IMG/VR virus record: IMGVR_UViG_3300033069_001247
Coordinates: 22,810 to 86,809 of that record
Source: a virus
Lineage: Duplodnaviria > Caudoviricetes
Strand: one strand, 5' to 3'
DNA length: 64,000 nucleotides
Part shown: in pieces, positions 1-64,000 of the stretch
Layout: the number at the start of each line of letters is the position of its first letter
How positions within the stretch are numbered: the stretch's first letter is position 1
The notes under the pieces: generated by a model
Databases searched by the model: none
What the model saw: the letters and a program-made list of their open reading frames with translations, nothing else
What the model was told of the DNA's origin: nothing
Position numbers and translations under genes: made by a program

Positions 1-2
1 AC

Positions 3-1472
3 AAGCTGGTTAACAATCTGCGGGCGTCAGGTATAAATGTCATCCGGGACGGTACGCGGACGCATATCATGGCCCTGACAGACAAAGACATCGACCAGAT
101 GGCAAGTAACCGTGAACTTCGGAACGTGGAAACGGTCGATTGGAAGAACATGGAGCCCGTCAAGGGTGGGTTGTTCGATCAAGAGTTGACCGGTGGGCAC
201 TCGACATCAGCAGGCGGCGGTAACCGCTGGAGCTACATCAAGCTGCACGAACCGTTGCCAAGCCCCGTGATGGCGGAGCCTATTCGCCGAGTGCTTGGTA
301 TCACCGAAAAGAAGTTTGAGGATGTACTGGCCGGGCGTGAGCAGCTCAACGGTAGCACTGGTCCTGGCGCGATTGGTCACGCGTTGAAGTCCATCAACGT
401 GGACAATGAGATCGCACGCGCCCGTGAAGAGATCAAGAGCAACAAGCGGACTGCTCGAGATGCGGCAGTCCGCCGGTTGGGTTACCTCAAGAACGCCAAG
501 CGGTTGAATATCCATCCGGGCGACTGGATGTTGTCCAAGGTTCCTGTGTTGCCGCCCGCATTTCGACCTGTATCAACGATGGGCGCAAATAAGCTGCCAC
601 TGGTAGCCGACGCGAACTACCTGTACAAAGAACTCTGGGACGCCAATCAAAGTCTGAAAGACCTATCGTCCCACCTGGACGAGAATGACATCGGTGACGA
701 ACGATTGAACGTCTACAAGGCATTCAAGGCAGTGACGGGTCTTGGTGATCCGACGCATGCCAAGAATCAAGAACGAAAAGTGAAAGGGATCCTCCAGCAT
801 GTCTTTGGATCATCGCCCAAACTCGGACTTGTCCAACGTCGGCTCCTGGGTTCGACGACCGATCTCGTCGGTCGTGCGGTTATTGCACCTGATCCTGATC
901 TCGATATGGACCAGGTGGGTATCCCTGAAAACCAAGCCTGGACAATCTATCGCCCAGTGCTCATCCGAAACCTTGTCCGAAAAGGCGTCCCTCGCCTGCA
1001 GGCCGCTAAAGCCGTTGAAGAGAAAACCCCGCTCGCTCGGCAGGCACTCCTCTCGGAAATGGATGAAGGCGTGGTAGTGATCAACCGGGCTCCGACGCTG
1101 CATCGTTATGGGATGATGGCAGCGAGACCCCGTCTGGTGAAAGGAAACGTACTCAAGATCAGCCCGCTTGTGGTTGGCGGTTTCGGGGCTGATTTTGATG
1201 GCGATGCCATGCAGTATCACGTCCCTGTCGGTGACGATGAGAAGAAGGAAGCCATCGAGAAGATGCTACCCAGCAGAAATCTGTTGTCGGCTGCCACGTT
1301 TAAGGTTCACATATTACCTACACAAGAGTATATTGGTGGGCTGTACGAAGCGACGGCACGTAAAGACTTGATGAACAAGCCTATCGTGTTCCGTACGAAA
1401 CGTGACGCCATACGTGCCTACAAAGAAGGACGCATCAATGTCGACAGACAAATCCACATCATCGAAGACTAG
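3..1472 (+). CDS. rpoC: RNA polymerase subunit, 5'-truncated by the window: probable beta C-terminus fused to the catalytic N-terminal half of beta-prime
   Basis: GADFDGD catalytic motif (cf. NADFDGD), VVINRAPTLHR, LVGRAVIAPDP, ETVDWKNMEPVKGGLF. The frame is open from base 3 to the ATG at 69 and reads KLVNNLRASGINV, resembling the RpoB C-terminus (LVKELRSLGINI). Confidence 0.93.
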   Translation, partial: KLVNNLRASGINVIRDGTRTHIMALTDKDIDQMASNRELRNVETVDWKNMEPVKGGLFDQELTGGHSTSAGGGNRWSYIKLHEPLPSPVMAEPIRRVLGITEKKFEDVLAGREQLNGSTGPGAIGHALKSINVDNEIARAREEIKSNKRTARDAAVRRLGYLKNAKRLNIHPGDWMLSKVPVLPPAFRPVSTMGANKLPLVADANYLYKELWDANQSLKDLSSHLDENDIGDERLNVYKAFKAVTGLGDPTHAKNQERKVKGILQHVFGSSPKLGLVQRRLLGSTTDLVGRAVIAPDPDLDMDQVGIPENQAWTIYRPVLIRNLVRKGVPRLQAAKAVEEKTPLARQALLSEMDEGVVVINRAPTLHRYGMMAARPRLVKGNVLKISPLVVGGFGADFDGDAMQYHVPVGDDEKKEAIEKMLPSRNLLSAATFKVHILPTQEYIGGLYEATARKDLMNKPIVFRTKRDAIRAYKEGRINVDRQIHIIED

Positions 1473-2034
1473 CACTTGTAAATGGTGTGGTGTGAATAAG
1501 TGCCAACCGTTGGCCAGCCGTTGTCGGTCGTGTCAGGATAGGGTCAATGCCCGCCAGAAGGAGTTGCGGGCAGCAAGAACAGCAGCAGGTCTCTGTAAGT
1601 GCGGTCGCGAGTCGCCGCGAGAAGGGAAGGCTGATTGTCAGCTATGTTTTTCTGAAATGAGTGTGTCACAGAACGTCACGTATCGGAAACGCAAGCTGGC
1701 TGGTCTTTGTAGTTGTGGTGCTGAACCAGACAAAGGATACAAATCGTGCGGCATATGTCGCAACAACTGGAAACGCAAAGGCGAAGTACTTCGTAGACGC
1801 GTGTTCAATCATTACGGGCTGAAGTGCGCCTGCTGTGACGAGGAAACCTATGAGTTCTTGGAGCTTGATCACATTGATGGCGGCGGCAATGATCACAGGC
1901 GTAGTGTGGGTGCTACATACAGGTGGGTGATACGCAACAACTTCCCACCCGGCTTCCAGACATTGTGTTCCAACTGCAACCGAGCCAAGTTTCGTTACGG
2001 GGTATGCCCACACCAGAAACAGAAAAAGAAGTGA
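1438..2034 (+). CDS. HNH endonuclease with three N-terminal Cys-rich Zn-binding repeats
   Basis: C-terminal CACC...LELDHIDG...TLCSNCNRAK HNH core; repeated GLCxCG...CxxC units. ATG 1438 chosen after AAGGAC; overlaps the 3' end of the RNAP gene. Confidence 0.85.
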   Translation: MSTDKSTSSKTSTCKWCGVNKCQPLASRCRSCQDRVNARQKELRAARTAAGLCKCGRESPREGKADCQLCFSEMSVSQNVTYRKRKLAGLCSCGAEPDKGYKSCGICRNNWKRKGEVLRRRVFNHYGLKCACCDEETYEFLELDHIDGGGNDHRRSVGATYRWVIRNNFPPGFQTLCSNCNRAKFRYGVCPHQKQKKK

Positions 2035-2116
2035 CAGCTTTCGTTGCACAACCGCATTCGATAGTATTTCAGTCGACATTCGTGGCTGATCAGGAAGATT
2101 GAAACGGAGATCAATT

Positions 2117-2821
2117 ATGGCAAGGATCAACCCAGCATTGATGGAGCTGGCCAAACACAAGACGTGGTCGTTGATTAAGTCAGCGGCTGTGCCACCCGGT
2201 GGTGCTCCGATGGATCCTGCTGCAGGCGGTGCTCCTCCGATGGATCCTTCCATGATGGGCGGTGCCCCTCCTGGCGGCGCCCCAGCAGGAATGCCCCCTG
2301 CCGGTGCCCCTCCGATGGATCCATCCATGATGGCTGGTGGCGGTGCCCCGATGGCACCTCCGATGGATCCTTCCATGATGGGTGCGCAGCCCGGAATGAT
2401 GCCAGGAGCAGCCCCCCAAAAGCTGAAGCCCGAGCAAATGATGCAGATGCTCGACTTCCGCCTGTACAACATGCAGCAGCAAGTGACTGCTATTATGAAT
2501 CACCTCGGCATCACCGTACCAGCTGGTGCGTTGGTAACACCTCCCGGGTCGCCCACACCGGTTGCTGAAGCTGCTTTACCGGGTGGTCCGCAAGATCCAG
2601 GCCCGCCACAGGCGGCGGGCGGTGGTGGTGATGCGGGCGGCGGGGCTTCGGCGATTTCATCGATCGCACCTATTCAAGGGGCCAGCCCGGAAACCGCGAA
2701 GCAGGCCAGTGTTTCTGTGGGTTCACCATACCGGGCAGTGGCATCAAACGATTTCTCCACAAGTGGCACGATCACGGATCGCATCGCAGCTGTCCGGGCC
2801 TTGCTGGCATTGCAGAGCTAA
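2117..2821 (+). CDS. Pro/Gly/Met-rich low-complexity protein, probable head-associated
   Basis: GGAG RBS before ATG 2117; PPMDPSMM repeats; KSAA and KQAS motifs. Confidence 0.75.
   Translation: MARINPALMELAKHKTWSLIKSAAVPPGGAPMDPAAGGAPPMDPSMMGGAPPGGAPAGMPPAGAPPMDPSMMAGGGAPMAPPMDPSMMGAQPGMMPGAAPQKLKPEQMMQMLDFRLYNMQQQVTAIMNHLGITVPAGALVTPPGSPTPVAEAALPGGPQDPGPPQAAGGGGDAGGGASAISSIAPIQGASPETAKQASVSVGSPYRAVASNDFSTSGTITDRIAAVRALLALQS
2234..2382 (+). repeat. Three dispersed copies of CCTCCGATGGATCCWTCCATGATGG encoding PPMDPSMM
   Basis: Copies start at 2234, 2309 and 2357. Confidence 0.9.
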
Positions 2822-2824
2822 CCC

Positions 2825-3076
2825 ATGAAGATTCAGATCCACCGCAATCTGCGTGACGTTCAGACACTGGATGTCACGCGGGTTGTGGTGCTCGACGAAT
2901 ACGATAACCCTGTCGCCCTGGCCATTGCCCTAGATGACGGAATCATCCTGGCCGAGACGGCAGGTAACCCAGTCGAGTTCAATTCCTTACTGCGAAGCGT
3001 AGGGATCAACAAGACAGTAGTTGTTCACGGTGTCAAGCAAGACCCGCTTCCTACGATCAAACTTTCCGGGCCGTGA
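2825..3076 (+). CDS. Hypothetical protein (83 aa)
   Basis: Fills the gap between flanking genes; stop is 1 nt before the next ATG. Confidence 0.7.
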   Translation: MKIQIHRNLRDVQTLDVTRVVVLDEYDNPVALAIALDDGIILAETAGNPVEFNSLLRSVGINKTVVVHGVKQDPLPTIKLSGP

Positions 3077-3077
3077 C

Positions 3078-6000
3078 ATGCTCAATACGACATTGGGACA
3101 GTTGATGGTCAACCAGGCTTTACCTGCGGAATTACAAGACCATCAACGTGTCTTGGATAAGAAGGGGATCAAGGCACTGCTGCAGCAGGTCGCCGATAAA
3201 CACCCAGACAAGTACAGAGAAATTGCCAAAAGACTTTCTGATATCGGACGTGATGCAGCATTTACGACCGGCGGGTATTCTTTCGGACTGGGTTCGCTGC
3301 GACAATCTGTGGCCGCCCGTAAGATGCGACATGAACTGACATCCAAGCTGCAGGAGATTTACGCATCTCAAGAGCCGGACGATGTCAAAGAACAAAAAAT
3401 CCTGATGACAGTGGGCGGATATCAGAAGCAACTGTCGCAGGATGTAATGAAAGAATCACTCGATGTCCGCAACCCGCTGGCCCTGCAAGTCTTATCCGGT
3501 GCGCGGGGTAATCACACGAATCTGAACTCGCTTCGCGGTGCCGACCTGCTGTACACCGACCATCGTGGTCGAGCAATGCCGATTCCGGTCACCCGTAGCT
3601 ATTCCATGGGGCTCCGCCCGTACGAATACTTTGCGGGTGCCTTCGGTGCCCGCAAAGGTGTGATCGATTTGAAATGCCTTGGTGGTGATACACCAGTGGT
3701 TATGGCAGATTGGTCAGTTAAAAAAATCTGCGATATCAAGCAAGGTGATTACGTGATGGGTTCGGATACAGCTGGACGTCTGCGACCTGTCAAAGTACTC
3801 AATGTTTTCGATAACGGAAAACGTGAATGTTACAATTGGCGTTTTCGTGTTGGATCATGTCGCAAACGATTTGCTGATGTTGTGGCAACTGCTGACCACA
3901 AAATTCTCGCACAGGTTCGTGCTGGTCGACCTGGATCAACATATGCGTATCGCTCAAGCTATACGCCGTTGCCCTTGCCGTTACATACCGCAAAATTGCA
4001 AAAGAAGGCAACCAAAAATGCATTCGTGGCGTGGCCGGCTCGCGGAGAAGTCAATTCCGAAAACGGTATTGCGGAGCCGCGAGCGATGCTGCTTGGGTTG
4101 CTACTTGGTGACGGTTACACACCGGAGAAAACAGGCCATACATTGTCATGCGCTGATCAGTGTTTGATTGACGACACTGCTACGTACCTCGCATCATTGA
4201 ATCTGAAACTGAATCCTCCAAAAGATGGGTACAGTCATCGACTTGTTGAGATCGTTAGATCAAAACAAAAAATGGAAGTCCGTAACAACAGAAACACATT
4301 TGCCGGGACGGGTAATCCGGTGCGACAATGGTTGCACGATGTCGGATGTACCGGAAAACTTGCACACGAAAAACAATTGCCAGCTGTCGTTTGGCAGTGG
4401 AATCGTGACTCCATCTGTCAGCTGATTGGTGGGTTGATCGCAACAGACGGCACAATTGAAGTGCGAAATGATGGTTGTACTGTCAAATTCAAATTGACAA
4501 GTCTGCAAATTGTTTCACAGGTTCAACGACTGTTGGAGTTGCGGTTGGGTATCTGGTGTACACCAATACGTCGTATTCCTGTTGAGACAATACCGCTAGG
4601 TAACTATGACCAGTGGGAGATTACGTTCTCACACCCAGAGGCCATTCGTCGTTTTATTGACTTGGTGTATGTGCCAGGTATCAAACATCACCAGTTGCAA
4701 GAAGGGTTGCGGAAACTGTCTGCTGAACCGCGTAGTGCAGAGATTGGGTTTAAGATTCAATCACGCGAAGCTGTAGGTATGATTCAAACATACGACATTG
4801 AAGTTGATCATCCTGACCATCTCTTCTTATTAGAGAATGGTCTTGTCGTATCAAACTCGGCAACACAGGACGCCGGTTTCTTTGCTAAACAGCTGGTGCA
4901 GGCTGCACATCGATTGTTGGTGTCACAGATTGATGACGAACGCGAGTATGATCATTCAAACCCGCGTGGTTACCCAGTCGATACAGGGGATAATGATACC
5001 GAAGGTGCATTACTGGCTCATCCTATTGGTGGTTACAAACGCAATACTGTGCTCACGCCAAAGATCCTGAAAGAATTGCGGGCCAATGGTATGCGTGAAA
5101 TTCTGGTGCGTAGTCCTACCGTCGGCGGGCCTGCCGATGGTGGTGTTTACGCACGTGATGTTGGCGTCCGTGAACGTGGTGGTATCGCACCTCTCGGTGA
5201 TTATGTCGGCGTCGCAGGGGCGCAGGCTTTAGCTGAGCCAGTTACCCAAAGTCAAATTTCAAGTAAGCATAGCGGCGGAGTGGTCGGTGCGTCTGCTGGG
5301 GCTATTTCTGGGTTCAAGTACATCAATCAGCTGGTGCAGTCCCCCAAGGTGTTTCAGGGCGGGGCCGTGCATTCACAGAAAGACGGTCGCATCACCAACG
5401 TACGACCGGCCCCGCAGGGCGGCACCTATGTCACTGTGGAAAATGAGGACCATTACATCCCACACGGTATTCAGATCCAGGTCAAACGTGGCGACACGAT
5501 CGAAGCTGGTGACGTACTGACGGAAGGGACACCGCAACCGGCGGAGATCGCCAAACACAAGGGTGTAGGTGAAGCCCGGTACTACTTCACCAATACTTTT
5601 CGAAAGGCCCTTACCGATTCGGGCACATACGGGAACCGCCGGAATATCGAACTACTGGCCCGAGGGTTGATCAACCATGTGCGGCTGACGGACGAGGTCG
5701 GTGACGGGATCCCTGGTGACGTTGTACCATACCAGTTACTGGAATCACGATGGCAGCCCAGGGAAGGCCACACGATCAATGCACCAGAACGGGCAGTCGG
5801 TCAGTATCTGGAACGCCCCGTGCTGCATTACACTGTTGGTACGCGTGTGCGACCGTCTATGCTGTCGAAGTTCAAGCAGTACGGCGTAGCCAATCTGGCT
5901 GTACATAAAGACCCACCACCGTTCGAACCCGAGATGATTCGTGGAATGGCGAACGCAGCTAACGATCCCGACTGGATGACAAGGATGCTTGGCAGCTATC

Positions 6001-6140
6001 AGAAGAACAGTATTCTGGATGCTGCACACAACGGCGCAGTCTCTGACGAAGCAGGTAGCAGCTTTGTTCCAGCGCTGGCCCGCGGCGTGGATTTCGGGCG
6101 TGTTGGACTAACCAAAGGATGGAAGCCGCAGACACCGTAA
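3078..6140 (+). CDS. rpoC: RNA polymerase beta-prime C-terminal half, intein-containing
   Basis: TTLGQLMVN and LDKKGIKALL at the N-terminus; bridge helix GARKGVIDLK/SATQDAGFFAKQL; trigger helix/loop GDYVGVAGAQALAEPVTQSQISSKHSGG; sandwich-barrel motif VKRGDTIEAGDVLTEG. ATG 3078 preferred over TTG 3021. Confidence 0.93.
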   Translation: MLNTTLGQLMVNQALPAELQDHQRVLDKKGIKALLQQVADKHPDKYREIAKRLSDIGRDAAFTTGGYSFGLGSLRQSVAARKMRHELTSKLQEIYASQEPDDVKEQKILMTVGGYQKQLSQDVMKESLDVRNPLALQVLSGARGNHTNLNSLRGADLLYTDHRGRAMPIPVTRSYSMGLRPYEYFAGAFGARKGVIDLKCLGGDTPVVMADWSVKKICDIKQGDYVMGSDTAGRLRPVKVLNVFDNGKRECYNWRFRVGSCRKRFADVVATADHKILAQVRAGRPGSTYAYRSSYTPLPLPLHTAKLQKKATKNAFVAWPARGEVNSENGIAEPRAMLLGLLLGDGYTPEKTGHTLSCADQCLIDDTATYLASLNLKLNPPKDGYSHRLVEIVRSKQKMEVRNNRNTFAGTGNPVRQWLHDVGCTGKLAHEKQLPAVVWQWNRDSICQLIGGLIATDGTIEVRNDGCTVKFKLTSLQIVSQVQRLLELRLGIWCTPIRRIPVETIPLGNYDQWEITFSHPEAIRRFIDLVYVPGIKHHQLQEGLRKLSAEPRSAEIGFKIQSREAVGMIQTYDIEVDHPDHLFLLENGLVVSNSATQDAGFFAKQLVQAAHRLLVSQIDDEREYDHSNPRGYPVDTGDNDTEGALLAHPIGGYKRNTVLTPKILKELRANGMREILVRSPTVGGPADGGVYARDVGVRERGGIAPLGDYVGVAGAQALAEPVTQSQISSKHSGGVVGASAGAISGFKYINQLVQSPKVFQGGAVHSQKDGRITNVRPAPQGGTYVTVENEDHYIPHGIQIQVKRGDTIEAGDVLTEGTPQPAEIAKHKGVGEARYYFTNTFRKALTDSGTYGNRRNIELLARGLINHVRLTDEVGDGIPGDVVPYQLLESRWQPREGHTINAPERAVGQYLERPVLHYTVGTRVRPSMLSKFKQYGVANLAVHKDPPPFEPEMIRGMANAANDPDWMTRMLGSYQKNSILDAAHNGAVSDEAGSSFVPALARGVDFGRVGLTKGWKPQTP
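3675..4856 (+). mobile_element. Intein (394 aa) with LAGLIDADG homing endonuclease
   Basis: Begins CLGGDTPVVMAD, ends YDIEVDHPDHLFLLENGLVVSN followed by +1 Ser; LLGLLLGDG and LIGGLIATDG motifs; visibly AT-richer than the flanks. Confidence 0.95.
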
Positions 6141-6228
6141 GAGTCGTTAGTCTCGCGTTCACACGGCAGCTAAGCTAACCTGTGGATAGCCATAACGGCG
6201 CAGACGACCTGACATGGAGGTTATTCGG

Positions 6229-8706
6229 ATGCTCACAGCACTACCCGCCGGTAAGGCATACTGGTTGGATATTTGCCGCAGTTACTCAGACCGTGACTGG
6301 CTGACGAAGTCTGCGTCCCTGGGCGGCGACGGTCAAGACACGTCATTCGAACAAGCATTCAGTAACCTGGCCCACGCCTATTTACGGGACAAGGCCCCAA
6401 CACTCCTCGATCACGAGCTGGGTTTCCAGCTGATCGATCGGAACCAGGAAAACACCAAGGCCATTGGTGTCTTTGCATTCAAGGTAGGCAGCCAGCGGCT
6501 GTTCGCCCCGGTATTCTTCCTGCGAGGCGAACTCAAGGGGCACGAGCTGCTGTACCTGCGTAATCAAGACGCGTTCGTACCGCTCAAGGAAAACCGGATC
6601 AATGATATTCTGAACCGGAAGCCAAACATTCTGGGTAACGGGGTGGCCCGGCAAACATCGCAACTTGGTGTTCGCTTCCCGGATTTGAACCGCATATCAC
6701 AGTCGCCCAGCAAGATGGCGTCTGACCGGTTCAGTCAGAGCGTTCAGCCGTTTTTGCCTGTGATGGCTCACCTGGCAACGCAGGACATGCAGGAATCGAT
6801 TTCTGAGTTCCAGAAACACTGCAGTGAGCGATTAAACCTGGCACACTTCATGAAGCAGGCGTCACTGCCAGCGCTGGAAGCCGTTGTGGACCTTATGCAC
6901 CGCAAACCAGCGATCGGGGAAGCCTTTGATCGTTGGTACGGAATGAGCGTCATCAGCGACGCCATCAAGGAAGCCTCTGCGCGGTTGTCGATGCACTCGA
7001 TCACCGACAACCCGTACGTCGCGGTAAATAGGAACCAACCCATCTGGGGGTCATTGCTGTCGCACCTGGAGAAGACAGCCGCTGATGACGACAATGGGCC
7101 AGATTACCAGCAGAAACTGGAGATCATCACTCCAGAGAGTACGCGGGTGCAGGGTTCTATCATTGCCCTCACGGAAGACGACCAAGAGAAGCTGCTGAAC
7201 GACAACGTCTTGATCAAGGACCATCGCAAGGGTGATGAGGTCTCTGTACCTGTCAACCTGCAGGTCGAGGAGAAGTTGTCGAATCCAACAGACACCGGCA
7301 TCTACCAGATGCTGTGCAAGTCGAATGACTTTGAGAAGTGTCTGGTGGTGACGAACCCACACGGACCAAACGGACGCAAAAACGTCAGTACCGTTGTGCG
7401 GTTGGACGACTCACAACGGAACTGGGCCAACTTCACCCCGCAAGGGATTTTCACGTTGGGTCAGGACGAAAGCCTGCTCGGCGGCGAAGAGTCGTGGCGG
7501 GAATGGTTCGACAGCCTGCCGGACATCACCACCATCTCGGATACGTCCAACGGTGTTTACATGGCGGTTGGCCCACGCCGAAACGCCACGTTGCCGTTTA
7601 CGGTGCGTCGTAAGATCGGCACCAACGGCGATACCAAGACCTACGAAGTCCGGTTCTTCTCCGACACAACAGACTCTCAGCCATTCGGTGTCTCGCGGTC
7701 CATGGACAGCTACTCGAATTACGACAGCTGGCGGGATGGTGAACGGCTACACCTGGATGCCAAGATCGGAACGCAGATCCGGTCAGCTGCAGGTGACGTG
7801 TACCTGCCTGTGGGTTACAAGCTGCTGAAGCTAACTGCCACCAAAAAGGTCAGTGACGGGGATGACGACGGTCCGGACATGGAGTGCTCTTGCAGCGAGA
7901 CGCTGCCTATCACCCCTGGTAACCTGCTGGACGCCCGGCGGATGCTGCTGGAGAAGACAGCAGCGCTGAAGGTGACACATGATGGCGTGCGTTACCACAT
8001 CAACGAGCGTGATAACCTGACCCCTGTGAACTCGTTGATCCATTTGGTCCGTGATCATGGTCTGACTGAAGCGGATAGCCGCTTCATCCTGAAAGAGGCT
8101 GCGGCCCAGAGTCACAAGGGCTCCTCGTTTAGTTGTCGGGTGAAATACGCCAATCCATTCTTGTCGCAGGGTGGGCCGACGGCACCAGGCTTCAACGATG
8201 ATGCTGCGATGAACGGCTTTAACCCTATGGGTTTTGCGGGGCAGTCGCAGCAAGGTTACGAACAGGATCTGCCTGTTCCGGATATGTCCGGACGTAACAC
8301 TGACCCCAATATCTACAACGTCAATCCGGCCAACATGCCGGAGCCGATGGACGCCAACGGTGTCAATCGAGCAATCCAGTCAGGTCAACGTGAGGTATTT
8401 GATGTTTCCATGATCGGCTCTATGCTACGGGCCGTGCGTGACGACACGATGATTGATCGTTACCTGCCTGACCTGCTGAAGGCAGTGGACCGTCTTGGGC
8501 GTATCCTGTTCCAGTTCTACTGGCACCAGGATAAGTTTGCAGAACGGTACGGTAAGCAGGACATGCCTGAGTTGGAAGACTCGCTGCGTAACGCCTTCGA
8601 GATGCTCGATGACGTTGAACTGTTCCTGCAACAGAAGACGATTCAGCCGTACCCGGAAGAAGATGTCCGTGACATCGATCTCGCCAACTCGGACGACCAT
8701 AATTAA
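6229..8706 (+). CDS. Large head-module protein of unknown function (about 825 aa)
   Basis: Long ORF; GGAGG at 6216-6220 favours ATG 6229; seven K-x-A-[A/S] motifs. Confidence 0.8.
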   Translation: MLTALPAGKAYWLDICRSYSDRDWLTKSASLGGDGQDTSFEQAFSNLAHAYLRDKAPTLLDHELGFQLIDRNQENTKAIGVFAFKVGSQRLFAPVFFLRGELKGHELLYLRNQDAFVPLKENRINDILNRKPNILGNGVARQTSQLGVRFPDLNRISQSPSKMASDRFSQSVQPFLPVMAHLATQDMQESISEFQKHCSERLNLAHFMKQASLPALEAVVDLMHRKPAIGEAFDRWYGMSVISDAIKEASARLSMHSITDNPYVAVNRNQPIWGSLLSHLEKTAADDDNGPDYQQKLEIITPESTRVQGSIIALTEDDQEKLLNDNVLIKDHRKGDEVSVPVNLQVEEKLSNPTDTGIYQMLCKSNDFEKCLVVTNPHGPNGRKNVSTVVRLDDSQRNWANFTPQGIFTLGQDESLLGGEESWREWFDSLPDITTISDTSNGVYMAVGPRRNATLPFTVRRKIGTNGDTKTYEVRFFSDTTDSQPFGVSRSMDSYSNYDSWRDGERLHLDAKIGTQIRSAAGDVYLPVGYKLLKLTATKKVSDGDDDGPDMECSCSETLPITPGNLLDARRMLLEKTAALKVTHDGVRYHINERDNLTPVNSLIHLVRDHGLTEADSRFILKEAAAQSHKGSSFSCRVKYANPFLSQGGPTAPGFNDDAAMNGFNPMGFAGQSQQGYEQDLPVPDMSGRNTDPNIYNVNPANMPEPMDANGVNRAIQSGQREVFDVSMIGSMLRAVRDDTMIDRYLPDLLKAVDRLGRILFQFYWHQDKFAERYGKQDMPELEDSLRNAFEMLDDVELFLQQKTIQPYPEEDVRDIDLANSDDHN

Positions 8707-8718
8707 GCGGAGTGACTC

Positions 8719-9144
8719 ATGAGCAAGCCTTGGAGCTATGGTCCAAAGCAGTTTACGATCCCGGCTGGTGCAGCCTCTGTGATCCAGCTGGACGTGCCGC
8801 ACCGTGCGGTATTGCGACGGTTGGGTATCCGCACCACTGTGGACAGTATCACTGGACCGTTCGAGATCTACACCAGCGAGGACGCTGCATTGGCTGCGAA
8901 GGCCAGCGGCGTTACAGCGACGACCTCGTACAGAGGAATGGTTGTCCCGGCTGCCAGTTTCGTGATGCACAGCGGAGCACTGGTTGGCGGTGTTTACTCC
9001 AGTGCATTGGATGTCCCGTACGAAAATGCCGATGGTTCGCCGTCAAATTGCATCCAACGGTTGTGGTTGCGAATCGTGCCGTCTGGTACGGGTAACCTGA
9101 CGTTCACAATCAACATGACGATGCAAACACCGTCCATGATGTAA
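8719..9144 (+). CDS. Hypothetical beta-rich protein, possible minor virion protein
   Basis: GGAG RBS; alternating hydrophobic beta-strand pattern; position in the head module. Confidence 0.65.
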   Translation: MSKPWSYGPKQFTIPAGAASVIQLDVPHRAVLRRLGIRTTVDSITGPFEIYTSEDAALAAKASGVTATTSYRGMVVPAASFVMHSGALVGGVYSSALDVPYENADGSPSNCIQRLWLRIVPSGTGNLTFTINMTMQTPSMM

Positions 9145-9177
9145 TTGACAGTCGGTCTCCAGTGAAGCGAGCAGAGC

Positions 9178-10173
9178 ATGTCGTTGTTGACCTCCGCAAG
9201 TAACCCGTTCCGCCCGGCAGACTGGAGGTGGCAACGAGCCCAAGCGATTGCAGACAGGTCCCGGGACAGTATGCCACCATCACGACAACGTGATGGTGTG
9301 GAGAGCTTCAAGTGGATCACAACGGCTGTTCGTTTTCTGCGAGAGTTCAACAACGCCCGTACTGATGTCGCTAAAGAACTACTCTCTGTCCGTCGCCCCG
9401 GGATATTCTGGGCACACCACATCTGGACACAGACCAGCAACCCGCTGCGATACAGCATCGAAGCCCAGATCCTAGCCCGTTGTGATAATCATCTCATCGG
9501 GTACAAATGCAATGTGCATCCGGATGTCATCGCCAACTACGAGGCTTTGTTCTTCAATGTCCGGGAGAAGTTGCAACACCGCAGTTACATCCTGAATGTC
9601 GTGATGGGGCCTGCCGTCCATCAGGGTTTGTCAGAACGGGACTACGGGTTGTTGTGGAAGCTGTACGGTTACTTCCTGGGACCGCACGTTGTTGATGCGC
9701 TGGAAGGAAAGTTCGTCAATCCGGTCTGGTGTAACTCTGCGGCAGGTGTCGGTGCCGCCATCATGGACGACTCAGTGGCAACGCTGAAGTTCAAAGCAGC
9801 CCTGGCCTCGAAGACAGTGCCCGTCAACCAATACACGCAGTTGCAGATCCTGGACGCATTCACAAAGTTCGTGGAGATCGAACGCAACACAGACAGCGCA
9901 GGCAAGGCGCAAGACCAGATTCTGGACCACATCTCGGCCATGATGACGACGCTGCCGTTCAGTGTCGGTGGTCGAGCTGCAGAAAAACTGGTACAACGTG
10001 ATGTACAGCCGATTGAAGTTTTCGAACGTACTGCATTGGAACTGACGTTCGAAGAGACGCTTCGTATGTCGGCTTACCAGCCGATTGCTCACAAGCAGAT
10101 TCTGGAATCGCTACAGTTTCCCGCACTTCCAGCACCGACACTGTCGCCGACGCCACAGACCAGGGAGGGTTAG
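9178..10173 (+). CDS. Hypothetical helical protein (331 aa)
   Basis: Long ORF, tightly packed with neighbours; no motif recognised. Confidence 0.75.
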   Translation: MSLLTSASNPFRPADWRWQRAQAIADRSRDSMPPSRQRDGVESFKWITTAVRFLREFNNARTDVAKELLSVRRPGIFWAHHIWTQTSNPLRYSIEAQILARCDNHLIGYKCNVHPDVIANYEALFFNVREKLQHRSYILNVVMGPAVHQGLSERDYGLLWKLYGYFLGPHVVDALEGKFVNPVWCNSAAGVGAAIMDDSVATLKFKAALASKTVPVNQYTQLQILDAFTKFVEIERNTDSAGKAQDQILDHISAMMTTLPFSVGGRAAEKLVQRDVQPIEVFERTALELTFEETLRMSAYQPIAHKQILESLQFPALPAPTLSPTPQTREG

Positions 10174-10178
10174 TCAGC

Positions 10179-11552
10179 ATGCCCAGTATCACTCCAGCCA
10201 CCGAGCAGCGGCTGTTGTCTGTCATTGAGAAGACTGCGGCGTTGGTGAACGAAGGACTTGCACCAAACGACGCGATTGTTAAAGCCGCATCGTCTGCCGA
10301 TATCCGACCCACCGAGATCCCGTTGATTGTGCATGCGTACAACACCGGGGCCACCAATCGGCATCGGCAGGATAGCAACGACCCGTTTCACAAAGCGGCG
10401 TCTTTCGAGTTGGCCGATTCAGAACGTATCCTGGAAGCGTTGTACCCGACAAACGTCAAGACGGCGGCAGTGATCGAACAGGAGACAGCTGTCTCTGACG
10501 AATACGCTCACAGTCCGTTACACCTTGTCGCCCGGCGGGACATGCAGCTCAAGTTGGCCGCCGCAAAGGTGGACTGGCGCAACTTCAATGGCGAAGAGAT
10601 CAAAGCCCCTGCTCCGCTGCCTGTCGACGAAGGGTTTCGACAGAAGAAGGCATTTGATCAGCTGTCTCGGGCGTGTGACGCTGCTTCAGAGACTCGTCGC
10701 AAGGTCGCGGCCGCGCAGATGCAGGCTGCCGACCTGTACGACAGCCTCCTGGGTTACTTCCGGCAGACAGACGCTTACCCGATGCACGTGGTGAAGGAAG
10801 CGGCGGTACTACTGCATGGTCGACCAGGTGAAGTGCTGTTCGATCAGATTGCCGCCACGATGCCGCAGCTCGTGAAACTGGCCAGCAGCAATGTCGGGGC
10901 CAGCACGGTGACTGTGCATGATCTGGACTGCACGCAGCACCCATTCACGCTCATCAACAAGTTCCTGCAGAAAGTCGCAGAATACACTGACCTGGTTGCA
11001 CAGGATGCACAGTCGCAAGCTGCTTACGAAAAGCAAGCTGCGGAGACCCGCCACCCTTTTCCCGTGTCCGCGAGCCGATCGATCTTGGATATCTCCAACT
11101 CGGCTGACTCGCGGACCAAGCAGGCAGAATTCGGTGACCCCGTGAAAATGTTGGGGGCCTACTCCATTATGAAGAACACGCTGGGTCCTGCTGTGCAGAA
11201 GCTAAAAGGTCCTGACGACGATACACGTCTGCAGCAGGCCGTTAGCCAGCTCAACGACCCACAGCACGAACTGAAGATGCGAGAGATCAACACGCACGCC
11301 ATGCTGTCAGATCTGCTGACGAATGACCCGGTGGTGTCTGGCTACAGCAGCCCCGAGGTGATGGAAGCATTCAACCACATCTCGCAGCTTGCACCGTCGG
11401 TATCTGACAACCGCTTGATCATGCAAGGTGCTTTGCGAAAGTATCTGCAGCAAGGTGTGCTGGATCCATTCGACCAGAGCCAACTGCTTGATTTTGAAAC
11501 CCGTCGCCGCAACCAAACTCAACTCGGGGCTGGCCATGCCAATTACGCTTGA
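10179..11552 (+). CDS. Probable internal head protein
   Basis: 457-aa Ala-rich helical ORF with nine K-x-A-[A/S] motifs; GGAGGG RBS. Confidence 0.75.
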   Translation: MPSITPATEQRLLSVIEKTAALVNEGLAPNDAIVKAASSADIRPTEIPLIVHAYNTGATNRHRQDSNDPFHKAASFELADSERILEALYPTNVKTAAVIEQETAVSDEYAHSPLHLVARRDMQLKLAAAKVDWRNFNGEEIKAPAPLPVDEGFRQKKAFDQLSRACDAASETRRKVAAAQMQAADLYDSLLGYFRQTDAYPMHVVKEAAVLLHGRPGEVLFDQIAATMPQLVKLASSNVGASTVTVHDLDCTQHPFTLINKFLQKVAEYTDLVAQDAQSQAAYEKQAAETRHPFPVSASRSILDISNSADSRTKQAEFGDPVKMLGAYSIMKNTLGPAVQKLKGPDDDTRLQQAVSQLNDPQHELKMREINTHAMLSDLLTNDPVVSGYSSPEVMEAFNHISQLAPSVSDNRLIMQGALRKYLQQGVLDPFDQSQLLDFETRRRNQTQLGAGHANYA

Positions 11553-12651
11553 CCTTTCGCAGGTATCACTGGAGTCCGCTGCCAAGTTGCTGGAAATGCA
11601 ACTTGGCATTTCTGGTATCCGGGCACGTCGCGAAAAGATGGCGATGAGTGCGGGTATGCAAGGTGCGTTGATTGGCGGTATTGGCGGGCTCGGAACCGGC
11701 CTGATGAGTTCGGCCCTGTCCACCGACGAGCGAAAGCGATGGCTGCGTAACGCCCTGGTCGGTACAGCTCTGGGTGCGGGCGTCGGCGGGGCTGTCGGGT
11801 ACGGTTCTGACTTGGTGAAGCAGCTACAGAAACCGAGCCCGATTGAGGAAAACCTGAACAAGACAGAGGCAATACAAGCCCGGCAGGCAGCAGAATCGCA
11901 GCCGAATGATCCTATCCGTAACTGGCTCTACGGGAAACCAGCAGTACCCGCTCCGACGGCAGCACCCGCTCCGACGGCAGCACCCGCTCCGACGGCAGCA
12001 CCTACAGCGTCCGCTGGTCCTGCTAAGGTACCATCAGTTAGCGACCTGCAGCCGTCTAACGCTGAAGTCGGTAAAGAGCTGGTGAATCAATACACCGGCA
12101 GGCCATACGTAACAGGTGCTACGACTGCTACGGGCGTCGCGATAGGTCATGGCGCAGATAAATTGCGGCAGTACCGTATTACACCTTACGACGTGTCCCA
12201 TCCAGGTAAAGCGCGCTGGGAAGGTATGGTACCGGAAGAACAAGCAGCCGTTAAAGCATTTCAGACGCAAGCTAAGGCCGTACGTGCCGCCGGGGGTCGC
12301 GTCACGCAGCCATTTTTAGGTGGGGCTCCTACGTTCGTAACACCACCACCAAAACCGAACACAGCCAACCGCCGTATCGAATACAGACCCTCAGTTGCAG
12401 AGCAGGCGAGTGCGTTACCGCAACCAGCTCCATTGATCGCAAAGATGGTCAATAAAGCAAAGCAGACATTGAACCCACCAGGTACAGCCCGAACACAATT
12501 TTCACCGCAGACGTGGGATGAAGATATCGTTCCCGCTATGCGACAGAACATGCCGCGTAAGTGGGGCGGGAAGCTCACTGGCGGTGTACTTGGACTGGCG
12601 GCTGCCCCGCTTGCAGAAAGTATTTGGAGCGGTTGGAACGGAACCAACTAA
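11536..12651 (+). CDS. Glycine-zipper, membrane-active-type virion protein (possible ejection protein)
   Basis: GxxxG-rich hydrophobic segments (GALIGGIGGLGTG, GTALGAGVGGAVGYG, GGVLGLAAAPLA); PAPTAA linker. ATG 11536 overlaps the upstream gene end. Confidence 0.65.
   Translation: MPITLDLSQVSLESAAKLLEMQLGISGIRARREKMAMSAGMQGALIGGIGGLGTGLMSSALSTDERKRWLRNALVGTALGAGVGGAVGYGSDLVKQLQKPSPIEENLNKTEAIQARQAAESQPNDPIRNWLYGKPAVPAPTAAPAPTAAPAPTAAPTASAGPAKVPSVSDLQPSNAEVGKELVNQYTGRPYVTGATTATGVAIGHGADKLRQYRITPYDVSHPGKARWEGMVPEEQAAVKAFQTQAKAVRAAGGRVTQPFLGGAPTFVTPPPKPNTANRRIEYRPSVAEQASALPQPAPLIAKMVNKAKQTLNPPGTARTQFSPQTWDEDIVPAMRQNMPRKWGGKLTGGVLGLAAAPLAESIWSGWNGTN
11947..12000 (+). repeat. Perfect 18-nt tandem repeat x3 (CCCGCTCCGACGGCAGCA, encoding PAPTAA)
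   Basis: Seen directly in the sequence. Confidence 0.95.
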
Positions 12652-12686
12652 GCCATTGTCAATTGCAGTCAGGGAGGCTGCGACAC

Positions 12687-14207
12687 ATGAGCATCATCAA
12701 GACAACTGCATCGTGGGGCGATAAGTTTGAAGGCCCTACCGCGCAGATCGTTGGGCTGTCCAGCAGAGGACTGATGGTCAACGATTACCGACAGCTCGTG
12801 AAACGGGCCTCGGCAGATATCCTGCATGACATCCAGAGTATTCGGGAAAAGGTAGCGGCGGACGAAACGCTGATCCACCTTCTGGCTATTGGGGCCACTG
12901 AAGACTTTGGCTGTAACCGCAACGGTGACGGCTTCCGACGGGCCACGTGTCGGGCCTACCATCCCACATTCATGAAGCATGCGATGTTCTATCGCAATCA
13001 CGAAAACAAGGATCCCCGAAAGTCGTACGGGCGGCTCGTCAAGTCTGCCTGGAACAACGACATGAAACGGGTAGAGCTGCTGGTTGCGCTAAACAGCACC
13101 GCAGCAGCAGCTCACCGCAACAACGGACTGGTCGCTGATCGCGAGATGGAGAAACTCGCCAGCGGGAAAGACATCCCGGTCAGCATGGCGTGCAAGGTTC
13201 CGTACGACATTTGTTCGTACTGCGGCAATCAGGCCACGACCAGCGACGACTACTGTATGGGTACCTCCGAAGGCGGTATGTGTAAGGCAGGCGGGCTCAA
13301 GAACAACATCGGAGCATTGGTCGAAGTGGATGGCGGTGTGCATCAGCTGCATGCTGACAACGACCGACCATTGTTCTTTGATATTTCCAACGTGTTTCGG
13401 CCCGCAGACCGTATCGCCTACACCACTGGTGCCCTGTTGAAGTCAGCCAGTGAACACGGTCGCGTAATCAAAAGTGCAGACCTGGCGCGACAATTGGGAG
13501 TGGTCGTCCCGTTCGAACTGGCGATTGATAACGGGGAACAACCTGCCAACGTGCAGCGGATGCTGAAGATTGCGTACCAGCTGTCTCAGTTGGAAACAGA
13601 CATTGAAAACGGTGCCCCGCCTGTTGCGGCAACGTATGCTCCGGCCTTCAAGCCATTGGTACAGGATGGCGACAAGGCCATGCATATTCCTGTCCCGACA
13701 CATACGAAGTTCGCGATGGCAATGCGTGCCTTGGCAGATCAGAAGATTTGTTTACCGTTGGCCCGCTTTATCGAGCTGACGACCGACAATGACTTTGAGA
13801 AGGCTGCAGAGATAGCAGCCGTCGTAGCACACAAGCTGCCGGGTGTGTTTACACGACTGCTATCTCGCAGCGACGTGGCAGAGCGGATTAAGACCAGCAA
13901 CTACAACCCAGCTGATACCGAGGCATCGACCTTGTTTGCAGGCTGGGCATATAAGTTGGCGGCTTCAATGTCCCTGCATGCCGAGCATGTTCAACGTCGT
14001 GCAATTCGTGCGGCGTTGTATGACGAAACCGCTGTGCTACGCCGTGCGACACCGCACGAGAAAACAGCAGCATCACGTGATGCTGCGGGTCAACTGGTCG
14101 AAGAGTATGCTCTTTATCAGTTGTCCTTCCTTGGCTCTATCCCTGACGCTGACCCGTGTTCAGCGTTGACACGTTCCCTGTCCGTTGTTCAGAATTATGC
14201 AGCATAA
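12687..14207 (+). CDS. Prohead (head maturation) protease, HK97/herpes-type Ser protease with Zn-ribbon-like insert and C-terminal extension
   Basis: FYRNHENKD (His), VSMAC (Ser), CSYCGN insert, FFDISNVFRPADRIA; AGGGAGG RBS before ATG 12687; lies upstream of the capsid genes. Confidence 0.8.
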   Translation: MSIIKTTASWGDKFEGPTAQIVGLSSRGLMVNDYRQLVKRASADILHDIQSIREKVAADETLIHLLAIGATEDFGCNRNGDGFRRATCRAYHPTFMKHAMFYRNHENKDPRKSYGRLVKSAWNNDMKRVELLVALNSTAAAAHRNNGLVADREMEKLASGKDIPVSMACKVPYDICSYCGNQATTSDDYCMGTSEGGMCKAGGLKNNIGALVEVDGGVHQLHADNDRPLFFDISNVFRPADRIAYTTGALLKSASEHGRVIKSADLARQLGVVVPFELAIDNGEQPANVQRMLKIAYQLSQLETDIENGAPPVAATYAPAFKPLVQDGDKAMHIPVPTHTKFAMAMRALADQKICLPLARFIELTTDNDFEKAAEIAAVVAHKLPGVFTRLLSRSDVAERIKTSNYNPADTEASTLFAGWAYKLAASMSLHAEHVQRRAIRAALYDETAVLRRATPHEKTAASRDAAGQLVEEYALYQLSFLGSIPDADPCSALTRSLSVVQNYAA

Positions 14208-14251
14208 AAATTCCGGACAGGGATTTCAGTTTGACAAAGGAGTTGTCGCAA

Positions 14252-15637
14252 ATGGGCAGTAAACCACAGGCGTCGTTTCTCACGGCCCTCACTGAGCTGA
14301 CCGCCACCATCGGACAGGCGAAGCAAGCAGCTGCAAATGGCGGACGCCAGAAAGCGGCTGGGGACCCTATTCCTGCTGACCCCGGCGGATACTCTGGCAG
14401 CTCTTCGCACCCAACTGCCCACGTGGACAACCACGGGCAGAATGTGCAAGAGGGCGCACGTAGTGCCGAGAACGAGCGAGATGTCAAGGAAGATCAGGGT
14501 GCCCCAAGCGTGAATAACGCTTCGGACATGAAGCCTGGTATTCAGGATGATGTCCAGCTCAACATCGGAACCAAGCAGACCGCTACGGGTGAAGACCCTG
14601 CGGTCGAAGATGACTACAAGGGCGGAAAGGACGACCCCGGGTCGACCCACCCAGCCCGTACTGACAACAATGCACTGGATGGCGAAAAGTACGCCAGTGC
14701 TACGATTGGTCAGTGCCGCGATTTCCACGGTGAACTCGCGAACTCGATCCTCGCTGACCTTGCTATGGGTCGGGGATCTCAGTTGGGAAAGCAGGCAGCA
14801 GCACAAGCTGCCCCCGCTAAGCCTGCGTCGGAACTGGACACCGCGATCAAGCAGGCAGCAGCTCGGGCGAAAGCCGGTGCCGCTGGCGCTGATCACCCTG
14901 CCACTGGCAATGCCGATCTGCAGGCCGGTTATGATCTGGCTGCCGCGATCGGTATTGAGAAGCAGGCCGCTCAGTCTGCTGTTGCCGGTATGATCGAAAC
15001 CGCGATCACCGAAGCCCAGGAAGACGCAGACCGTTATGGTGCGTTCTTCACCGGCATCCTCAAGAAGGCTGCCGAAGCCGGGGCATCTGCTGAAGGTGAA
15101 GACCACAGCAGCGACGGCGATGACACCTCCGGAGCTAACGATGCCGAAGGGACCAGCGGTGGTTCCGGAGGCGGACCTGGCGGCGAGCACGTGAGTGCTG
15201 CTGGTGACCCTCCTCCTGGCAGTGATGCTGGCGGGCCTCCCGGTGCTGGCGGGCCTCCTGGTGGCGGCGGGGCTCCTGACGAAGCTGCACTGATGCAGCT
15301 GGTCGCCGCACTGGATGAAGCTGGTATCCCGATCGAAACGCTGATTCAGGCGCTGTCTGGTGGCGGCGGGCCTCCCGGCGCCGGTGGCCCTCCTGGTGCT
15401 GGCGGGCCTCCTCCAGCCGATCCGATGGGCGGCGGAATGGGTGGGCCTCCTCCAGCCGATCCGATGGGCGGCGGTGCCCCTCCAATGGGTGACGGCATGA
15501 AGCTGGCTTCAGCGGTCAACCGGCTGCGTCGATCCGGTAAGTACCAGTTCAAGGTCGCGTACGCTGGTACCCCTGAGCGTGCTCTGCGGGACCAGATGAA
15601 GAGCCACGTCGGCGAGATTCTCGGTCGCAAGATCTAG
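14252..15637 (+). CDS. Scaffold-like or internal head protein, acidic and Gly/Pro-rich
   Basis: AAGGAG RBS before ATG 14252; low-complexity, D/E/G/P/A-rich; eight K-x-A-[A/S] motifs; sits between protease and capsid genes. Confidence 0.7.
   Translation: MGSKPQASFLTALTELTATIGQAKQAAANGGRQKAAGDPIPADPGGYSGSSSHPTAHVDNHGQNVQEGARSAENERDVKEDQGAPSVNNASDMKPGIQDDVQLNIGTKQTATGEDPAVEDDYKGGKDDPGSTHPARTDNNALDGEKYASATIGQCRDFHGELANSILADLAMGRGSQLGKQAAAQAAPAKPASELDTAIKQAAARAKAGAAGADHPATGNADLQAGYDLAAAIGIEKQAAQSAVAGMIETAITEAQEDADRYGAFFTGILKKAAEAGASAEGEDHSSDGDDTSGANDAEGTSGGSGGGPGGEHVSAAGDPPPGSDAGGPPGAGGPPGGGGAPDEAALMQLVAALDEAGIPIETLIQALSGGGGPPGAGGPPGAGGPPPADPMGGGMGGPPPADPMGGGAPPMGDGMKLASAVNRLRRSGKYQFKVAYAGTPERALRDQMKSHVGEILGRKI
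15404..15474 (+). repeat. 32-nt direct repeat x2 with 39-nt period, encoding GPPPADPMGGG
   Basis: GGGCCTCCTCCAGCCGATCCGATGGGCGGCGG at 15404 and 15443. Confidence 0.9.
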
Positions 15638-15697
15638 TTCCGCCGGTTGTTTCCTTTCCCAAAATTAACCGCTGACTCTGTCACGGAGGAGTCTCTG

Positions 15698-16123
15698 ATG
15701 AAAACCCCGAATCTGGCAAACATGACGTTGCCGGAAAAGGTGATTGAGCAAATCACCCTGTCCAACGTTGCCTTGGAAAAGGCAGCCAGCATCGAGCAAC
15801 GTGCTGCTACCAAGCAGGCGTCGGTCGATGCGTTGATTCCGAAAGTTGTGGACGCCCTTGTCGACAACGATCGGATCCATCCGAACGAGCGCGAAAAGGC
15901 CGCTTCGATGCTGCGGGATCCTGTTCAGGCTCTCAATCTGCTGATGAGCTGTGCCCAGCATCACGTCGGCAACGACGGTGGTCGACTTGGCAGCCCGCTG
16001 CAGAAGGAAGCCGCTGCGAAGCCACAAGCACCTGCACGGTCTCCGTTCGTGGGTGTTCGCGGTCAGCACAGCGAAGCATCCGATCGACTGTTGGCCGGAC
16101 TGGGTCTCCCAGTCAACTCGTAG
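15698..16123 (+). CDS. Small helical head-module protein (possible scaffold component)
   Basis: GGAGGAG RBS before ATG 15698; four K-x-A-[A/S] motifs. Confidence 0.7.
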   Translation: MKTPNLANMTLPEKVIEQITLSNVALEKAASIEQRAATKQASVDALIPKVVDALVDNDRIHPNEREKAASMLRDPVQALNLLMSCAQHHVGNDGGRLGSPLQKEAAAKPQAPARSPFVGVRGQHSEASDRLLAGLGLPVNS

Positions 16124-16144
16124 TTCTGATCTGCAGCGACTTGT

Positions 16145-16172
16145 AGCAACCATGGTTGGTTGCTGTTCTTTC
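16145..16172 (+). terminator. Terminator-like hairpin
   Basis: AGCAACCA-TGGT-TGGTTGCT followed by GTTCTTTC. Confidence 0.5.
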
Positions 16173-16216
16173 ACGATGTACGCTCATTATGAGCGACTGA
16201 AATATGGAGGTTTCCC

Positions 16217-16798
16217 ATGCCTGGTCAGGCTCCCTCGCTTCAAGCAGAACACTGCCTGAATCACCTGAAAGGGTGGTTCGATATGTCGGCACTGGACTAC
16301 AGCGCTAAGCTGTCCAGTGCGGTTACGTTGCAGGCCTTTGGTGGCCGCGTTGCTCACTTGAACGCCAATGGCGAATTCGAGATGGGTATCTCCGGCACCA
16401 AGATGGCCATCTTCTTGCTGCAAGCTGACACCGACCTCGATGTCAGCAATCCTGGTATCACCGGTGCCGGTAACTTCATGCACCAGGCCATCGCTCCTGC
16501 CGGAAATATGTCCGGACTGGTGGCGACCGGTGGTTACGAACTCGATACTACCGAGTTCGACAAGACTCCTGCTGTGGCTTATGCCCCGAATCAGTTGCTG
16601 ACTGCTAAGGCGAGCAACACGGTACAGGCCACCGGTGGTGTGCTCAGCAACGACCGTAACGGCGCAGGTGGAAGCGCTGGTTCGGTTCGTCCGTACCAGG
16701 ATGCTGCGTGCGGTGTGGTCTCCCGAGGCCAGTACCGTAACGAGCACAACGTCGAAATGCTGGCCTTCTGGTCAATCTACCTGCCAGGCACCGTCTAA
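16217..16798 (+). CDS. Probable capsid decoration/cement protein
   Basis: 193-aa beta-rich protein directly upstream of the MCP; strong GGAGG RBS. Confidence 0.65.
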   Translation: MPGQAPSLQAEHCLNHLKGWFDMSALDYSAKLSSAVTLQAFGGRVAHLNANGEFEMGISGTKMAIFLLQADTDLDVSNPGITGAGNFMHQAIAPAGNMSGLVATGGYELDTTEFDKTPAVAYAPNQLLTAKASNTVQATGGVLSNDRNGAGGSAGSVRPYQDAACGVVSRGQYRNEHNVEMLAFWSIYLPGTV

Positions 16799-16835
16799 CA
16801 GCCTGACGCTTCTGCTTGTCACCATCGTTTGTCCC

Positions 16836-16865
16836 GGGGTGGTCTATGATGGCCACCCCTCTTTC
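16836..16865 (+). terminator. Terminator-like or stabilising hairpin before the MCP gene
   Basis: GGGGTGGTC-TATGAT-GGCCACCCC followed by TCTTTC. Confidence 0.5.
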
Positions 16866-16912
16866 GCACCATCACCGAGCAGGCGGATAAACCTGCGACA
16901 TGGAGGTTACAA

Positions 16913-17845
16913 ATGGCTGCTTCGCAAGCCGAAACTGTGTTGCTGAACGAGACGCTGTTCGATCAGCTGCTCACTCCGGGTATGGAGAAGAAGGCTGTTG
17001 ACGCTGTCAACGACTTCACCCGTACCAAGATGCGTGAAGACGGGTTCTTCCGTCGGATCATGCCACCGGTCAAGATTTCGAATGACGAACTCGATCGTCA
17101 GTCGGATACTCCCAAGCCGGTCAAGATCATCGACAAGGAACCAGACAGCCCTGCGGCTGTCTCGATCCCATTTGGTACGCTGCCCACCAGCGTGTACATC
17201 AAGGGTCCCAGGTACCGCGTGAGCTTCGACCGAATCGTGACCCCGCGGTTCCAGGTCGACGTGGAAGAGATGCGAACCTGGGTCATGGATATTCGGCAAG
17301 TCCTTTCGGACAATGCACTTAAAGACGTTTTGGCAGAGGAAGACGGCAAGTTCATCGCGGGCTGTAACCAGCTCATGATCGGACCCGATGTTCCTGTGCC
17401 ATACAACGGCAACCAGGTGCAGTGGAAGACGCTGGACGGCGGCCTGACTCGCGAGACTCTCCAAGAGGCTCGCAAGATCATGCCACGCGGTCCTTCGCAT
17501 CTCGAGGCTCACACCGCCCTGATCAACAACGTCACCGTGAAGGAACTGGAGAAGTTCCCACGCGACGAAATGGGTGGTGACTTCAGCCAGGACGTTCTCA
17601 AGAACGGATGGGCTGAAGCGAACTTCGCAGGCATGAACTGGATCATCAGTATCAAGCGCGACCTGATCCCTGACGACAGCATGTTCATGTTCTCGGACCC
17701 TCGGTTTATCGGGAAGGCGTTTCTTCTCGAAGACACCACAATGTACGTGAAACGCGAAGCGTTCATGATTGAGTTCTTCGCATACCAGACCATGGGTGCG
17801 ACGATCGGTCATCCTGGCGGCATCGCCCGGGCAGACTTCGCGTAA
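16913..17845 (+). CDS. Major capsid protein (HK97-fold)
   Basis: 310 aa; strong RBS; position after protease, scaffold and decoration genes; REDGFFRRIMPP, EEDGKFI and the C-terminal strand pattern fit phage MCPs. Confidence 0.82.
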   Translation: MAASQAETVLLNETLFDQLLTPGMEKKAVDAVNDFTRTKMREDGFFRRIMPPVKISNDELDRQSDTPKPVKIIDKEPDSPAAVSIPFGTLPTSVYIKGPRYRVSFDRIVTPRFQVDVEEMRTWVMDIRQVLSDNALKDVLAEEDGKFIAGCNQLMIGPDVPVPYNGNQVQWKTLDGGLTRETLQEARKIMPRGPSHLEAHTALINNVTVKELEKFPRDEMGGDFSQDVLKNGWAEANFAGMNWIISIKRDLIPDDSMFMFSDPRFIGKAFLLEDTTMYVKREAFMIEFFAYQTMGATIGHPGGIARADFA

Positions 17846-17868
17846 GTTGTACTTGCTTGAAGACTTCG

Positions 17869-17915
17869 CCTCTGGTAGGGTAGGGCTTGACAGCTCTCCC
17901 TACCAGAGGATTTTT
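17869..17915 (+). terminator. Long hairpin after the MCP gene, overlapping the RBS of the next gene
   Basis: CCTCTGGTAGGG (17869-17880) pairs perfectly with CCCTACCAGAGG (17898-17909); inner stem extends it; ATTTTT follows. Confidence 0.75.
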
Positions 17916-17917
17916 CG

Positions 17918-18619
17918 ATGACCGAAAGCATCTACCAGCGACGAATCAAAGCAGGCAATTGCGGGAAGTGTGGCGATCCACGCGAAGACAAAGACGCCAA
18001 GATGTGCCACGACTGTGCCGGTAAGGAAAGAGCCCGGTCAGCAGCCAGACGTGTGAAAACAGCAGCCAACGGAATGTGCAGTGCGTGTGCTGCACGGCCC
18101 CGCCTACCGAACAGCAGTCGTTGTGAGAAGTGCAAGCAGACATCGGCGGCGTCCACAAAACGCCGCCAGGACAGGTTGAAAGCAGCCGGTCTCTGTGTTC
18201 ACTGCGGTGTACCAGTGCCTGCCGGACGCGTGACGTGTGAAGTCCACAGTCAACAGATGAGCAAACGGGCAACAGACAAGTACCACGAACGAAAAGCCGC
18301 CGGTACCTGTTGTCGCTGTGACGAGCCTGTTGTGAATGGGCAGCCCACCTGTGAACGCCACACGGCTATGGCCGCGGCCAACCGCAAAGCACTCCGCAAC
18401 AAAGTCCTGAAGCGATACGGTGGCAAATGCCGCCGGTGCAAGGAAACCAGAATCGACCAGCTGGGAATGTCCCGCATTCCCAGCAAAGCAGATCCAGCAA
18501 CGAAGGGGATGGGTGGTCACCATCTCAACTGGTGGTTGAAGAAGAATGGGTTCCCTAAAGGATTCAGGATTCTTTGCCAGACGTGCAAGGCGACTCTCCG
18601 ACAAGCAAAGAAGGGGTAG
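17918..18619 (+). CDS. Cys-rich Zn-repeat protein with a degenerate HNH-like C-terminus
   Basis: Four G-x-C-x-x-C...C-x-x-[C/H] repeats; the C-terminus YGGKCRRC...GFPKGFRILCQTC parallels the 1438-2034 product but lacks its DH motif. Confidence 0.75.
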   Translation: MTESIYQRRIKAGNCGKCGDPREDKDAKMCHDCAGKERARSAARRVKTAANGMCSACAARPRLPNSSRCEKCKQTSAASTKRRQDRLKAAGLCVHCGVPVPAGRVTCEVHSQQMSKRATDKYHERKAAGTCCRCDEPVVNGQPTCERHTAMAAANRKALRNKVLKRYGGKCRRCKETRIDQLGMSRIPSKADPATKGMGGHHLNWWLKKNGFPKGFRILCQTCKATLRQAKKG

Positions 18620-18678
18620 CCCGCTGTCGGATTCAAATACCATCTTCGATCGCAAGATCAGTTCTCATGGAGGCGAAC

Positions 18679-19062
18679 ATGCCGCAGCAAATGCTCACAG
18701 CTCAGGAAGCTCACACCGTTTTCCACAACAAGGTGTACGCACCAGTCTTCTTCGAGAAGCTGGCCCAGGATTACAACATCCGACCCACCAGCGAAACAGA
18801 GGCGCAAGAGATGCTGGTGATGGCATCGCAGTTGCGATCGCTGCATGAAGCAGAAAACGAAAAGCGGGCTGCCAGCCGACCTGATCCAATGGCGATGGCC
18901 CGCAACATCCTCGACAACCAGCTGGCCCAGTATGGTTTCAGCAAGCAGGCTGGTACCGTACAGAACCAGAACCGCGTCAAGCAGTCCGCTGCTGCCGCGT
19001 CGTTTGACTCCGAACTGGCTCACGCCGCCCTGTCCGTGCTGGCACAGCACAACGCGGCGTAA
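18679..19062 (+). CDS. Small head-module protein
   Basis: GGAGG RBS before ATG 18679; KRAA and KQAG motifs. Confidence 0.72.
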   Translation: MPQQMLTAQEAHTVFHNKVYAPVFFEKLAQDYNIRPTSETEAQEMLVMASQLRSLHEAENEKRAASRPDPMAMARNILDNQLAQYGFSKQAGTVQNQNRVKQSAAAASFDSELAHAALSVLAQHNAA

Positions 19063-19135
19063 CCCCATTCGCGACACACGCAACCGCAGTTCCTGATCGA
19101 GATACTCGTGGTACTCAGCCACATGGAGGTTCAAA

Positions 19136-19498
19136 GTGCCTGTTAACCCATCTGCTGAAGAACTCTACACGACCGTAGAGAATATGACCGACTCCGAGCG
19201 GACCTGTGGGTTCCTCGGGCCTCGCGGAATGACCCTGGCGCCCGGTGAGATCGTTCTCATTCCGGGTAACCTTGTTGCGACTCTGGGTGCCGAAGCGGCT
19301 CGCGGCAAGCGACGCCGGTTCGATGGACTGGAGCGTTCGATGAAGGCGGGCCGCATCCGCATCAACAGTACGCCTGCTCCTGTACTGTACGACGCGGAAG
19401 ATGGCGTACCCAAGTCGCTGGCGATTGCTGGCGGTGTCCTGGGTACCGTGGATCCCGACTACAACGAACACGGATCAGTCGCGTACACCCCGGTTTAA
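19136..19498 (+). CDS. Hypothetical virion protein (GTG start)
   Basis: ACATGGAGGTT RBS; lies between capsid and neck genes. Confidence 0.7.
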   Translation: MPVNPSAEELYTTVENMTDSERTCGFLGPRGMTLAPGEIVLIPGNLVATLGAEAARGKRRRFDGLERSMKAGRIRINSTPAPVLYDAEDGVPKSLAIAGGVLGTVDPDYNEHGSVAYTPV

Positions 19499-19530
19499 CC
19501 ACCGTCGCCGTACGATCCTGCTTGTTCATG

Positions 19531-19566
19531 CGGCGATCCGAAACTTTCGGGTCGCCGTTTCTATTT
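19531..19566 (+). terminator. Rho-independent terminator
   Basis: CGGCGATCCGAA-ACT-TTCGGGTCGCCG followed by TTTCTATTT. Confidence 0.8.
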
Positions 19567-19588
19567 ACCGCGATAACCGGATACCGCT

Positions 19589-20629
19589 ATGCCCGTCACA
19601 GCCACGCCGATCGCTGATAACGCACCAGGCATCTGCACCAATGAACCGGTGCTTCCTGGCGGCCGCGCTCCAGCCCCGCTACCTGTGACCTGTCTGAACC
19701 AGCACATCATCGTCCCGCGGATTCCCGCTGACGCCGGGACCGGTAAGACGATCCTCACCAGGACGATGGCGATCGAGATCCGCGGCGAACAGTTCGCCAC
19801 GATCCAGTACGTGATGCGTGACCGCAATGGTAACCCTGTCGACCTGACACACTGTCTGTGTATGCCCGACGGTAGTTTGAGCGCCTCTGCCAGTCTTTCG
19901 GTGGGAGACTGCCCTTGTCAGTACAAACTGGTCTTTCGCCTTAACGAGTACCTCACCGGCGGGCGGGGCAAAGAGTTTAACGTACGCGCTGTTACCCCTG
20001 CGGCGGGTGAAGTTGAAGTCGACCTGCAGCCAGAAGATACCAGGCTCCCTGGTATCTACTTTGGCGAATTCGCCATGATTGAGTGTCATGACGGCGAAGA
20101 TACCTGCGACTCAACAGTGATATTCTCCAATCGCGTGTATGTGCATATCGGACGCAACCTGTGGAACAACCGCATGAACTGCGGTGCCCCAGCTGGCCCT
20201 CCGTCTATCTCGGAAGTCCGCCTGCATTTGCGAGACACGCGGCCCGAGGAGAGCTACCTGCTCGACAACGTAGCGTTCAGTGACGAGGAGATCGCACAGG
20301 CCACTATCCTTCCTGTAGAATACTGGAACGAGGTGCCACCGCCGATCGGCATTTACACTACCGCAACGTTCCCATATCGCTACCATTGGCTCATGGCGAT
20401 CGCTGGTTATCTGTTCCTCATCGTGGCGGAGCAGCAGCGACGCAACAACTTGGCCTACTCCGCGGGCGGAGTACAGGTCAATGACCAGAACCGCGAACCG
20501 AACTACGAGCAGGCGGCCCAGCGCCGCATCACGGAGTTCAAAGACTTCGTCCGGGCCAAGAAAGTGTCAATCAACGTTTCTCAGGCCATGGGCTCCGTCG
20601 GTTCGTCCTACGGTCATCGTCGATTGTGA
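19589..20629 (+). CDS. Head-tail adaptor/neck protein with N-terminal BppU/Ig-like domain
   Basis: RDRNGNPVDLT and GEVEVDLQPEDTRLPGIYFGEF (BppU-like); helical C-terminus EVRLHLRD...FSDEEI...SAGGVQVND typical of connector proteins. Confidence 0.65.
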   Translation: MPVTATPIADNAPGICTNEPVLPGGRAPAPLPVTCLNQHIIVPRIPADAGTGKTILTRTMAIEIRGEQFATIQYVMRDRNGNPVDLTHCLCMPDGSLSASASLSVGDCPCQYKLVFRLNEYLTGGRGKEFNVRAVTPAAGEVEVDLQPEDTRLPGIYFGEFAMIECHDGEDTCDSTVIFSNRVYVHIGRNLWNNRMNCGAPAGPPSISEVRLHLRDTRPEESYLLDNVAFSDEEIAQATILPVEYWNEVPPPIGIYTTATFPYRYHWLMAIAGYLFLIVAEQQRRNNLAYSAGGVQVNDQNREPNYEQAAQRRITEFKDFVRAKKVSINVSQAMGSVGSSYGHRRL

Positions 20630-20642
20630 CAGGGAGGCTATC

Positions 20643-20843
20643 ATGCGTTCTGTGCAAGTTCAGTTCTGTACCGAGCGTGCTTCGGCGAAGTCATTTCGGT
20701 TCCCGCTGCAGACGATCAGGGCGGCAGTCACGGATCTGCGATCACAGGTCCACAGAGCATTGAAAAACTGCTACATCGGTTTCGGCCCCGGTCACAAGGT
20801 CCGAACCCGTCAGCTGGGAGTCCAGGGGCATGCCTCAGAGTGA
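20643..20843 (+). CDS. Small basic hypothetical protein (66 aa)
   Basis: AGGGAGG RBS (same as the protease gene) before ATG 20643; fills an otherwise 200-nt gap. Confidence 0.5.
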   Translation: MRSVQVQFCTERASAKSFRFPLQTIRAAVTDLRSQVHRALKNCYIGFGPGHKVRTRQLGVQGHASE

Positions 20844-22095
20844 AAGCTGGCCGTTTCGACGGCTGATGGTTGATCACCTCTTTCGGGGTACGACACGGGT
20901 GTGGTGGTCATTGGACCCTCAGTTCAATGACCCGGGTCCACACCTGTTTCAATTGCAGGCCGGATACACCGGCAACAATAACGCCCTTGACTGGGTCAAT
21001 ATCGGTACGTCGGCGGTTAATGCTTACTACCTGAACGATGATACGGGTCGTGAACCAACCGGCAAACGGTTGATGACGCATTATCGCGTCGTGCTGACCA
21101 CTCCCCGGCAGCGGTATATCTCCGGCCCACAGGGCATCAACGGTGCTATGCCGGAGAAGGACTGGTTACTGTCTCGCGAGATCCTTCGGAAGGAACGACT
21201 GCGACTAGGACTGGTCAGCCAGAGTGGGTACCTGATCCGCCGTATGCGGTATGGCGTCATCAATCCGGCGAATACGGATTACCTGACACAGGAGATCACC
21301 GACAGTACGCACCCTGCGTCCTGGGGGACGGCCTACAAGGTCGGCTATCATCCACCGGTACTGATCCAGGTCGACTTTGACCCGATCGCCATTACTGAAC
21401 GTCGAGGCGGGGCAGATATCGCGACGAACAACTCGCGACCTGCGGAATTCAATGCTCGGGTGCTGGGGTTCCCTGATCTGGCAAAGGAAGACGTGTGGGT
21501 GGATGCCGCGACCGACCAGCGGTGGGGCGTCGGGGACATCAAGGTGGTGACAGCCATTCGCGGTATCCCGTTGATCTACTCCGTACGGTTCAGCCTACTG
21601 CCGTTCTCGGATGTGGTGTATCACATCCCGGTGACGCAGCTGTCCAGTGATCCGACTGACACCAACAAATTTCAACCCACCGTCGGCACCGGATGCGTAC
21701 GTGTTGATCACGACTACCCGACTGATTCCAACATGGTCTATCAGGCCGGTGATTGCTGTGGAATCACCGGTGCGACCGTCACTGCTTTCTTGAAAAGTGA
21801 CTGGGACAACGGCAACCGGGTTCCTGGTGCTGCCAAGGCAATCAGCCAGACGACGACCAACGGAACCTGGGCGTGGGCGATGATGCTCAACCCCGGGGAT
21901 TATGTGATTCAGTTTGAAAAGCTGGGTGAATTCGGCCCGGATACAATGGAACTGACCGTCGAAACAGCACCGCCACCAACGTTCACTTCACTGGGTAGTT
22001 CGTCAGTCAGTTCCCTCGGTTCGGAGTGGGGCAGCGACTCCGTTCCTGCGAATGTAGACCCCAATCCAGCGGAGAACCAGTTCGGTGATTTCTAG
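20830..22095 (+). CDS. Neck/head-closure protein with Ig-like terminal domains
   Basis: Position; WGTAYKVGYHPP segment resembles large-phage neck proteins; C-terminal prealbumin/Ig-like strand pattern. Confidence 0.55.
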   Translation: MPQSESWPFRRLMVDHLFRGTTRVWWSLDPQFNDPGPHLFQLQAGYTGNNNALDWVNIGTSAVNAYYLNDDTGREPTGKRLMTHYRVVLTTPRQRYISGPQGINGAMPEKDWLLSREILRKERLRLGLVSQSGYLIRRMRYGVINPANTDYLTQEITDSTHPASWGTAYKVGYHPPVLIQVDFDPIAITERRGGADIATNNSRPAEFNARVLGFPDLAKEDVWVDAATDQRWGVGDIKVVTAIRGIPLIYSVRFSLLPFSDVVYHIPVTQLSSDPTDTNKFQPTVGTGCVRVDHDYPTDSNMVYQAGDCCGITGATVTAFLKSDWDNGNRVPGAAKAISQTTTNGTWAWAMMLNPGDYVIQFEKLGEFGPDTMELTVETAPPPTFTSLGSSSVSSLGSEWGSDSVPANVDPNPAENQFGDF

Positions 22096-22146
22096 GCAGG
22101 GTTGCTCATCTGACCCGTGCCCCATATCCTATTTACGAGGTCGAGC

Positions 22147-22335
22147 ATGTCCGACAACCCGCGCAGTACGCAGCAACGCCAGACACACAAGGCGTTTTAT
22201 CCGACGTTGTCGATGCGTGACTATCGACCTGATGAGCAGCAAGTCATGGAAGCACTTGGGAAGGCTCCGATAACGCAAGGAGGCGTCAGTGACCACCACG
22301 CCGGACTGTCCGCAAGGACCCGAAAACCCGGATGA
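22147..22335 (+). CDS. Possible small hypothetical protein
   Basis: GAGG before ATG 22147; fills a gap; overlaps the next gene. Confidence 0.3.
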   Translation: MSDNPRSTQQRQTHKAFYPTLSMRDYRPDEQQVMEALGKAPITQGGVSDHHAGLSARTRKPG

Positions 22336-23011
22336 CGTGGAAGCTCTCTTTCCAGAGGGCTCAAATCCTGGTGTACGCTTCGGTAAGTTATCAGCAGTAT
22401 GTGCCTATGGGTTGACCCAGCTTGTCTGTACGGGTGCCCTACGTCATTTCCTCATCCAACACTTCTCTGACATTCGGAACATCCTGAACGCCACGTTGCG
22501 AGAGCGACTGAAACGAGAGGGTGTTTGGAGTTCGGATCGTAACGAACGCACGGGAATCGTCATTGAGTCCCTGCATCGTTGGACCCCTGAACTCACTGAA
22601 TCGCGACCAGCCATTATCATCAAAGAAGGTACATGGAACTGGGAGCGGAAAGGGATCGGTGACTCGACCGGTGTGGAGCAGCGTACAGGTACGCGGCACT
22701 TCAGCGGTTTCTGGAACGGATCTCACGTATTTTTTGCCCTCGCACAAGAGGCGGCAGAAGCACAGCAGATTGGGACCGAAACCCTGAAATGTCTCCAGTG
22801 GTTCAGTCAGGAAATTTCTGAGCAACTGAACATGCACCGCTTTATCCCCGTCAGCATCGGGGAAGTCGCAGCCCTTCAAGAATCGAGCGAGCATTACGTC
22901 GTTCCCGTGGTCTTTGGATACACGATTGAAGACTCCTGGAAGCTGCAGCCGGAAGCACCACGCCTGAAACGGATCGTGCTCTCCACCAAAGACGTACTCG
23001 CCGGTTACTGA
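22289..23011 (+). CDS. Tail terminator/completion protein
   Basis: AAGGAGG RBS with GTG start; directly upstream of the sheath; RPAIIIK motif. Confidence 0.6.
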   Translation: MTTTPDCPQGPENPDDVEALFPEGSNPGVRFGKLSAVCAYGLTQLVCTGALRHFLIQHFSDIRNILNATLRERLKREGVWSSDRNERTGIVIESLHRWTPELTESRPAIIIKEGTWNWERKGIGDSTGVEQRTGTRHFSGFWNGSHVFFALAQEAAEAQQIGTETLKCLQWFSQEISEQLNMHRFIPVSIGEVAALQESSEHYVVPVVFGYTIEDSWKLQPEAPRLKRIVLSTKDVLAGY

Positions 23012-23046
23012 ACCATTCCACTCATCGTCCGTACCCAGGGAGGGTC

Positions 23047-25968
23047 ATGATGTCGTCTTACGTGAAACCTGCTGTCCTTGTGTCCCAGGAATTCAACCTG
23101 GCTCCGGCTGAGCTGACTGAGCCCCTGCGAGCACACATCTCCGGACCGAATGCATACCTGCATCGGTTCTCGGTCGCTACCGAAAAGGCGTTGATCGGAC
23201 TGGGTCAGTACGACCGGACCGTCAACACCAATTACCCGTGGCCAGACCGCCACCCCGGTTCACTGGTGGACCAGGCAAGCGTGCGACTCTTCATCGAGAA
23301 CGCACTACTGATGTACTTGGAAGACCTGATCGGTGACGCCTCTGGCGGTCGCGGTACGATCACTCCAGACGCCAACTTCCGCAATCGGATCGTTTCGGAC
23401 AGTATCGCGTTCCGGTCGAACGGAACGGAATGGCCTCGCTCGGGCATCCTCAAGGATCGTGACGTGGAAGTGGGCGATATCGTCTACATCCGCGGTCTTG
23501 ATGGTCCTGAAGAGGACTGCAACGAGTACGAACTCTACACAGAAGTCACCGGGTTCGTATCCGATCCACAGAGCGCCATGGTTGGTGATGTCGTGAATGA
23601 CGACAGCAACCAGGCCACGATCGCGGCTGATGCGGATATCAGTTTCACTGCAGGACAAGCGAACTGTGTAAGCGCCGCCTTCCACGGTTCATCGTCCTAC
23701 TCAGGCCTGGCATCCGGTGTGATGGAAGAGACTTACACCATCGAAGTGGTTAAGTCGAGCGTATCTGGCTGTTCCGCCACGCGTCTGCGGGTCACCAGTG
23801 CCAGCGGTACTGATGATGTGGATGAATTGGATCCCGGGGTAATCGGTAGCACCGTCGCGATCGGTACACGCGGCGTGAAGCTCGTGTTCTCTGTCGGTTC
23901 CGGTATGTGTGCGACGCTGTCAGCCGAAGCGGGTGTTGCCCATGATCAGTTCCTGACTGGTCAGACATGGACGGCAGTCGTTTCGGGTACGTTCGAACGC
24001 ACCTGTGCCGTTGCCAACAACACCTACACCGGTCCGGACGACGATACCTACATCGTTGAAGTGACCAAGGGTGGGCTGTGGAACGCACTCCCTGAAGTGA
24101 CCGTCACCACTGTCAAGGGGCTGGATAGCTCTGGCCCGACGACCGTAACCGATGACAACCTGGCTATCCCTGTCGGGACGTACGGGACCACTATCACCTT
24201 CAAGGACTGCGGTTCGCTGACCGGTTCACTGTCAGTCTCGTTTGATAACGAAACAGGCATGGGTAACAACACCTTGCTGGGTCTGCGTAAGGGCGACAAG
24301 TTCTACATCACTGTTACCAGTGCTGCGAACGGGCCGATCCACACACTGATCTTGCGAGACGACTTGCCGGACGCACTGGTGGGTGCCGAAGATCTGGATC
24401 TGCGACTCTTCATCAAGAAGACCATTGAGGTGACACCTAACCGGTTGTCCGCACCTCCGCTGGTCAACTACGAATCGGAGGCCACGCAGATCATCGTCAA
24501 GTCCGGCATCACCGCCTACGACCAGACCTGGACAGACGGTGGTACTGAACTGCCATTGCCGGTCTACAGCGGCACCGACACCAGTGAACTGTTCGTGGAA
24601 TACCGCGAATGGTTGACTGACGCTACCGGTGAAGTCTACTTCATCGACAGCGTCGCAGAACTGGATCAGGTACCTGGCCAGCTCGACGAGCAGAACCCAC
24701 TCAAGTGGGGCGTATACCGGGCGTTGCAGAACTCGTCGGGTACCCGCGTGGCCTACACCGCTGTGGCGGATCCGGACAGTCTGGATTCGTGGCAGGATGT
24801 GCTGGGCAAGCTGCTGGGTCGTGACGATGTGTACAACTTCTGTCCGCTGACCTACAACCGCGAGGTGCTCAACCTGTTTGCCGCGCAGGCAGGGGCTGAG
24901 TCTTCTCCGGAAGCAGGAAACTGGAAGGCCCTGGTTTGTAACCTGCAGGCCAAGACGGAGGTCAAGCTGGTCGGTAAGAGCACTGCGGATGAGCAGGCCC
25001 TCAAGCCCACGTCGACCGACGGTAACTATGTCCTGGCCACGCTGACCGACAATCCGTCGGCGACAGGGACCCAGTACACGTTGCTGCACGTCCCTGCAGG
25101 CAACTCGGGCTTCATCACCTATGGTGTCAAACCAGGTGATATCGTCCGGTACCTGTTCACGATCGACGCGTTCGGTGAGTCGAGCTACCGCGAATACATC
25201 GTGGACTCTGTGCTGTCACAGGGTTCGCTGGTGCTCTTCAGCGGCAGTTCTGCCCCGATCACCGTACCGCAGAAGGTCGAGATCTGGCGGACACTGAGCA
25301 AGGAAGCCATGGTCGACGATCTGATCGATCAGGCCCAGAGCTTTGCTTCACGACGTGTCGTGGCTACCTGGCCTGACGTGGTGGGGACCGCCGGAAACGC
25401 CCAATCGGGTACGTTCTTCGCGGCAGCCGTGGCAGGGCTGATCTCTGGTGTGGTTCCTCATCAGGGTCTCACCAACGTGCAGATCACTGGCTTTGACGAC
25501 CTGGCCTCGCGTACGAAGGACTTCTTTACGGCTGCTCAGCTTGATCGGCTGGCATCCGGAGGTATCTGGATCGGAACTGAAGACCGTGACGGTACACCGC
25601 ATACGCGGCATGCACTGACCACGGACACCCTGGACCTGGTTCATCGCGAGGAAATGATTCGGCGTAACGTGGACAGTATCAGTTACCTGTTCAGCCGACG
25701 GCTGAAGGGGTTGATTGGTCGGGCCAACGCAACGCCAGCCATCCTCAAGAAGATTCGGTACGAGGTGATGCAGATCATCAAGTACCTGAAGAACAACCAG
25801 TACACCGTGGACCTGGGTCCGCAGCTGATCGATGGTGTGATCGCTACGGACAGTAATGGTGTTGAGATCCTGCGGATTCATCCGCTGGCGGCAGATCACG
25901 TCGAAATCGTGCTCAACCTGACGATGCCGAGCCCGCTGAACAACATCAGTATCCACCTGGTGGTCTGA
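23047..25968 (+). CDS. Contractile tail sheath protein with inserted beta domains
   Basis: N-terminal YVKPAVLVSQEF; C-terminal REEMIRRNVDSISY and DHVEIVLNLTMPSPLNNISIHL; 973 aa; followed by the tube gene. Confidence 0.9.
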   Translation: MMSSYVKPAVLVSQEFNLAPAELTEPLRAHISGPNAYLHRFSVATEKALIGLGQYDRTVNTNYPWPDRHPGSLVDQASVRLFIENALLMYLEDLIGDASGGRGTITPDANFRNRIVSDSIAFRSNGTEWPRSGILKDRDVEVGDIVYIRGLDGPEEDCNEYELYTEVTGFVSDPQSAMVGDVVNDDSNQATIAADADISFTAGQANCVSAAFHGSSSYSGLASGVMEETYTIEVVKSSVSGCSATRLRVTSASGTDDVDELDPGVIGSTVAIGTRGVKLVFSVGSGMCATLSAEAGVAHDQFLTGQTWTAVVSGTFERTCAVANNTYTGPDDDTYIVEVTKGGLWNALPEVTVTTVKGLDSSGPTTVTDDNLAIPVGTYGTTITFKDCGSLTGSLSVSFDNETGMGNNTLLGLRKGDKFYITVTSAANGPIHTLILRDDLPDALVGAEDLDLRLFIKKTIEVTPNRLSAPPLVNYESEATQIIVKSGITAYDQTWTDGGTELPLPVYSGTDTSELFVEYREWLTDATGEVYFIDSVAELDQVPGQLDEQNPLKWGVYRALQNSSGTRVAYTAVADPDSLDSWQDVLGKLLGRDDVYNFCPLTYNREVLNLFAAQAGAESSPEAGNWKALVCNLQAKTEVKLVGKSTADEQALKPTSTDGNYVLATLTDNPSATGTQYTLLHVPAGNSGFITYGVKPGDIVRYLFTIDAFGESSYREYIVDSVLSQGSLVLFSGSSAPITVPQKVEIWRTLSKEAMVDDLIDQAQSFASRRVVATWPDVVGTAGNAQSGTFFAAAVAGLISGVVPHQGLTNVQITGFDDLASRTKDFFTAAQLDRLASGGIWIGTEDRDGTPHTRHALTTDTLDLVHREEMIRRNVDSISYLFSRRLKGLIGRANATPAILKKIRYEVMQIIKYLKNNQYTVDLGPQLIDGVIATDSNGVEILRIHPLAADHVEIVLNLTMPSPLNNISIHLVV

Positions 25969-25979
25969 TCATCTAAGGC

Positions 25980-26011
25980 CTCACGCAACCGGCTTCGGTC
26001 GGTTGCGTGAG
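25980..26011 (+). promoter_or_regulatory. 14-bp hairpin with C(UUCG)G tetraloop between sheath and tube genes
   Basis: CTCACGCAACCGGC-TTCG-GTCGGTTGCGTGAG; weak U tract, so an attenuator or stabiliser is as likely as a terminator. Confidence 0.7.
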
Positions 26012-26084
26012 CGTTTCAGCAGGTAGGTGGGTGACTTAAACCGTTTTTTGGTCGCAAGACCGGTTCTCACAGGAGGTGATTCCT

Positions 26085-26522
26085 ATGTCTGTTTTCCAAG
26101 GAGCACAGACTCACAACGGCAGTTTCCGGGCAGACAGCCTGACCATGCAGATCGGTGGTCTCAGCGTGGCTGGTTGGCTCGTGCAGAACGTCCAGTTCCA
26201 GTATTCGCAGCAGGTCGCGATGCTGTACGAAATCGGTAGCGCGTTCGTGTACTACGTGGGCGGCCGCGCTCAGGGCTCTGCCAACCTGGCCCGTATCGTC
26301 GGTCCTGCAGCCCTGGCCGATATCCTGGTGACACAGTTCAGTGATCTGTGTAATCCCAAGGACATTGAACTGACTGTGGCCAGCGGTTGCGGCAGGGCGA
26401 AGAATCTCATGACGTACACCCTTGTGAACGCGGTGTTGACGACCATCTCAGCCGGGGTCACAGCCCAAGATGTGGTGGTCAACGAACAGCTGCAGTTCAT
26501 TTTCATCGACCTGTACTACTAA
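26085..26522 (+). CDS. Tail tube protein
   Basis: AGGAGGTG RBS before ATG 26085; 145 aa; LVQNVQFQYSQQV...LYEIGS pattern; directly after the sheath. Confidence 0.8.
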   Translation: MSVFQGAQTHNGSFRADSLTMQIGGLSVAGWLVQNVQFQYSQQVAMLYEIGSAFVYYVGGRAQGSANLARIVGPAALADILVTQFSDLCNPKDIELTVASGCGRAKNLMTYTLVNAVLTTISAGVTAQDVVVNEQLQFIFIDLYY

Positions 26523-26567
26523 CGTACTGGTCGCTGGCTGCATCAGCTGTCATACTCGACGCAGTTT

Positions 26568-26604
26568 GGAGTCCCTGGCGAACGTCAGGGACTCCGGGGC
26601 TTTT
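26568..26604 (+). terminator. Terminator-like hairpin after the tube gene
   Basis: GGAGTCCCTG...CAGGGACTCC, then GGGGCTTTT. Confidence 0.6.
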
Positions 26605-26637
26605 ATGGTCCACGATTTACGCCTTCAAAGGTGAGTG

Positions 26638-29400
26638 ATGTCAAATACGCCACGAAGGTCAGGTGCTGGCCCGGACACGGGTGCTGCCGCGCGTAGGCAG
26701 GCCCGCCAAGCCCAGGAGGCCCCTTATGGGAGCCCGGGGCCATTTAATCAAACGCGACCGCTCAGCGATCCACAGAACCAGACATCGGCCTCGCTGCACA
26801 GCCTGAATCAGACCGCTCGTGTGGTCTGCGGGATGATCACCGGTGGTACCGCGATCGGAAACGCCTACCGGGTGCAGTTCGAGAAGGTCAAGCAACCCGT
26901 CATCGCTTATTTGGGCTCCCGTACGTCCTGTTCAATCTTTGGGGCGAAGGAAATCACCACCCTGCAACCAGGGACCCTGGTGACGTGTATGTGGCACGAA
27001 CAGATGCCGTATGCCCAGATCCTCACGGTAATCCCTCCGGCGGGTACCAGTGCGGCCTTGGGGCAGCAGGGGATCATCCACGGGGCCACCCGATCCCGTG
27101 TTGATGCCATCCACAAACGCCCACTACAGATGTTCGACAATGGCGGGATCCCGGCCATGCTGGCAGGTCGACCTTTCGACGCCACGCTTGCGGGGGAGAC
27201 AGGCTGGATCACCGAAACTGGCATCCGCTGCTTCATTGATTCGTTTATGGCCCTGATGGGTGTAGATGAAAGCTGTCAGCTGAGCTTTCACTATCACGAC
27301 CAGCTCTGCCGTCTGGCTGCTTATCAGTTCCAGCTCTGGACCAACTGCCGCGAAACGGAATCGTTCAACGATCAGGACGAAGCCCAAGACTGGACCGGTT
27401 ACGCCATGTACCCCTGGGAGAACATGGGCCTGGCTGCTCGAGGCGATCCGACGGTCATCAAATCCGCGAAGGAGTGGCAGCTGGAGCAGCCACATTACGG
27501 CAAGATGGAACCCGTCGATGATTACCTGATGCCCTGGCACCGGGAGCGGGAGTTCCACGGATACCTGGGGCAGGGTGGTAAGCGGATCATTATCGCCCCA
27601 CCGATCGAGTTCACGGATAGCGGCGACAAAGGTAACAACGGACAGCTGGGTAAAACCGCGGGCAACCGGACGCAGCACGTCTCGTACGTCGGTGGGAAGG
27701 GTACAGTTGATGCCAAGCACCCCGGTCTGTTCGACAGCTTTGTGACGGCTGACGGACGTTACTGTGTTCAGGCAGCCAAAGGGATATCGCTGGTCAAACG
27801 GAACGCGATCGTGGCCCCCACCCGGCGGCGACGACCGGAAGAGCCAGATGGCGACAACTCCGACAACTACAAGGCCAGCGGTGTTATCGGCGGCGGGAAC
27901 GCCCACAAGATCACCGGTGATATCAAAACCAATGGAGAACACAGCAACTTTAACCGGGCGCTCGGCATTCAGGACATGCACGCCTATCTGTTCAACTATG
28001 TCGGGCTGCATCCGTTCTTCTATCACGCCCAAGACTATAAGGTGATTGAAGAGGAGGAAGCAGAGTGGGCTGACGGTAAGAGCGAAGAGATCCCTGACTT
28101 CTCTGTCCTCGACAGTGAGATGTACATCACCCCGGAAAACTACCAGAAGACGTGGAAGATCGATCACCGATACGGCGAACAGACGTTCTACACGCTGAGC
28201 AACGGTATCGAATTGCTCGACGACGGTGGTGTGGTGATCTTCGACGGCTACGGCAGTTGTCTCCGTATGACCGGTGGGTCGGTCGAGATCTCTGCCCCTG
28301 GGGATATCTGGCTGAAATCTGGACGGGATGTGAACACCTGGGCCGGTCACGATGCTAACGTGCGGGCCAAAAACTCCTGGGACATCATTGCCACACGCGG
28401 TGACGGGCGGCTCAAGGCAGAAGCCAACATGATGATGCTGTCCGGGAACGGCGGTACAGGCGGTACGCTGATCGAAAGCCGGGGAGCAGGCCCGCAGTTC
28501 ACCTTTGAGTCGCCGGGACAGGCCAGTCAGCTGTCTGGTGTTGTGATCCGGTCGACCAAGTCTCCGTTCGTCGCCTGGTCCAGTGAGATCTACCTGCGAA
28601 CGGGCGGCGGTGATATGCCAAAGGGGCCAATTGTACTGGACGCGGGTCGCGGCGAAGGCGACATCGTGACTTACTCGCAGACCCTGCAGCATTACGTCCG
28701 GACTGGCGCAAACTGGCACTTCAACACACGGGAAGAGAACGTCAACGGCCCATCTGCCATGATCTCGGCAAACGGTGTCCTGATGCCCAGCAATATGTGC
28801 GTTAAGGGCGGGATCATTGTGGACGGCGGCGGTGAGTTCAACGGTGTGGTTGTGTCCACGAGAGCCTTTGCCGCTGTGGAGTGTCCATTCGTTGGTTGCC
28901 TGGACGGTGAAGCACTGCAGGCCGTATTTGATTCGATCACCACCTGTCAGGAGGCTATTGAGAAAAAGCTACCGCACGAAGTCGGTCAGGTGTTCATGGA
29001 TGACTTGTTGAAGCCGCAGTTCTATGATCCCGAACGCCCCGGTAACGATGATGTCATCCTGAAGTCCGAGTTCAGTCTGCGGACACAGGACGACTACAAG
29101 ACACAGGATTTCCTGTTGTACGAAGACCGTTGGCAACAACTCAGTCGACTTACAGGACGTGAACATGCCAAATGGATTGAGCGACCAGTGTTGTGGCAAG
29201 GGCAGGCTACCTACCCGTATCCCGGTGCCGAAGCGTTCCAAGGCAACAAGTTTGTCCAGCAAGGACTTGAAATCTTCGATGCGACGGCAGGGCGGAGTAA
29301 GAACCGTGGCAGCCAGCCTGAACTTAGCGATGCGTACAGCGATCCGAAATTCGGAACGGCTGACAAGAAATCCCTCAACGATTACTCGGTGATCAGGTAA
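26638..29400 (+). CDS. Baseplate central spike (T4 gp5/VgrG-like)
   Basis: N-terminal OB-fold-like pattern (YRVQF...LQPGTLVTCM...AQILTVIP); beta-helix-type repeats GIELLDDGGVVIFDGYGSCLRMTGGSVEISAPGDIWLKSG. Confidence 0.72.
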   Translation: MSNTPRRSGAGPDTGAAARRQARQAQEAPYGSPGPFNQTRPLSDPQNQTSASLHSLNQTARVVCGMITGGTAIGNAYRVQFEKVKQPVIAYLGSRTSCSIFGAKEITTLQPGTLVTCMWHEQMPYAQILTVIPPAGTSAALGQQGIIHGATRSRVDAIHKRPLQMFDNGGIPAMLAGRPFDATLAGETGWITETGIRCFIDSFMALMGVDESCQLSFHYHDQLCRLAAYQFQLWTNCRETESFNDQDEAQDWTGYAMYPWENMGLAARGDPTVIKSAKEWQLEQPHYGKMEPVDDYLMPWHREREFHGYLGQGGKRIIIAPPIEFTDSGDKGNNGQLGKTAGNRTQHVSYVGGKGTVDAKHPGLFDSFVTADGRYCVQAAKGISLVKRNAIVAPTRRRRPEEPDGDNSDNYKASGVIGGGNAHKITGDIKTNGEHSNFNRALGIQDMHAYLFNYVGLHPFFYHAQDYKVIEEEEAEWADGKSEEIPDFSVLDSEMYITPENYQKTWKIDHRYGEQTFYTLSNGIELLDDGGVVIFDGYGSCLRMTGGSVEISAPGDIWLKSGRDVNTWAGHDANVRAKNSWDIIATRGDGRLKAEANMMMLSGNGGTGGTLIESRGAGPQFTFESPGQASQLSGVVIRSTKSPFVAWSSEIYLRTGGGDMPKGPIVLDAGRGEGDIVTYSQTLQHYVRTGANWHFNTREENVNGPSAMISANGVLMPSNMCVKGGIIVDGGGEFNGVVVSTRAFAAVECPFVGCLDGEALQAVFDSITTCQEAIEKKLPHEVGQVFMDDLLKPQFYDPERPGNDDVILKSEFSLRTQDDYKTQDFLLYEDRWQQLSRLTGREHAKWIERPVLWQGQATYPYPGAEAFQGNKFVQQGLEIFDATAGRSKNRGSQPELSDAYSDPKFGTADKKSLNDYSVIR

Positions 29401-29404
29401 CCCT

Positions 29405-30631
29405 ATGAACTCCCCGCTTCAACCTCGTGCCGTGCCGCGACCTGTCCCTGGGCAGCCGCAGCTCAACAAACTTCCCGACAGTGAATTGCCGGGCGAAGGC
29501 CGCCATCCATTCGTCGCCGGTCGCGTGCATATGACGGAGATGGCCCGCAAAGGTCTGGAAAGCGTTGGCTGGAAGGACGGCGACCCGATTCCCGACGATC
29601 TGGGTGTCCGACTGCGTGAAATCCAGTCAGAGGTACTCCGGGAGCGGGAAACGGTCCGGCTGCAGGACACCGAACTGGCCAAGGACTGGAAACCGCCTGT
29701 GGCTTCGTTCGTAGACATCACAGCCTTACCTCCCGAGAAGCAGGAAGAGATCAAAGAATACCTGCAGAGCCACAAGGTCGAGGTAGCAGAGCAGGCTGAA
29801 CGGCTCCGTCAAAACGAAGAGATCGATAAAGCCATCCCACCAAACATCCAAGGTGAAGAGCGGGAAGCATTGCGAGCCCAGATGATCAACAGTCAGGCCG
29901 CGGCCGCGCAACGGGCGTCAAAAGAGTCTGGGGTCGACGTTGTTGTAGTTGATGATCGCGACACGGCACCCGCTGACCCGCAACGACCAGCCCCGAAGAC
30001 AACAGCCCCGGTCGCACAACCCCAGTCATCAGCTGTCACAGTCATCGACGAACCAGCCAGCACAGGGCTACCCGCATACGCAGCCAACTGCCCCCGCTGC
30101 AAATGGCCAACAGATAAACCCTGCAATGTAGAGCCTACAATCGCAGACAAGCGAACGTTCCTTGTTGCCGTTATGGGCTTGAAGCGTTTCGAGAAAACGT
30201 ACACGCTCTTCGACGGACAGATCACAGTCACGTTCCGCAGCCTGTCGAGTGAAGAAACAGCGATGATTCAAACACAGCTCGGGGCAATGAACCGAACTGG
30301 GGAAGTGATAGGTGACGCCGAGTTCTGGGCCTACCTGATTGAATACCGCCTGATTCTGTCCACGGCAGTGATCACCATGGGTGGTAATATCCTGTACCAG
30401 GTCGAGGACATCGTAAAGTGGGCCAAGGAAAACCCGCCTACCGCTGATGACAAACTCACAGCGACACCGCTTCCACGATATTGCGATCATTTCTACAAGA
30501 AGATTGCCCTGCAGGAAACGATGCGGCGGGTCATTGGTCTGCAGCACGCAGAGTTTCAGCGACTGGTGGAGGCACTTGAGGCGTTGACGAGTGTTCCGGA
30601 TTTTTGGAAAGGGATCGGACCGCTCGCCTGA
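29405..30631 (+). CDS. Probable tail assembly chaperone with N-terminal extension and CxxC
   Basis: Upstream of the tape measure; FEKTYTLFDGQITVTFRSL chaperone-like segment; CPRC motif. Confidence 0.55.
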   Translation: MNSPLQPRAVPRPVPGQPQLNKLPDSELPGEGRHPFVAGRVHMTEMARKGLESVGWKDGDPIPDDLGVRLREIQSEVLRERETVRLQDTELAKDWKPPVASFVDITALPPEKQEEIKEYLQSHKVEVAEQAERLRQNEEIDKAIPPNIQGEEREALRAQMINSQAAAAQRASKESGVDVVVVDDRDTAPADPQRPAPKTTAPVAQPQSSAVTVIDEPASTGLPAYAANCPRCKWPTDKPCNVEPTIADKRTFLVAVMGLKRFEKTYTLFDGQITVTFRSLSSEETAMIQTQLGAMNRTGEVIGDAEFWAYLIEYRLILSTAVITMGGNILYQVEDIVKWAKENPPTADDKLTATPLPRYCDHFYKKIALQETMRRVIGLQHAEFQRLVEALEALTSVPDFWKGIGPLA

Positions 30632-31104
30632 TGGTGAGAGCTGCCACATCCGGAATGATCGATTTCGGATCGTTTGATCCCCGTGACAAGTGGTGTTGGA
30701 AACGATTGAACTGGGTGCTGGCCGAGCTGGACACCCAGCAGACGCTACGTATCGCTGAAATCGAACACCGTCACTGGGTGACGCTGGCAGCCAGCAACCG
30801 CTTGACGAATGAGTCTTTCGACAATGTCAAAGCTCACGCCACCGCAGCGATGAACCGTGTCCTGAAAGCGACATACCCGTGGAATGCCGATAAAATCGGT
30901 GAAGCCGGGCTGCAGACAGAACGCGAAGACGCCGTCAAGACTTACCAAACTGTGTTTGGTAAACCTGGCGATCCACGTTACGAAGCGATGATTGACACAC
31001 TGCTCAGGGAATCGAAGCAGCCGCCAATGACAGCACGACAACGGGCACAGCATCGTGAACGTCGTCGTAAACAACGGGAAGAAGAACTAAAGAACAGGGG
31101 CTGA
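30631..31104 (+). CDS. Pre-tape-measure protein (possible -1 frameshift extension of the upstream chaperone)
   Basis: TGATG stop/start overlap at 30629-30633; -1 frame relative to the upstream gene; ends 1 nt before the tape measure gene. Confidence 0.6.
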   Translation: MVRAATSGMIDFGSFDPRDKWCWKRLNWVLAELDTQQTLRIAEIEHRHWVTLAASNRLTNESFDNVKAHATAAMNRVLKATYPWNADKIGEAGLQTEREDAVKTYQTVFGKPGDPRYEAMIDTLLRESKQPPMTARQRAQHRERRRKQREEELKNRG

Positions 31105-31105
31105 G

Positions 31106-34100
31106 ATGTCGGAATACGTAACAGTGTGGCCAGGGAGTGAGCCGCCGCCCGGATACGCGCCGATGTCTGCGATGCAAGCCATGCACGGGCGGCAGCCTAT
31201 GTTTGCAGCAGATCCAGGACCGCGATACACCGGGCCGTTTAATACGGGGACACCTGCGGACGGCATCATGCACATGCTGTTGCCACAACTCCTACAGATG
31301 ATGACGCAGGGTCGGCACATGCCAGCCCAGTTCTTCCCCCAGCAGCAGCTGTACGATCAGCGTGAAGCCACGCGATATTTCAACGCCAGTCAGCAAGCAA
31401 TGGCAGTGGCTGCCCGACGGGACGCGGGTACGGTCAACGACATGCTCGGTGGTCTGACCGAGATGATGACAGGTCGACCGCTAACTGATGTGCAGCGTTC
31501 CCGTAACTTTCGCATGGCCAGCGGCGTCTCGCAATTCACGCCGCTACTGATCAACATGCTGGGTCCGGATCTGGTCGACCAGTTGCACGGTACCCGGGGC
31601 TCCGCCACCGTGCTGTCGCAGCAGCTGCACAATGCCATGCGGACGGCAATTGACCCTATCTCCCACACCGTCGGTTACTCCGGGGAATCTGCCGGTCGAC
31701 TTTCGCAGGAGATCTTCGAGCGGAATTTCGGGAAGGGTGCTGACCTGGGAGTCATGAAGGGGATGTCTGCAGGTCAGGCGGGTATCCTGGTCAACGAGCT
31801 GCAAGCCCGCGGTATGCTGGGGCGACCCATGGGTTTGCTCTCTGTGGATGAACAACGATCCTTGCTACCGCGTACATTGCGTGACGACACGATTTCCCGG
31901 CTGGCGGAGACGCTGCCTGAGATTCAGGAGATCCTCAAAAGCGGAGGTACTCCCAACGAAAATGCATTGACGGAGGCTAAGGCCAAAATCCGGGAGACGC
32001 ACAAGAAGCTGACAGATCCGACTGTCCAATTCACCGCAAAAGACCTGAAGGATTACGATAAGCTGCCGGGTGGCGAAGAGATCATCCGCGCTGGTGATGC
32101 GGACCGGATCGCCGATCGGCTGAAGAATATGTCTGGCGTTGTGCGGGCAATGCGAGACATTTTCGGCGACATGGGGAATCCGAACGCCCCGATGCGGGAC
32201 ATCATCAACGGACTGGAAGAACTGACTCAGAATGGGTTGGCCACCATGTCTGCCGGACAACTGGAGATGATGGTCCGCCGAACACACAACATCGCCAAGC
32301 AAACTGGTATCGGTGTGCAGGGGATGATGGGACTGATGGCTGGCGGTGCCGCGATGAGTGATAGACTCGGTCTCGATCGCAGCTACGTACCTATGATCGC
32401 CCAGCAGTCCGCGTTATTCGGTGCTGCTGCCGGAGATCACCTACGCCTGGATATTCCGGTATGGGGTGCCGCCTCAAAAGAACAACTGCTGCTCACTGAT
32501 CAGCAGTTACGCACACACGCTTCAGCGTCACCGTTGGCTAACCAGTTGAATGCAACACTGCGCATGATGGATACCGGAATCGCAACACCAGATGCCGGTA
32601 CAGAGCTGGCAGCCATGATGCAGGCTGTAAAACTGGGACAGACAGAGTACACGCATGACGGCAAAACCAACAGCATTTTAATGTCGCACAACCGTCTGCT
32701 GCAGATGCTGAAGCGGGATGCAGGCGTCGGGGCTACCGAAGCCTACGCCGTCATGTCTGACATCCAAGGGAATCAAGAGTACGGTCCGAAGTACAACACG
32801 CCGGATCTGGTCCGTCGGATCATGCCCCAGGAAGCAGTACGTAAGTTACTGCAGCCAATGATCGGCAGTCGGCTGCGTGGGCTGTTCAACGACTCGGGTA
32901 TGTCCGAGACGCTCAAGGAAACCGGCGTCGCAGACAACGAAAAAGAACTACGAGAGTTGACCCTGCGCCTCGGTCAGGGTGTCGGGACCGATTGGAGAAA
33001 CATGGATTCAGCCACCAATCGTGATCCTGCTGCCAAGCAGGCCTATCTGGGTGCGTCACTGCGGAAACGCTTATGGGGTGAGATCCGCGCGAAGTATCCG
33101 AATGCTACCGAAGCAGAGATCGACGCAATGACTGACCGCAACATCGAAAAGCTCGGCGGTGCCAAGGGTCTGTCTGATGCGGGTAGTGTGATCCAGGCCA
33201 CGATCAACCAGGCTGCCAGTACGAACCCAGCGTTTCGCACAGAGGTACAGATGTTCGGCGTGATGAACATGGCGACGATGGGGCAGGCAGCAGCCCGAGG
33301 ACGACAGGCCGAGATTGCAGGGCTTACACAGTCAGCAATGGCGGGGTTGGGGACAGCTGATCCCATTCGCCGATTATCTGATGCGTTCCAGAACGCCAAC
33401 AAGGACACGCCGTTCGGAGAGGTCGTGGTACAGGGATTGGGTGCGGTTAATGTTGACGCTGTGAATGCCGCTGACCCTCAAGGTCCGCTGGCCCAGATAT
33501 TCGGTCTTGTACAGGCCAATAAAGATCTGGACGCCAATGACCCGAAGCAACTGGAGCAGGCTCGCCGGAACTCAGCAATGCTGCAAGGGCTTATCAACGG
33601 CGGAGCGACAGCAGCGGCACAATTGAAGCTACTGGATGCGGCTGAAGCTGCAGGTCAACCAAAAAATGAACTGCTCCGCCGACATCTCGAGGCGGCGTCA
33701 AAACGGGACAGTAATACCAGTCTGTTAGGGGACCTGGGTTACTCGCTCAGTGCCAACGTCTCGATAGACCAGATCGCGGCCATTCAGGACAGCGGTAAAG
33801 ATATGCGTCGTGTTCTGTCCGATGATGCGGCATCTGCTGCCGACCGTACAGCGGTGGCGACAAAGTACCTGCTGGGCTCAAAGGAACGCGCGAAACAACT
33901 CCTCAATGACGAACGGTCAATGGAGATCATCGGCCAAGGCGGTTTAGCACTGGTGCAGGGTACGATTGCTGACGTAGACCGGATTCAGGAGCTGGTGAAA
34001 ACCCAGTCTGAAGCGACCGGTCACGCTATCACATTTGATGACATCCTTTCTGGTAAAAATGGCGTCAGTGACGACGCTCATAGCGAAGCCATGAAGATCC

Positions 34101-34825
34101 AGGATCGGATGGACAGTAACTGGAAGGAGATTGCCAAACGTCGCGGTTACGCCATGTTGCCCGGAAAGGGTGACGATCCGGAGAACAAGAACCGGGCGGC
34201 AATGACCGAACAAGAAAAGGAGGACCTGGGTAAGTACAACGCGTTCAATGCGCAGTACAGCACACCGGAGGAACGGGCATCCGCCGCTGTGGAAGGGCTG
34301 CTGGCAATCGCCTCTGTGGACCAGCGGGCGAGAATGGCCACCGATGTCAACCGCAAAGAACTTGTGGATGAGATGACCAAGGGTGACCGTGGTCGATCGA
34401 TGTTCCAGGCTATCCACGGACGACAAGAACTCCTGGAGCTGGGCATCAAAAAAGGTGTCTTCAACGGTAAGACCCGTCTCGATGAACTGACAGATGCCGA
34501 AGAAGCCGAAGTAATGAAGCGACTGGAAAAGGCGAACCTGAGTGAGTCCGAACGCGCAGACATGGAACGGCATCGTCGAGACGCAGCGATTCTGGACGGA
34601 TTTGGTGATGAGACACAGTCTGCCAATACCGCCACAGCCGATACCGTCAAACGAATACGGCAGGCACCGGCCAGTATGCCTGACCACGCACCGACCAACG
34701 CCGACAAGAAAGTGGAAATGGTGATGACTGGTTCGGTCGATATCCGCGAAGATGGTAAGGCGGACATCAAGCTGGAAGGAGCAAGCCTTTGGAGTGCGTT
34801 CACTAATGCGATGGGGGTCACGTAA
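31106..34825 (+). CDS. Tape measure protein
   Basis: 1239-aa Ala/Gly/Met/Gln-rich helical protein after sheath, tube and chaperones and before baseplate genes. Confidence 0.8.
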   Translation: MSEYVTVWPGSEPPPGYAPMSAMQAMHGRQPMFAADPGPRYTGPFNTGTPADGIMHMLLPQLLQMMTQGRHMPAQFFPQQQLYDQREATRYFNASQQAMAVAARRDAGTVNDMLGGLTEMMTGRPLTDVQRSRNFRMASGVSQFTPLLINMLGPDLVDQLHGTRGSATVLSQQLHNAMRTAIDPISHTVGYSGESAGRLSQEIFERNFGKGADLGVMKGMSAGQAGILVNELQARGMLGRPMGLLSVDEQRSLLPRTLRDDTISRLAETLPEIQEILKSGGTPNENALTEAKAKIRETHKKLTDPTVQFTAKDLKDYDKLPGGEEIIRAGDADRIADRLKNMSGVVRAMRDIFGDMGNPNAPMRDIINGLEELTQNGLATMSAGQLEMMVRRTHNIAKQTGIGVQGMMGLMAGGAAMSDRLGLDRSYVPMIAQQSALFGAAAGDHLRLDIPVWGAASKEQLLLTDQQLRTHASASPLANQLNATLRMMDTGIATPDAGTELAAMMQAVKLGQTEYTHDGKTNSILMSHNRLLQMLKRDAGVGATEAYAVMSDIQGNQEYGPKYNTPDLVRRIMPQEAVRKLLQPMIGSRLRGLFNDSGMSETLKETGVADNEKELRELTLRLGQGVGTDWRNMDSATNRDPAAKQAYLGASLRKRLWGEIRAKYPNATEAEIDAMTDRNIEKLGGAKGLSDAGSVIQATINQAASTNPAFRTEVQMFGVMNMATMGQAAARGRQAEIAGLTQSAMAGLGTADPIRRLSDAFQNANKDTPFGEVVVQGLGAVNVDAVNAADPQGPLAQIFGLVQANKDLDANDPKQLEQARRNSAMLQGLINGGATAAAQLKLLDAAEAAGQPKNELLRRHLEAASKRDSNTSLLGDLGYSLSANVSIDQIAAIQDSGKDMRRVLSDDAASAADRTAVATKYLLGSKERAKQLLNDERSMEIIGQGGLALVQGTIADVDRIQELVKTQSEATGHAITFDDILSGKNGVSDDAHSEAMKIQDRMDSNWKEIAKRRGYAMLPGKGDDPENKNRAAMTEQEKEDLGKYNAFNAQYSTPEERASAAVEGLLAIASVDQRARMATDVNRKELVDEMTKGDRGRSMFQAIHGRQELLELGIKKGVFNGKTRLDELTDAEEAEVMKRLEKANLSESERADMERHRRDAAILDGFGDETQSANTATADTVKRIRQAPASMPDHAPTNADKKVEMVMTGSVDIREDGKADIKLEGASLWSAFTNAMGVT

Positions 34826-35304
34826 TGCCAGCATTCTTCTCACAGCAGCGTGGTACCGTCGTACGCGTGGGCAACCCAGCCAACGTGCCGGGCGGCCCGA
34901 CACCGTTTCGTATTGTCATCCCTGAACTGGACGGAATCACTGGCTTTGATGCCAGCGCCATCGTCACACAGGGTGGTATCATGGAACGCGGTGGGTTCCA
35001 GTTTACGCACACGCTGGCGGAGACCATCTATGCCTTCATCTTTGGTGATCGCATTGGAGAACTGCGGATTGGCGGTATCTGCTTCGCCAATTTCTGCAAT
35101 GGCAAACAAAGCGGAATGCAACAGGTGTTACAGGCTTATCACGCACATAAACTGTCGGTACGGGGCCGGGCACTGCCTGTGGACTTCGGCGGCATCATTT
35201 ACAAAGGGTTCCTGACAGGTTGCAATCTGGAAGTATCAGACCCCGAGCGGAACCTCGGGCAATGGGTGATGCAGTTCAATACGTTCCCCGGGAAGGTGAA
35301 ATGA
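34825..35304 (+). CDS. Tube-like baseplate/tube initiator protein
   Basis: 159 aa, directly after the TMP; tube-like strand pattern (YAFIFGDRIGELRIGG). Confidence 0.55.
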   Translation: MPAFFSQQRGTVVRVGNPANVPGGPTPFRIVIPELDGITGFDASAIVTQGGIMERGGFQFTHTLAETIYAFIFGDRIGELRIGGICFANFCNGKQSGMQQVLQAYHAHKLSVRGRALPVDFGGIIYKGFLTGCNLEVSDPERNLGQWVMQFNTFPGKVK

Positions 35305-36074
35305 TCAATCACGTACGCACGCTACTGATGAACCAACCACGGGGTAGCTACCGCGTCACCGATCCGGGCGAGGAGTACATCAGTCCGCGTTTCATTGCAG
35401 CGGTATGGCCCACTGCTTTACAGCTGTTTCGTAATACGCTGTTTGGCGCGCATCCTGATCGACTGTTTATCAATTTTCGCATGCGACAGCTCATGCAATT
35501 GATTCACAGTACGGAACTGGCAGATGATGTTACCAAAGACGATCTACGGCTGACTTATCTGCCGTTCAACGATGATATGTTTGCGGATGTGTTTGGTGTG
35601 ACCATCGAACAGCCTGCCGAACAGAACGGCAACCTGACATTGCTGGGTCAGCCTGCGGCTGACGAGCACAACGGACGGACCACGTCGATCTGGCACTTGG
35701 CGATCGACACAACCAGTGTTGACGTAACCCCGCTGGGGGCGGGCATGGTCACAGTACCAATACAAGATTCCACTATCCTGCTACCGGGCACATCATTGCG
35801 TGTGACCACACATATGATGACTCCAGACATGACCGCGAAGATCACAGTACGTGCAAAGCCGATGACGGCGATCAATGCCTTGCTGGATCAGGCAATCGCC
35901 GTCATCGGTGGCCGCGGTATCGAGACTGTTTTTCCTTACCAGGCCCCGGACAGAGTACAGACCTGGAAACGGATATTCTTAAACCACCCCAGCACTATCA
36001 TGCGACAAGCGGCATTCCTGCTCGGACTGGCTGCGTGCGTAAGTCGACTGTCTCGGGAGACTGCTAGTGTCTAG
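35301..36074 (+). CDS. Hypothetical baseplate-region protein
   Basis: ATGA overlap with the upstream gene; context. Confidence 0.6.
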   Translation: MINHVRTLLMNQPRGSYRVTDPGEEYISPRFIAAVWPTALQLFRNTLFGAHPDRLFINFRMRQLMQLIHSTELADDVTKDDLRLTYLPFNDDMFADVFGVTIEQPAEQNGNLTLLGQPAADEHNGRTTSIWHLAIDTTSVDVTPLGAGMVTVPIQDSTILLPGTSLRVTTHMMTPDMTAKITVRAKPMTAINALLDQAIAVIGGRGIETVFPYQAPDRVQTWKRIFLNHPSTIMRQAAFLLGLAACVSRLSRETASV

Positions 36075-37698
36075 TCACGCCGTCATCAAGGTAAAGAATA
36101 CCCGGGCCGTGATCGGCAAGCATACGTTCAATGACGTGGTGCAGTACGTATCCGGCTGGGGATTGAACAGTATTCCGATGGCATCACTACAGGTGGCTGT
36201 TGGTCGTAATGTCAACGGCAATGCACTGGCAAAAATTCATCACGCTGCCAAGGACTTGCGGAATCAGCAAAAGGCAGAAGTCTATGTGACCTTTGAAGTC
36301 ACTGATGTGGAAGATGCCGATCCAGGTGTCGAGACAGGCGAGATCAAAGTTTTTGAGGGAACTGTTGTCGGTACTGGCTGGCAGCGGGGTCCTAATGGTG
36401 GTTACTTCACGATCAACCTGTTGCATTGGTTAGGTGAACTCAACAACTCATCAGCTATCTCGGCATCGCTACATCCTGGTTGTCCGGCAGACATGACATT
36501 CCCGGCTGTGTTTCCGGCGTTCGGATTGAACACGACAACACCGAAGGTCACACCGATTCCATCGTTCGTTCCAGATATCAGCGGTGATGTGGCTGGTGGT
36601 TTTGATGACCTCTGGGGCAATGTGTTTTTACCGTGGCTGAATACGATCGCCAGCGATGACGCTTTCGATCGGGCTTATGATGACGCCAATGCGAAAGGGA
36701 ACCCTAACGTTATTGCAGCGCTTAAACGGATGGTGGTGAACGCAGACGGGACACCGTTAGCTGTTGATCTGAACGGAGCCTCTGCAGCAGTCTTTGCTGA
36801 TTCGCTACGACTGGCGCTGGTCAACGAGATCGGCAGCAACTGGATCAACACGACGCTCTGGGGCAAGATTATCGGTGAATGGGCACCGGCTTACTGGTTC
36901 TCTGTTGTACCCCGCGTAGAAGACGCCTTGGTTGTACCGTTTACAGGGGGCCTGCAGGGAGCGCCATGGGCCGTCATTGGTGACGAAGATTATGACAGCG
37001 CGGACATGAACGCACAGCTGCAGCAAGTGCTGCGTGGTGTCAGCATTGTGCATCCTATCACGACATCCACATCATTCGATCTTAATCTCGGCATACCACA
37101 AGCATCCCGCAGTGGGGCACTGGGTATCTACCAGCCCGACGATATCAAAACAGGTATGATCCTGTTCAAAGATGCACCAAAGTGGCTCTGCAATACCAAC
37201 GTCGCCCACTTGATGTCGGCAGACGCTGAAGGGGTGTTGGATGCTGAAGTCACAACCGCTTTGGATGAGATCAATTCTGCTGCCGTTACAAACCGCAGAG
37301 ACGAGGCCAACGACCTGGGACTGCTTCGTAATGTAGCCTCCGCATATGCTCACCAGTGGTATGTACTGGAGTCACTGAAAGGCAGAACAGGTGAGGTTGC
37401 CGGTAAATTGCGATTCGATATCGCCCCGGGCTCCAACGTTCTGGTTGTGGCGGGAGGGGCCAAAAACGTCCCGGATGCTAAGAACGTCACGCAGAACATC
37501 TTTGCGACGGTAGTCCAGGTGTCGTACGTGATTAACGCTGAAACACGGCAAGCCGGTACGGCTTTCAGCTTGGCCCACATTCGCACAGAAGCAGAAAACG
37601 AATTGGAGTCTACGTCTGTCGCCAAGCCGCCGTTGTACCAGAAAGCCTGGTCTGGTGCTAAACTGGTCGTTGCAGCTCCTGGACCTGAAAAGGCGTAA
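36067..37698 (+). CDS. Baseplate hub protein (T4 gp27/Mu gp44-like)
   Basis: WGLNSIPMASLQV, KVFEGTVVG and C-terminal LRFDIAPGS...TVVQVSYVIN patterns; context. Confidence 0.6.
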   Translation: MSSHAVIKVKNTRAVIGKHTFNDVVQYVSGWGLNSIPMASLQVAVGRNVNGNALAKIHHAAKDLRNQQKAEVYVTFEVTDVEDADPGVETGEIKVFEGTVVGTGWQRGPNGGYFTINLLHWLGELNNSSAISASLHPGCPADMTFPAVFPAFGLNTTTPKVTPIPSFVPDISGDVAGGFDDLWGNVFLPWLNTIASDDAFDRAYDDANAKGNPNVIAALKRMVVNADGTPLAVDLNGASAAVFADSLRLALVNEIGSNWINTTLWGKIIGEWAPAYWFSVVPRVEDALVVPFTGGLQGAPWAVIGDEDYDSADMNAQLQQVLRGVSIVHPITTSTSFDLNLGIPQASRSGALGIYQPDDIKTGMILFKDAPKWLCNTNVAHLMSADAEGVLDAEVTTALDEINSAAVTNRRDEANDLGLLRNVASAYAHQWYVLESLKGRTGEVAGKLRFDIAPGSNVLVVAGGAKNVPDAKNVTQNIFATVVQVSYVINAETRQAGTAFSLAHIRTEAENELESTSVAKPPLYQKAWSGAKLVVAAPGPEKA

Positions 37699-38504
37699 TG
37701 ATGCCATTCAAATCCATCATCGACCAATCACTACCATTCGCCTCCGAAGGTTCCAGCGATGCTACGCGGTTGGAGCCGGATTTCGCGGATGATTTCCACG
37801 CATGGAAAGGCAATGACACACCAGTCACACGGGGAGCGTTGCTGAAACGAGTATCCCCGGTGATTGATCGCGCTGTGGTCTCCTACGCAGGAGCTGATGC
37901 CAGCCCTTCGGTACGCAGTCGTGCCAAGCTGATGACGCTACAGGCCTTCAAAACATACGACCCCGCCCGTGGAACTATGCGGACGCACCTGCTATCGCAA
38001 TTGCAGGGTCTGCGACGTACGGCCGCGCAGAGCAATCAAATCATCTCTGTCCCTGAACGGGTAGCCCTGGATCGGCAGCATCTGCGAGAAGCAGAAGAAG
38101 AGCTACGTGATAAATTCGGGCGTGAGCCCAGCGACATGGAGGTCGCAAATTACACGGGGTTGTCGATGCGCCGTCTCGGGTACGTGCGGCAGGCCGCCCC
38201 GGGTACGAATACAGGGTCGATCCTGGACGAGGAGGGTGATGTCTACAGCCCGGCCTCTAATGTCCCGGGAGCACACAGCCAGGACGATGCATGGGCAGAC
38301 ATGGTCTACTACGACCTGGGGGACACAGATCGCACGATCATGGAATACACTTTGGGTCTACGAGGGGCACCTGTGTTGTCCAACGTAGACCTTGCTGCAA
38401 AACTCGGTGTGTCACCTGGAGCCGTCAGCCAGCGGAAGGCCAAGATTCAGGCAATGCTGGACGCCAGATCTGAAATGGATCCTTTTGGAGGACGTAATGC
38501 CTAA
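37698..38504 (+). CDS. RNA polymerase sigma70-family factor (SigF/FliA-like regions 2-4)
   Basis: Region 2 AFKTYDPARG...; region 3 LRDKFGREPSDMEVANYTGLS; region 4 HTH DLGDTDRTIMEYTLGL...SNVDLAAKLGVSPGAVSQRKAKI. Confidence 0.88.
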   Translation: MMPFKSIIDQSLPFASEGSSDATRLEPDFADDFHAWKGNDTPVTRGALLKRVSPVIDRAVVSYAGADASPSVRSRAKLMTLQAFKTYDPARGTMRTHLLSQLQGLRRTAAQSNQIISVPERVALDRQHLREAEEELRDKFGREPSDMEVANYTGLSMRRLGYVRQAAPGTNTGSILDEEGDVYSPASNVPGAHSQDDAWADMVYYDLGDTDRTIMEYTLGLRGAPVLSNVDLAAKLGVSPGAVSQRKAKIQAMLDARSEMDPFGGRNA

Positions 38505-38991
38505 CGCACCACAAGGAGGGAAGGCAGGGCAGAAACTGGGCGACATCCACGACGTATTCCGAAAACGGCTGAAAGAACTGCAATTGCAGGCGCAGCAAGC
38601 ACAGAATGCGTTTCAGGGTCAGACACAACGGGAATGGCAGGTCCCTACGGAACTGCAGGGCAGCCTGCTTGACATTGCGAATCTGCATAAACCTGCGTTC
38701 GATCGAACCAAGATCAACGACAATTACGAAGACGTGGTCAAAGATGCGTCAAAACCAGGCACGGTGGGTGATGTCATCGGTCTGCAACTACAGGTTGACT
38801 ACAACGCCTGTGAAGAGCGGGCGTTTCGCGCACGCAGTACGTCAATTTGTCGAGCAATGTGTTTAGGGCATGCCCGTCGCTTTGGGCAAGGCCACGGTAA
38901 CCTGTGGGACGACAAGACAGGTATCGAAGCAGGAGTCAACGGATTTATCGCAGCTGGAGGTATCGCACCACCCGGAGGTGCCTCGTCATGA
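38497..38991 (+). CDS. Hypothetical protein
   Basis: GGAGGA RBS before ATG 38497; overlaps both neighbours. Confidence 0.6.
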   Translation: MPNAPQGGKAGQKLGDIHDVFRKRLKELQLQAQQAQNAFQGQTQREWQVPTELQGSLLDIANLHKPAFDRTKINDNYEDVVKDASKPGTVGDVIGLQLQVDYNACEERAFRARSTSICRAMCLGHARRFGQGHGNLWDDKTGIEAGVNGFIAAGGIAPPGGASS

Positions 38992-39473
38992 ACGCGGTTG
39001 ATTACCTGAATCGTAAGTTCGATGTGTTGTCGTTTAATGGGGTGCAGCTGCACGGGCAACAGCCATTGCAGCAATCCCTGTTCAGCTTTGGCGACAGCGG
39101 CAGTGTGTGTACTGGAATCCAGAAGCTGGCACAACGCTGGTTGCTAGAGTTTCTGACCGAACAAGGGTCAATGGGTTTCCAGCTCAGCGGACGTGGCAGT
39201 TCATTCATGACCTGGGTACGGCAAGGCCGTCTACGCTCTGAGTTCGACGTACAGACGTTCTTCAATTTTGCAGAGCTGCAGGTGCAGACCAACCTGAAGG
39301 CAGAGGAAACAGACGACCAACCGGATGAAGAACGCTTCGACAGTGCAACGCTGTCGCAGATTCTTTTACTGGACGACAGTATCGGATTAGTTGTCTTGAT
39401 TCGCAGTCGGGCCGGTGATACCCGAGAGATCATTCTGCCGATCAATATCACACCAGTGAACATGCAAGTATAG
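38988..39473 (+). CDS. Baseplate wedge protein, gp25-like
   Basis: TGIQKLAQRWLLEFLTEQGS; size and position before the baseplate J-like gene. Confidence 0.7.
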   Translation: MNAVDYLNRKFDVLSFNGVQLHGQQPLQQSLFSFGDSGSVCTGIQKLAQRWLLEFLTEQGSMGFQLSGRGSSFMTWVRQGRLRSEFDVQTFFNFAELQVQTNLKAEETDDQPDEERFDSATLSQILLLDDSIGLVVLIRSRAGDTREIILPINITPVNMQV

Positions 39474-39482
39474 GAGTCTGCG

Positions 39483-41120
39483 ATGGGTTTGAAGATCGTA
39501 TCAATCGACGAACTTGATCCGACCCTGGTTGCACAGGTGCAGGACGAGCTGTCACAGATGCTGCAGGAACGTTACCCAGAAGTCGAACTGACACGGGGCG
39601 TCATTCATGACATCGTGTTGTTCTTGCATGGGGTCTGCGGTGCTATCAACCAGACAGAGATCAACCGGGTGTTGAACTCGCGATCGCTACTGGCTATCCG
39701 TCAGAATCCACAGCTGGCCGATCCGGAGCTGGTCGACCACGTACTGTCCAACTTCAAGATCAGTCGCAAAACCGGGCTGCGTGCCCGTGGGAATATCACC
39801 ATTGTCGTGACTGGCAGTGCCACCATGGTGATTGCAGCCGACGCGCAGTATTCAGCAAACGGTTTGAACTTTCGGACGAATGCAGCCATCAGTGCTCGTC
39901 CGCCAGGCACAATCACCACAGACATCAATGACCGTGTGCTCGAACCTCGCGGTGATGGCACGTTTGAGTTCTCAGTACCTGCCACTGCCGAAGATGTCGG
40001 CGAATCGTACAACGTTCGTACGAACACGAAGTTTACACCGACGGTCCCGCCACAACGATTTGTTACGGCCTTCAGCGCAGACGATTTCACAGGCGGAACG
40101 CTGACTGAAACCAACGCTCAACTTGTCAGTCGTATGGAGGCAGGTATTGCTGCCCCTGTGGTTGCCGGTCGCGGGAACATCACGGCATTGATCAAGAGTC
40201 AGCCGGTATTCGCCGATATCAAGAATGTATCGGTGATCGGTTACGGTGATCCAGAGATGACCCGTGACCAGCACAGCATCATCCCGATCTCCAGCGGTGG
40301 TCGAATCGACATCTACTGCCAGACAGACGCCCTCCCGCAAACCGTTGCCTTGCGGCGACAGGCCCGACTGATCGAGAAACGTACCAACGACTCCATCTGG
40401 CAGTTGACCATCCACAGGGACGACGCCCCAGGGTTCTACGAAGTGGCGGCAATCCGCACATTAACTGAAGCAACTGACAGCGCTGGCTGCCAAGTCATTA
40501 GCGACCAACGCGGATGGGATCTCGGAGACGACACCTGGACGCCAGACATCGTTACTGTCCAGGAAGCCTTCTATTCCCGGTACCAGACTGCCGTTGTCAG
40601 GTTCATCGACACATTGTCTGATGTCAGCGACATGAACATCGGTGACTCACAGGAATACAGCGTCAACCTGCTGACGCAACGATTGATCGGAGAGCTGCAG
40701 GATTTCCTGTCGTCCAGGGAGCACCGAAGTCTGACATCTGACATTCTGGTAAAGAGTGCTGTGCCGTGTTTCCTTAGCATCAATTTCGACATCATGAAGT
40801 CGGCCAGCGAGTCAGCACCAGATCTGGACGCCATTCGGGTAGCGATCGCCAGCTTTGTGAACAACCTGAACTTCCCTGGTGAGCTGTACAGTTCACAGGT
40901 GATGGACGTGATTCACAACCATCTCGTTGGCAGTCAAGCCGTGGGTAAGCTCGACATGCACGGGAATATCCGCCAACCGAATGGCGTGACCCGTATCATC
41001 CGTGATCCGCACATGCTGCAGATCCCAGCTTCCCCTAGTACACTGGTGACGGCGTACACGACGGTCTTCATTCTGCAGCCCAGCGACATTGGCATCAGTG
41101 TGGTCAATAGGAGTATCTGA
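39483..41120 (+). CDS. Baseplate J-like wedge protein (T4 gp6/P2 J)
   Basis: RARGNITI, VPATAEDVGESYNV, FTGGTLTETNAQLVSR, VSVIGYGDPEMTRD. Confidence 0.85.
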   Translation: MGLKIVSIDELDPTLVAQVQDELSQMLQERYPEVELTRGVIHDIVLFLHGVCGAINQTEINRVLNSRSLLAIRQNPQLADPELVDHVLSNFKISRKTGLRARGNITIVVTGSATMVIAADAQYSANGLNFRTNAAISARPPGTITTDINDRVLEPRGDGTFEFSVPATAEDVGESYNVRTNTKFTPTVPPQRFVTAFSADDFTGGTLTETNAQLVSRMEAGIAAPVVAGRGNITALIKSQPVFADIKNVSVIGYGDPEMTRDQHSIIPISSGGRIDIYCQTDALPQTVALRRQARLIEKRTNDSIWQLTIHRDDAPGFYEVAAIRTLTEATDSAGCQVISDQRGWDLGDDTWTPDIVTVQEAFYSRYQTAVVRFIDTLSDVSDMNIGDSQEYSVNLLTQRLIGELQDFLSSREHRSLTSDILVKSAVPCFLSINFDIMKSASESAPDLDAIRVAIASFVNNLNFPGELYSSQVMDVIHNHLVGSQAVGKLDMHGNIRQPNGVTRIIRDPHMLQIPASPSTLVTAYTTVFILQPSDIGISVVNRSI

Positions 41121-42721
41121 TGGCGAACTTCGAATACCCCGCCACAGATTACGATACGCCAGCGAACCTGCTGGCAGTATTAGGAAGCTGGTGGGCTGAC
41201 AAATACTCCGGACGCGATCAAGTCGCCGCTGTAGTCGACGCACGGGCTAGTATAGAGACACAGGCCGTGTTCGACCTGCTGGAACTGATCAGTGCCATGA
41301 GTCGCTTCACGGTACCGGTTTACCATACCCGGTACTGGTACCCGTTGTACCTGCGGGCGAGTCAACGGAATACGCCAGCCAGCCAGCTGCACCGCTATGA
41401 CGACGGGCTCGCCTACGATGCAGGCGGACAGTATGACGTACCGGTCACCACGTTGCTGCATGCTTTCCCGTGTCCGACCGACCTGGTCAATGCTCCGGTC
41501 ATCATGAACCGCTTCGTCGCCCCGACGCTGACACAACTGAGTGGTGTTGATTATCGACTGGTTGACGGACAGATCGTGTTCCAGCGGAACCCGTTTGACG
41601 ATATCCATGTGGCCAAGCGTGCGGTTTATACAGACGGCATAGTCACCGACACCGAAGCGGTACTGTGGGTGTATCGCGGCGAGTTCGACTGGGAGACCAC
41701 CTATAAGCAATTTGGTTACGCCGTCGGTATGCAGATGCAATCCAGCAAGGGCTACAACAGCCTGCTGAATGCGGTGTATGACGCCATTGTCGGCGGTACC
41801 ACTACAGCCGACGTGATCAACGCGTTGTCTGCTATGACAGGTGTACCGCTTGTCCGGGAGACCGTTGAGACCGTTATCGATATCGTGGAAGACAACACCC
41901 GTCTGCTGATCATCACCGACCTGCACGTCTACCAGTTCAAACTGACAGCCAATCCTGTCGTAGCCATCGGTGACACAGTTCAACAGGGACAGCCACTCAC
42001 CGATGCTTTCCGTGTTTACGAGTTGAACCACGGAACTACGCCCCAGGATCTGTACTCCCTGGCAATCGGACCCGGCTTTCTGGCAACCTGTTTCTACGCA
42101 GATCTGGTCTTCGAGAACAAGGATGTCCCGCTCCAGGTCGATACCAACCACCCGTCGGGTTACACAATGGTAAGCTGGGGTCTGGGAGGGTTCCCTTTGG
42201 ATGTCGCCCACTTCTTTGAAGAGATGCACGCCCGCGGGGTGCAGGCAGCACAGCAGCCGGTCGACACATGCAATACCGCAGACACCATTCGCTATCCGGA
42301 AAATGGCTGTGACGCCACAGACGTACTCGGTCGACGAGGTACGCTGGCCCACCTGCTCGATATCCGGACTGTCCGTACCGGGGAGCCCGGTCCGCAACAG
42401 TTACCGACCACGATCAACCCGCTGCGTTTCCTGATTGAAAACGTACTACGGAACAATACCATCGTTGTACGTATCTCTGTGACCGCTCTCGGGGTTGCTG
42501 GTGTAGGCCTGCAGCACACCCGCCTGCTGCGAAAGATCACACCACCAGACGCTGCGTTGATTATCCTGCTGGACCTGACGGCGGAGCCCGAGACGGTTAC
42601 AGTGGATGTCCTTACCGAGTCGATCAACCTGTTTGACGGGATGGCAATCCTGTCAGATACAGTAACCACCGTCAGCGACACCGGACCGTCCATTCAGTTG
42701 GTCGGCGGCACTTGTCAGTAA
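41120..42721 (+). CDS. Baseplate wedge protein (P2 I/T4 gp7-like position)
   Basis: Directly follows the J-like gene; TGATG overlap. Confidence 0.6.
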   Translation: MANFEYPATDYDTPANLLAVLGSWWADKYSGRDQVAAVVDARASIETQAVFDLLELISAMSRFTVPVYHTRYWYPLYLRASQRNTPASQLHRYDDGLAYDAGGQYDVPVTTLLHAFPCPTDLVNAPVIMNRFVAPTLTQLSGVDYRLVDGQIVFQRNPFDDIHVAKRAVYTDGIVTDTEAVLWVYRGEFDWETTYKQFGYAVGMQMQSSKGYNSLLNAVYDAIVGGTTTADVINALSAMTGVPLVRETVETVIDIVEDNTRLLIITDLHVYQFKLTANPVVAIGDTVQQGQPLTDAFRVYELNHGTTPQDLYSLAIGPGFLATCFYADLVFENKDVPLQVDTNHPSGYTMVSWGLGGFPLDVAHFFEEMHARGVQAAQQPVDTCNTADTIRYPENGCDATDVLGRRGTLAHLLDIRTVRTGEPGPQQLPTTINPLRFLIENVLRNNTIVVRISVTALGVAGVGLQHTRLLRKITPPDAALIILLDLTAEPETVTVDVLTESINLFDGMAILSDTVTTVSDTGPSIQLVGGTCQ

Positions 42722-42730
42722 AGGAATACC

Positions 42731-43321
42731 ATGCTGCCATCCATCAACGGTCAAGTGACGGTGTACGAGATCAACGAAGATACGTCACGCCGTCATATTC
42801 TGACGCAGTACAACCAGATCCAGTACGACTGGGGTGCGATCGCGACCCGCTGCATCGGCAAGGGCGAACGGAACTATCGTGTCAGTGCAATGTACGTCGA
42901 ATTCGAGAACGTGGCATCGCCCGGGAATGCCGTGACTATCCCGACATACGATCGCAGCGAGGGTCGCAGCTACTACCAGGATCTGCAGGATTCGGTCAAC
43001 CGCGACTTCCTGCGCATTCCGTTGCTGTACGAGCCATCTATCAGGATCCAGTCCGGGCGTGAAGATTATTTCGAAGAAGGGCTGACCGGCGATGTGTTGC
43101 GATTTGCTGCCCAATCGCAGGGCAGCGTAGGGTTCCATGGTAAGACGTTCAGTGCTGGTACGAATTCCAAAGTCTTTGGTGTGGCACTGGTTGCCACGCC
43201 TGTGTTCAGTGATCCAACCCAGGATCTCATCTTTGCCCGCACGTATTTCCAGACATCGGAGCAATTGGTAGTCGCTGCATCCAAAGCAGTCGGGATTACC
43301 TGGGACGTGAATTTCGGCTAA
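42731..43321 (+). CDS. Baseplate/tail fibre attachment protein
   Basis: AAGGA RBS; beta-rich C-terminus LIFARTYF...GITWDVNF; context. Confidence 0.5.
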   Translation: MLPSINGQVTVYEINEDTSRRHILTQYNQIQYDWGAIATRCIGKGERNYRVSAMYVEFENVASPGNAVTIPTYDRSEGRSYYQDLQDSVNRDFLRIPLLYEPSIRIQSGREDYFEEGLTGDVLRFAAQSQGSVGFHGKTFSAGTNSKVFGVALVATPVFSDPTQDLIFARTYFQTSEQLVVAASKAVGITWDVNFG

Positions 43322-43357
43322 CATCGTCAGACTTCATGCAGTTCCAAGGAGGGACCT

Positions 43358-45268
43358 ATGCCGAACCCACGTAATTTCGGAAACCGCATACCGCACGTCA
43401 CTGCGGGGTCTTCTGTCTCCGCCGGTAACACCAGTGCGTCAACACGCGCACTGGAGCAGCGAACCAACTACCTGCGTGAAGTGCTGGAAGCTATCGAAGC
43501 AGGCTCATTGCTTGTCCGTCGGGATCAGCGGGTGGCTGTCGAGGTCCAGGAAGGCGATGCCGTCTTCTGGAACGTCACCACACAGCAGTACGAACAGGCC
43601 CTTGCTGCCGTTACCAATGACGCAGACACAGGCCTGTTCTCGACGTTACCCAGTGCGGATTGCCTGGGTCTTTGCATGATCAAAGACAACCCCCGAGCCG
43701 CTACGATCGCCATGATGGGGATGGTGAAGTTCCCGGCTGCTGTGTTGTCCAACATGATCGATGGTACACCGGTACCCGGGCGTTACTACCTGTCGGCTGC
43801 CGATCCCGGGAAACTGGTCAAACAACGCCCACCAATCAGCGTAGCGATTGCCTTCGTACTGGGTCCGATCACTGACTGCGAATCCGATGTCTGGGTGCAG
43901 ATCAATCCACAGATGCGGGACTTCCTCGAAGATCACATCCACTATCAGGTCGAACTGGTAGCGGCCCCGGCAGGTACGCACGTCCCACCCAGCGTGGGCG
44001 ATGATCATGAGATCACCGACGCGGACGCGGAGCTGCAGGGCTGGCTTCCTGCAGATCATGCTGTGTTCAATGGTAAAGCTCCTACCGGTGCAGTGTTTGG
44101 TTACAACCTGTCAGCTCATCCAGCGTTGAAAGCCAACTGGCCACCTATCCCTGTCAGTTCTGCCGTGCTGGAAATGCACCAGCGGCCTGTCAGTGACATC
44201 GTCTCACAGTTCGAAGGGTACAGCCGTGTCCCGGCGACTTATGTCACGATGGACAACTACGGCATCTGGTGGATGACCAGGTGCTACAACCAGGTCCCCT
44301 GGGACACGTTGCTGGACACCGAAACACCGGTCAATGGCTCTATGTCATCTGTAGCCCTGGCGACTTGTCCAGAGGACCCACCGACGGCACTGCTCCTGTC
44401 ATTTGTAAAGATGACCTTCACCACGGATAAGACCGTAGTGACATCGTTGCAACCAGCCGCAGACGAACCAATTCGCTTTGTCAACTGCGACGGTAGCGAC
44501 GCTACGACTGGTCAGCTCTTTGCGAAGCTGGACGTACAGTCACTTGTTGACCCCGCACTGGTCCAGGGTGGACTGGTGTTGAAAGAAGTTGTGGACAGTA
44601 AACTCCATTTCCGACAGGGATGGGTAACAGAAGGCTTATACGCCGGATCCGATGAAGTCATTCTCAACGGCACGACTCAACGGCTGTTAAACCCATCTTT
44701 GCCGGAGGGAGTCAGTAACCCCCGGCTGCATCAAGGCATCATTCGTCTTGACGTGCAGCGAGACACGAGTGAACGCGAGATCCATCCGCAAGTTGTGCGG
44801 CTGGCCGACGTTATCGAGAGAGAGTACAAGGGCATCACATGCTTGGCATTTCAACCGGGTCGTACGTCCGCGATGCGGATGCGGTACAACGTACCAATCA
44901 ACGGGTTACCGACAAACCCCCAGTTCCTTATTCGGGCAGTGCTGTTCGGCAGAGCAGCCGGACCAATGTCCGCAATGACAATGACGTATTACCGTATCCC
45001 CCGCCCGGTAGCCGGAACCCCGAGTACGATTGGTGAAGGTGACACAGCGATCACTTTCGACATTGTCACACCGTCGGACAACTACGACGGACTGGGCACC
45101 AATCTCCCTGCCGATCGGGCTATCGAAGTCAGCAGCGCAGCATTCGATATCTCGCCGGGTGATACCATCTTCGTGGAACTCAAGCGACTCGCGACAGCCA
45201 CGCCGTTGTTTCAAGCCGAAGTCGCTGTTATCCGCGCTGGTGGAATCATTGTGCCTGGGAGTGTGTGA
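43358..45268 (+). CDS. Tail fibre/baseplate structural protein
   Basis: AAGGAGG RBS; N-terminal LEQRTNYLRE typical of fibre attachment; VQEGDAVFW and PGRYYLS motifs. Confidence 0.6.
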   Translation: MPNPRNFGNRIPHVTAGSSVSAGNTSASTRALEQRTNYLREVLEAIEAGSLLVRRDQRVAVEVQEGDAVFWNVTTQQYEQALAAVTNDADTGLFSTLPSADCLGLCMIKDNPRAATIAMMGMVKFPAAVLSNMIDGTPVPGRYYLSAADPGKLVKQRPPISVAIAFVLGPITDCESDVWVQINPQMRDFLEDHIHYQVELVAAPAGTHVPPSVGDDHEITDADAELQGWLPADHAVFNGKAPTGAVFGYNLSAHPALKANWPPIPVSSAVLEMHQRPVSDIVSQFEGYSRVPATYVTMDNYGIWWMTRCYNQVPWDTLLDTETPVNGSMSSVALATCPEDPPTALLLSFVKMTFTTDKTVVTSLQPAADEPIRFVNCDGSDATTGQLFAKLDVQSLVDPALVQGGLVLKEVVDSKLHFRQGWVTEGLYAGSDEVILNGTTQRLLNPSLPEGVSNPRLHQGIIRLDVQRDTSEREIHPQVVRLADVIEREYKGITCLAFQPGRTSAMRMRYNVPINGLPTNPQFLIRAVLFGRAAGPMSAMTMTYYRIPRPVAGTPSTIGEGDTAITFDIVTPSDNYDGLGTNLPADRAIEVSSAAFDISPGDTIFVELKRLATATPLFQAEVAVIRAGGIIVPGSV

Positions 45269-46221
45269 TGGCATTTTCCAACTGGAATTTGCAGTTCCTC
45301 AATCACAACAGCCAGCGGGCCTACCCACTGGCTGATTGGGGTTCACGTACCGACAGTACGGGTACAATCAAGATCCCGGACAGCTTTATTCTGGGGCTGT
45401 ATCTGCCTGTGCATGCAGGTCTGACAGTGGATCCGGATAAGTTCTACCTGCAGGGCTTGGGGGTATATCCCACAGGCTTCAGCTTGGCGATCGGATACGA
45501 CAACGGAACCAGTACACCGCTGGTTGTGGCCAATGTCAACATTGCCAGTACCAGTCATACGGAGTATCGCACCTATGCCGTCTCCGGCGCCGGTGACTTC
45601 GACGACACCGTGGGTAAGGTAGTCATCGGTAAGCTGGATGAGATCAATCTGCTGCCGCCGGGGTACTACACGTTCCTGCCCGCTGCCACGCCGCTGGAAA
45701 CAGACACCATCCGTCCGATGATTCGCGGCATCAGTTCGCTGATCGTCGTCAACGGCAACGACCGCAGCCCACCGCTGGTTGGTGATATCGAGATCGCTGC
45801 AGGTAGCAACATGCGAATCGTAGCCAACACGATTGACGGGTTTGCTCCGCAGATCGTGTTCAACGCCATCTCTGGCGAAGGACTAAACGCGGCGTGTGAA
45901 TGCGATGACACAAGCGACGCTACAGGCATCCGTTTCATTAACGGGATCCCGCCGTTACAAGACGGCAACTTCCGTATGGTAGGTAACAAATGCATCTCGA
46001 TCCAACCGATTCAGAACGGACTCAGTTTCTCAGATTTGTGCTCACAGCCTTGCTGTGGTTGTACCGAACTGGAAGCCCTGACTCGCCAGATCGATCGATT
46101 TGCCGACGGTGTCGCAACCTTGCAGACGTTTGTGTCTACGGTCAGTGCTGAAACTACACAGATGTCCAACGTCGTCCTGGGTAGCCGTCTGTCTGATAAC
46201 GGCTGTGTCGAGTGCGGCTGA
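45268..46221 (+). CDS. Cys-rich tail/baseplate protein, paralog 1
   Basis: NSQRAYPL N-motif; FINGIPPLQDGNF; CSQPCCGC. Confidence 0.65.
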   Translation: MAFSNWNLQFLNHNSQRAYPLADWGSRTDSTGTIKIPDSFILGLYLPVHAGLTVDPDKFYLQGLGVYPTGFSLAIGYDNGTSTPLVVANVNIASTSHTEYRTYAVSGAGDFDDTVGKVVIGKLDEINLLPPGYYTFLPAATPLETDTIRPMIRGISSLIVVNGNDRSPPLVGDIEIAAGSNMRIVANTIDGFAPQIVFNAISGEGLNAACECDDTSDATGIRFINGIPPLQDGNFRMVGNKCISIQPIQNGLSFSDLCSQPCCGCTELEALTRQIDRFADGVATLQTFVSTVSAETTQMSNVVLGSRLSDNGCVECG

Positions 46222-46236
46222 TCTTCATGGTGTTCA

Positions 46237-47937
46237 ATGTCAATCGATTTGCACGGTCGTCGTGGAATAGGCGTCGTCCAGCCTGAAGCTGGCGCTGATT
46301 TTCCATTGCTACAACCGTCAAGCGACGTACGCCACCTGCTGGCAGACCTGCACATCGCCTTCGACCAACCCAGTGATTACGCAGATGTCCCGGCGTTTGT
46401 TCCACCATTCCGCGTGCAGTGGTTATCCGGTTTTGGTGATTTACCACCGTCGGGTGATATCCCCACACAGAACCCAGATCACACCTGGAACAGCATCTGT
46501 CAGTCTGAGAGCCTGAGTTCTGAATCTGTGCATGTCGTAGACTGCCTACCTTTGCCAAGACATGACCACGACATCATCATCGTGGACAGTCAGGATCAGG
46601 TGGTATTTGACTCAACAGGTACAGACATCGTTTACGCTGCCCGCGACTGGAACAACCGTCTGCGAGTCGTGACCTGGCGGCATCCCACCAATCAGTACGT
46701 CAACCTGGTGTACCATACGGCATGGAATGCAGATAACGACCCGGAGCCCCAAGAATACTCGTCGTACTTCTTCCCGACCGCTGCAGTCATTGATGAACGC
46801 GCAATCGAACAGCTCCCGCTTCGCGTCAGGTCCTTGACAGTCGTACTCGACAACATCCGCGAAACCGGTGTTGAATTTTTGGCTGGTTACAACATGCAAC
46901 TGGCCGTCAACGACACCGTCGAGGATGACGGCAAGCGACGGGTTACCCGCGTCATCTTTGATGCGTCAGCTGGTGGTGGTTTAGGCGTTTATCCAGACTG
47001 CAACCCTGGCACTTTACAGATCACGACAATCAATGGAGTCACACCGACCGATACAGGGGATTTCTTTCTGTCAGCAGCTGACTGTTACTGGCTCCGCCAG
47101 CCTATGCGGATCATTGACACAGGGGACTTCTCGGCCATGCCGGAATGCACCTTGACACCGGGAAGCCTGTTGACGGCAGGGATGCCTGCTGCGAACGCCG
47201 GGCGATCGAAGTCTGCTGCTGGGTGGCCTATTAACGACGACCCACGATACGCCCAGCTGCAGATCGGTAACGACTGTACGGCCTGTTGTGACTGCCCTGA
47301 TTACGTGGCCGCCGCCCAGTACATGAACGCTGTGCGTGACCAATATCAAGCAATCGGAGTCAAGATCGAGGCGGCCAGGGATAAATACAGCGACAACCGA
47401 GACCGCTGGTTGGAAGCGGCAGCTTGTGTCAACCGCCGACCGTTACGTCTGCGTATGGCCCCGCAGGCCTGTCCATTCCTGGATGTGGTGATGCAGCTGT
47501 GCAATCACGGCACAGAATGTCTGACCGGAGTGGAGGCTAAGGTCACGATGTCGACAACGCCGACAGGCGGAATCGGCGTTGAAGTACCAGGGTATACCTA
47601 CATTACCGGCGCCTCAACTCGACCAGGTACAAGCATCCCTGTGACTGAGAAGTACGGAATGGGTGGTACCTGGCCTACGTTCACTGCATTCTTCGATGCT
47701 GTGCAGCCCGGCCAGTCCGTCAATGCCAAGTTCCGACTGCGATTTGATGACTGCGGTATGGACGGGACAGTTCCTTATGCCATCACTGGGCTATTGACCG
47801 CCACTGTCAACGGAACCAGTCTCAAAGTGACGAGTGCTGCCGATCCTGATGTGCTGATACAGGCAACCTCAACCGACACACAGACACTCAGCTGCCCTGC
47901 CGAACCAACACCGATCGAATACATTGCGTGTCAGTGA
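46237..47937 (+). CDS. Cys-rich tail/baseplate protein, paralog 2
   Basis: GADFPLL N-motif; TINGVTPTDTGDF; NDCTACCDC; C-terminal Ig-like region. Confidence 0.65.
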   Translation: MSIDLHGRRGIGVVQPEAGADFPLLQPSSDVRHLLADLHIAFDQPSDYADVPAFVPPFRVQWLSGFGDLPPSGDIPTQNPDHTWNSICQSESLSSESVHVVDCLPLPRHDHDIIIVDSQDQVVFDSTGTDIVYAARDWNNRLRVVTWRHPTNQYVNLVYHTAWNADNDPEPQEYSSYFFPTAAVIDERAIEQLPLRVRSLTVVLDNIRETGVEFLAGYNMQLAVNDTVEDDGKRRVTRVIFDASAGGGLGVYPDCNPGTLQITTINGVTPTDTGDFFLSAADCYWLRQPMRIIDTGDFSAMPECTLTPGSLLTAGMPAANAGRSKSAAGWPINDDPRYAQLQIGNDCTACCDCPDYVAAAQYMNAVRDQYQAIGVKIEAARDKYSDNRDRWLEAAACVNRRPLRLRMAPQACPFLDVVMQLCNHGTECLTGVEAKVTMSTTPTGGIGVEVPGYTYITGASTRPGTSIPVTEKYGMGGTWPTFTAFFDAVQPGQSVNAKFRLRFDDCGMDGTVPYAITGLLTATVNGTSLKVTSAADPDVLIQATSTDTQTLSCPAEPTPIEYIACQ

Positions 47938-47945
47938 GAATGTAG

Positions 47946-49673
47946 ATGTCCAACCTTCAGAACAACTGGCTCAGCGCTCAGTCATCCCGGCGGTACCCGC
48001 TCGATGACAACGCTACCGGTACAGGCGATGACGGAATACGACTGAAAGACGATGTCATTGTCGATATGCATCTTCGCTGGCCGGAATCTAAAGGAGCTTA
48101 CGCCTTCGTCGGTGGTATCACCGTAACAGCCAATATCGTGACTGTTGTGATCCTAGCCGCAACGACACCAGATGCTGCCACCGGGTTTACTCCGCTGGCA
48201 TCTATCACACTGAAGCAACCAGCCTCAGAATACGCATTCTACTCGCTGAACCCATTGACAGACGGGGTCGGGGGTTTCATCGCATTCGGTGACCTGCGAG
48301 AACCATTCAGTATTCGGTTCGCTACACCGTCGCAGGGATTACTGTCTCCAAAAGTTGCTCGCCCATACCGTGTATTACCAATCCCGACATTGCGGAAGTA
48401 CAACCGTGTTGATGGACTGGCTGGGATTGTCAAACTCCTGGGTGGTACTGATGTCCAAGTCACACGACAGCAACGCACCGTAGGTGGTAACACTGTCGAA
48501 GCCATTGTGCTCAGTCTGCAGCAACCCACTAGCACACGGAATCCGCTCGCTGACTATGTGGGTCCCTGTGATCACAGACCAGAAAGCAACAACTGTGAAA
48601 AGGTTGGCGTGCAGTCGGTTAACGGTGTACAGCCCGATTGTAACGGAAATCTGAGTATTGATTTTCGTTCACTGATCGCTGCCAATTACACGGACTGTGG
48701 TACTGACGCTGCAGGTGTCACGCTGGAGCAGACATTCGGGATCAGCGACGTATGCCCGATTCGTACAGCCACCCGGTTCCTGGGGCACGATTACTGTCAC
48801 GGCGGAAGCTCACTATCGATCCCTGGTAACGGCGGCGGTGGTGGCGGCGGTGGTGGCGGCGATCCAAACCCGCCCAGCAACAGTAATTCACAAGGATCTT
48901 ATGCCTGTGCAGATCTCCCGTTTCAGGACTGCTTCGACGGATCTTCACACGAATCATGGGTATTGCAGCTGGGCCTTGCCCGCCTGGTCGTGAGTCCGCG
49001 ATCGTCTGAGGATAACTGTCCGACAACAGTCGGATGTATCGAGGTGACCATGGGGACAACAGATCTCTTTGGGGGGGTACGCCTGGATATTGATGACGTA
49101 CCGATCTGGGGTGATGTGTATGAGGTCGGGGCAGGGTCATCCCTCTCTTGTGGCGAGGTCATCTCTGAGGCGCTGCAGCTATACGACCGTTCCCGCCGAA
49201 ATGTGTTCGTCTGGGAAGATTGTGGAACAGGCTCATCGCTTGGTAAGCGTGTCACGACGCACGTGCAACTGATTAACAGCGGCGCTACGCACAATGCAGG
49301 CGTGGTTCTTAATTACCGCACGGTCGACCCTTACACAAACCCGCGGGTAAACTACTTCCTGGTGCAGATCAACCGGAACGCCAATCGCGTAGAGTTGCTG
49401 TTCTACAACGGCATCAATTTCGTGATGGAAAATTCGGTCGTTGCCCCGGTGCCGTTCTCGTTCACAGACTGGTACGAAATTCAAAGCACTGTGACCACTG
49501 TAATCGGCGGGACACGGATTCAGGTACAGATCCGTAACGTCACGACCCCGTCATGGCCACAGGTGTCGTTCCAGCTGGTTACCAATCGCTGGGGTTCAGC
49601 GGATGGCTTTTATGGGATCCACACGAACCTGGCTGTAGCCAACTTCGGCTTCTGGAGGTTGGAAGATGCCTGA
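47946..49673 (+). CDS. Tail protein, paralog 3, with Gly10 hinge and C-terminal lectin-like beta-sandwich
   Basis: SSRRYPL; SVNGVQPDCNGNL; ten Gly at 48831-48860; ConA/LamG-like strand pattern at the C-terminus. Confidence 0.65.
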   Translation: MSNLQNNWLSAQSSRRYPLDDNATGTGDDGIRLKDDVIVDMHLRWPESKGAYAFVGGITVTANIVTVVILAATTPDAATGFTPLASITLKQPASEYAFYSLNPLTDGVGGFIAFGDLREPFSIRFATPSQGLLSPKVARPYRVLPIPTLRKYNRVDGLAGIVKLLGGTDVQVTRQQRTVGGNTVEAIVLSLQQPTSTRNPLADYVGPCDHRPESNNCEKVGVQSVNGVQPDCNGNLSIDFRSLIAANYTDCGTDAAGVTLEQTFGISDVCPIRTATRFLGHDYCHGGSSLSIPGNGGGGGGGGGGDPNPPSNSNSQGSYACADLPFQDCFDGSSHESWVLQLGLARLVVSPRSSEDNCPTTVGCIEVTMGTTDLFGGVRLDIDDVPIWGDVYEVGAGSSLSCGEVISEALQLYDRSRRNVFVWEDCGTGSSLGKRVTTHVQLINSGATHNAGVVLNYRTVDPYTNPRVNYFLVQINRNANRVELLFYNGINFVMENSVVAPVPFSFTDWYEIQSTVTTVIGGTRIQVQIRNVTTPSWPQVSFQLVTNRWGSADGFYGIHTNLAVANFGFWRLEDA

Positions 49674-50436
49674 TCAAACGCTGTTCCCGTCATTTCGTGA
49701 AGAATATGAAATGACCAAGTACCCGTTCATGGACGATGCTTCACTGGTCAGTACGACCACAAAGCAGACCATCGAACGAGACATCTTCTTGGATGCCAGT
49801 CTTTATCCGATCGGTGTCACAAGCGGGCCTTTGTACATCTCTAACGTGAACGTCAAACCACGTAACGTCGAGATCGTGATTGCAGACAGATCTCGCCAGC
49901 CACGTGCAATTGCATCGTTCGATCCACTGCAAGCAGCTGACGTACTGGATGTCGTAGATCTGTTTGGTCGCCCAGCGGGTGTACTTGTCTCAGATACCAT
50001 GCGACTGTCCCGCTTTACTGCATGGGCTACTGGTGATCATCAGTTCGCACCAACAGCCACACAGTTTGCACCCAGCTGTTGCATACCGACGCCGGAGAGC
50101 GGTGTTCGCGGGATGATGACCGAAGACGGGGCGTTGTTTACTGGTGATCTGGTCATCATCGGAGAGAATGGGGTCGTTGTTCGCAAAGAAAGCAACGATG
50201 TCATACGCATTGATGTCGTAGGTGATCCGCTGTTCCGACGTAAACTGTGTACGCCAGTGGACCTGTTCACCACACCTCGCTTCATCCGCACCATCAATGG
50301 CTGTCCGCCTGACAAGTACGGCAACTTCAATCTGACGGTCGGTGGTAACCTGAACTCTGAGACAATCCTCCGCATCTACAAGGCCGACACAGGTCTGATC
50401 GTTGAGGCTGTCGGCACCACCATCCAGGAGGGGTAA
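49666..50436 (+). CDS. Tail/baseplate protein, paralog 4
   Basis: EMTKYPF; TINGCPPDKYGNF. Confidence 0.65.
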   Translation: MPDQTLFPSFREEYEMTKYPFMDDASLVSTTTKQTIERDIFLDASLYPIGVTSGPLYISNVNVKPRNVEIVIADRSRQPRAIASFDPLQAADVLDVVDLFGRPAGVLVSDTMRLSRFTAWATGDHQFAPTATQFAPSCCIPTPESGVRGMMTEDGALFTGDLVIIGENGVVVRKESNDVIRIDVVGDPLFRRKLCTPVDLFTTPRFIRTINGCPPDKYGNFNLTVGGNLNSETILRIYKADTGLIVEAVGTTIQEG

Positions 50437-50437
50437 T

Positions 50438-51445
50438 ATGGCCAGTCTATCCTGGTACAACGACAATCAATTCCGGGACTACCCGTTCCTGTTGCGGGTG
50501 GATCCCCTTGCCAGCACCACAGGTCTCGCATCGCTATCGAGCGAGAGTGTGCTGTTCAATCTGCCGCAGTCGGCGATACTCGACTTCGGTGCCATCATGG
50601 ATATCGACGCAGGGTTTGATGACGCCGACGGGCACACCGTCTACCTGTACTCGATCGAGCGGTTCGCGGATGTCCTCACGTTTCGATTCCGTACCACGGC
50701 GGTAAATGCCCTGAATACTGAGCTGGTGTTTTCCCGTAGTATCGATGCAGCGGAGTTCGCAATCAGTCACGAAGATGCGTCATCTATTGAGTCTATGCCG
50801 TTGCTGGAATGGAGCTGTCCATCAAATTCAAAATGGTCAGGATTCATTGTCACGGGTCGACTACAGGAACTGGCAGCGTTGTTAGCCGACGGTGACACGG
50901 CCTACATGGCTGATGGGTTATGGTGCGTTGAACCAGCGCGTATCCAAAACCTGGCCCTTGCGTATTTGCGATCCATTACCGTGGCTAACGCTGCCCGTGT
51001 GATGGCGACAGTTCCGGCCTATTGCAGCGAAAGCGTGGGCAGTAACGAGGATACAGTCATCGTGAATGCTTACTGCATGTCAGGAAACATCAAATTTAAG
51101 GAGGGATTCAATTGCTCGATCCGACAAGACAATAACAACAATGCCATCATCATCAGTGCTGGTGTTGGCGTTGGTGAAGGGGTTCCTTGTGAAGAAGTCC
51201 CGTTGTATGACGGCGAAGCACCACCAGAAGGCAGTTCGTTTCTGTCCGGCGGTGTTGGTTGTCGCGATGTTGTGATGTCTATCAACGGAATAACTGGTAC
51301 CAATATCACACTGATTCCTGGTCCAGGCTTCAAAATCGAACCACACTCTGTAGACCCGTCTACGTTGGTTGTCGATCGCTCACTCGACGACTTTGCTTAC
51401 TGCCACGGAGTAGACACAAACAGCAGCATTTCGAGCGACGAGTGA
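50438..51445 (+). CDS. Tail/baseplate protein, paralog 5
   Basis: AGGAGG RBS; NQFRDYPF; SINGITGTNITL. Confidence 0.65.
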   Translation: MASLSWYNDNQFRDYPFLLRVDPLASTTGLASLSSESVLFNLPQSAILDFGAIMDIDAGFDDADGHTVYLYSIERFADVLTFRFRTTAVNALNTELVFSRSIDAAEFAISHEDASSIESMPLLEWSCPSNSKWSGFIVTGRLQELAALLADGDTAYMADGLWCVEPARIQNLALAYLRSITVANAARVMATVPAYCSESVGSNEDTVIVNAYCMSGNIKFKEGFNCSIRQDNNNNAIIISAGVGVGEGVPCEEVPLYDGEAPPEGSSFLSGGVGCRDVVMSINGITGTNITLIPGPGFKIEPHSVDPSTLVVDRSLDDFAYCHGVDTNSSISSDE

Positions 51446-51502
51446 AGCCAGTATGATGCATTGCGGCATGCTGAAGCCTGAATCACAGCACTGGGACCAT
51501 GG

Positions 51503-52981
51503 ATGGCACTATTCGACCAAAGCAAATGTTCGGTACCGTACGTACCGGAGGTCGACTTTCGCTTTATCAGCGATTGTACGGTACCCCCTGCGCCACCGCC
51601 GGTATTTGATTGCCCTGAATTAACAATCCCGTTCGATCCACCACTGCAAAAGATCCCGTGCCCTGAGATTAACGTCTCGGCGACCAGCTCGATCAGCTAC
51701 GGTACGGACGCCTGTGCCACTCCGATATTCAACGTGGCGGTCACGACAACCAAGAACCAGGATAATGGTTCCTGCGCATTCGATATCGACATGGATTTCG
51801 ATATCAGGCTCCCACCACCAAAGATCCCTTGCCCCTCGTTTACAGCACAGGGGAGTTTGCACCTCGTTACTGGTAGCCTGGCCTGCGATACAAAGCCAGC
51901 ATTTGATGTCACCGTAACGAACACGACAACAACTGACGAATGTACCGGTGCTCGCGAGTGTACCTTCGATCTTGACTTCGACTTAACGATCCCTGTTATC
52001 CCGCCGCCCTGCCCGACGGTCACCAGCGGTTCGAATCGCGTCACCGTTGTCACCGTCGCGAGGCCGACCGGTAGTGAGTCCAGTGCTTCTATTCCAGAAA
52101 GCACAGTGGATGTCACGATTACCACGCAGAATATCGGTACCTCGTGCAACCCGAACTGTGAAATCACGTTCGATTTCGATTTCACGCTCGTTATCCCACT
52201 GTACCCAACTTATATCCCACCGATTTTCCCCACTGGCCCATTGCCGACAGGCGGCGGTGGCTCTGGACCCTCCGGCCCAGGCTCTGGACCTTCTGGGCCT
52301 GGTTCTGGCCCGTCCGGACCCGGTTCCGGCCCTTCAGGCCCCGGTTCCGGCCCTTCAGGCCCAGGCTCTGGGCCTTCTGGGCCTGGTTCAGGTCCGTCTG
52401 GACCTGGCTCTGGGCCTTCTGGGCCTGGTTCTGGCCCGTCCGGACCCGGTTCCGGCCCTTCAGGACCTGGTTCTGGTCCCGGTTCGGGTCCTGGTTCCGG
52501 CCCTGGTTCCGGCCCTGGCTCGGGTCCCGGCTCTGGACCGGGCTCTGGACCCGGTACCGGGCCACCAACGGGGCCACCAACGGGGCCGCCGACCGGACCG
52601 CCGACCGGGCCGCCGACCGGACCGCCGACCGGACCACCGACCGGACCACCGACCGGACCACCAACAGGGCCGCCGACCGGACCACCAACAGGGCCACCAA
52701 CAGGGCCACCAACAGGGCCACCAACAGGGCCACCGACGGGGCCGCCGACCGGACCACCAACGGGGCCTGGTTCTGGCCCTGGTCCTGGACCAACAGGCCC
52801 CACCGGTCCAACAGGTCCCCCGGGTCCACCCGGTCCCTGCTGCGACACAAACAACGCACTGGTGGAATCAGTGATGGCAGAACGTATGCGTGGCTGGACA
52901 GGTGTTGTGGAGCCACACGCAGCGTTCCTTGTGATCGAGAACGGACTGATTACCGACGTGATCTACGCGGACGGTAAATAG
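51503..52981 (+). CDS. Fibre-like virion protein with three Cys-bracketed beta repeats and a long Gly/Pro/Ser/Thr repeat stalk
   Basis: PCP...C.F..DFD..[I/L]P unit x3; GPSGPGS, GPGS and GPPT arrays; short collagen-like end. Confidence 0.75.
   Translation: MALFDQSKCSVPYVPEVDFRFISDCTVPPAPPPVFDCPELTIPFDPPLQKIPCPEINVSATSSISYGTDACATPIFNVAVTTTKNQDNGSCAFDIDMDFDIRLPPPKIPCPSFTAQGSLHLVTGSLACDTKPAFDVTVTNTTTTDECTGARECTFDLDFDLTIPVIPPPCPTVTSGSNRVTVVTVARPTGSESSASIPESTVDVTITTQNIGTSCNPNCEITFDFDFTLVIPLYPTYIPPIFPTGPLPTGGGGSGPSGPGSGPSGPGSGPSGPGSGPSGPGSGPSGPGSGPSGPGSGPSGPGSGPSGPGSGPSGPGSGPSGPGSGPGSGPGSGPGSGPGSGPGSGPGSGPGTGPPTGPPTGPPTGPPTGPPTGPPTGPPTGPPTGPPTGPPTGPPTGPPTGPPTGPPTGPPTGPPTGPPTGPGSGPGPGPTGPTGPTGPPGPPGPCCDTNNALVESVMAERMRGWTGVVEPHAAFLVIENGLITDVIYADGK
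52265..52843 (+). repeat. Coding repeat array: (GPSGPGS)x10, (GPGS)x6 plus GPGT, (GPPT)x17, then collagen-like (GPT)3(GPP)2GPCC
   Basis: Counted from the DNA: 52265-52474, 52475-52558, 52559-52762 and 52787-52843; many synonymous codon differences between units. Confidence 0.95.
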
Positions 52982-53018
52982 CCGATCGCTGGTCACGTCG
53001 CAAAATCTGTGCATATAC

Positions 53019-53053
53019 TGCCACCGCACCAGAACATCTCTGGTGCGGTGGCA
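53019..53053 (+). promoter_or_regulatory. Perfect 15-bp inverted repeat between the fibre and glycosyltransferase genes
   Basis: TGCCACCGCACCAGA-ACATC-TCTGGTGCGGTGGCA; no strong U tract. Confidence 0.7.
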
Positions 53054-53081
53054 CTTCAATCAAAAGATGCAGGCAGCCGAT

Positions 53082-54176
53082 ATGCGCAGACTGAAAATTG
53101 CCGTGTATACCATGGCAAAAAACGAAGCAGCTCATGTGCAGCAATACGCCGCGACGACACAAGGCGCAGACGCTGTCGTGGTCACAGATACCGGCAGTAC
53201 AGACGGCACACCGGATCTACTGCGAGATCAAGGGATCACAGTACACAATGCCAGTATTTTACCATGGCGATTTGATACAGCTACCAACTGTGCCCTGTGC
53301 AACGTACCCGCCGATATCGATGTGTGCGTGAAGCTCGATCTGGATGAAGTGCTGTATATGCCCGACGGTATGTCGTGGCGAGAAGAGATCGAACGACTGT
53401 GGCAGCTGGACACTATTCAACTTCGGTATTGGTACACCTGGTCCTGGCATGTACGCGGTAAGGTGCCCAGCAATAAATTTGTCACGCAAAACATTCATGC
53501 TCGGGTGGGTTGTATCTGGCGGCATCCCGGGCACGCCTCGCTTTGTACATACGGTCCGCCAGATCGGCACAAGATGGTGATGTCGGACAAACTGGAAATA
53601 CATCATTACCAGACCAGCAAGAGCAGGCCCGACTACACGAAGCTGTTGAGCCTCGCCGTTGTCGAAAACAGGTGCCCACGGACGCTTTTCTACCTCGGGC
53701 GGCAGCATTTCACTGATAAACGTTACAAGCAAGGCATTGAAGTGCTCACTGAGTACCTGCAGCACCCACAGGCTAATTGGCGGGCGGAGCGTGCAGATGC
53801 GATGCGAATGATCGGTATCTCGTGTGAAGCACTAGGCGACGCAAATCAGTCCATGTCCTGGCTGATGCGGGCACACGGTGAACTTAGCAATGTCCGAGAG
53901 TTGTGGTTTGCCGTCCTTCGATTGTTTTGCAACATTGGTGACTTCGCAGGCGGTTACTGGGCAGGGACAAAGTGCCTTTCGTTGCAACACAACGAAGCCT
54001 GGAACGGCCACGAAACAGCTGCATGGTTCGACATGCCGCATATCTACATGGCCAAATGTGCGTGGCACACCGGCAAACACGATGCAGCTGTTGATTTCTT
54101 GAAAAAGGCCATTGAGATCAACCCAAACAGCCAGGCTGCCAAAGAGCTGGCACTGACGATTGGAATACCGCTATGA
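53082..54176 (+). CDS. Glycosyltransferase, GT2 (GT-A) with C-terminal TPR repeats
   Basis: IAVYTMAKNE, VVVTDTGSTDGT, WRFDTATN, LDLDE DxD motif; TPR-like helices. Confidence 0.92.
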   Translation: MRRLKIAVYTMAKNEAAHVQQYAATTQGADAVVVTDTGSTDGTPDLLRDQGITVHNASILPWRFDTATNCALCNVPADIDVCVKLDLDEVLYMPDGMSWREEIERLWQLDTIQLRYWYTWSWHVRGKVPSNKFVTQNIHARVGCIWRHPGHASLCTYGPPDRHKMVMSDKLEIHHYQTSKSRPDYTKLLSLAVVENRCPRTLFYLGRQHFTDKRYKQGIEVLTEYLQHPQANWRAERADAMRMIGISCEALGDANQSMSWLMRAHGELSNVRELWFAVLRLFCNIGDFAGGYWAGTKCLSLQHNEAWNGHETAAWFDMPHIYMAKCAWHTGKHDAAVDFLKKAIEINPNSQAAKELALTIGIPL

Positions 54177-55240
54177 AACTCGCGATCTATACCATCGCCA
54201 AAAACGAAGAGCAAAACGCTGAAGCGTTCATGAAGAACTGCCAAAGTGCGGATCTGATTGTCATTGGTGACACCGGCAGCACTGATCGAACAGCCGAAAT
54301 CATCCAGGATATGGGTGGGACGGTTGTACCGCTGCACGTATCCCCGTGGCGGTTTGACGTACCGCGTAACACCATGTTGTCCATTCTGCCGCCAGAGATT
54401 GATTTTTGTTTTGCGACAGATCTGGATACCCGATTCAAGGATCCGAATTGGCGAGACATCATTGAGGCGAAGTGGGATGTCAATGCCTACGACCGGCTGC
54501 GTTTCCGTTACATCCACTCATTCTTACCAGACGGTACGCCAACCGCATCGAGCATGAAGAACTTCGCTCATTCGCGAAACAACTACTTCTGGCAGCACGC
54601 TGTTCACGAAGCTCTCTATTTCACAGGTCCCGGCGAGGAGCGTGTGCTGTCTCTTCCAGAACTGGTCACTGAACACCATCAGTTACCCAAAGACAGGTCC
54701 AATTACATCGACCTGATGCGGTTGGAGTGCAAGAGCCCCACCTGCACACCCCGCCATATGTTCTGGCTGATCCGCGAATGCACTTTCCATAAACAATGGG
54801 AAGAAGTCATCGAATGGACTGATCGGTATGTCAAGTACCCGGATCTCTGGCGAGTGGAGCACGCGGTCGCACTAAAGTGTAAAGCAAAAGCCCTGTCAGA
54901 ACTGGGCAAAGCATCTGAGGCGTTGGTGGCACACATGGAGTCGATCGCCCGCTCGCCCGAGACGCGAGAAGTGTGGCTGGATCTCGGGTGGTATCACTAC
55001 ACCCGCAAACAATGGCTTCCTGCTTACGCGGCGGTCTGTCAGGCATTGACTATCCTCAATAAGCCAGAGCATTACCTGACCAGTGCAGAAGCCTGGGGGT
55101 ACAAGATTCATGAGCTGGCTTATTTTTGTGCCTGGAATCTGCAACTGAAGGCGCAAGCCACCAAGCACATCGACATGGCGATCCGGTTAGCCCCTGACAG
55201 GCAGGATCTTGTAAGACTGAAAGCTGTACTGGACAAGTAA
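54173..55240 (+). CDS. Glycosyltransferase, GT2 with TPR repeats (paralog of the upstream gene)
   Basis: LAIYTIAKNE, IVIGDTGSTDRT, WRFDVPRN, TDLD, HAVHE; TPR-like helices. Confidence 0.92.
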   Translation: MKLAIYTIAKNEEQNAEAFMKNCQSADLIVIGDTGSTDRTAEIIQDMGGTVVPLHVSPWRFDVPRNTMLSILPPEIDFCFATDLDTRFKDPNWRDIIEAKWDVNAYDRLRFRYIHSFLPDGTPTASSMKNFAHSRNNYFWQHAVHEALYFTGPGEERVLSLPELVTEHHQLPKDRSNYIDLMRLECKSPTCTPRHMFWLIRECTFHKQWEEVIEWTDRYVKYPDLWRVEHAVALKCKAKALSELGKASEALVAHMESIARSPETREVWLDLGWYHYTRKQWLPAYAAVCQALTILNKPEHYLTSAEAWGYKIHELAYFCAWNLQLKAQATKHIDMAIRLAPDRQDLVRLKAVLDK

Positions 55241-55242
55241 AC

Positions 55243-56301
55243 ATGGCCCGCAAGCGACGATTCATCCTGCAACATCATCGGTCGCCCGGCGACCTTGTCT
55301 GCTTGTCTGCATTGATGCGTGATATCCACGTAGCGTACCCGGGAAAATATGAAACGGACTTTGATACGTCTGTAGAGCCCATCTGGGCAAACAGTCCGTA
55401 CATCACGCGATTGTGGAACCACCAGCCAAAAACACCACGGATCGAAGTCCCCGGCGCCGAGATGATCCAGTGTCAGTATCGACAGGGGTTGACTGTCTCG
55501 AACACCGAGGCGGTTCACTTCTGTCACTGGTTTCACCGGGACTTTGAGCAAACAACCGGGATCCACGTCCCGCCAAGCAAGCCATACGGCGATATCCACC
55601 TCTCCGAGCATGAAAAGGCCACTCCGCCCGTTAAAGGACGGTATTGGTTGCTGCTCAGTGGTGGTAAATCAGACTTCACCATCAAGGTCTGGCTGACTTC
55701 TTACTTTCAACAGGTTGTGGATGCGATTGGTGAACTGGGGCTTGGCGTGGTGCAGACCGGGGCAGCGTATGCGGGTCATTGGCATCCGGTACTGTACGGT
55801 GCCAATCTGATCAACTTATGCGGCTGGGGGAGCTTCCGGGAGTTCCTGCAACAGGTTTATCATGCCGACGGAATCATCTGCGGGGTAACAGCAGCCATGC
55901 ACATGGCGGCCGCGCTACAGAAGCCCTGCGTCGTCCTGGCGGGTGGTCGCGAATCATGGTGGTGGGAAGCCTACGTGCGCGAAAACAAAGGGCTGGGAGC
56001 GGTCCGTAACCAGCTCACCGTACCGCATCGGTTCCTGCATACGATCGGGCAGCTCGACTGCTGCGACGCCCGGGGTTGCTGGAAAGACAAAGTCGTCAAG
56101 ATCGATGCCAGTAACTCGATATGCAAGCGTCCATTACTTACTCCCGAGATGCCGATCGCGGAATGCATGAACATGATCACTCCGGATCATGTCATGGCGG
56201 CTGTACTTTCGTATTATTTCGACGGTACGATACCTACCGATGGCGTGCCAGGATTGGCTGCAAAGGTTCGTGAGAGAATGCGGGACGTTCAAAATGCCTG
56301 A
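55243..56301 (+). CDS. Glycosyltransferase, GT9-like (GT-B, heptosyltransferase-related) with C-terminal Cys cluster
   Basis: SPGDLVCLSALMRDI; LINLCG...ADGIICGVTAAMHMAAALQKPCVVLAGG; GCW...C...ECMNMITPDHV. Confidence 0.85.
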   Translation: MARKRRFILQHHRSPGDLVCLSALMRDIHVAYPGKYETDFDTSVEPIWANSPYITRLWNHQPKTPRIEVPGAEMIQCQYRQGLTVSNTEAVHFCHWFHRDFEQTTGIHVPPSKPYGDIHLSEHEKATPPVKGRYWLLLSGGKSDFTIKVWLTSYFQQVVDAIGELGLGVVQTGAAYAGHWHPVLYGANLINLCGWGSFREFLQQVYHADGIICGVTAAMHMAAALQKPCVVLAGGRESWWWEAYVRENKGLGAVRNQLTVPHRFLHTIGQLDCCDARGCWKDKVVKIDASNSICKRPLLTPEMPIAECMNMITPDHVMAAVLSYYFDGTIPTDGVPGLAAKVRERMRDVQNA

Positions 56302-57415
56302 TCCGAACGTGTTTCGTGACCTATCGTGTAAACCAATCGGTGAGCGATTGTCATACGAACGTGGCGACGGTAAACAGATGGAGCTGCAGATGAATAAACC
56401 ACACCATGCAAAAGCAAGAGCGACGGTCGTTGTTCCTCACGGTGTTCCGATCACAATTAACCCTGCGGCAGGAATCAACGCCACGCAGCTCAAACGCCCT
56501 GCTTCAAAGCCAGCTCAGATTGAATTCAGCATCCCGCAGAATATCCCTGACCACCCGGCTGTAGGTGGTAAGGTGACCATTTTTGTGCTGTTCTACGGTG
56601 ATTACTTCGATCTGCATCAGCGATGTCTGCGATCGCTGCTGGCAACAGTCCCTGCCAGCCGCATGGAGCTGCGTGTTGGGTCCAATATGCTGGGTGCCCG
56701 CTCCCTGGAGCTGATCAACCAGTACGTCGCTGCAGGTGTGATTACCTGTCACTACCAGCACGATGAGAATGCGTACAAGTACCCAGTCATGCGTGAAATG
56801 TTCTGGGACCCTGGGCACCCAATTACCACAAAGTGGGTGCTGTGGTTTGATGACGATTCCATTTGTGACGCAGACCAGAACTGGTTCAACATTCTGTCCA
56901 CGCACATTGCACAGCACCACAAAGACAAAGATGCCCACCTGATCGGAGCGAGTTATACATGGGACGCCAACAAGAAACAGCGGGAAGTGTTTATGTCCCG
57001 TCCGTGGTACAAAAACCGACCGTGGCGGGACACAAACGGACGCCCCAGTCCTAACGGATCCACGATTGTGTTCGTACATGGTGGTTTCTGGGCAATCACC
57101 GCGGAGGCTATTCGAGAAGCAAACATTCCTGATCTCGGTACTGGGTTGCTACACACCGGCGGAGACTGGCAGATTGGTGAACAGGTTTATCAAGCCGGGT
57201 TTGGCATGAAACAGTTCAACGGTAAGAAGCAGTTTGTACGCACGTCGTCAGTGGCCCGCCGTGGGGCGACAACACCCACCGTTGATCAGGTGACTCAACC
57301 AGTTATCATTCCGGCAGCAAAGCCGATCATTCACGTACCCATCCTCGAAATCAAGCAGGCAGCGCTACAGAAGAACGACCCGCCGATCGTACTCAAGCCT
57401 ATTGTGCGGCTCTAA
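56294..57415 (+). CDS. Glycosyltransferase, GT2-like (GT-A)
   Basis: VTIFVLFYG...CLRSL; WVLWFDDD; FVHGGFWAI; GGDWQIG. Confidence 0.8.
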   Translation: MPDPNVFRDLSCKPIGERLSYERGDGKQMELQMNKPHHAKARATVVVPHGVPITINPAAGINATQLKRPASKPAQIEFSIPQNIPDHPAVGGKVTIFVLFYGDYFDLHQRCLRSLLATVPASRMELRVGSNMLGARSLELINQYVAAGVITCHYQHDENAYKYPVMREMFWDPGHPITTKWVLWFDDDSICDADQNWFNILSTHIAQHHKDKDAHLIGASYTWDANKKQREVFMSRPWYKNRPWRDTNGRPSPNGSTIVFVHGGFWAITAEAIREANIPDLGTGLLHTGGDWQIGEQVYQAGFGMKQFNGKKQFVRTSSVARRGATTPTVDQVTQPVIIPAAKPIIHVPILEIKQAALQKNDPPIVLKPIVRL

Positions 57416-57765
57416 TGACAAGACGTGTCACACTGGATCGCGATTACCTGATTCAGATGGCCATCGCGGATGACTTCTACGCGGCGGTCCCGGCCTTCCA
57501 GTATCTACAAGATGTTGCAAAAACGACCTGGAAGCACCTGCAGACCAAGAAGGACTGCATCAAGTGCTTCCATGAATGGAATGCCATGCGTGGGGTGTGT
57601 GACGCTATTTTTCTGAAGCTGCGACAGCTCAAGGAAACCAATAACCCCGCCATACAGGATGTGAAACGGTGGCTGTCCAAGCGGAAAGGGTACGCTGTAG
57701 GTGTCTGCGTGCTATACTATCGCCGATCACGAACGCAGGGAAAAATTGCGAAGTTCGAATTCTGA
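57415..57765 (+). CDS. Small CxxC protein
   Basis: TAATG overlap with the upstream gene; DCIKC motif; resembles 58830-59144. Confidence 0.65.
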   Translation: MTRRVTLDRDYLIQMAIADDFYAAVPAFQYLQDVAKTTWKHLQTKKDCIKCFHEWNAMRGVCDAIFLKLRQLKETNNPAIQDVKRWLSKRKGYAVGVCVLYYRRSRTQGKIAKFEF

Positions 57766-57783
57766 CCACGGAAGGATCCGCGG

Positions 57784-58830
57784 ATGGCCCGGTCAATCAA
57801 GCTGAAATGGTCAAGCAGCCGATACATCTACCAGCGGCACGACGGTATCCGTGTTCGCTTCGAGGTGGTGTGCAGTACCGGTATCAATTCTTCGATCTTT
57901 GCGTACCGGTTACAACAGGTCACAGAGAACACGACCGCAGGCTACTTCAGCCACATCTGCTCACCCGTGGATATGGCTGAGTTTCCGGTCAATGAACCGA
58001 TTCCGGGGCAATCCCCCGAGTGGTTCCGGTTGAACTACGTCGATATCTTCCTGCGATCAATGACAGAGGTCGAGAACTTCATCGAAATCGTACGGCAGGA
58101 TGTACGACGATTACTGGCCACGTTAGCCAGTATGGACACGCTGCTTCCACGCGGAATAGACGTGCTGGGTATCGACTGTGACCCTGACGAAGAACCGGAC
58201 CCCGACCCGAGCCCTCCGTCTGAATCGGTCTCTTACGGCGATATTCAGGAAGCATTCGCAACAGGAACCACCGAACAATTTGTTGGAACCGGTGTCACTT
58301 GGTCCAACGTTGGTGACGGTGCAGGTTCCCCAGTAGGTGCTGAAGACAGTTTTGGTTCCAACAGCTCACGTGTTGTGCTGCAAGCTGGCCAATCAAGCAG
58401 TCTGCTCCTCGTGCAAGGCTTCGATTTCTCCAATCTTCCCGATGACTGCGTCATTGAGGGGATTCAATCGCAAGTTACGCTGAGAGACGCGACTGATGGT
58501 GCAGTAAGCGACGAAAACGTGCTCGGTTCAAACTCCGCGTCAGAAGCCATATCAGCCACTTGCCCACATCTTTCCCTGTTGGCGCTACAACACCCTGATC
58601 TCGGTATGAGTGATGACCGTGCTGGTAACACGGGGCTCGCTGGTCCGGATTGGGAACTGATTCTCCGCGGTGGTGATGGGGACCGCTGGGGATTCACAGA
58701 CATCCCTGTTGCGATTTTACGCGACGGGGCCTTCGGTATTGGTGTTGTCATTCAGGCTTCTAACGAAGCAGGTAGCACAGTGATAGTGGACGGCGTGAAG
58801 CTCCGTGTGTTCTTCCGCGAGACAGTCTGA
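57784..58830 (+). CDS. Probable virion protein with acidic linker and C-terminal beta-sandwich
   Basis: DPDEEPDPDP linker; GFDFSNLPDDCVIEGI...GGDGDRWG...VDGVKLRVF. Confidence 0.55.
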   Translation: MARSIKLKWSSSRYIYQRHDGIRVRFEVVCSTGINSSIFAYRLQQVTENTTAGYFSHICSPVDMAEFPVNEPIPGQSPEWFRLNYVDIFLRSMTEVENFIEIVRQDVRRLLATLASMDTLLPRGIDVLGIDCDPDEEPDPDPSPPSESVSYGDIQEAFATGTTEQFVGTGVTWSNVGDGAGSPVGAEDSFGSNSSRVVLQAGQSSSLLLVQGFDFSNLPDDCVIEGIQSQVTLRDATDGAVSDENVLGSNSASEAISATCPHLSLLALQHPDLGMSDDRAGNTGLAGPDWELILRGGDGDRWGFTDIPVAILRDGAFGIGVVIQASNEAGSTVIVDGVKLRVFFRETV

Positions 58831-59144
58831 TGGCCATCAATCTACTGACACTGGACGATGCAAAACTCGTGGCGATGCTGAGCGACCCACGGATCGTGAC
58901 GCTATTGCCTTGTCTGGCCGGACCCAAAGGTAAACTGCAGGACCTTGAACCTGGTGGCAAATTCTGCCAGCTCTGTGATGCCAAGAAAGGCGGGGTAAAA
59001 ACTGCAGCAATGGCATCAGCGCGGCAATGTGTCCTGCAGGTACGTGGCGAAAAACTCAAAGAATTGAAGACGCTGTTGAATGCCCGACAGCTGCGCATCT
59101 ATGTACGACAGGCCAACAACAAAAAGATGATCTACACGCTGTGA
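58830..59144 (+). CDS. Small CxxC protein
   Basis: TGATG overlap; FCQLC motif; resembles 57415-57765. Confidence 0.65.
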   Translation: MAINLLTLDDAKLVAMLSDPRIVTLLPCLAGPKGKLQDLEPGGKFCQLCDAKKGGVKTAAMASARQCVLQVRGEKLKELKTLLNARQLRIYVRQANNKKMIYTL

Positions 59145-59301
59145 ACAGCTAAATCACACCCAAAAATGTGGCATATAAGGTAGTTCTCTTGAAGTAACTT
59201 TCAGAGATCAAGATTTAGCTGTGTTTATGCATGCTCGGTGACTACGCAGGCGGTCTGCGGTAAATAAGAACCAAGTGTGGCACGGAAGAACCCCAGTAAG
59301 G

Positions 59302-59508
59302 ATGACAGACGCCATGGTTACATCAGTTGATTTCGCTACCCAACCCGTTGCTCAAGTCGCTCCTGCTCAACAGGAAGACCGATTCGACGATATCCCGCAA
59401 TACGTGACGCAGGTGATCGCTGGCCAAGTTGTCAGCATTCCTCGTGTCTCAGCAGTCGTCGGCCCCGAAGGTGAGATTACTATCCCAGTGTTTGATTACT
59501 GGAAGTAA
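59302..59508 (+). CDS. Possible small hypothetical protein
   Basis: Protein-like composition; AAGG before the ATG. Confidence 0.4.
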   Translation: MTDAMVTSVDFATQPVAQVAPAQQEDRFDDIPQYVTQVIAGQVVSIPRVSAVVGPEGEITIPVFDYWK

Positions 59509-59717
59509 CACTCACACTACCTCGCAGTCATACCAATCCGTTGAGCGACCCATTGTTGGTCGTGAGGAATGCCGCCTACGTCACAATCTTGTGCGTACAC
59601 GCAGCCCCACGATCAATTTTGGACGCTCAATGGGTTGGTGTAGGTGGTTGAAAGAACGAATACCTCTGTTTTTTCTTAGCTATTCGCATGTACGACGTGA
59701 AAAAGGCAGAATTTGGT

Positions 59718-59780
59718 GGTGAAAATGACAAAAAACAGTACGCTTGAGCGGGTTTCGGTGTTCGAAACAGCATTTTCACC
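59718..59780 (+). promoter_or_regulatory. Candidate structured RNA leader (three-way junction)
   Basis: GGTGAAAATG/CATTTTCACC outer stem enclosing CGC-TTGA-GCG and GTTTCG-GTGTT-CGAAAC hairpins, 18 nt before ATG 59799. Confidence 0.4.
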
Positions 59781-59798
59781 TGCAGGAAGTCAAAAATC

Positions 59799-60068
59799 AT
59801 GTTGAAAATCGTGTCTGCCACGTTCAGTGCCAATAAAGGCGTTGTCATCATCGCTGGTGACAACCAGGAGGAGGTCATTTCCTCTGCCGCAAGACGCATG
59901 GCCGTCGAAGCAGCAGCCGGTCACCTGACGCGACCCGGTACATCCGGACAAGAATCGCCATACCCGGTTGATGCAGACGGCAATACCAGCGAAGAACTGA
60001 TCCTGGGGCGGGGCGACAAGAAGATCGCCGGTTACCGTTGCGATTTCAACATCAGCGGCGCCCCTTAA
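59799..60068 (+). CDS. Hypothetical protein
   Basis: First ORF of the downstream block; AGGA upstream. Confidence 0.65.
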   Translation: MLKIVSATFSANKGVVIIAGDNQEEVISSAARRMAVEAAAGHLTRPGTSGQESPYPVDADGNTSEELILGRGDKKIAGYRCDFNISGAP

Positions 60069-60070
60069 TC

Positions 60071-60562
60071 ATGCTGACCACCGAGGAAATTACCCACGGC
60101 ATCGGTATCCCGCCGTTGCAGCTCAGGGCGATTTTTCGCCGCCTCGGTTACACCACAATGCCAGCAGCAGAAGCATCGTTGACTGTCGACGAATGCTTCT
60201 GCTTTTGGCTTGCGTTGTTAATCGACCGTTTTCGTTTCTTGACGGCTGATCAGCGATCGTTGCTGGCTGACGAGATGATCCCTGCGTTCAAAACAATGGG
60301 TACGGCTATCCAGGCTGATACCGTCGGGTCGCCGATGGTTGCGATTGCCGACAGTCGTTATGCTGTATGGCATGGTCGCACAGGGTGGCTCGATCTCACT
60401 ACTGGCGATACCGTGCAGTACACGCAGGCACCGCTGGAGTCGTTGGCCTACAACCTCAAGGTGCTCTTTCACCGCAACCACGCCGCTTGTCTGGATGCAC
60501 GTCAACGCCGGGTAAAGCACAATGAGCAATCTTCTCAGCCCGCAGCAACGAATCGCCCGTGA
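60071..60562 (+). CDS. Hypothetical protein, possible N-terminal HTH
   Basis: ATG 2 nt after the upstream stop; TTEEITHGIGIPPLQLRAIFRRLG. Confidence 0.6.
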   Translation: MLTTEEITHGIGIPPLQLRAIFRRLGYTTMPAAEASLTVDECFCFWLALLIDRFRFLTADQRSLLADEMIPAFKTMGTAIQADTVGSPMVAIADSRYAVWHGRTGWLDLTTGDTVQYTQAPLESLAYNLKVLFHRNHAACLDARQRRVKHNEQSSQPAATNRP

Positions 60563-61238
60563 TGCGTTTATGTCCCCAGTGACATACGCCACGGTATTAC
60601 TCACACTCGTTGTAGATGTCTACGGGACTGAATGCTTCAACTGGGACCCTGAAACGTTGCAGATGGAGCTGAACGATGATTACCAAATGCAGATACCGCA
60701 AGCCAACCTTGATCGGTTGATGGTTGCCATCCTGATGCAAGGAAGCCCGGACTTCTACAAGTCACTCCCGGACTTCATCGAATACTGTAACGTACTCTCT
60801 GGCGATTCTTACGATCCAGGAACCTGGGATCCGGCAGATGCGACCGAAATTGCCTGGGGTATGTCTGAAGCCATGTTGATCTGTCCGCCGGACGACGGGG
60901 ACGACGAGCCGTTTACAGAAGAGATTTTGGCGTATATCGGGCAGGCACTGTCGTCCGAAGGGATTATGACACCGCCCGATATCCTGCAGATCGCACTGCG
61001 TGATAGCGACCCTGTGGCCAAGGTGTCCACGGAATACTCTGACGATCCGATCATGTTCAACTCGATCTACGACTTGGAATCGTCCAAGACAGAATCAATC
61101 AACGTTGCCATACGAAACGGCCTGCAACGTTTAAGCGAACAACTTGACGCACTACAACTGCGTTCAGGTTCGACGAAAGGTGTTGTGCAGCAGATGCTGC
61201 AAGCCCTCTCTACCAAAGGTAGTCACTCCACCACTTAG
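60522..61238 (+). CDS. Acidic hypothetical protein
   Basis: 238-aa ORF in the operon. Confidence 0.7.
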   Translation: MSNLLSPQQRIARDAFMSPVTYATVLLTLVVDVYGTECFNWDPETLQMELNDDYQMQIPQANLDRLMVAILMQGSPDFYKSLPDFIEYCNVLSGDSYDPGTWDPADATEIAWGMSEAMLICPPDDGDDEPFTEEILAYIGQALSSEGIMTPPDILQIALRDSDPVAKVSTEYSDDPIMFNSIYDLESSKTESINVAIRNGLQRLSEQLDALQLRSGSTKGVVQQMLQALSTKGSHSTT

Positions 61239-61250
61239 GAATTTTGATCA

Positions 61251-62951
61251 ATGGCCAAAGCCACGCAGGAACCCGCTGTTGTCGATAACGGTTTCGAAAG
61301 CACCCCATTCATCAACCTGCTCGACGAGCACTGGAACGCCGGTTACCAGGTCTTGTTCGTACACACTGCCGAGGAGTTCCGCTGCGAGCAAGAGATCAGC
61401 CATCTGGCCGCGGATCTCAAGGTCGGAGTTGTGTTCTGGGACGTTGCCGACGGCTTCACGATGAACAACCAACCGTTCCCGGGACTGGAAGACGAGAAGT
61501 ACAAGAAACCGTACATCGCACTGGATACAGTCACCAGCACAGACAAGTTCAAGAAGACGGGGAACTCCGGCGATTACTTCTTCGTGTTCCGCGACCTGGA
61601 CGATTTCATGCACGAGCCTGTCGTGCGTCGTCGCCTGCGTACGCTGGTCGAACGCAACAAGCTGTCCAACAGTACCTTCAAGCGTCCGATCGTGATCATC
61701 TCGCCCTCGTGCAAGATCCATGAAAAGCTGAAGACGGAAGTCACGGTCCTGCCGTTCAACCTTCCTGACGAGAGGCGGCTGGCGTGGCAGGTCGAACAGC
61801 TGCACGCGCACATTGAGCAGAACTCGCCAGAGCCCATCGGGGCACTGGACCCTGATCTGCGACAGCTGATCGCTACCAACCTCCTCGGTCTGACCGCCAA
61901 GGAGGCAGATGACTGCGTCAGTCGTTGCATCGTACGGCACAGCGGGTTCGTACCCGAGATGATCGATACGATCAAGGACGAGAAAGCCAACATCATCAAG
62001 CGATCGGAGGTGCTAACCTACATACCGGCACACACCACGCAATCGCGGGAAGAGATCGGCGGCTTTGACAACCTGATGAAGTGGCTGGACGAACGCAAAG
62101 GGGCTTACACGACGGCCGCGCGTGAGTTGCACATCGACGCCCCTCGTGGTGTGATTCTGCTCGGTGTCCCCGGTACGGGTAAATCGGTGGCCGCCAAGGC
62201 CATCAGTCAGGTCCTGAGCCTTCCGGGATACATCCTGGATATCGGTGGCTTGCTGGGAAGCCTGGTCGGCGAATCGGAAAGCCGCACGCGATCTGTGCTG
62301 CAGACGATCGACGCCCAGAACGGCTGCGTGCTGCTGATCGACGAAGCGGACAAGATGTTCGGAAACGTGACGAACTCCACTGGAGATTCCGGCGTGTTCA
62401 AGCGTGTCTTTGGACAGATCCTGACGTGGTTGTCTGACAACCGCTCCCGTGCATTCGTTGTGCTGACGCTGAACAGCATCCAGGGTATTCCACCCGAAAT
62501 GCTGCGTGCTGGTCGTTTCGACCGAATCTTCTACACGGACCTGCCATCACCGGCAGAACGGCGGAAGATCATGGAGATTCACCTCAAACGTCGCAAGACA
62601 GATCCTGAGTCGCTCAACTTCAGCGACGCAGACTGGACCGCGATCGTTGAAAAGACCGACAAGTACGTGGGTGCCGAGCTGGAACAGGTGATCTGTACCG
62701 CTCGTTACAAGAGCTTCGCCAGTCGAGCGGTCGGGACACCAACGCTCGATGAGATGCTGGAAGCGGCTAATTCTGTGATCCCGATGGCCCGTCGGAACGC
62801 TGACCAGATCAATGCTATCCTGGATTTCTGCAAGGACACGGCAGAACCGGTCAGCTCTGGCAACGAAGTGTCGCAAGTTGCGGCACCCATCCAGCAGCGT
62901 TCCCGCGGACTGCAGACGCAACGTACCCGCCAGGTACCCGGCAACAACTAA
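61251..62951 (+). CDS. AAA+ ATPase, Ycf46-like (degenerate N-terminal and active C-terminal AAA domains)
   Basis: Walker A GVPGTGKS, Walker B LLIDEADK, second region of homology PPEMLRAGRFDRIFY, EIGGFDNLMKWL; TAGGA RBS. Confidence 0.9.
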   Translation: MAKATQEPAVVDNGFESTPFINLLDEHWNAGYQVLFVHTAEEFRCEQEISHLAADLKVGVVFWDVADGFTMNNQPFPGLEDEKYKKPYIALDTVTSTDKFKKTGNSGDYFFVFRDLDDFMHEPVVRRRLRTLVERNKLSNSTFKRPIVIISPSCKIHEKLKTEVTVLPFNLPDERRLAWQVEQLHAHIEQNSPEPIGALDPDLRQLIATNLLGLTAKEADDCVSRCIVRHSGFVPEMIDTIKDEKANIIKRSEVLTYIPAHTTQSREEIGGFDNLMKWLDERKGAYTTAARELHIDAPRGVILLGVPGTGKSVAAKAISQVLSLPGYILDIGGLLGSLVGESESRTRSVLQTIDAQNGCVLLIDEADKMFGNVTNSTGDSGVFKRVFGQILTWLSDNRSRAFVVLTLNSIQGIPPEMLRAGRFDRIFYTDLPSPAERRKIMEIHLKRRKTDPESLNFSDADWTAIVEKTDKYVGAELEQVICTARYKSFASRAVGTPTLDEMLEAANSVIPMARRNADQINAILDFCKDTAEPVSSGNEVSQVAAPIQQRSRGLQTQRTRQVPGNN

Positions 62952-62964
62952 TAGCCACGCAGAT

Positions 62965-62990
62965 AACCCCGCTGTACAAACAGCGGGGTT
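62965..62990 (+). terminator. 11-bp hairpin after the ATPase gene
   Basis: AACCCCGCTGT-ACAA-ACAGCGGGGTT; short U tract. Confidence 0.6.
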
Positions 62991-63073
62991 TACCTCCTGA
63001 CTACCTTCTCGGTAAGATGCCTGTCGATGCGTATTGACATGGTCTACACCACCCCCTATCTGGAGTTTGTTGA

Positions 63074-63442
63074 ATGTCGCACATCACCACGTGTAAAGTC
63101 GAAATGACCGAGATCGCCCACCTCGAAGCTGCGATCAAGCACCTGGGTCTTCGCACCATCGGCACCAAGGTCCATGACCTGTTCGCCGGACAGAAGGCAG
63201 AAGGCCTGGGCATCCTGCTGGACGACTGGCGGTACCCGCTCGTCATCAACGTGAAGACCGGCGAGGCCAAGTACGACAACTATGGCGGTGGCTGGGGCAA
63301 GCAGATCGAGCTGGACAAGCTCGTCCAGCGGTACGCTCTGGCCGCCACGCAGGCGAAGGCTCAAGAAGAAGGTTACCTGTACGAGGAGCGGCTGCAGGAG
63401 AACGGTGACGTTGAGGTGCATATGGAACAGTTGTACGCCTAG
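63074..63442 (+). CDS. DUF1257 / Ycf35-like protein
   Basis: MSHITTCKVEMTEIAHLEAAIKHLG; YDNYGGGWG; QRYA...AQEEGY...ENGDVEV. Confidence 0.85.
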   Translation: MSHITTCKVEMTEIAHLEAAIKHLGLRTIGTKVHDLFAGQKAEGLGILLDDWRYPLVINVKTGEAKYDNYGGGWGKQIELDKLVQRYALAATQAKAQEEGYLYEERLQENGDVEVHMEQLYA

Positions 63443-63517
63443 CGTACCTGCTCCCGACTGACGACGCATGTTGCGTCTACTCTTCCCTTACTCCGCAGCG
63501 CTATCAAGCAGGTTTCC

Positions 63518-63733
63518 ATGAGCAGTCCAAAGATTATCGCCAAGATTCCTCTCGTCGGAATCTCTCTGGGGCAACGCAAGCCCACGTTTGCTGTTGAAGG
63601 TGTCGTAGGTAACGCCTGCACGAACATGACGGCAGCGTTCGAAAAGGCCATCGGCTCTGTGACCAACGTCGAAGAGACGGCAGCAATGTACGAGGACATC
63701 CCGGAGGAACACGAGAAAAACAACGAAGGCTAA
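63518..63733 (+). CDS. DUF2997-like protein
   Basis: VEGVVGNACTNMTAAFEKAIG; adjacent to a DUF1257-like gene and a Ycf46-like ATPase. Confidence 0.75.
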   Translation: MSSPKIIAKIPLVGISLGQRKPTFAVEGVVGNACTNMTAAFEKAIGSVTNVEETAAMYEDIPEEHEKNNEG

Positions 63734-63759
63734 TCGCCAACGTTGGGTCTGTTCCACTC

Positions 63760-63797
63760 AGCAGCGGGTCGTTTCGATGACCCGCTGCTTTCTTTTT
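63760..63797 (+). terminator. Rho-independent terminator
   Basis: AGCAGCGGGTC...GACCCGCTGCT stem with UUCG loop, followed by TTCTTTTT. Confidence 0.88.
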
Positions 63798-63812
63798 GAG
63801 TGAGCCCTGTTT

Positions 63813-64000
63813 ATGTATGCAGTGCTACCGTGTATTTATGCCGACGATCTGGCTGACGATGAGCTGGACGTACTCTGCGAAGACACAGGCAACAGTGGTG
63901 ATGACTCGTTTGTTACACCACTCTCGCTGTTACAGGAGATCATCGAATCAAACGATACCGGTGATATCGAATCAAACGATACCGACGACGATAACGACGA
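63813..64000 (+). CDS. Acidic hypothetical protein, 3'-truncated by the window
   Basis: Open frame MYAVLPCIYADDLADDELD...IESNDTGDIESNDTDDD; no clear RBS. Confidence 0.4.
   Translation, partial: MYAVLPCIYADDLADDELDVLCEDTGNSGDDSFVTPLSLLQEIIESNDTGDIESNDTDDDND

Follow-up and report, generated by a model that had tools for sequence, protein, structure and literature searches.

Genes and inteins of the polymerase locus

The window, by which we mean the whole 64,000-nt stretch analysed, DNA of a large uncultured phage (positions 22810-86809 of its source contig), opens inside an RNA polymerase (RNAP) gene. Its frame 3 is open from base 3 to a TAG stop at 1470-1472. The ORF, its Pfam domains and its alignment to E. 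coli identify this segment (window 3..1472, plus strand, as are all features given below) as the 3' end of a gene for a precursor joining beta to the N-terminal part of beta' (beta-beta'N). In the upstream DNA (locus L003) the same frame gave a single ORF of 2205 aa with an ATG start (L003:7664-14281, contig 17664-24281), which begins 5145 bases (5.1 kb) upstream of the window. Pfam places the beta domains Rpb2_2 and Rpb2_6 (E 3e-47) and the beta' domains Rpb1_1 and Rpb1_2 (E 1e-25) on this one ORF. The original prediction, made from the window, held that RpoB C-terminus-like sequence continues into RpoC N-terminal motifs. The frame-3 reading, in which the RpoB C-terminal motif KLVNNLRASGINV runs directly into beta' N-terminal sequence, confirms this together with Rpb1_1 and Rpb1_2. 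The single upstream ORF with RpoB domains that it anticipated also exists: there is no stop or separate start just upstream of the window, the frame stays open over the further 5.1 kb and the upstream part is homologous to RpoB. Alignment to RpoB and RpoC, likewise proposed there, places Rpb2 and Rpb1 domains on one ORF, and mapping to E. coli fixes the boundaries.

By this mapping, the gene encodes a complete RpoB followed by beta' from residue ~18 (E. coli numbering), and a linker is absent at the junction. The part within the window comprises the final 18 residues of beta, the junction at about window 54-60 and beta' residues ~18-553. Chain 1 ends at this last position with ...QIHIIED, 38 aa past the motif QEYIGGLYEAT (predicted: about 40 aa). 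Identity between the phage and bacterial beta' is about 30% over ~390 residues. Both catalytic barrels carry their hallmark motifs. After removal of an intein, the lysine motif of the beta barrel reads GDKL-CGRYGDKG and fits the GDKxxGRxGxKG pattern of Rpb2_6, and the Mg loop of the beta' barrel, GADFDGD, fits the xADFDGD pattern of Rpb1_2. The first position of this catalytic loop, which is G or N in relatives, is G rather than N in the window and in 52 of 80 motif occurrences in the relatives' ORFs.

The rest of beta' is encoded 1.6 kb downstream by a separate gene (beta'C, window 3078..6140; Pfam, alignments) for a precursor of 1020 aa, or 626 aa if spliced. As predicted from the motif TTLGQLMVN, beta' resumes as its own gene three genes downstream: it restarts at ATG 3078 with MLNTTLGQLMVN, after three ORFs. 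Its N-terminus, MLNTTLGQ, corresponds to E. coli beta' residue ~569, with TTVGR at 572, so that the two halves abut on the E. coli alignment and only a variable loop of ~15 residues is absent. beta'C extends from the TTxG motif through the bridge helix, Rpb1_5 (E 7e-16) and the hybrid domain to the C-terminus, and thus contains the bridge helix and the C-terminal modules. Once an intein is removed, the bridge helix GARKG...SATQDAGFFAKQLVQ is reconstituted. ORF structure and E. coli alignment therefore support the coexistence of a fusion with a split before TTxGR, as had been proposed.

The enzyme contains three LAGLIDADG inteins, two in beta upstream of the window and one in the bridge helix of beta', all of them exact insertions relative to L005 orthologues. 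Intein 1 occupies residues 428-788 of the beta-beta'N precursor (C...GN followed by S, site TPE/S) and intein 2 residues 1161-1518 (C...GN followed by C, site GDKL/CGRYGDKG). Intein 3 (394 aa, window 3675..4856) occupies residues 219-612 of the beta'C precursor. It runs from C to SN followed by S, in the context GARKGVIDLK / C...VVSN / SATQDAG, and was delimited against the intein-less L005 orthologue. Pfam assigned LAGLIDADG_3 to inteins 2 (E 1e-10) and 3 (E 5e-12) and Hom_end_hint to intein 3. The Pfam search gave no match for intein 1, which shares 25% identity with intein-like segments elsewhere and in which LGEG and LAEG motifs are visible on inspection. Both beta inteins have G as their penultimate residue and the third has S, compared with the usual H. 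Splicing competence of all three is assumed here; the predicted spliced products would measure 1486 aa (from 2205) and 626 aa (from 1020). The related phage RNAP family is rich in inteins, and some relatives, of the L057/L065 type, have a split intein elsewhere in the enzyme.

Conservation of the layout and known systems

The combined fusion and split was found in about 65 of the 80 related IMG/VR contigs, which represent phages of about 200 kb, and the junction sequence is conserved. Salmonella phage Arash (gp206/gp216) and Vibrio phage D181 have the same layout. When a 300-aa segment spanning the junction was compared with protein clusters (50% identity), 764 matched at E 1e-30 or below; most of the 150 matches listed span the segment end to end in one stretch. 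Judged by these matches, hundreds of related phages have the layout. It is not confined to this contig but conserved across a large phage lineage, and its occurrence in so many phages argues that it is genuine. Since the boundaries are kept in dozens of independent contigs, chance or assembly error is excluded and the layout is confirmed as real in this phage DNA. An artefact, in which a frameshift created a false fusion or a false stop a false split, would fit the metagenomic origin of the contig and the odd stops and frameshifts elsewhere in the gene of some relatives, but its probability is practically nil given identical boundaries in dozens of independent assemblies and in cultured-phage genomes, and a conserved junction peptide.

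Four contigs (L082, L097-L099) encode an unsplit full fusion of about 2040-2080 aa. The tree favours fusion before split, but the alternative position of the unsplit forms survived an AU test (p 0.10). Thus, the order in which fusion came first and a single split later stays our preference. The phage RNAPs form a clade apart from the 3 bacterial sequences in the tree (SH-aLRT 100).

Known enzymes differ from this one in their subunit boundaries, as the original prediction had argued, and the alignments of junction and cut, to E. coli and to PDB sequences of beta', gamma and RpoC2, bear this out. Helicobacter and Wolbachia have a full-length beta-beta' fusion in their cellular genomes. The likeness lies in the in-frame joining of the beta C-terminus to the beta' N-terminus; the window enzyme, in contrast, is not a full fusion, beta' being cut after ~553. 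The RpoC1 and RpoC2 of cyanobacteria and plastids resemble it in that beta' is divided between the catalytic loop and the funnel/bridge-helix modules. However, the cyanobacterial cut follows the TTxGR segment and gamma is unfused to beta, whereas the window cut precedes TTxG. Cyanobacterial gamma continues for about 65 residues beyond the end of chain 1 (gamma 558/625 aligns with residue 486/489), and the RpoC2 start falls at about residue 12-20 of beta'C (RpoC2 6-14 align with beta'C 23-26), which places the cyanobacterial cut about 20 core residues later. The RNAPs of phiKZ and AR9 are likewise phage-encoded two-barrel enzymes with redrawn subunit boundaries and without alpha or omega, and one set is packaged in the virion (PMC7598289; PMC7824862). 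In these phages, however, both beta and beta' are split, no subunits are fused, divergence is extreme and sigma is lacking, whereas the window enzyme aligns with bacterial beta' (about 30%) and has a sigma-like partner.

A further comparison concerns the mReC lineage of tailed-phage contigs, some over 200 kb, whose enzymes stand apart from cellular ones (Weinheimer & Aylward 2020) and whose beta and beta' are recognisable by cellular COG models (PMC7481178). The window phage is a candidate member: it encodes head and tail-sheath proteins, and in a tree of the related phage enzymes and 3 bacterial ones its RNAP lies apart from the latter. In that paper, however, beta and beta' figure as two subunits, and no fusion, split or inteins are mentioned for mReC (PMC7481178).

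The closest systems are Arash (OQ632216) and the Vibrio phages D181, D148 and D69. Arash has the same architecture, with beta-beta'N in gp206 (1525 aa), beta'C in gp216 (628-aa open frame) and an identical cut site; it also shares a sigma-like protein with the window phage. D181 is fused and split likewise, but unlike the window has its beta cut further in two around a homing-endonuclease gene. Both enzymes are about 31% identical to that of the window and lack inteins. In public records the Arash and Vibrio proteins are labelled 'subunit beta' or hypothetical. The fusion is not mentioned in the Arash paper (PMC10585845), and we found no description of this fusion plus split in phages in the openly accessible literature. 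Arash and D181, as cultured phages, the lineage-wide layout, the inteins and the sporadic HNH gene described below are observations on which the original prediction was silent.

The gap between the two genes

The first gene of the gap encodes an HNH homing endonuclease (window 1438..2034; phrog_2255, E 4.9e-8). Its ATG at 1438 is preceded by AAGGA, and it overlaps the final 35 nt of beta'N in a different frame. An HNH gene at this site occurs in 3 of 81 loci, namely the window and L004 and L034, the only two among the 80 relatives. This distribution marks it as a mobile gene, inserted sporadically. The two remaining genes are conserved. Gap gene 1 (234 aa from ATG 2117, window 2117..2821) was placed by tblastn synteny, with matches at the equivalent position in 60 loci, and encodes a protein with a conserved helix at its centre and a low-complexity stretch rich in Pro, Gly and Met; nearly all main-clade loci have an ORF of 215-267 aa downstream of beta'N. 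Gap gene 2 (83 aa, window 2825..3076) rests on an alignment of 25 sequences. Both are tightly coupled to beta'C, and since the TGA stop of gap gene 2 lies 1 nt upstream of the beta'C ATG, the sequence suggests translational coupling of these two. The AF2 model of gap gene 2 (pLDDT 91) has five strands and one helix; Foldseek returned no match for it at E 0.001 or below, and the best VIA Z was 2.5. Directly 3' of beta'C lies a conserved gene of 830 aa (window 6214..8706) with syntenic homologues in 67 loci, for whose protein the ESM Atlas gave no lead. Neither this gene nor gap genes 1 and 2 had a match in Pfam or PHROG. Counts of promoters and terminators in window 1-9200 did not exceed those in shuffled sequence.

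The HNH gene directly follows beta'N and overlaps its end, which could indicate that the split is a recent accident of this contig that arose when the endonuclease gene inserted into a beta-beta' gene until then intact. Splitting of phage genes by homing endonucleases is known, and D181 has such an endonuclease gene between its beta halves. But the split lies at the identical residue in about 65 relatives without the HNH gene, Arash and D181 have it at about 31% identity, and HNH genes are present at the site in just the three loci named. In view of this sporadic distribution we reject the idea that the HNH gene caused the split by inserting, and we regard a recent accident as extremely improbable.

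Only marginally less improbable is that the gap is an intron, or that the halves are joined by protein trans-splicing, to yield a full-length beta-beta' chain. Group I introns that contain endonuclease ORFs are frequent in phage genes, and the intein richness and split inteins of this RNAP family would favour trans-splicing. However, when window 1-7000 was scanned with Rfam (E 1 or below), a chance lncRNA match was the only return and no intron appeared; an intron in the gap was rejected on this basis. Moreover, the gap holds two conserved protein genes, and in Arash it measures 4.7 kb with nine genes, seven of them on the opposite strand, compared with 1.6 kb and three genes in the window. 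The split ends (QIHIIED / MLNTTLGQ) lack intein blocks, a Cys/Ser/Thr nucleophile context and any extra length, and the halves abut save for the variable loop.

A proposed two-chain polymerase and its virion context

A divergent sigma-70-family protein of 268 aa is encoded at window 37698..38504. It matches Sigma70_r3 with 26.3 bits (cut-off 25.3), has a C-terminal HTH and is homologous to Arash gp10 (E 1.4e-9 in the window, about 1e-18 in four complete relatives). The gene was found only via gp10; with the Pfam models Sigma70_r2 and r4, neither the contig nor five relatives yielded a usable match. Its sequence makes it the probable specificity factor of the phage polymerase. Searches for alpha and omega (PF01000, PF01193, PF01192) gave no match in the source contig, which is about 43% complete, or in four relatives of 98-100% completeness; 14 of 14 control genomes were positive, and divergent versions could escape these models.

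We consider it highly likely that the phage encodes, in these two genes, the catalytic core of a multisubunit RNAP of bacterial type in which two polypeptides replace beta and beta'. From the observed gene structure, homology, intein boundaries and conservation, we infer the following model. Chain 1 would arise from the 2205-aa precursor, which includes complete beta and beta' to ~553 with the Mg-binding GADFDGD loop; its two inteins interrupt conserved active-site motifs of beta and would have to splice out to give 1486 aa. Chain 2, from the 1020-aa precursor that starts at the TTxG motif, would supply the bridge helix, the trigger-loop region and the C-terminal modules after removal of the bridge-helix intein (626 aa). 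The chains would then assemble non-covalently, as do cyanobacterial gamma and beta'. Alpha and omega are not recognisable in complete relatives. The divergent sigma-like protein from the structural module would probably confer specificity.

By analogy with Arash, virions of the window phage probably contain the enzyme and deliver it alongside the DNA to serve early transcription. Virion mass spectrometry found gp206 and gp216 among the most abundant Arash proteins, together with sigma gp10; gp206 ranked first by spectral count (3516), and gp216 and gp10 were also high (PMC10585845). The analogy comes from one distant relative, about 31% identical. Alternatively, the genes may specify a non-virion enzyme synthesised post-infection to serve middle or late transcription, the Arash particle signal being carry-over. 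The Arash authors themselves allow carry-over of abundant proteins, and many other enzymes were detected in the same preparations (PMC10585845). Against this stand the spectral counts and the position of the polymerase genes in or near the structural module: in Arash the portal gene lies immediately upstream, and in the window head protein and tail sheath genes lie just downstream. We consider a non-virion enzyme unlikely, though its chance is not negligible, and prefer packaging.

Taken jointly, these features would admit a wider reading, which is possible but somewhat doubtful. Fusion followed by fission may have produced a minimal two-chain RNAP, free of alpha and omega and nearly cysteine-free, sigma-dependent, packed in the capsid and injected, in which the fusion replaces alpha-assisted assembly. 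The many inteins at catalytic motifs, among them a naturally split one that would rebuild the fusion in some relatives, may then be more than parasites and might, for instance, gate enzyme maturation by timing or redox state.

Few gene structures are known to be as conserved as the subunit boundaries of multisubunit RNAPs, and natural exceptions such as the Helicobacter fusion, the cyanobacterial and archaeal splits and the phiKZ/AR9 fragmentation are informative on assembly. The present enzyme aligns confidently with bacterial RNAP, yet its natural build is beta-beta'N plus beta'C, an architecture that the labels 'subunit beta' and 'hypothetical' hide. Since it is alignable, lacks recognisable alpha and omega, has its own sigma-like factor and has a cultured relative, Arash, with the proteins in particle preparations, it may offer a tractable system for RNAP assembly without alpha, for the packaging and injection of a large enzyme and for the tolerance of inteins in the bridge helix and the beta active-site loop.

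Gene layout, junction and cut site

The source contig is a linear IMG/VR viral sequence of 86.8 kb with an estimated completeness of 43%; the window covers its positions 22810-86809. When the upstream DNA of the same contig was added (L003; window position = L003 position - 12809), the frame that runs in at window base 3 proved to extend to an upstream ATG and to belong to a single ORF of 2205 aa on the plus strand (L003:7664-14281, contig 17664-24281). Pfam assigned the first part of this ORF to Rpb2_2 and Rpb2_6 (E 3e-47) and the latter part to Rpb1_1 and Rpb1_2, and E. coli RpoB and RpoC both aligned along it. The beta-to-beta' fusion claimed in the original prediction therefore stands. Residue 1729 of this beta-beta'N precursor (P0006) pairs with RpoB 1337, and residues 1816-2202 pair with RpoC 160-550. 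The final residue of beta (E. coli E1342) corresponds to the T of ...SGINVIRDGT, directly after which RTHIMALTDKD pairs with beta' from D18 on (DAIKIALASPD). Since the end of beta abuts beta' D18, no linker separates the two parts, and beta' lacks its first ~17 residues. Beta' has also lost its N-terminal zinc ribbon: ~28 residues occupy a stretch that measures ~90 in bacteria.

The first chain stops with TAG at window 1470-1472, around beta' residue 553. Beta' restarts at ATG 3078 with MLNTTLGQ, the beginning of the 1020-aa beta'C precursor P0002 (window 3078-6140, plus strand); the E. coli equivalent, TTVGR, lies at 572. What is lost between the chains is no more than a variable ~15-residue loop. 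In PDB alignments, cyanobacterial gamma extends ~65 residues past the P0006 chain end, and RpoC2 starts around residue 12-20 of the phage beta'C. Thus the phage cut lies on the opposite side of TTxGR from the cyanobacterial one. Both the split just before TTxGR and its difference from the RpoC1/RpoC2 boundary, as proposed from the window alone, were confirmed.

Distribution and neighbouring genes

An IMG/VR scan yielded 89 relatives, 80 of which were retained, many on ~200 kb contigs and some with terminal repeats. In ~65 of the 80, beta and beta'N share one ORF of ~1460-1490 aa (longer with inteins) with the same end point, and a ~630-aa beta'C ORF begins ~0.9-1 kb downstream. The junction peptide is conserved among relatives. 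In a set of 1.84 billion representatives, a 300-aa query spanning it matched 764 clusters (50% identity) with E-values up to 1e-30; among 150 of these clusters listed, most align with the query end to end. The matched proteins range from ~1440 to 3350 aa among the matches listed because intein load varies. In Salmonella phage Arash, 4.7 kb separate the genes for gp206 (1525 aa, beta-beta'N) and gp216 (beta'C). The cut is identical in Vibrio phage D181, where beta is additionally divided: two beta genes flank an annotated homing-endonuclease gene, and the downstream half is still fused to beta'N (L086:5085-10599).

The stretch between both window genes starts with an HNH endonuclease gene (window 1438-2034, plus strand, phrog_2255) that overlaps the beta'N end. 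Homologues occupy this site in only 2 of the 80 relatives (L004 and L034), which argues for a sporadic mobile insertion and rules out the HNH gene as cause of the split. L015 and L016 carry at the same spot a 209-aa ORF (L015:11473-12099) with weak methyltransferase similarity below Pfam cut-offs. The site behind beta'N seems to accept varied insertions. Two further plus-strand genes are kept in place in nearly all main-clade relatives. One encodes a P/G/M-rich protein of ~235 aa with PPMDPSMM repeats (window 2117-2821), the other an 83-aa protein (~80 aa across relatives; window 2825-3076) for which no structural match was found despite a confident fold prediction (pLDDT 91). The stop of the latter lies 1 nt ahead of the beta'C ATG, and the sequence suggests translational coupling of this gene to beta'C. 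Directly after beta'C, a gene for an 830-aa protein (window 6214-8706, plus strand) is conserved in 67 relatives; family, fold and Atlas searches gave no lead, and weak similarity was seen only to the gene behind beta'C in D181.

Inteins in the polymerase genes

Alignment with the intein-less orthologues of the relative L005 (71-73% identical) revealed three exact insertions that were absent from the original prediction. Intein 1 occupies P0006 residues 428-788 (...FLRTPE / C...WSGN / SGKVG) and intein 2 residues 1161-1518 (...VGDKL / C...WSGN / CGRYGDKG). Intein 3 spans P0002 residues 219-612 (window 3675-4856, plus strand; GARKGVIDLK / C...VVSN / SATQDAG) and is located within the beta' bridge helix. 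LAGLIDADG_3 is present in inteins 2 and 3. The predicted spliced chains would measure 1486 aa and 626 aa. The inteins contain 26 cysteines and the exteins one, the +1 nucleophile of intein 2, which would be the single cysteine of the predicted spliced polymerase (P0006 plus P0002 exteins).

The polymerase family is an intein hot spot with at least seven insertion sites (L079, L062, L065, L108 and others): beta positions 428, 1161, 1559, 1638 and 1662, beta'N ~1992 and the beta'C bridge helix. Long beta'C ORFs contain further insertion sites beyond these. In one subclade (L057, L058, L064-L066, L068, L062) the beta'C ORFs reach 1290-1656 aa, with 650-800 residues past the homology end as a C-terminal extension or fusion.

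An apparent natural split intein interrupts the C-terminal region of beta, at the point equivalent to P0006 position 1662 (L057:9077-9421 and L057:9710-9838; also L058, L064 and L065/L066). The first ORF ends in a ~115-aa N-intein (CFTGDTEV...) with a weak Intein_splicing match. The second starts at a GTG behind a separate GAGGTGGA ribosome-binding site; it opens with a 42-aa C-intein ending VVSN/S and continues into the last ~55 beta residues joined to beta'N. Such 'unfused' forms fall inside the fused clade and probably rebuild beta-beta'N via protein trans-splicing.

Immediately behind the intein at the GDKL/xGRYGDKG site, insertions of 6 or 7 nt with a leading stop codon (TGAGGT, TTGAAGG, TAACGAT) separate RYG from DKG and thereby break the catalytic motif (L062:5810-5830, with the same sequence in L061 and L076; L042:9390-9430; L108 near 5475). 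The insertion keeps the reading frame in L062 and shifts it in L042 and L108. Different lineages show such a break repeatedly, and downstream of it there is no start codon in frame. Recoding at the post-intein stop or frameshift is a possibility.

Order of events and a probable virion enzyme

Four phage contigs of 130-183 kb encode complete beta and whole beta' in one ORF of ~2040-2080 aa (L082:7064-13309, L097:3092-9310, L098:3125-9310, L099:3116-9229), the viral counterpart of the Helicobacter/Wolbachia RpoBC arrangement. In Rhizobium phage RHph_Y65 and Vibrio phage Va2, beta' is neither fused nor split. With three bacteria as root, a quick IQ-TREE analysis of 25 beta' sequences recovered these two phages as the sister group of the fused clade (SH-aLRT 100). 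The same tree set L082 as the sister lineage of the split forms as a whole (SH-aLRT 90), against the possible alternative that its unsplit gene is a secondary re-fusion within the split group, a placement that an AU test did not reject (p 0.10). Taken together, the two tree placements favour fusion first, followed by a single split.

In work by Severinov and colleagues in the 1990s, engineered E. coli beta-beta' fusions were reportedly active, and E. coli beta' cut at the chloroplast site reportedly still assembled into active enzyme. Both rearrangements are thus structurally tolerable. Every conserved core element is covered by the two predicted spliced chains together; neither alpha nor omega was detectable in four complete relatives. 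The tail and baseplate portion of the structural module contains a divergent sigma-70-family gene, homologous to Arash gp10 (window 37698-38504, plus strand); its product scores barely over the Pfam cut-off for region 3 and has an HTH at the C-terminus. Genes for head and tail-sheath proteins follow closely behind those of the polymerase. After predicted intein splicing, the two chains may assemble into a sigma-dependent enzyme. In mass spectrometry of Arash virions, gp206 had the top spectral count (3516), with 1210 for gp216 and 467 for gp10 (PMC10585845). By analogy, the two-chain sigma-dependent enzyme is probably carried in the virion.

The Arash authors named the proteins beta and beta' and left the fusion unremarked (PMC10585845). 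The mReC paper reports phage beta and beta' genes of similar general kind and is silent on any fusion, split or intein in them (PMC7481178), and jumbo-phage RNAP reviews cover the phiKZ/AR9 type only. In the literature outside subscription journals, we found no published description of the beta-beta'N plus beta'C layout in phages. This layout of fusion and split is real and conserved, as first read from the window, and is a new architectural variant of an already known enzyme type.
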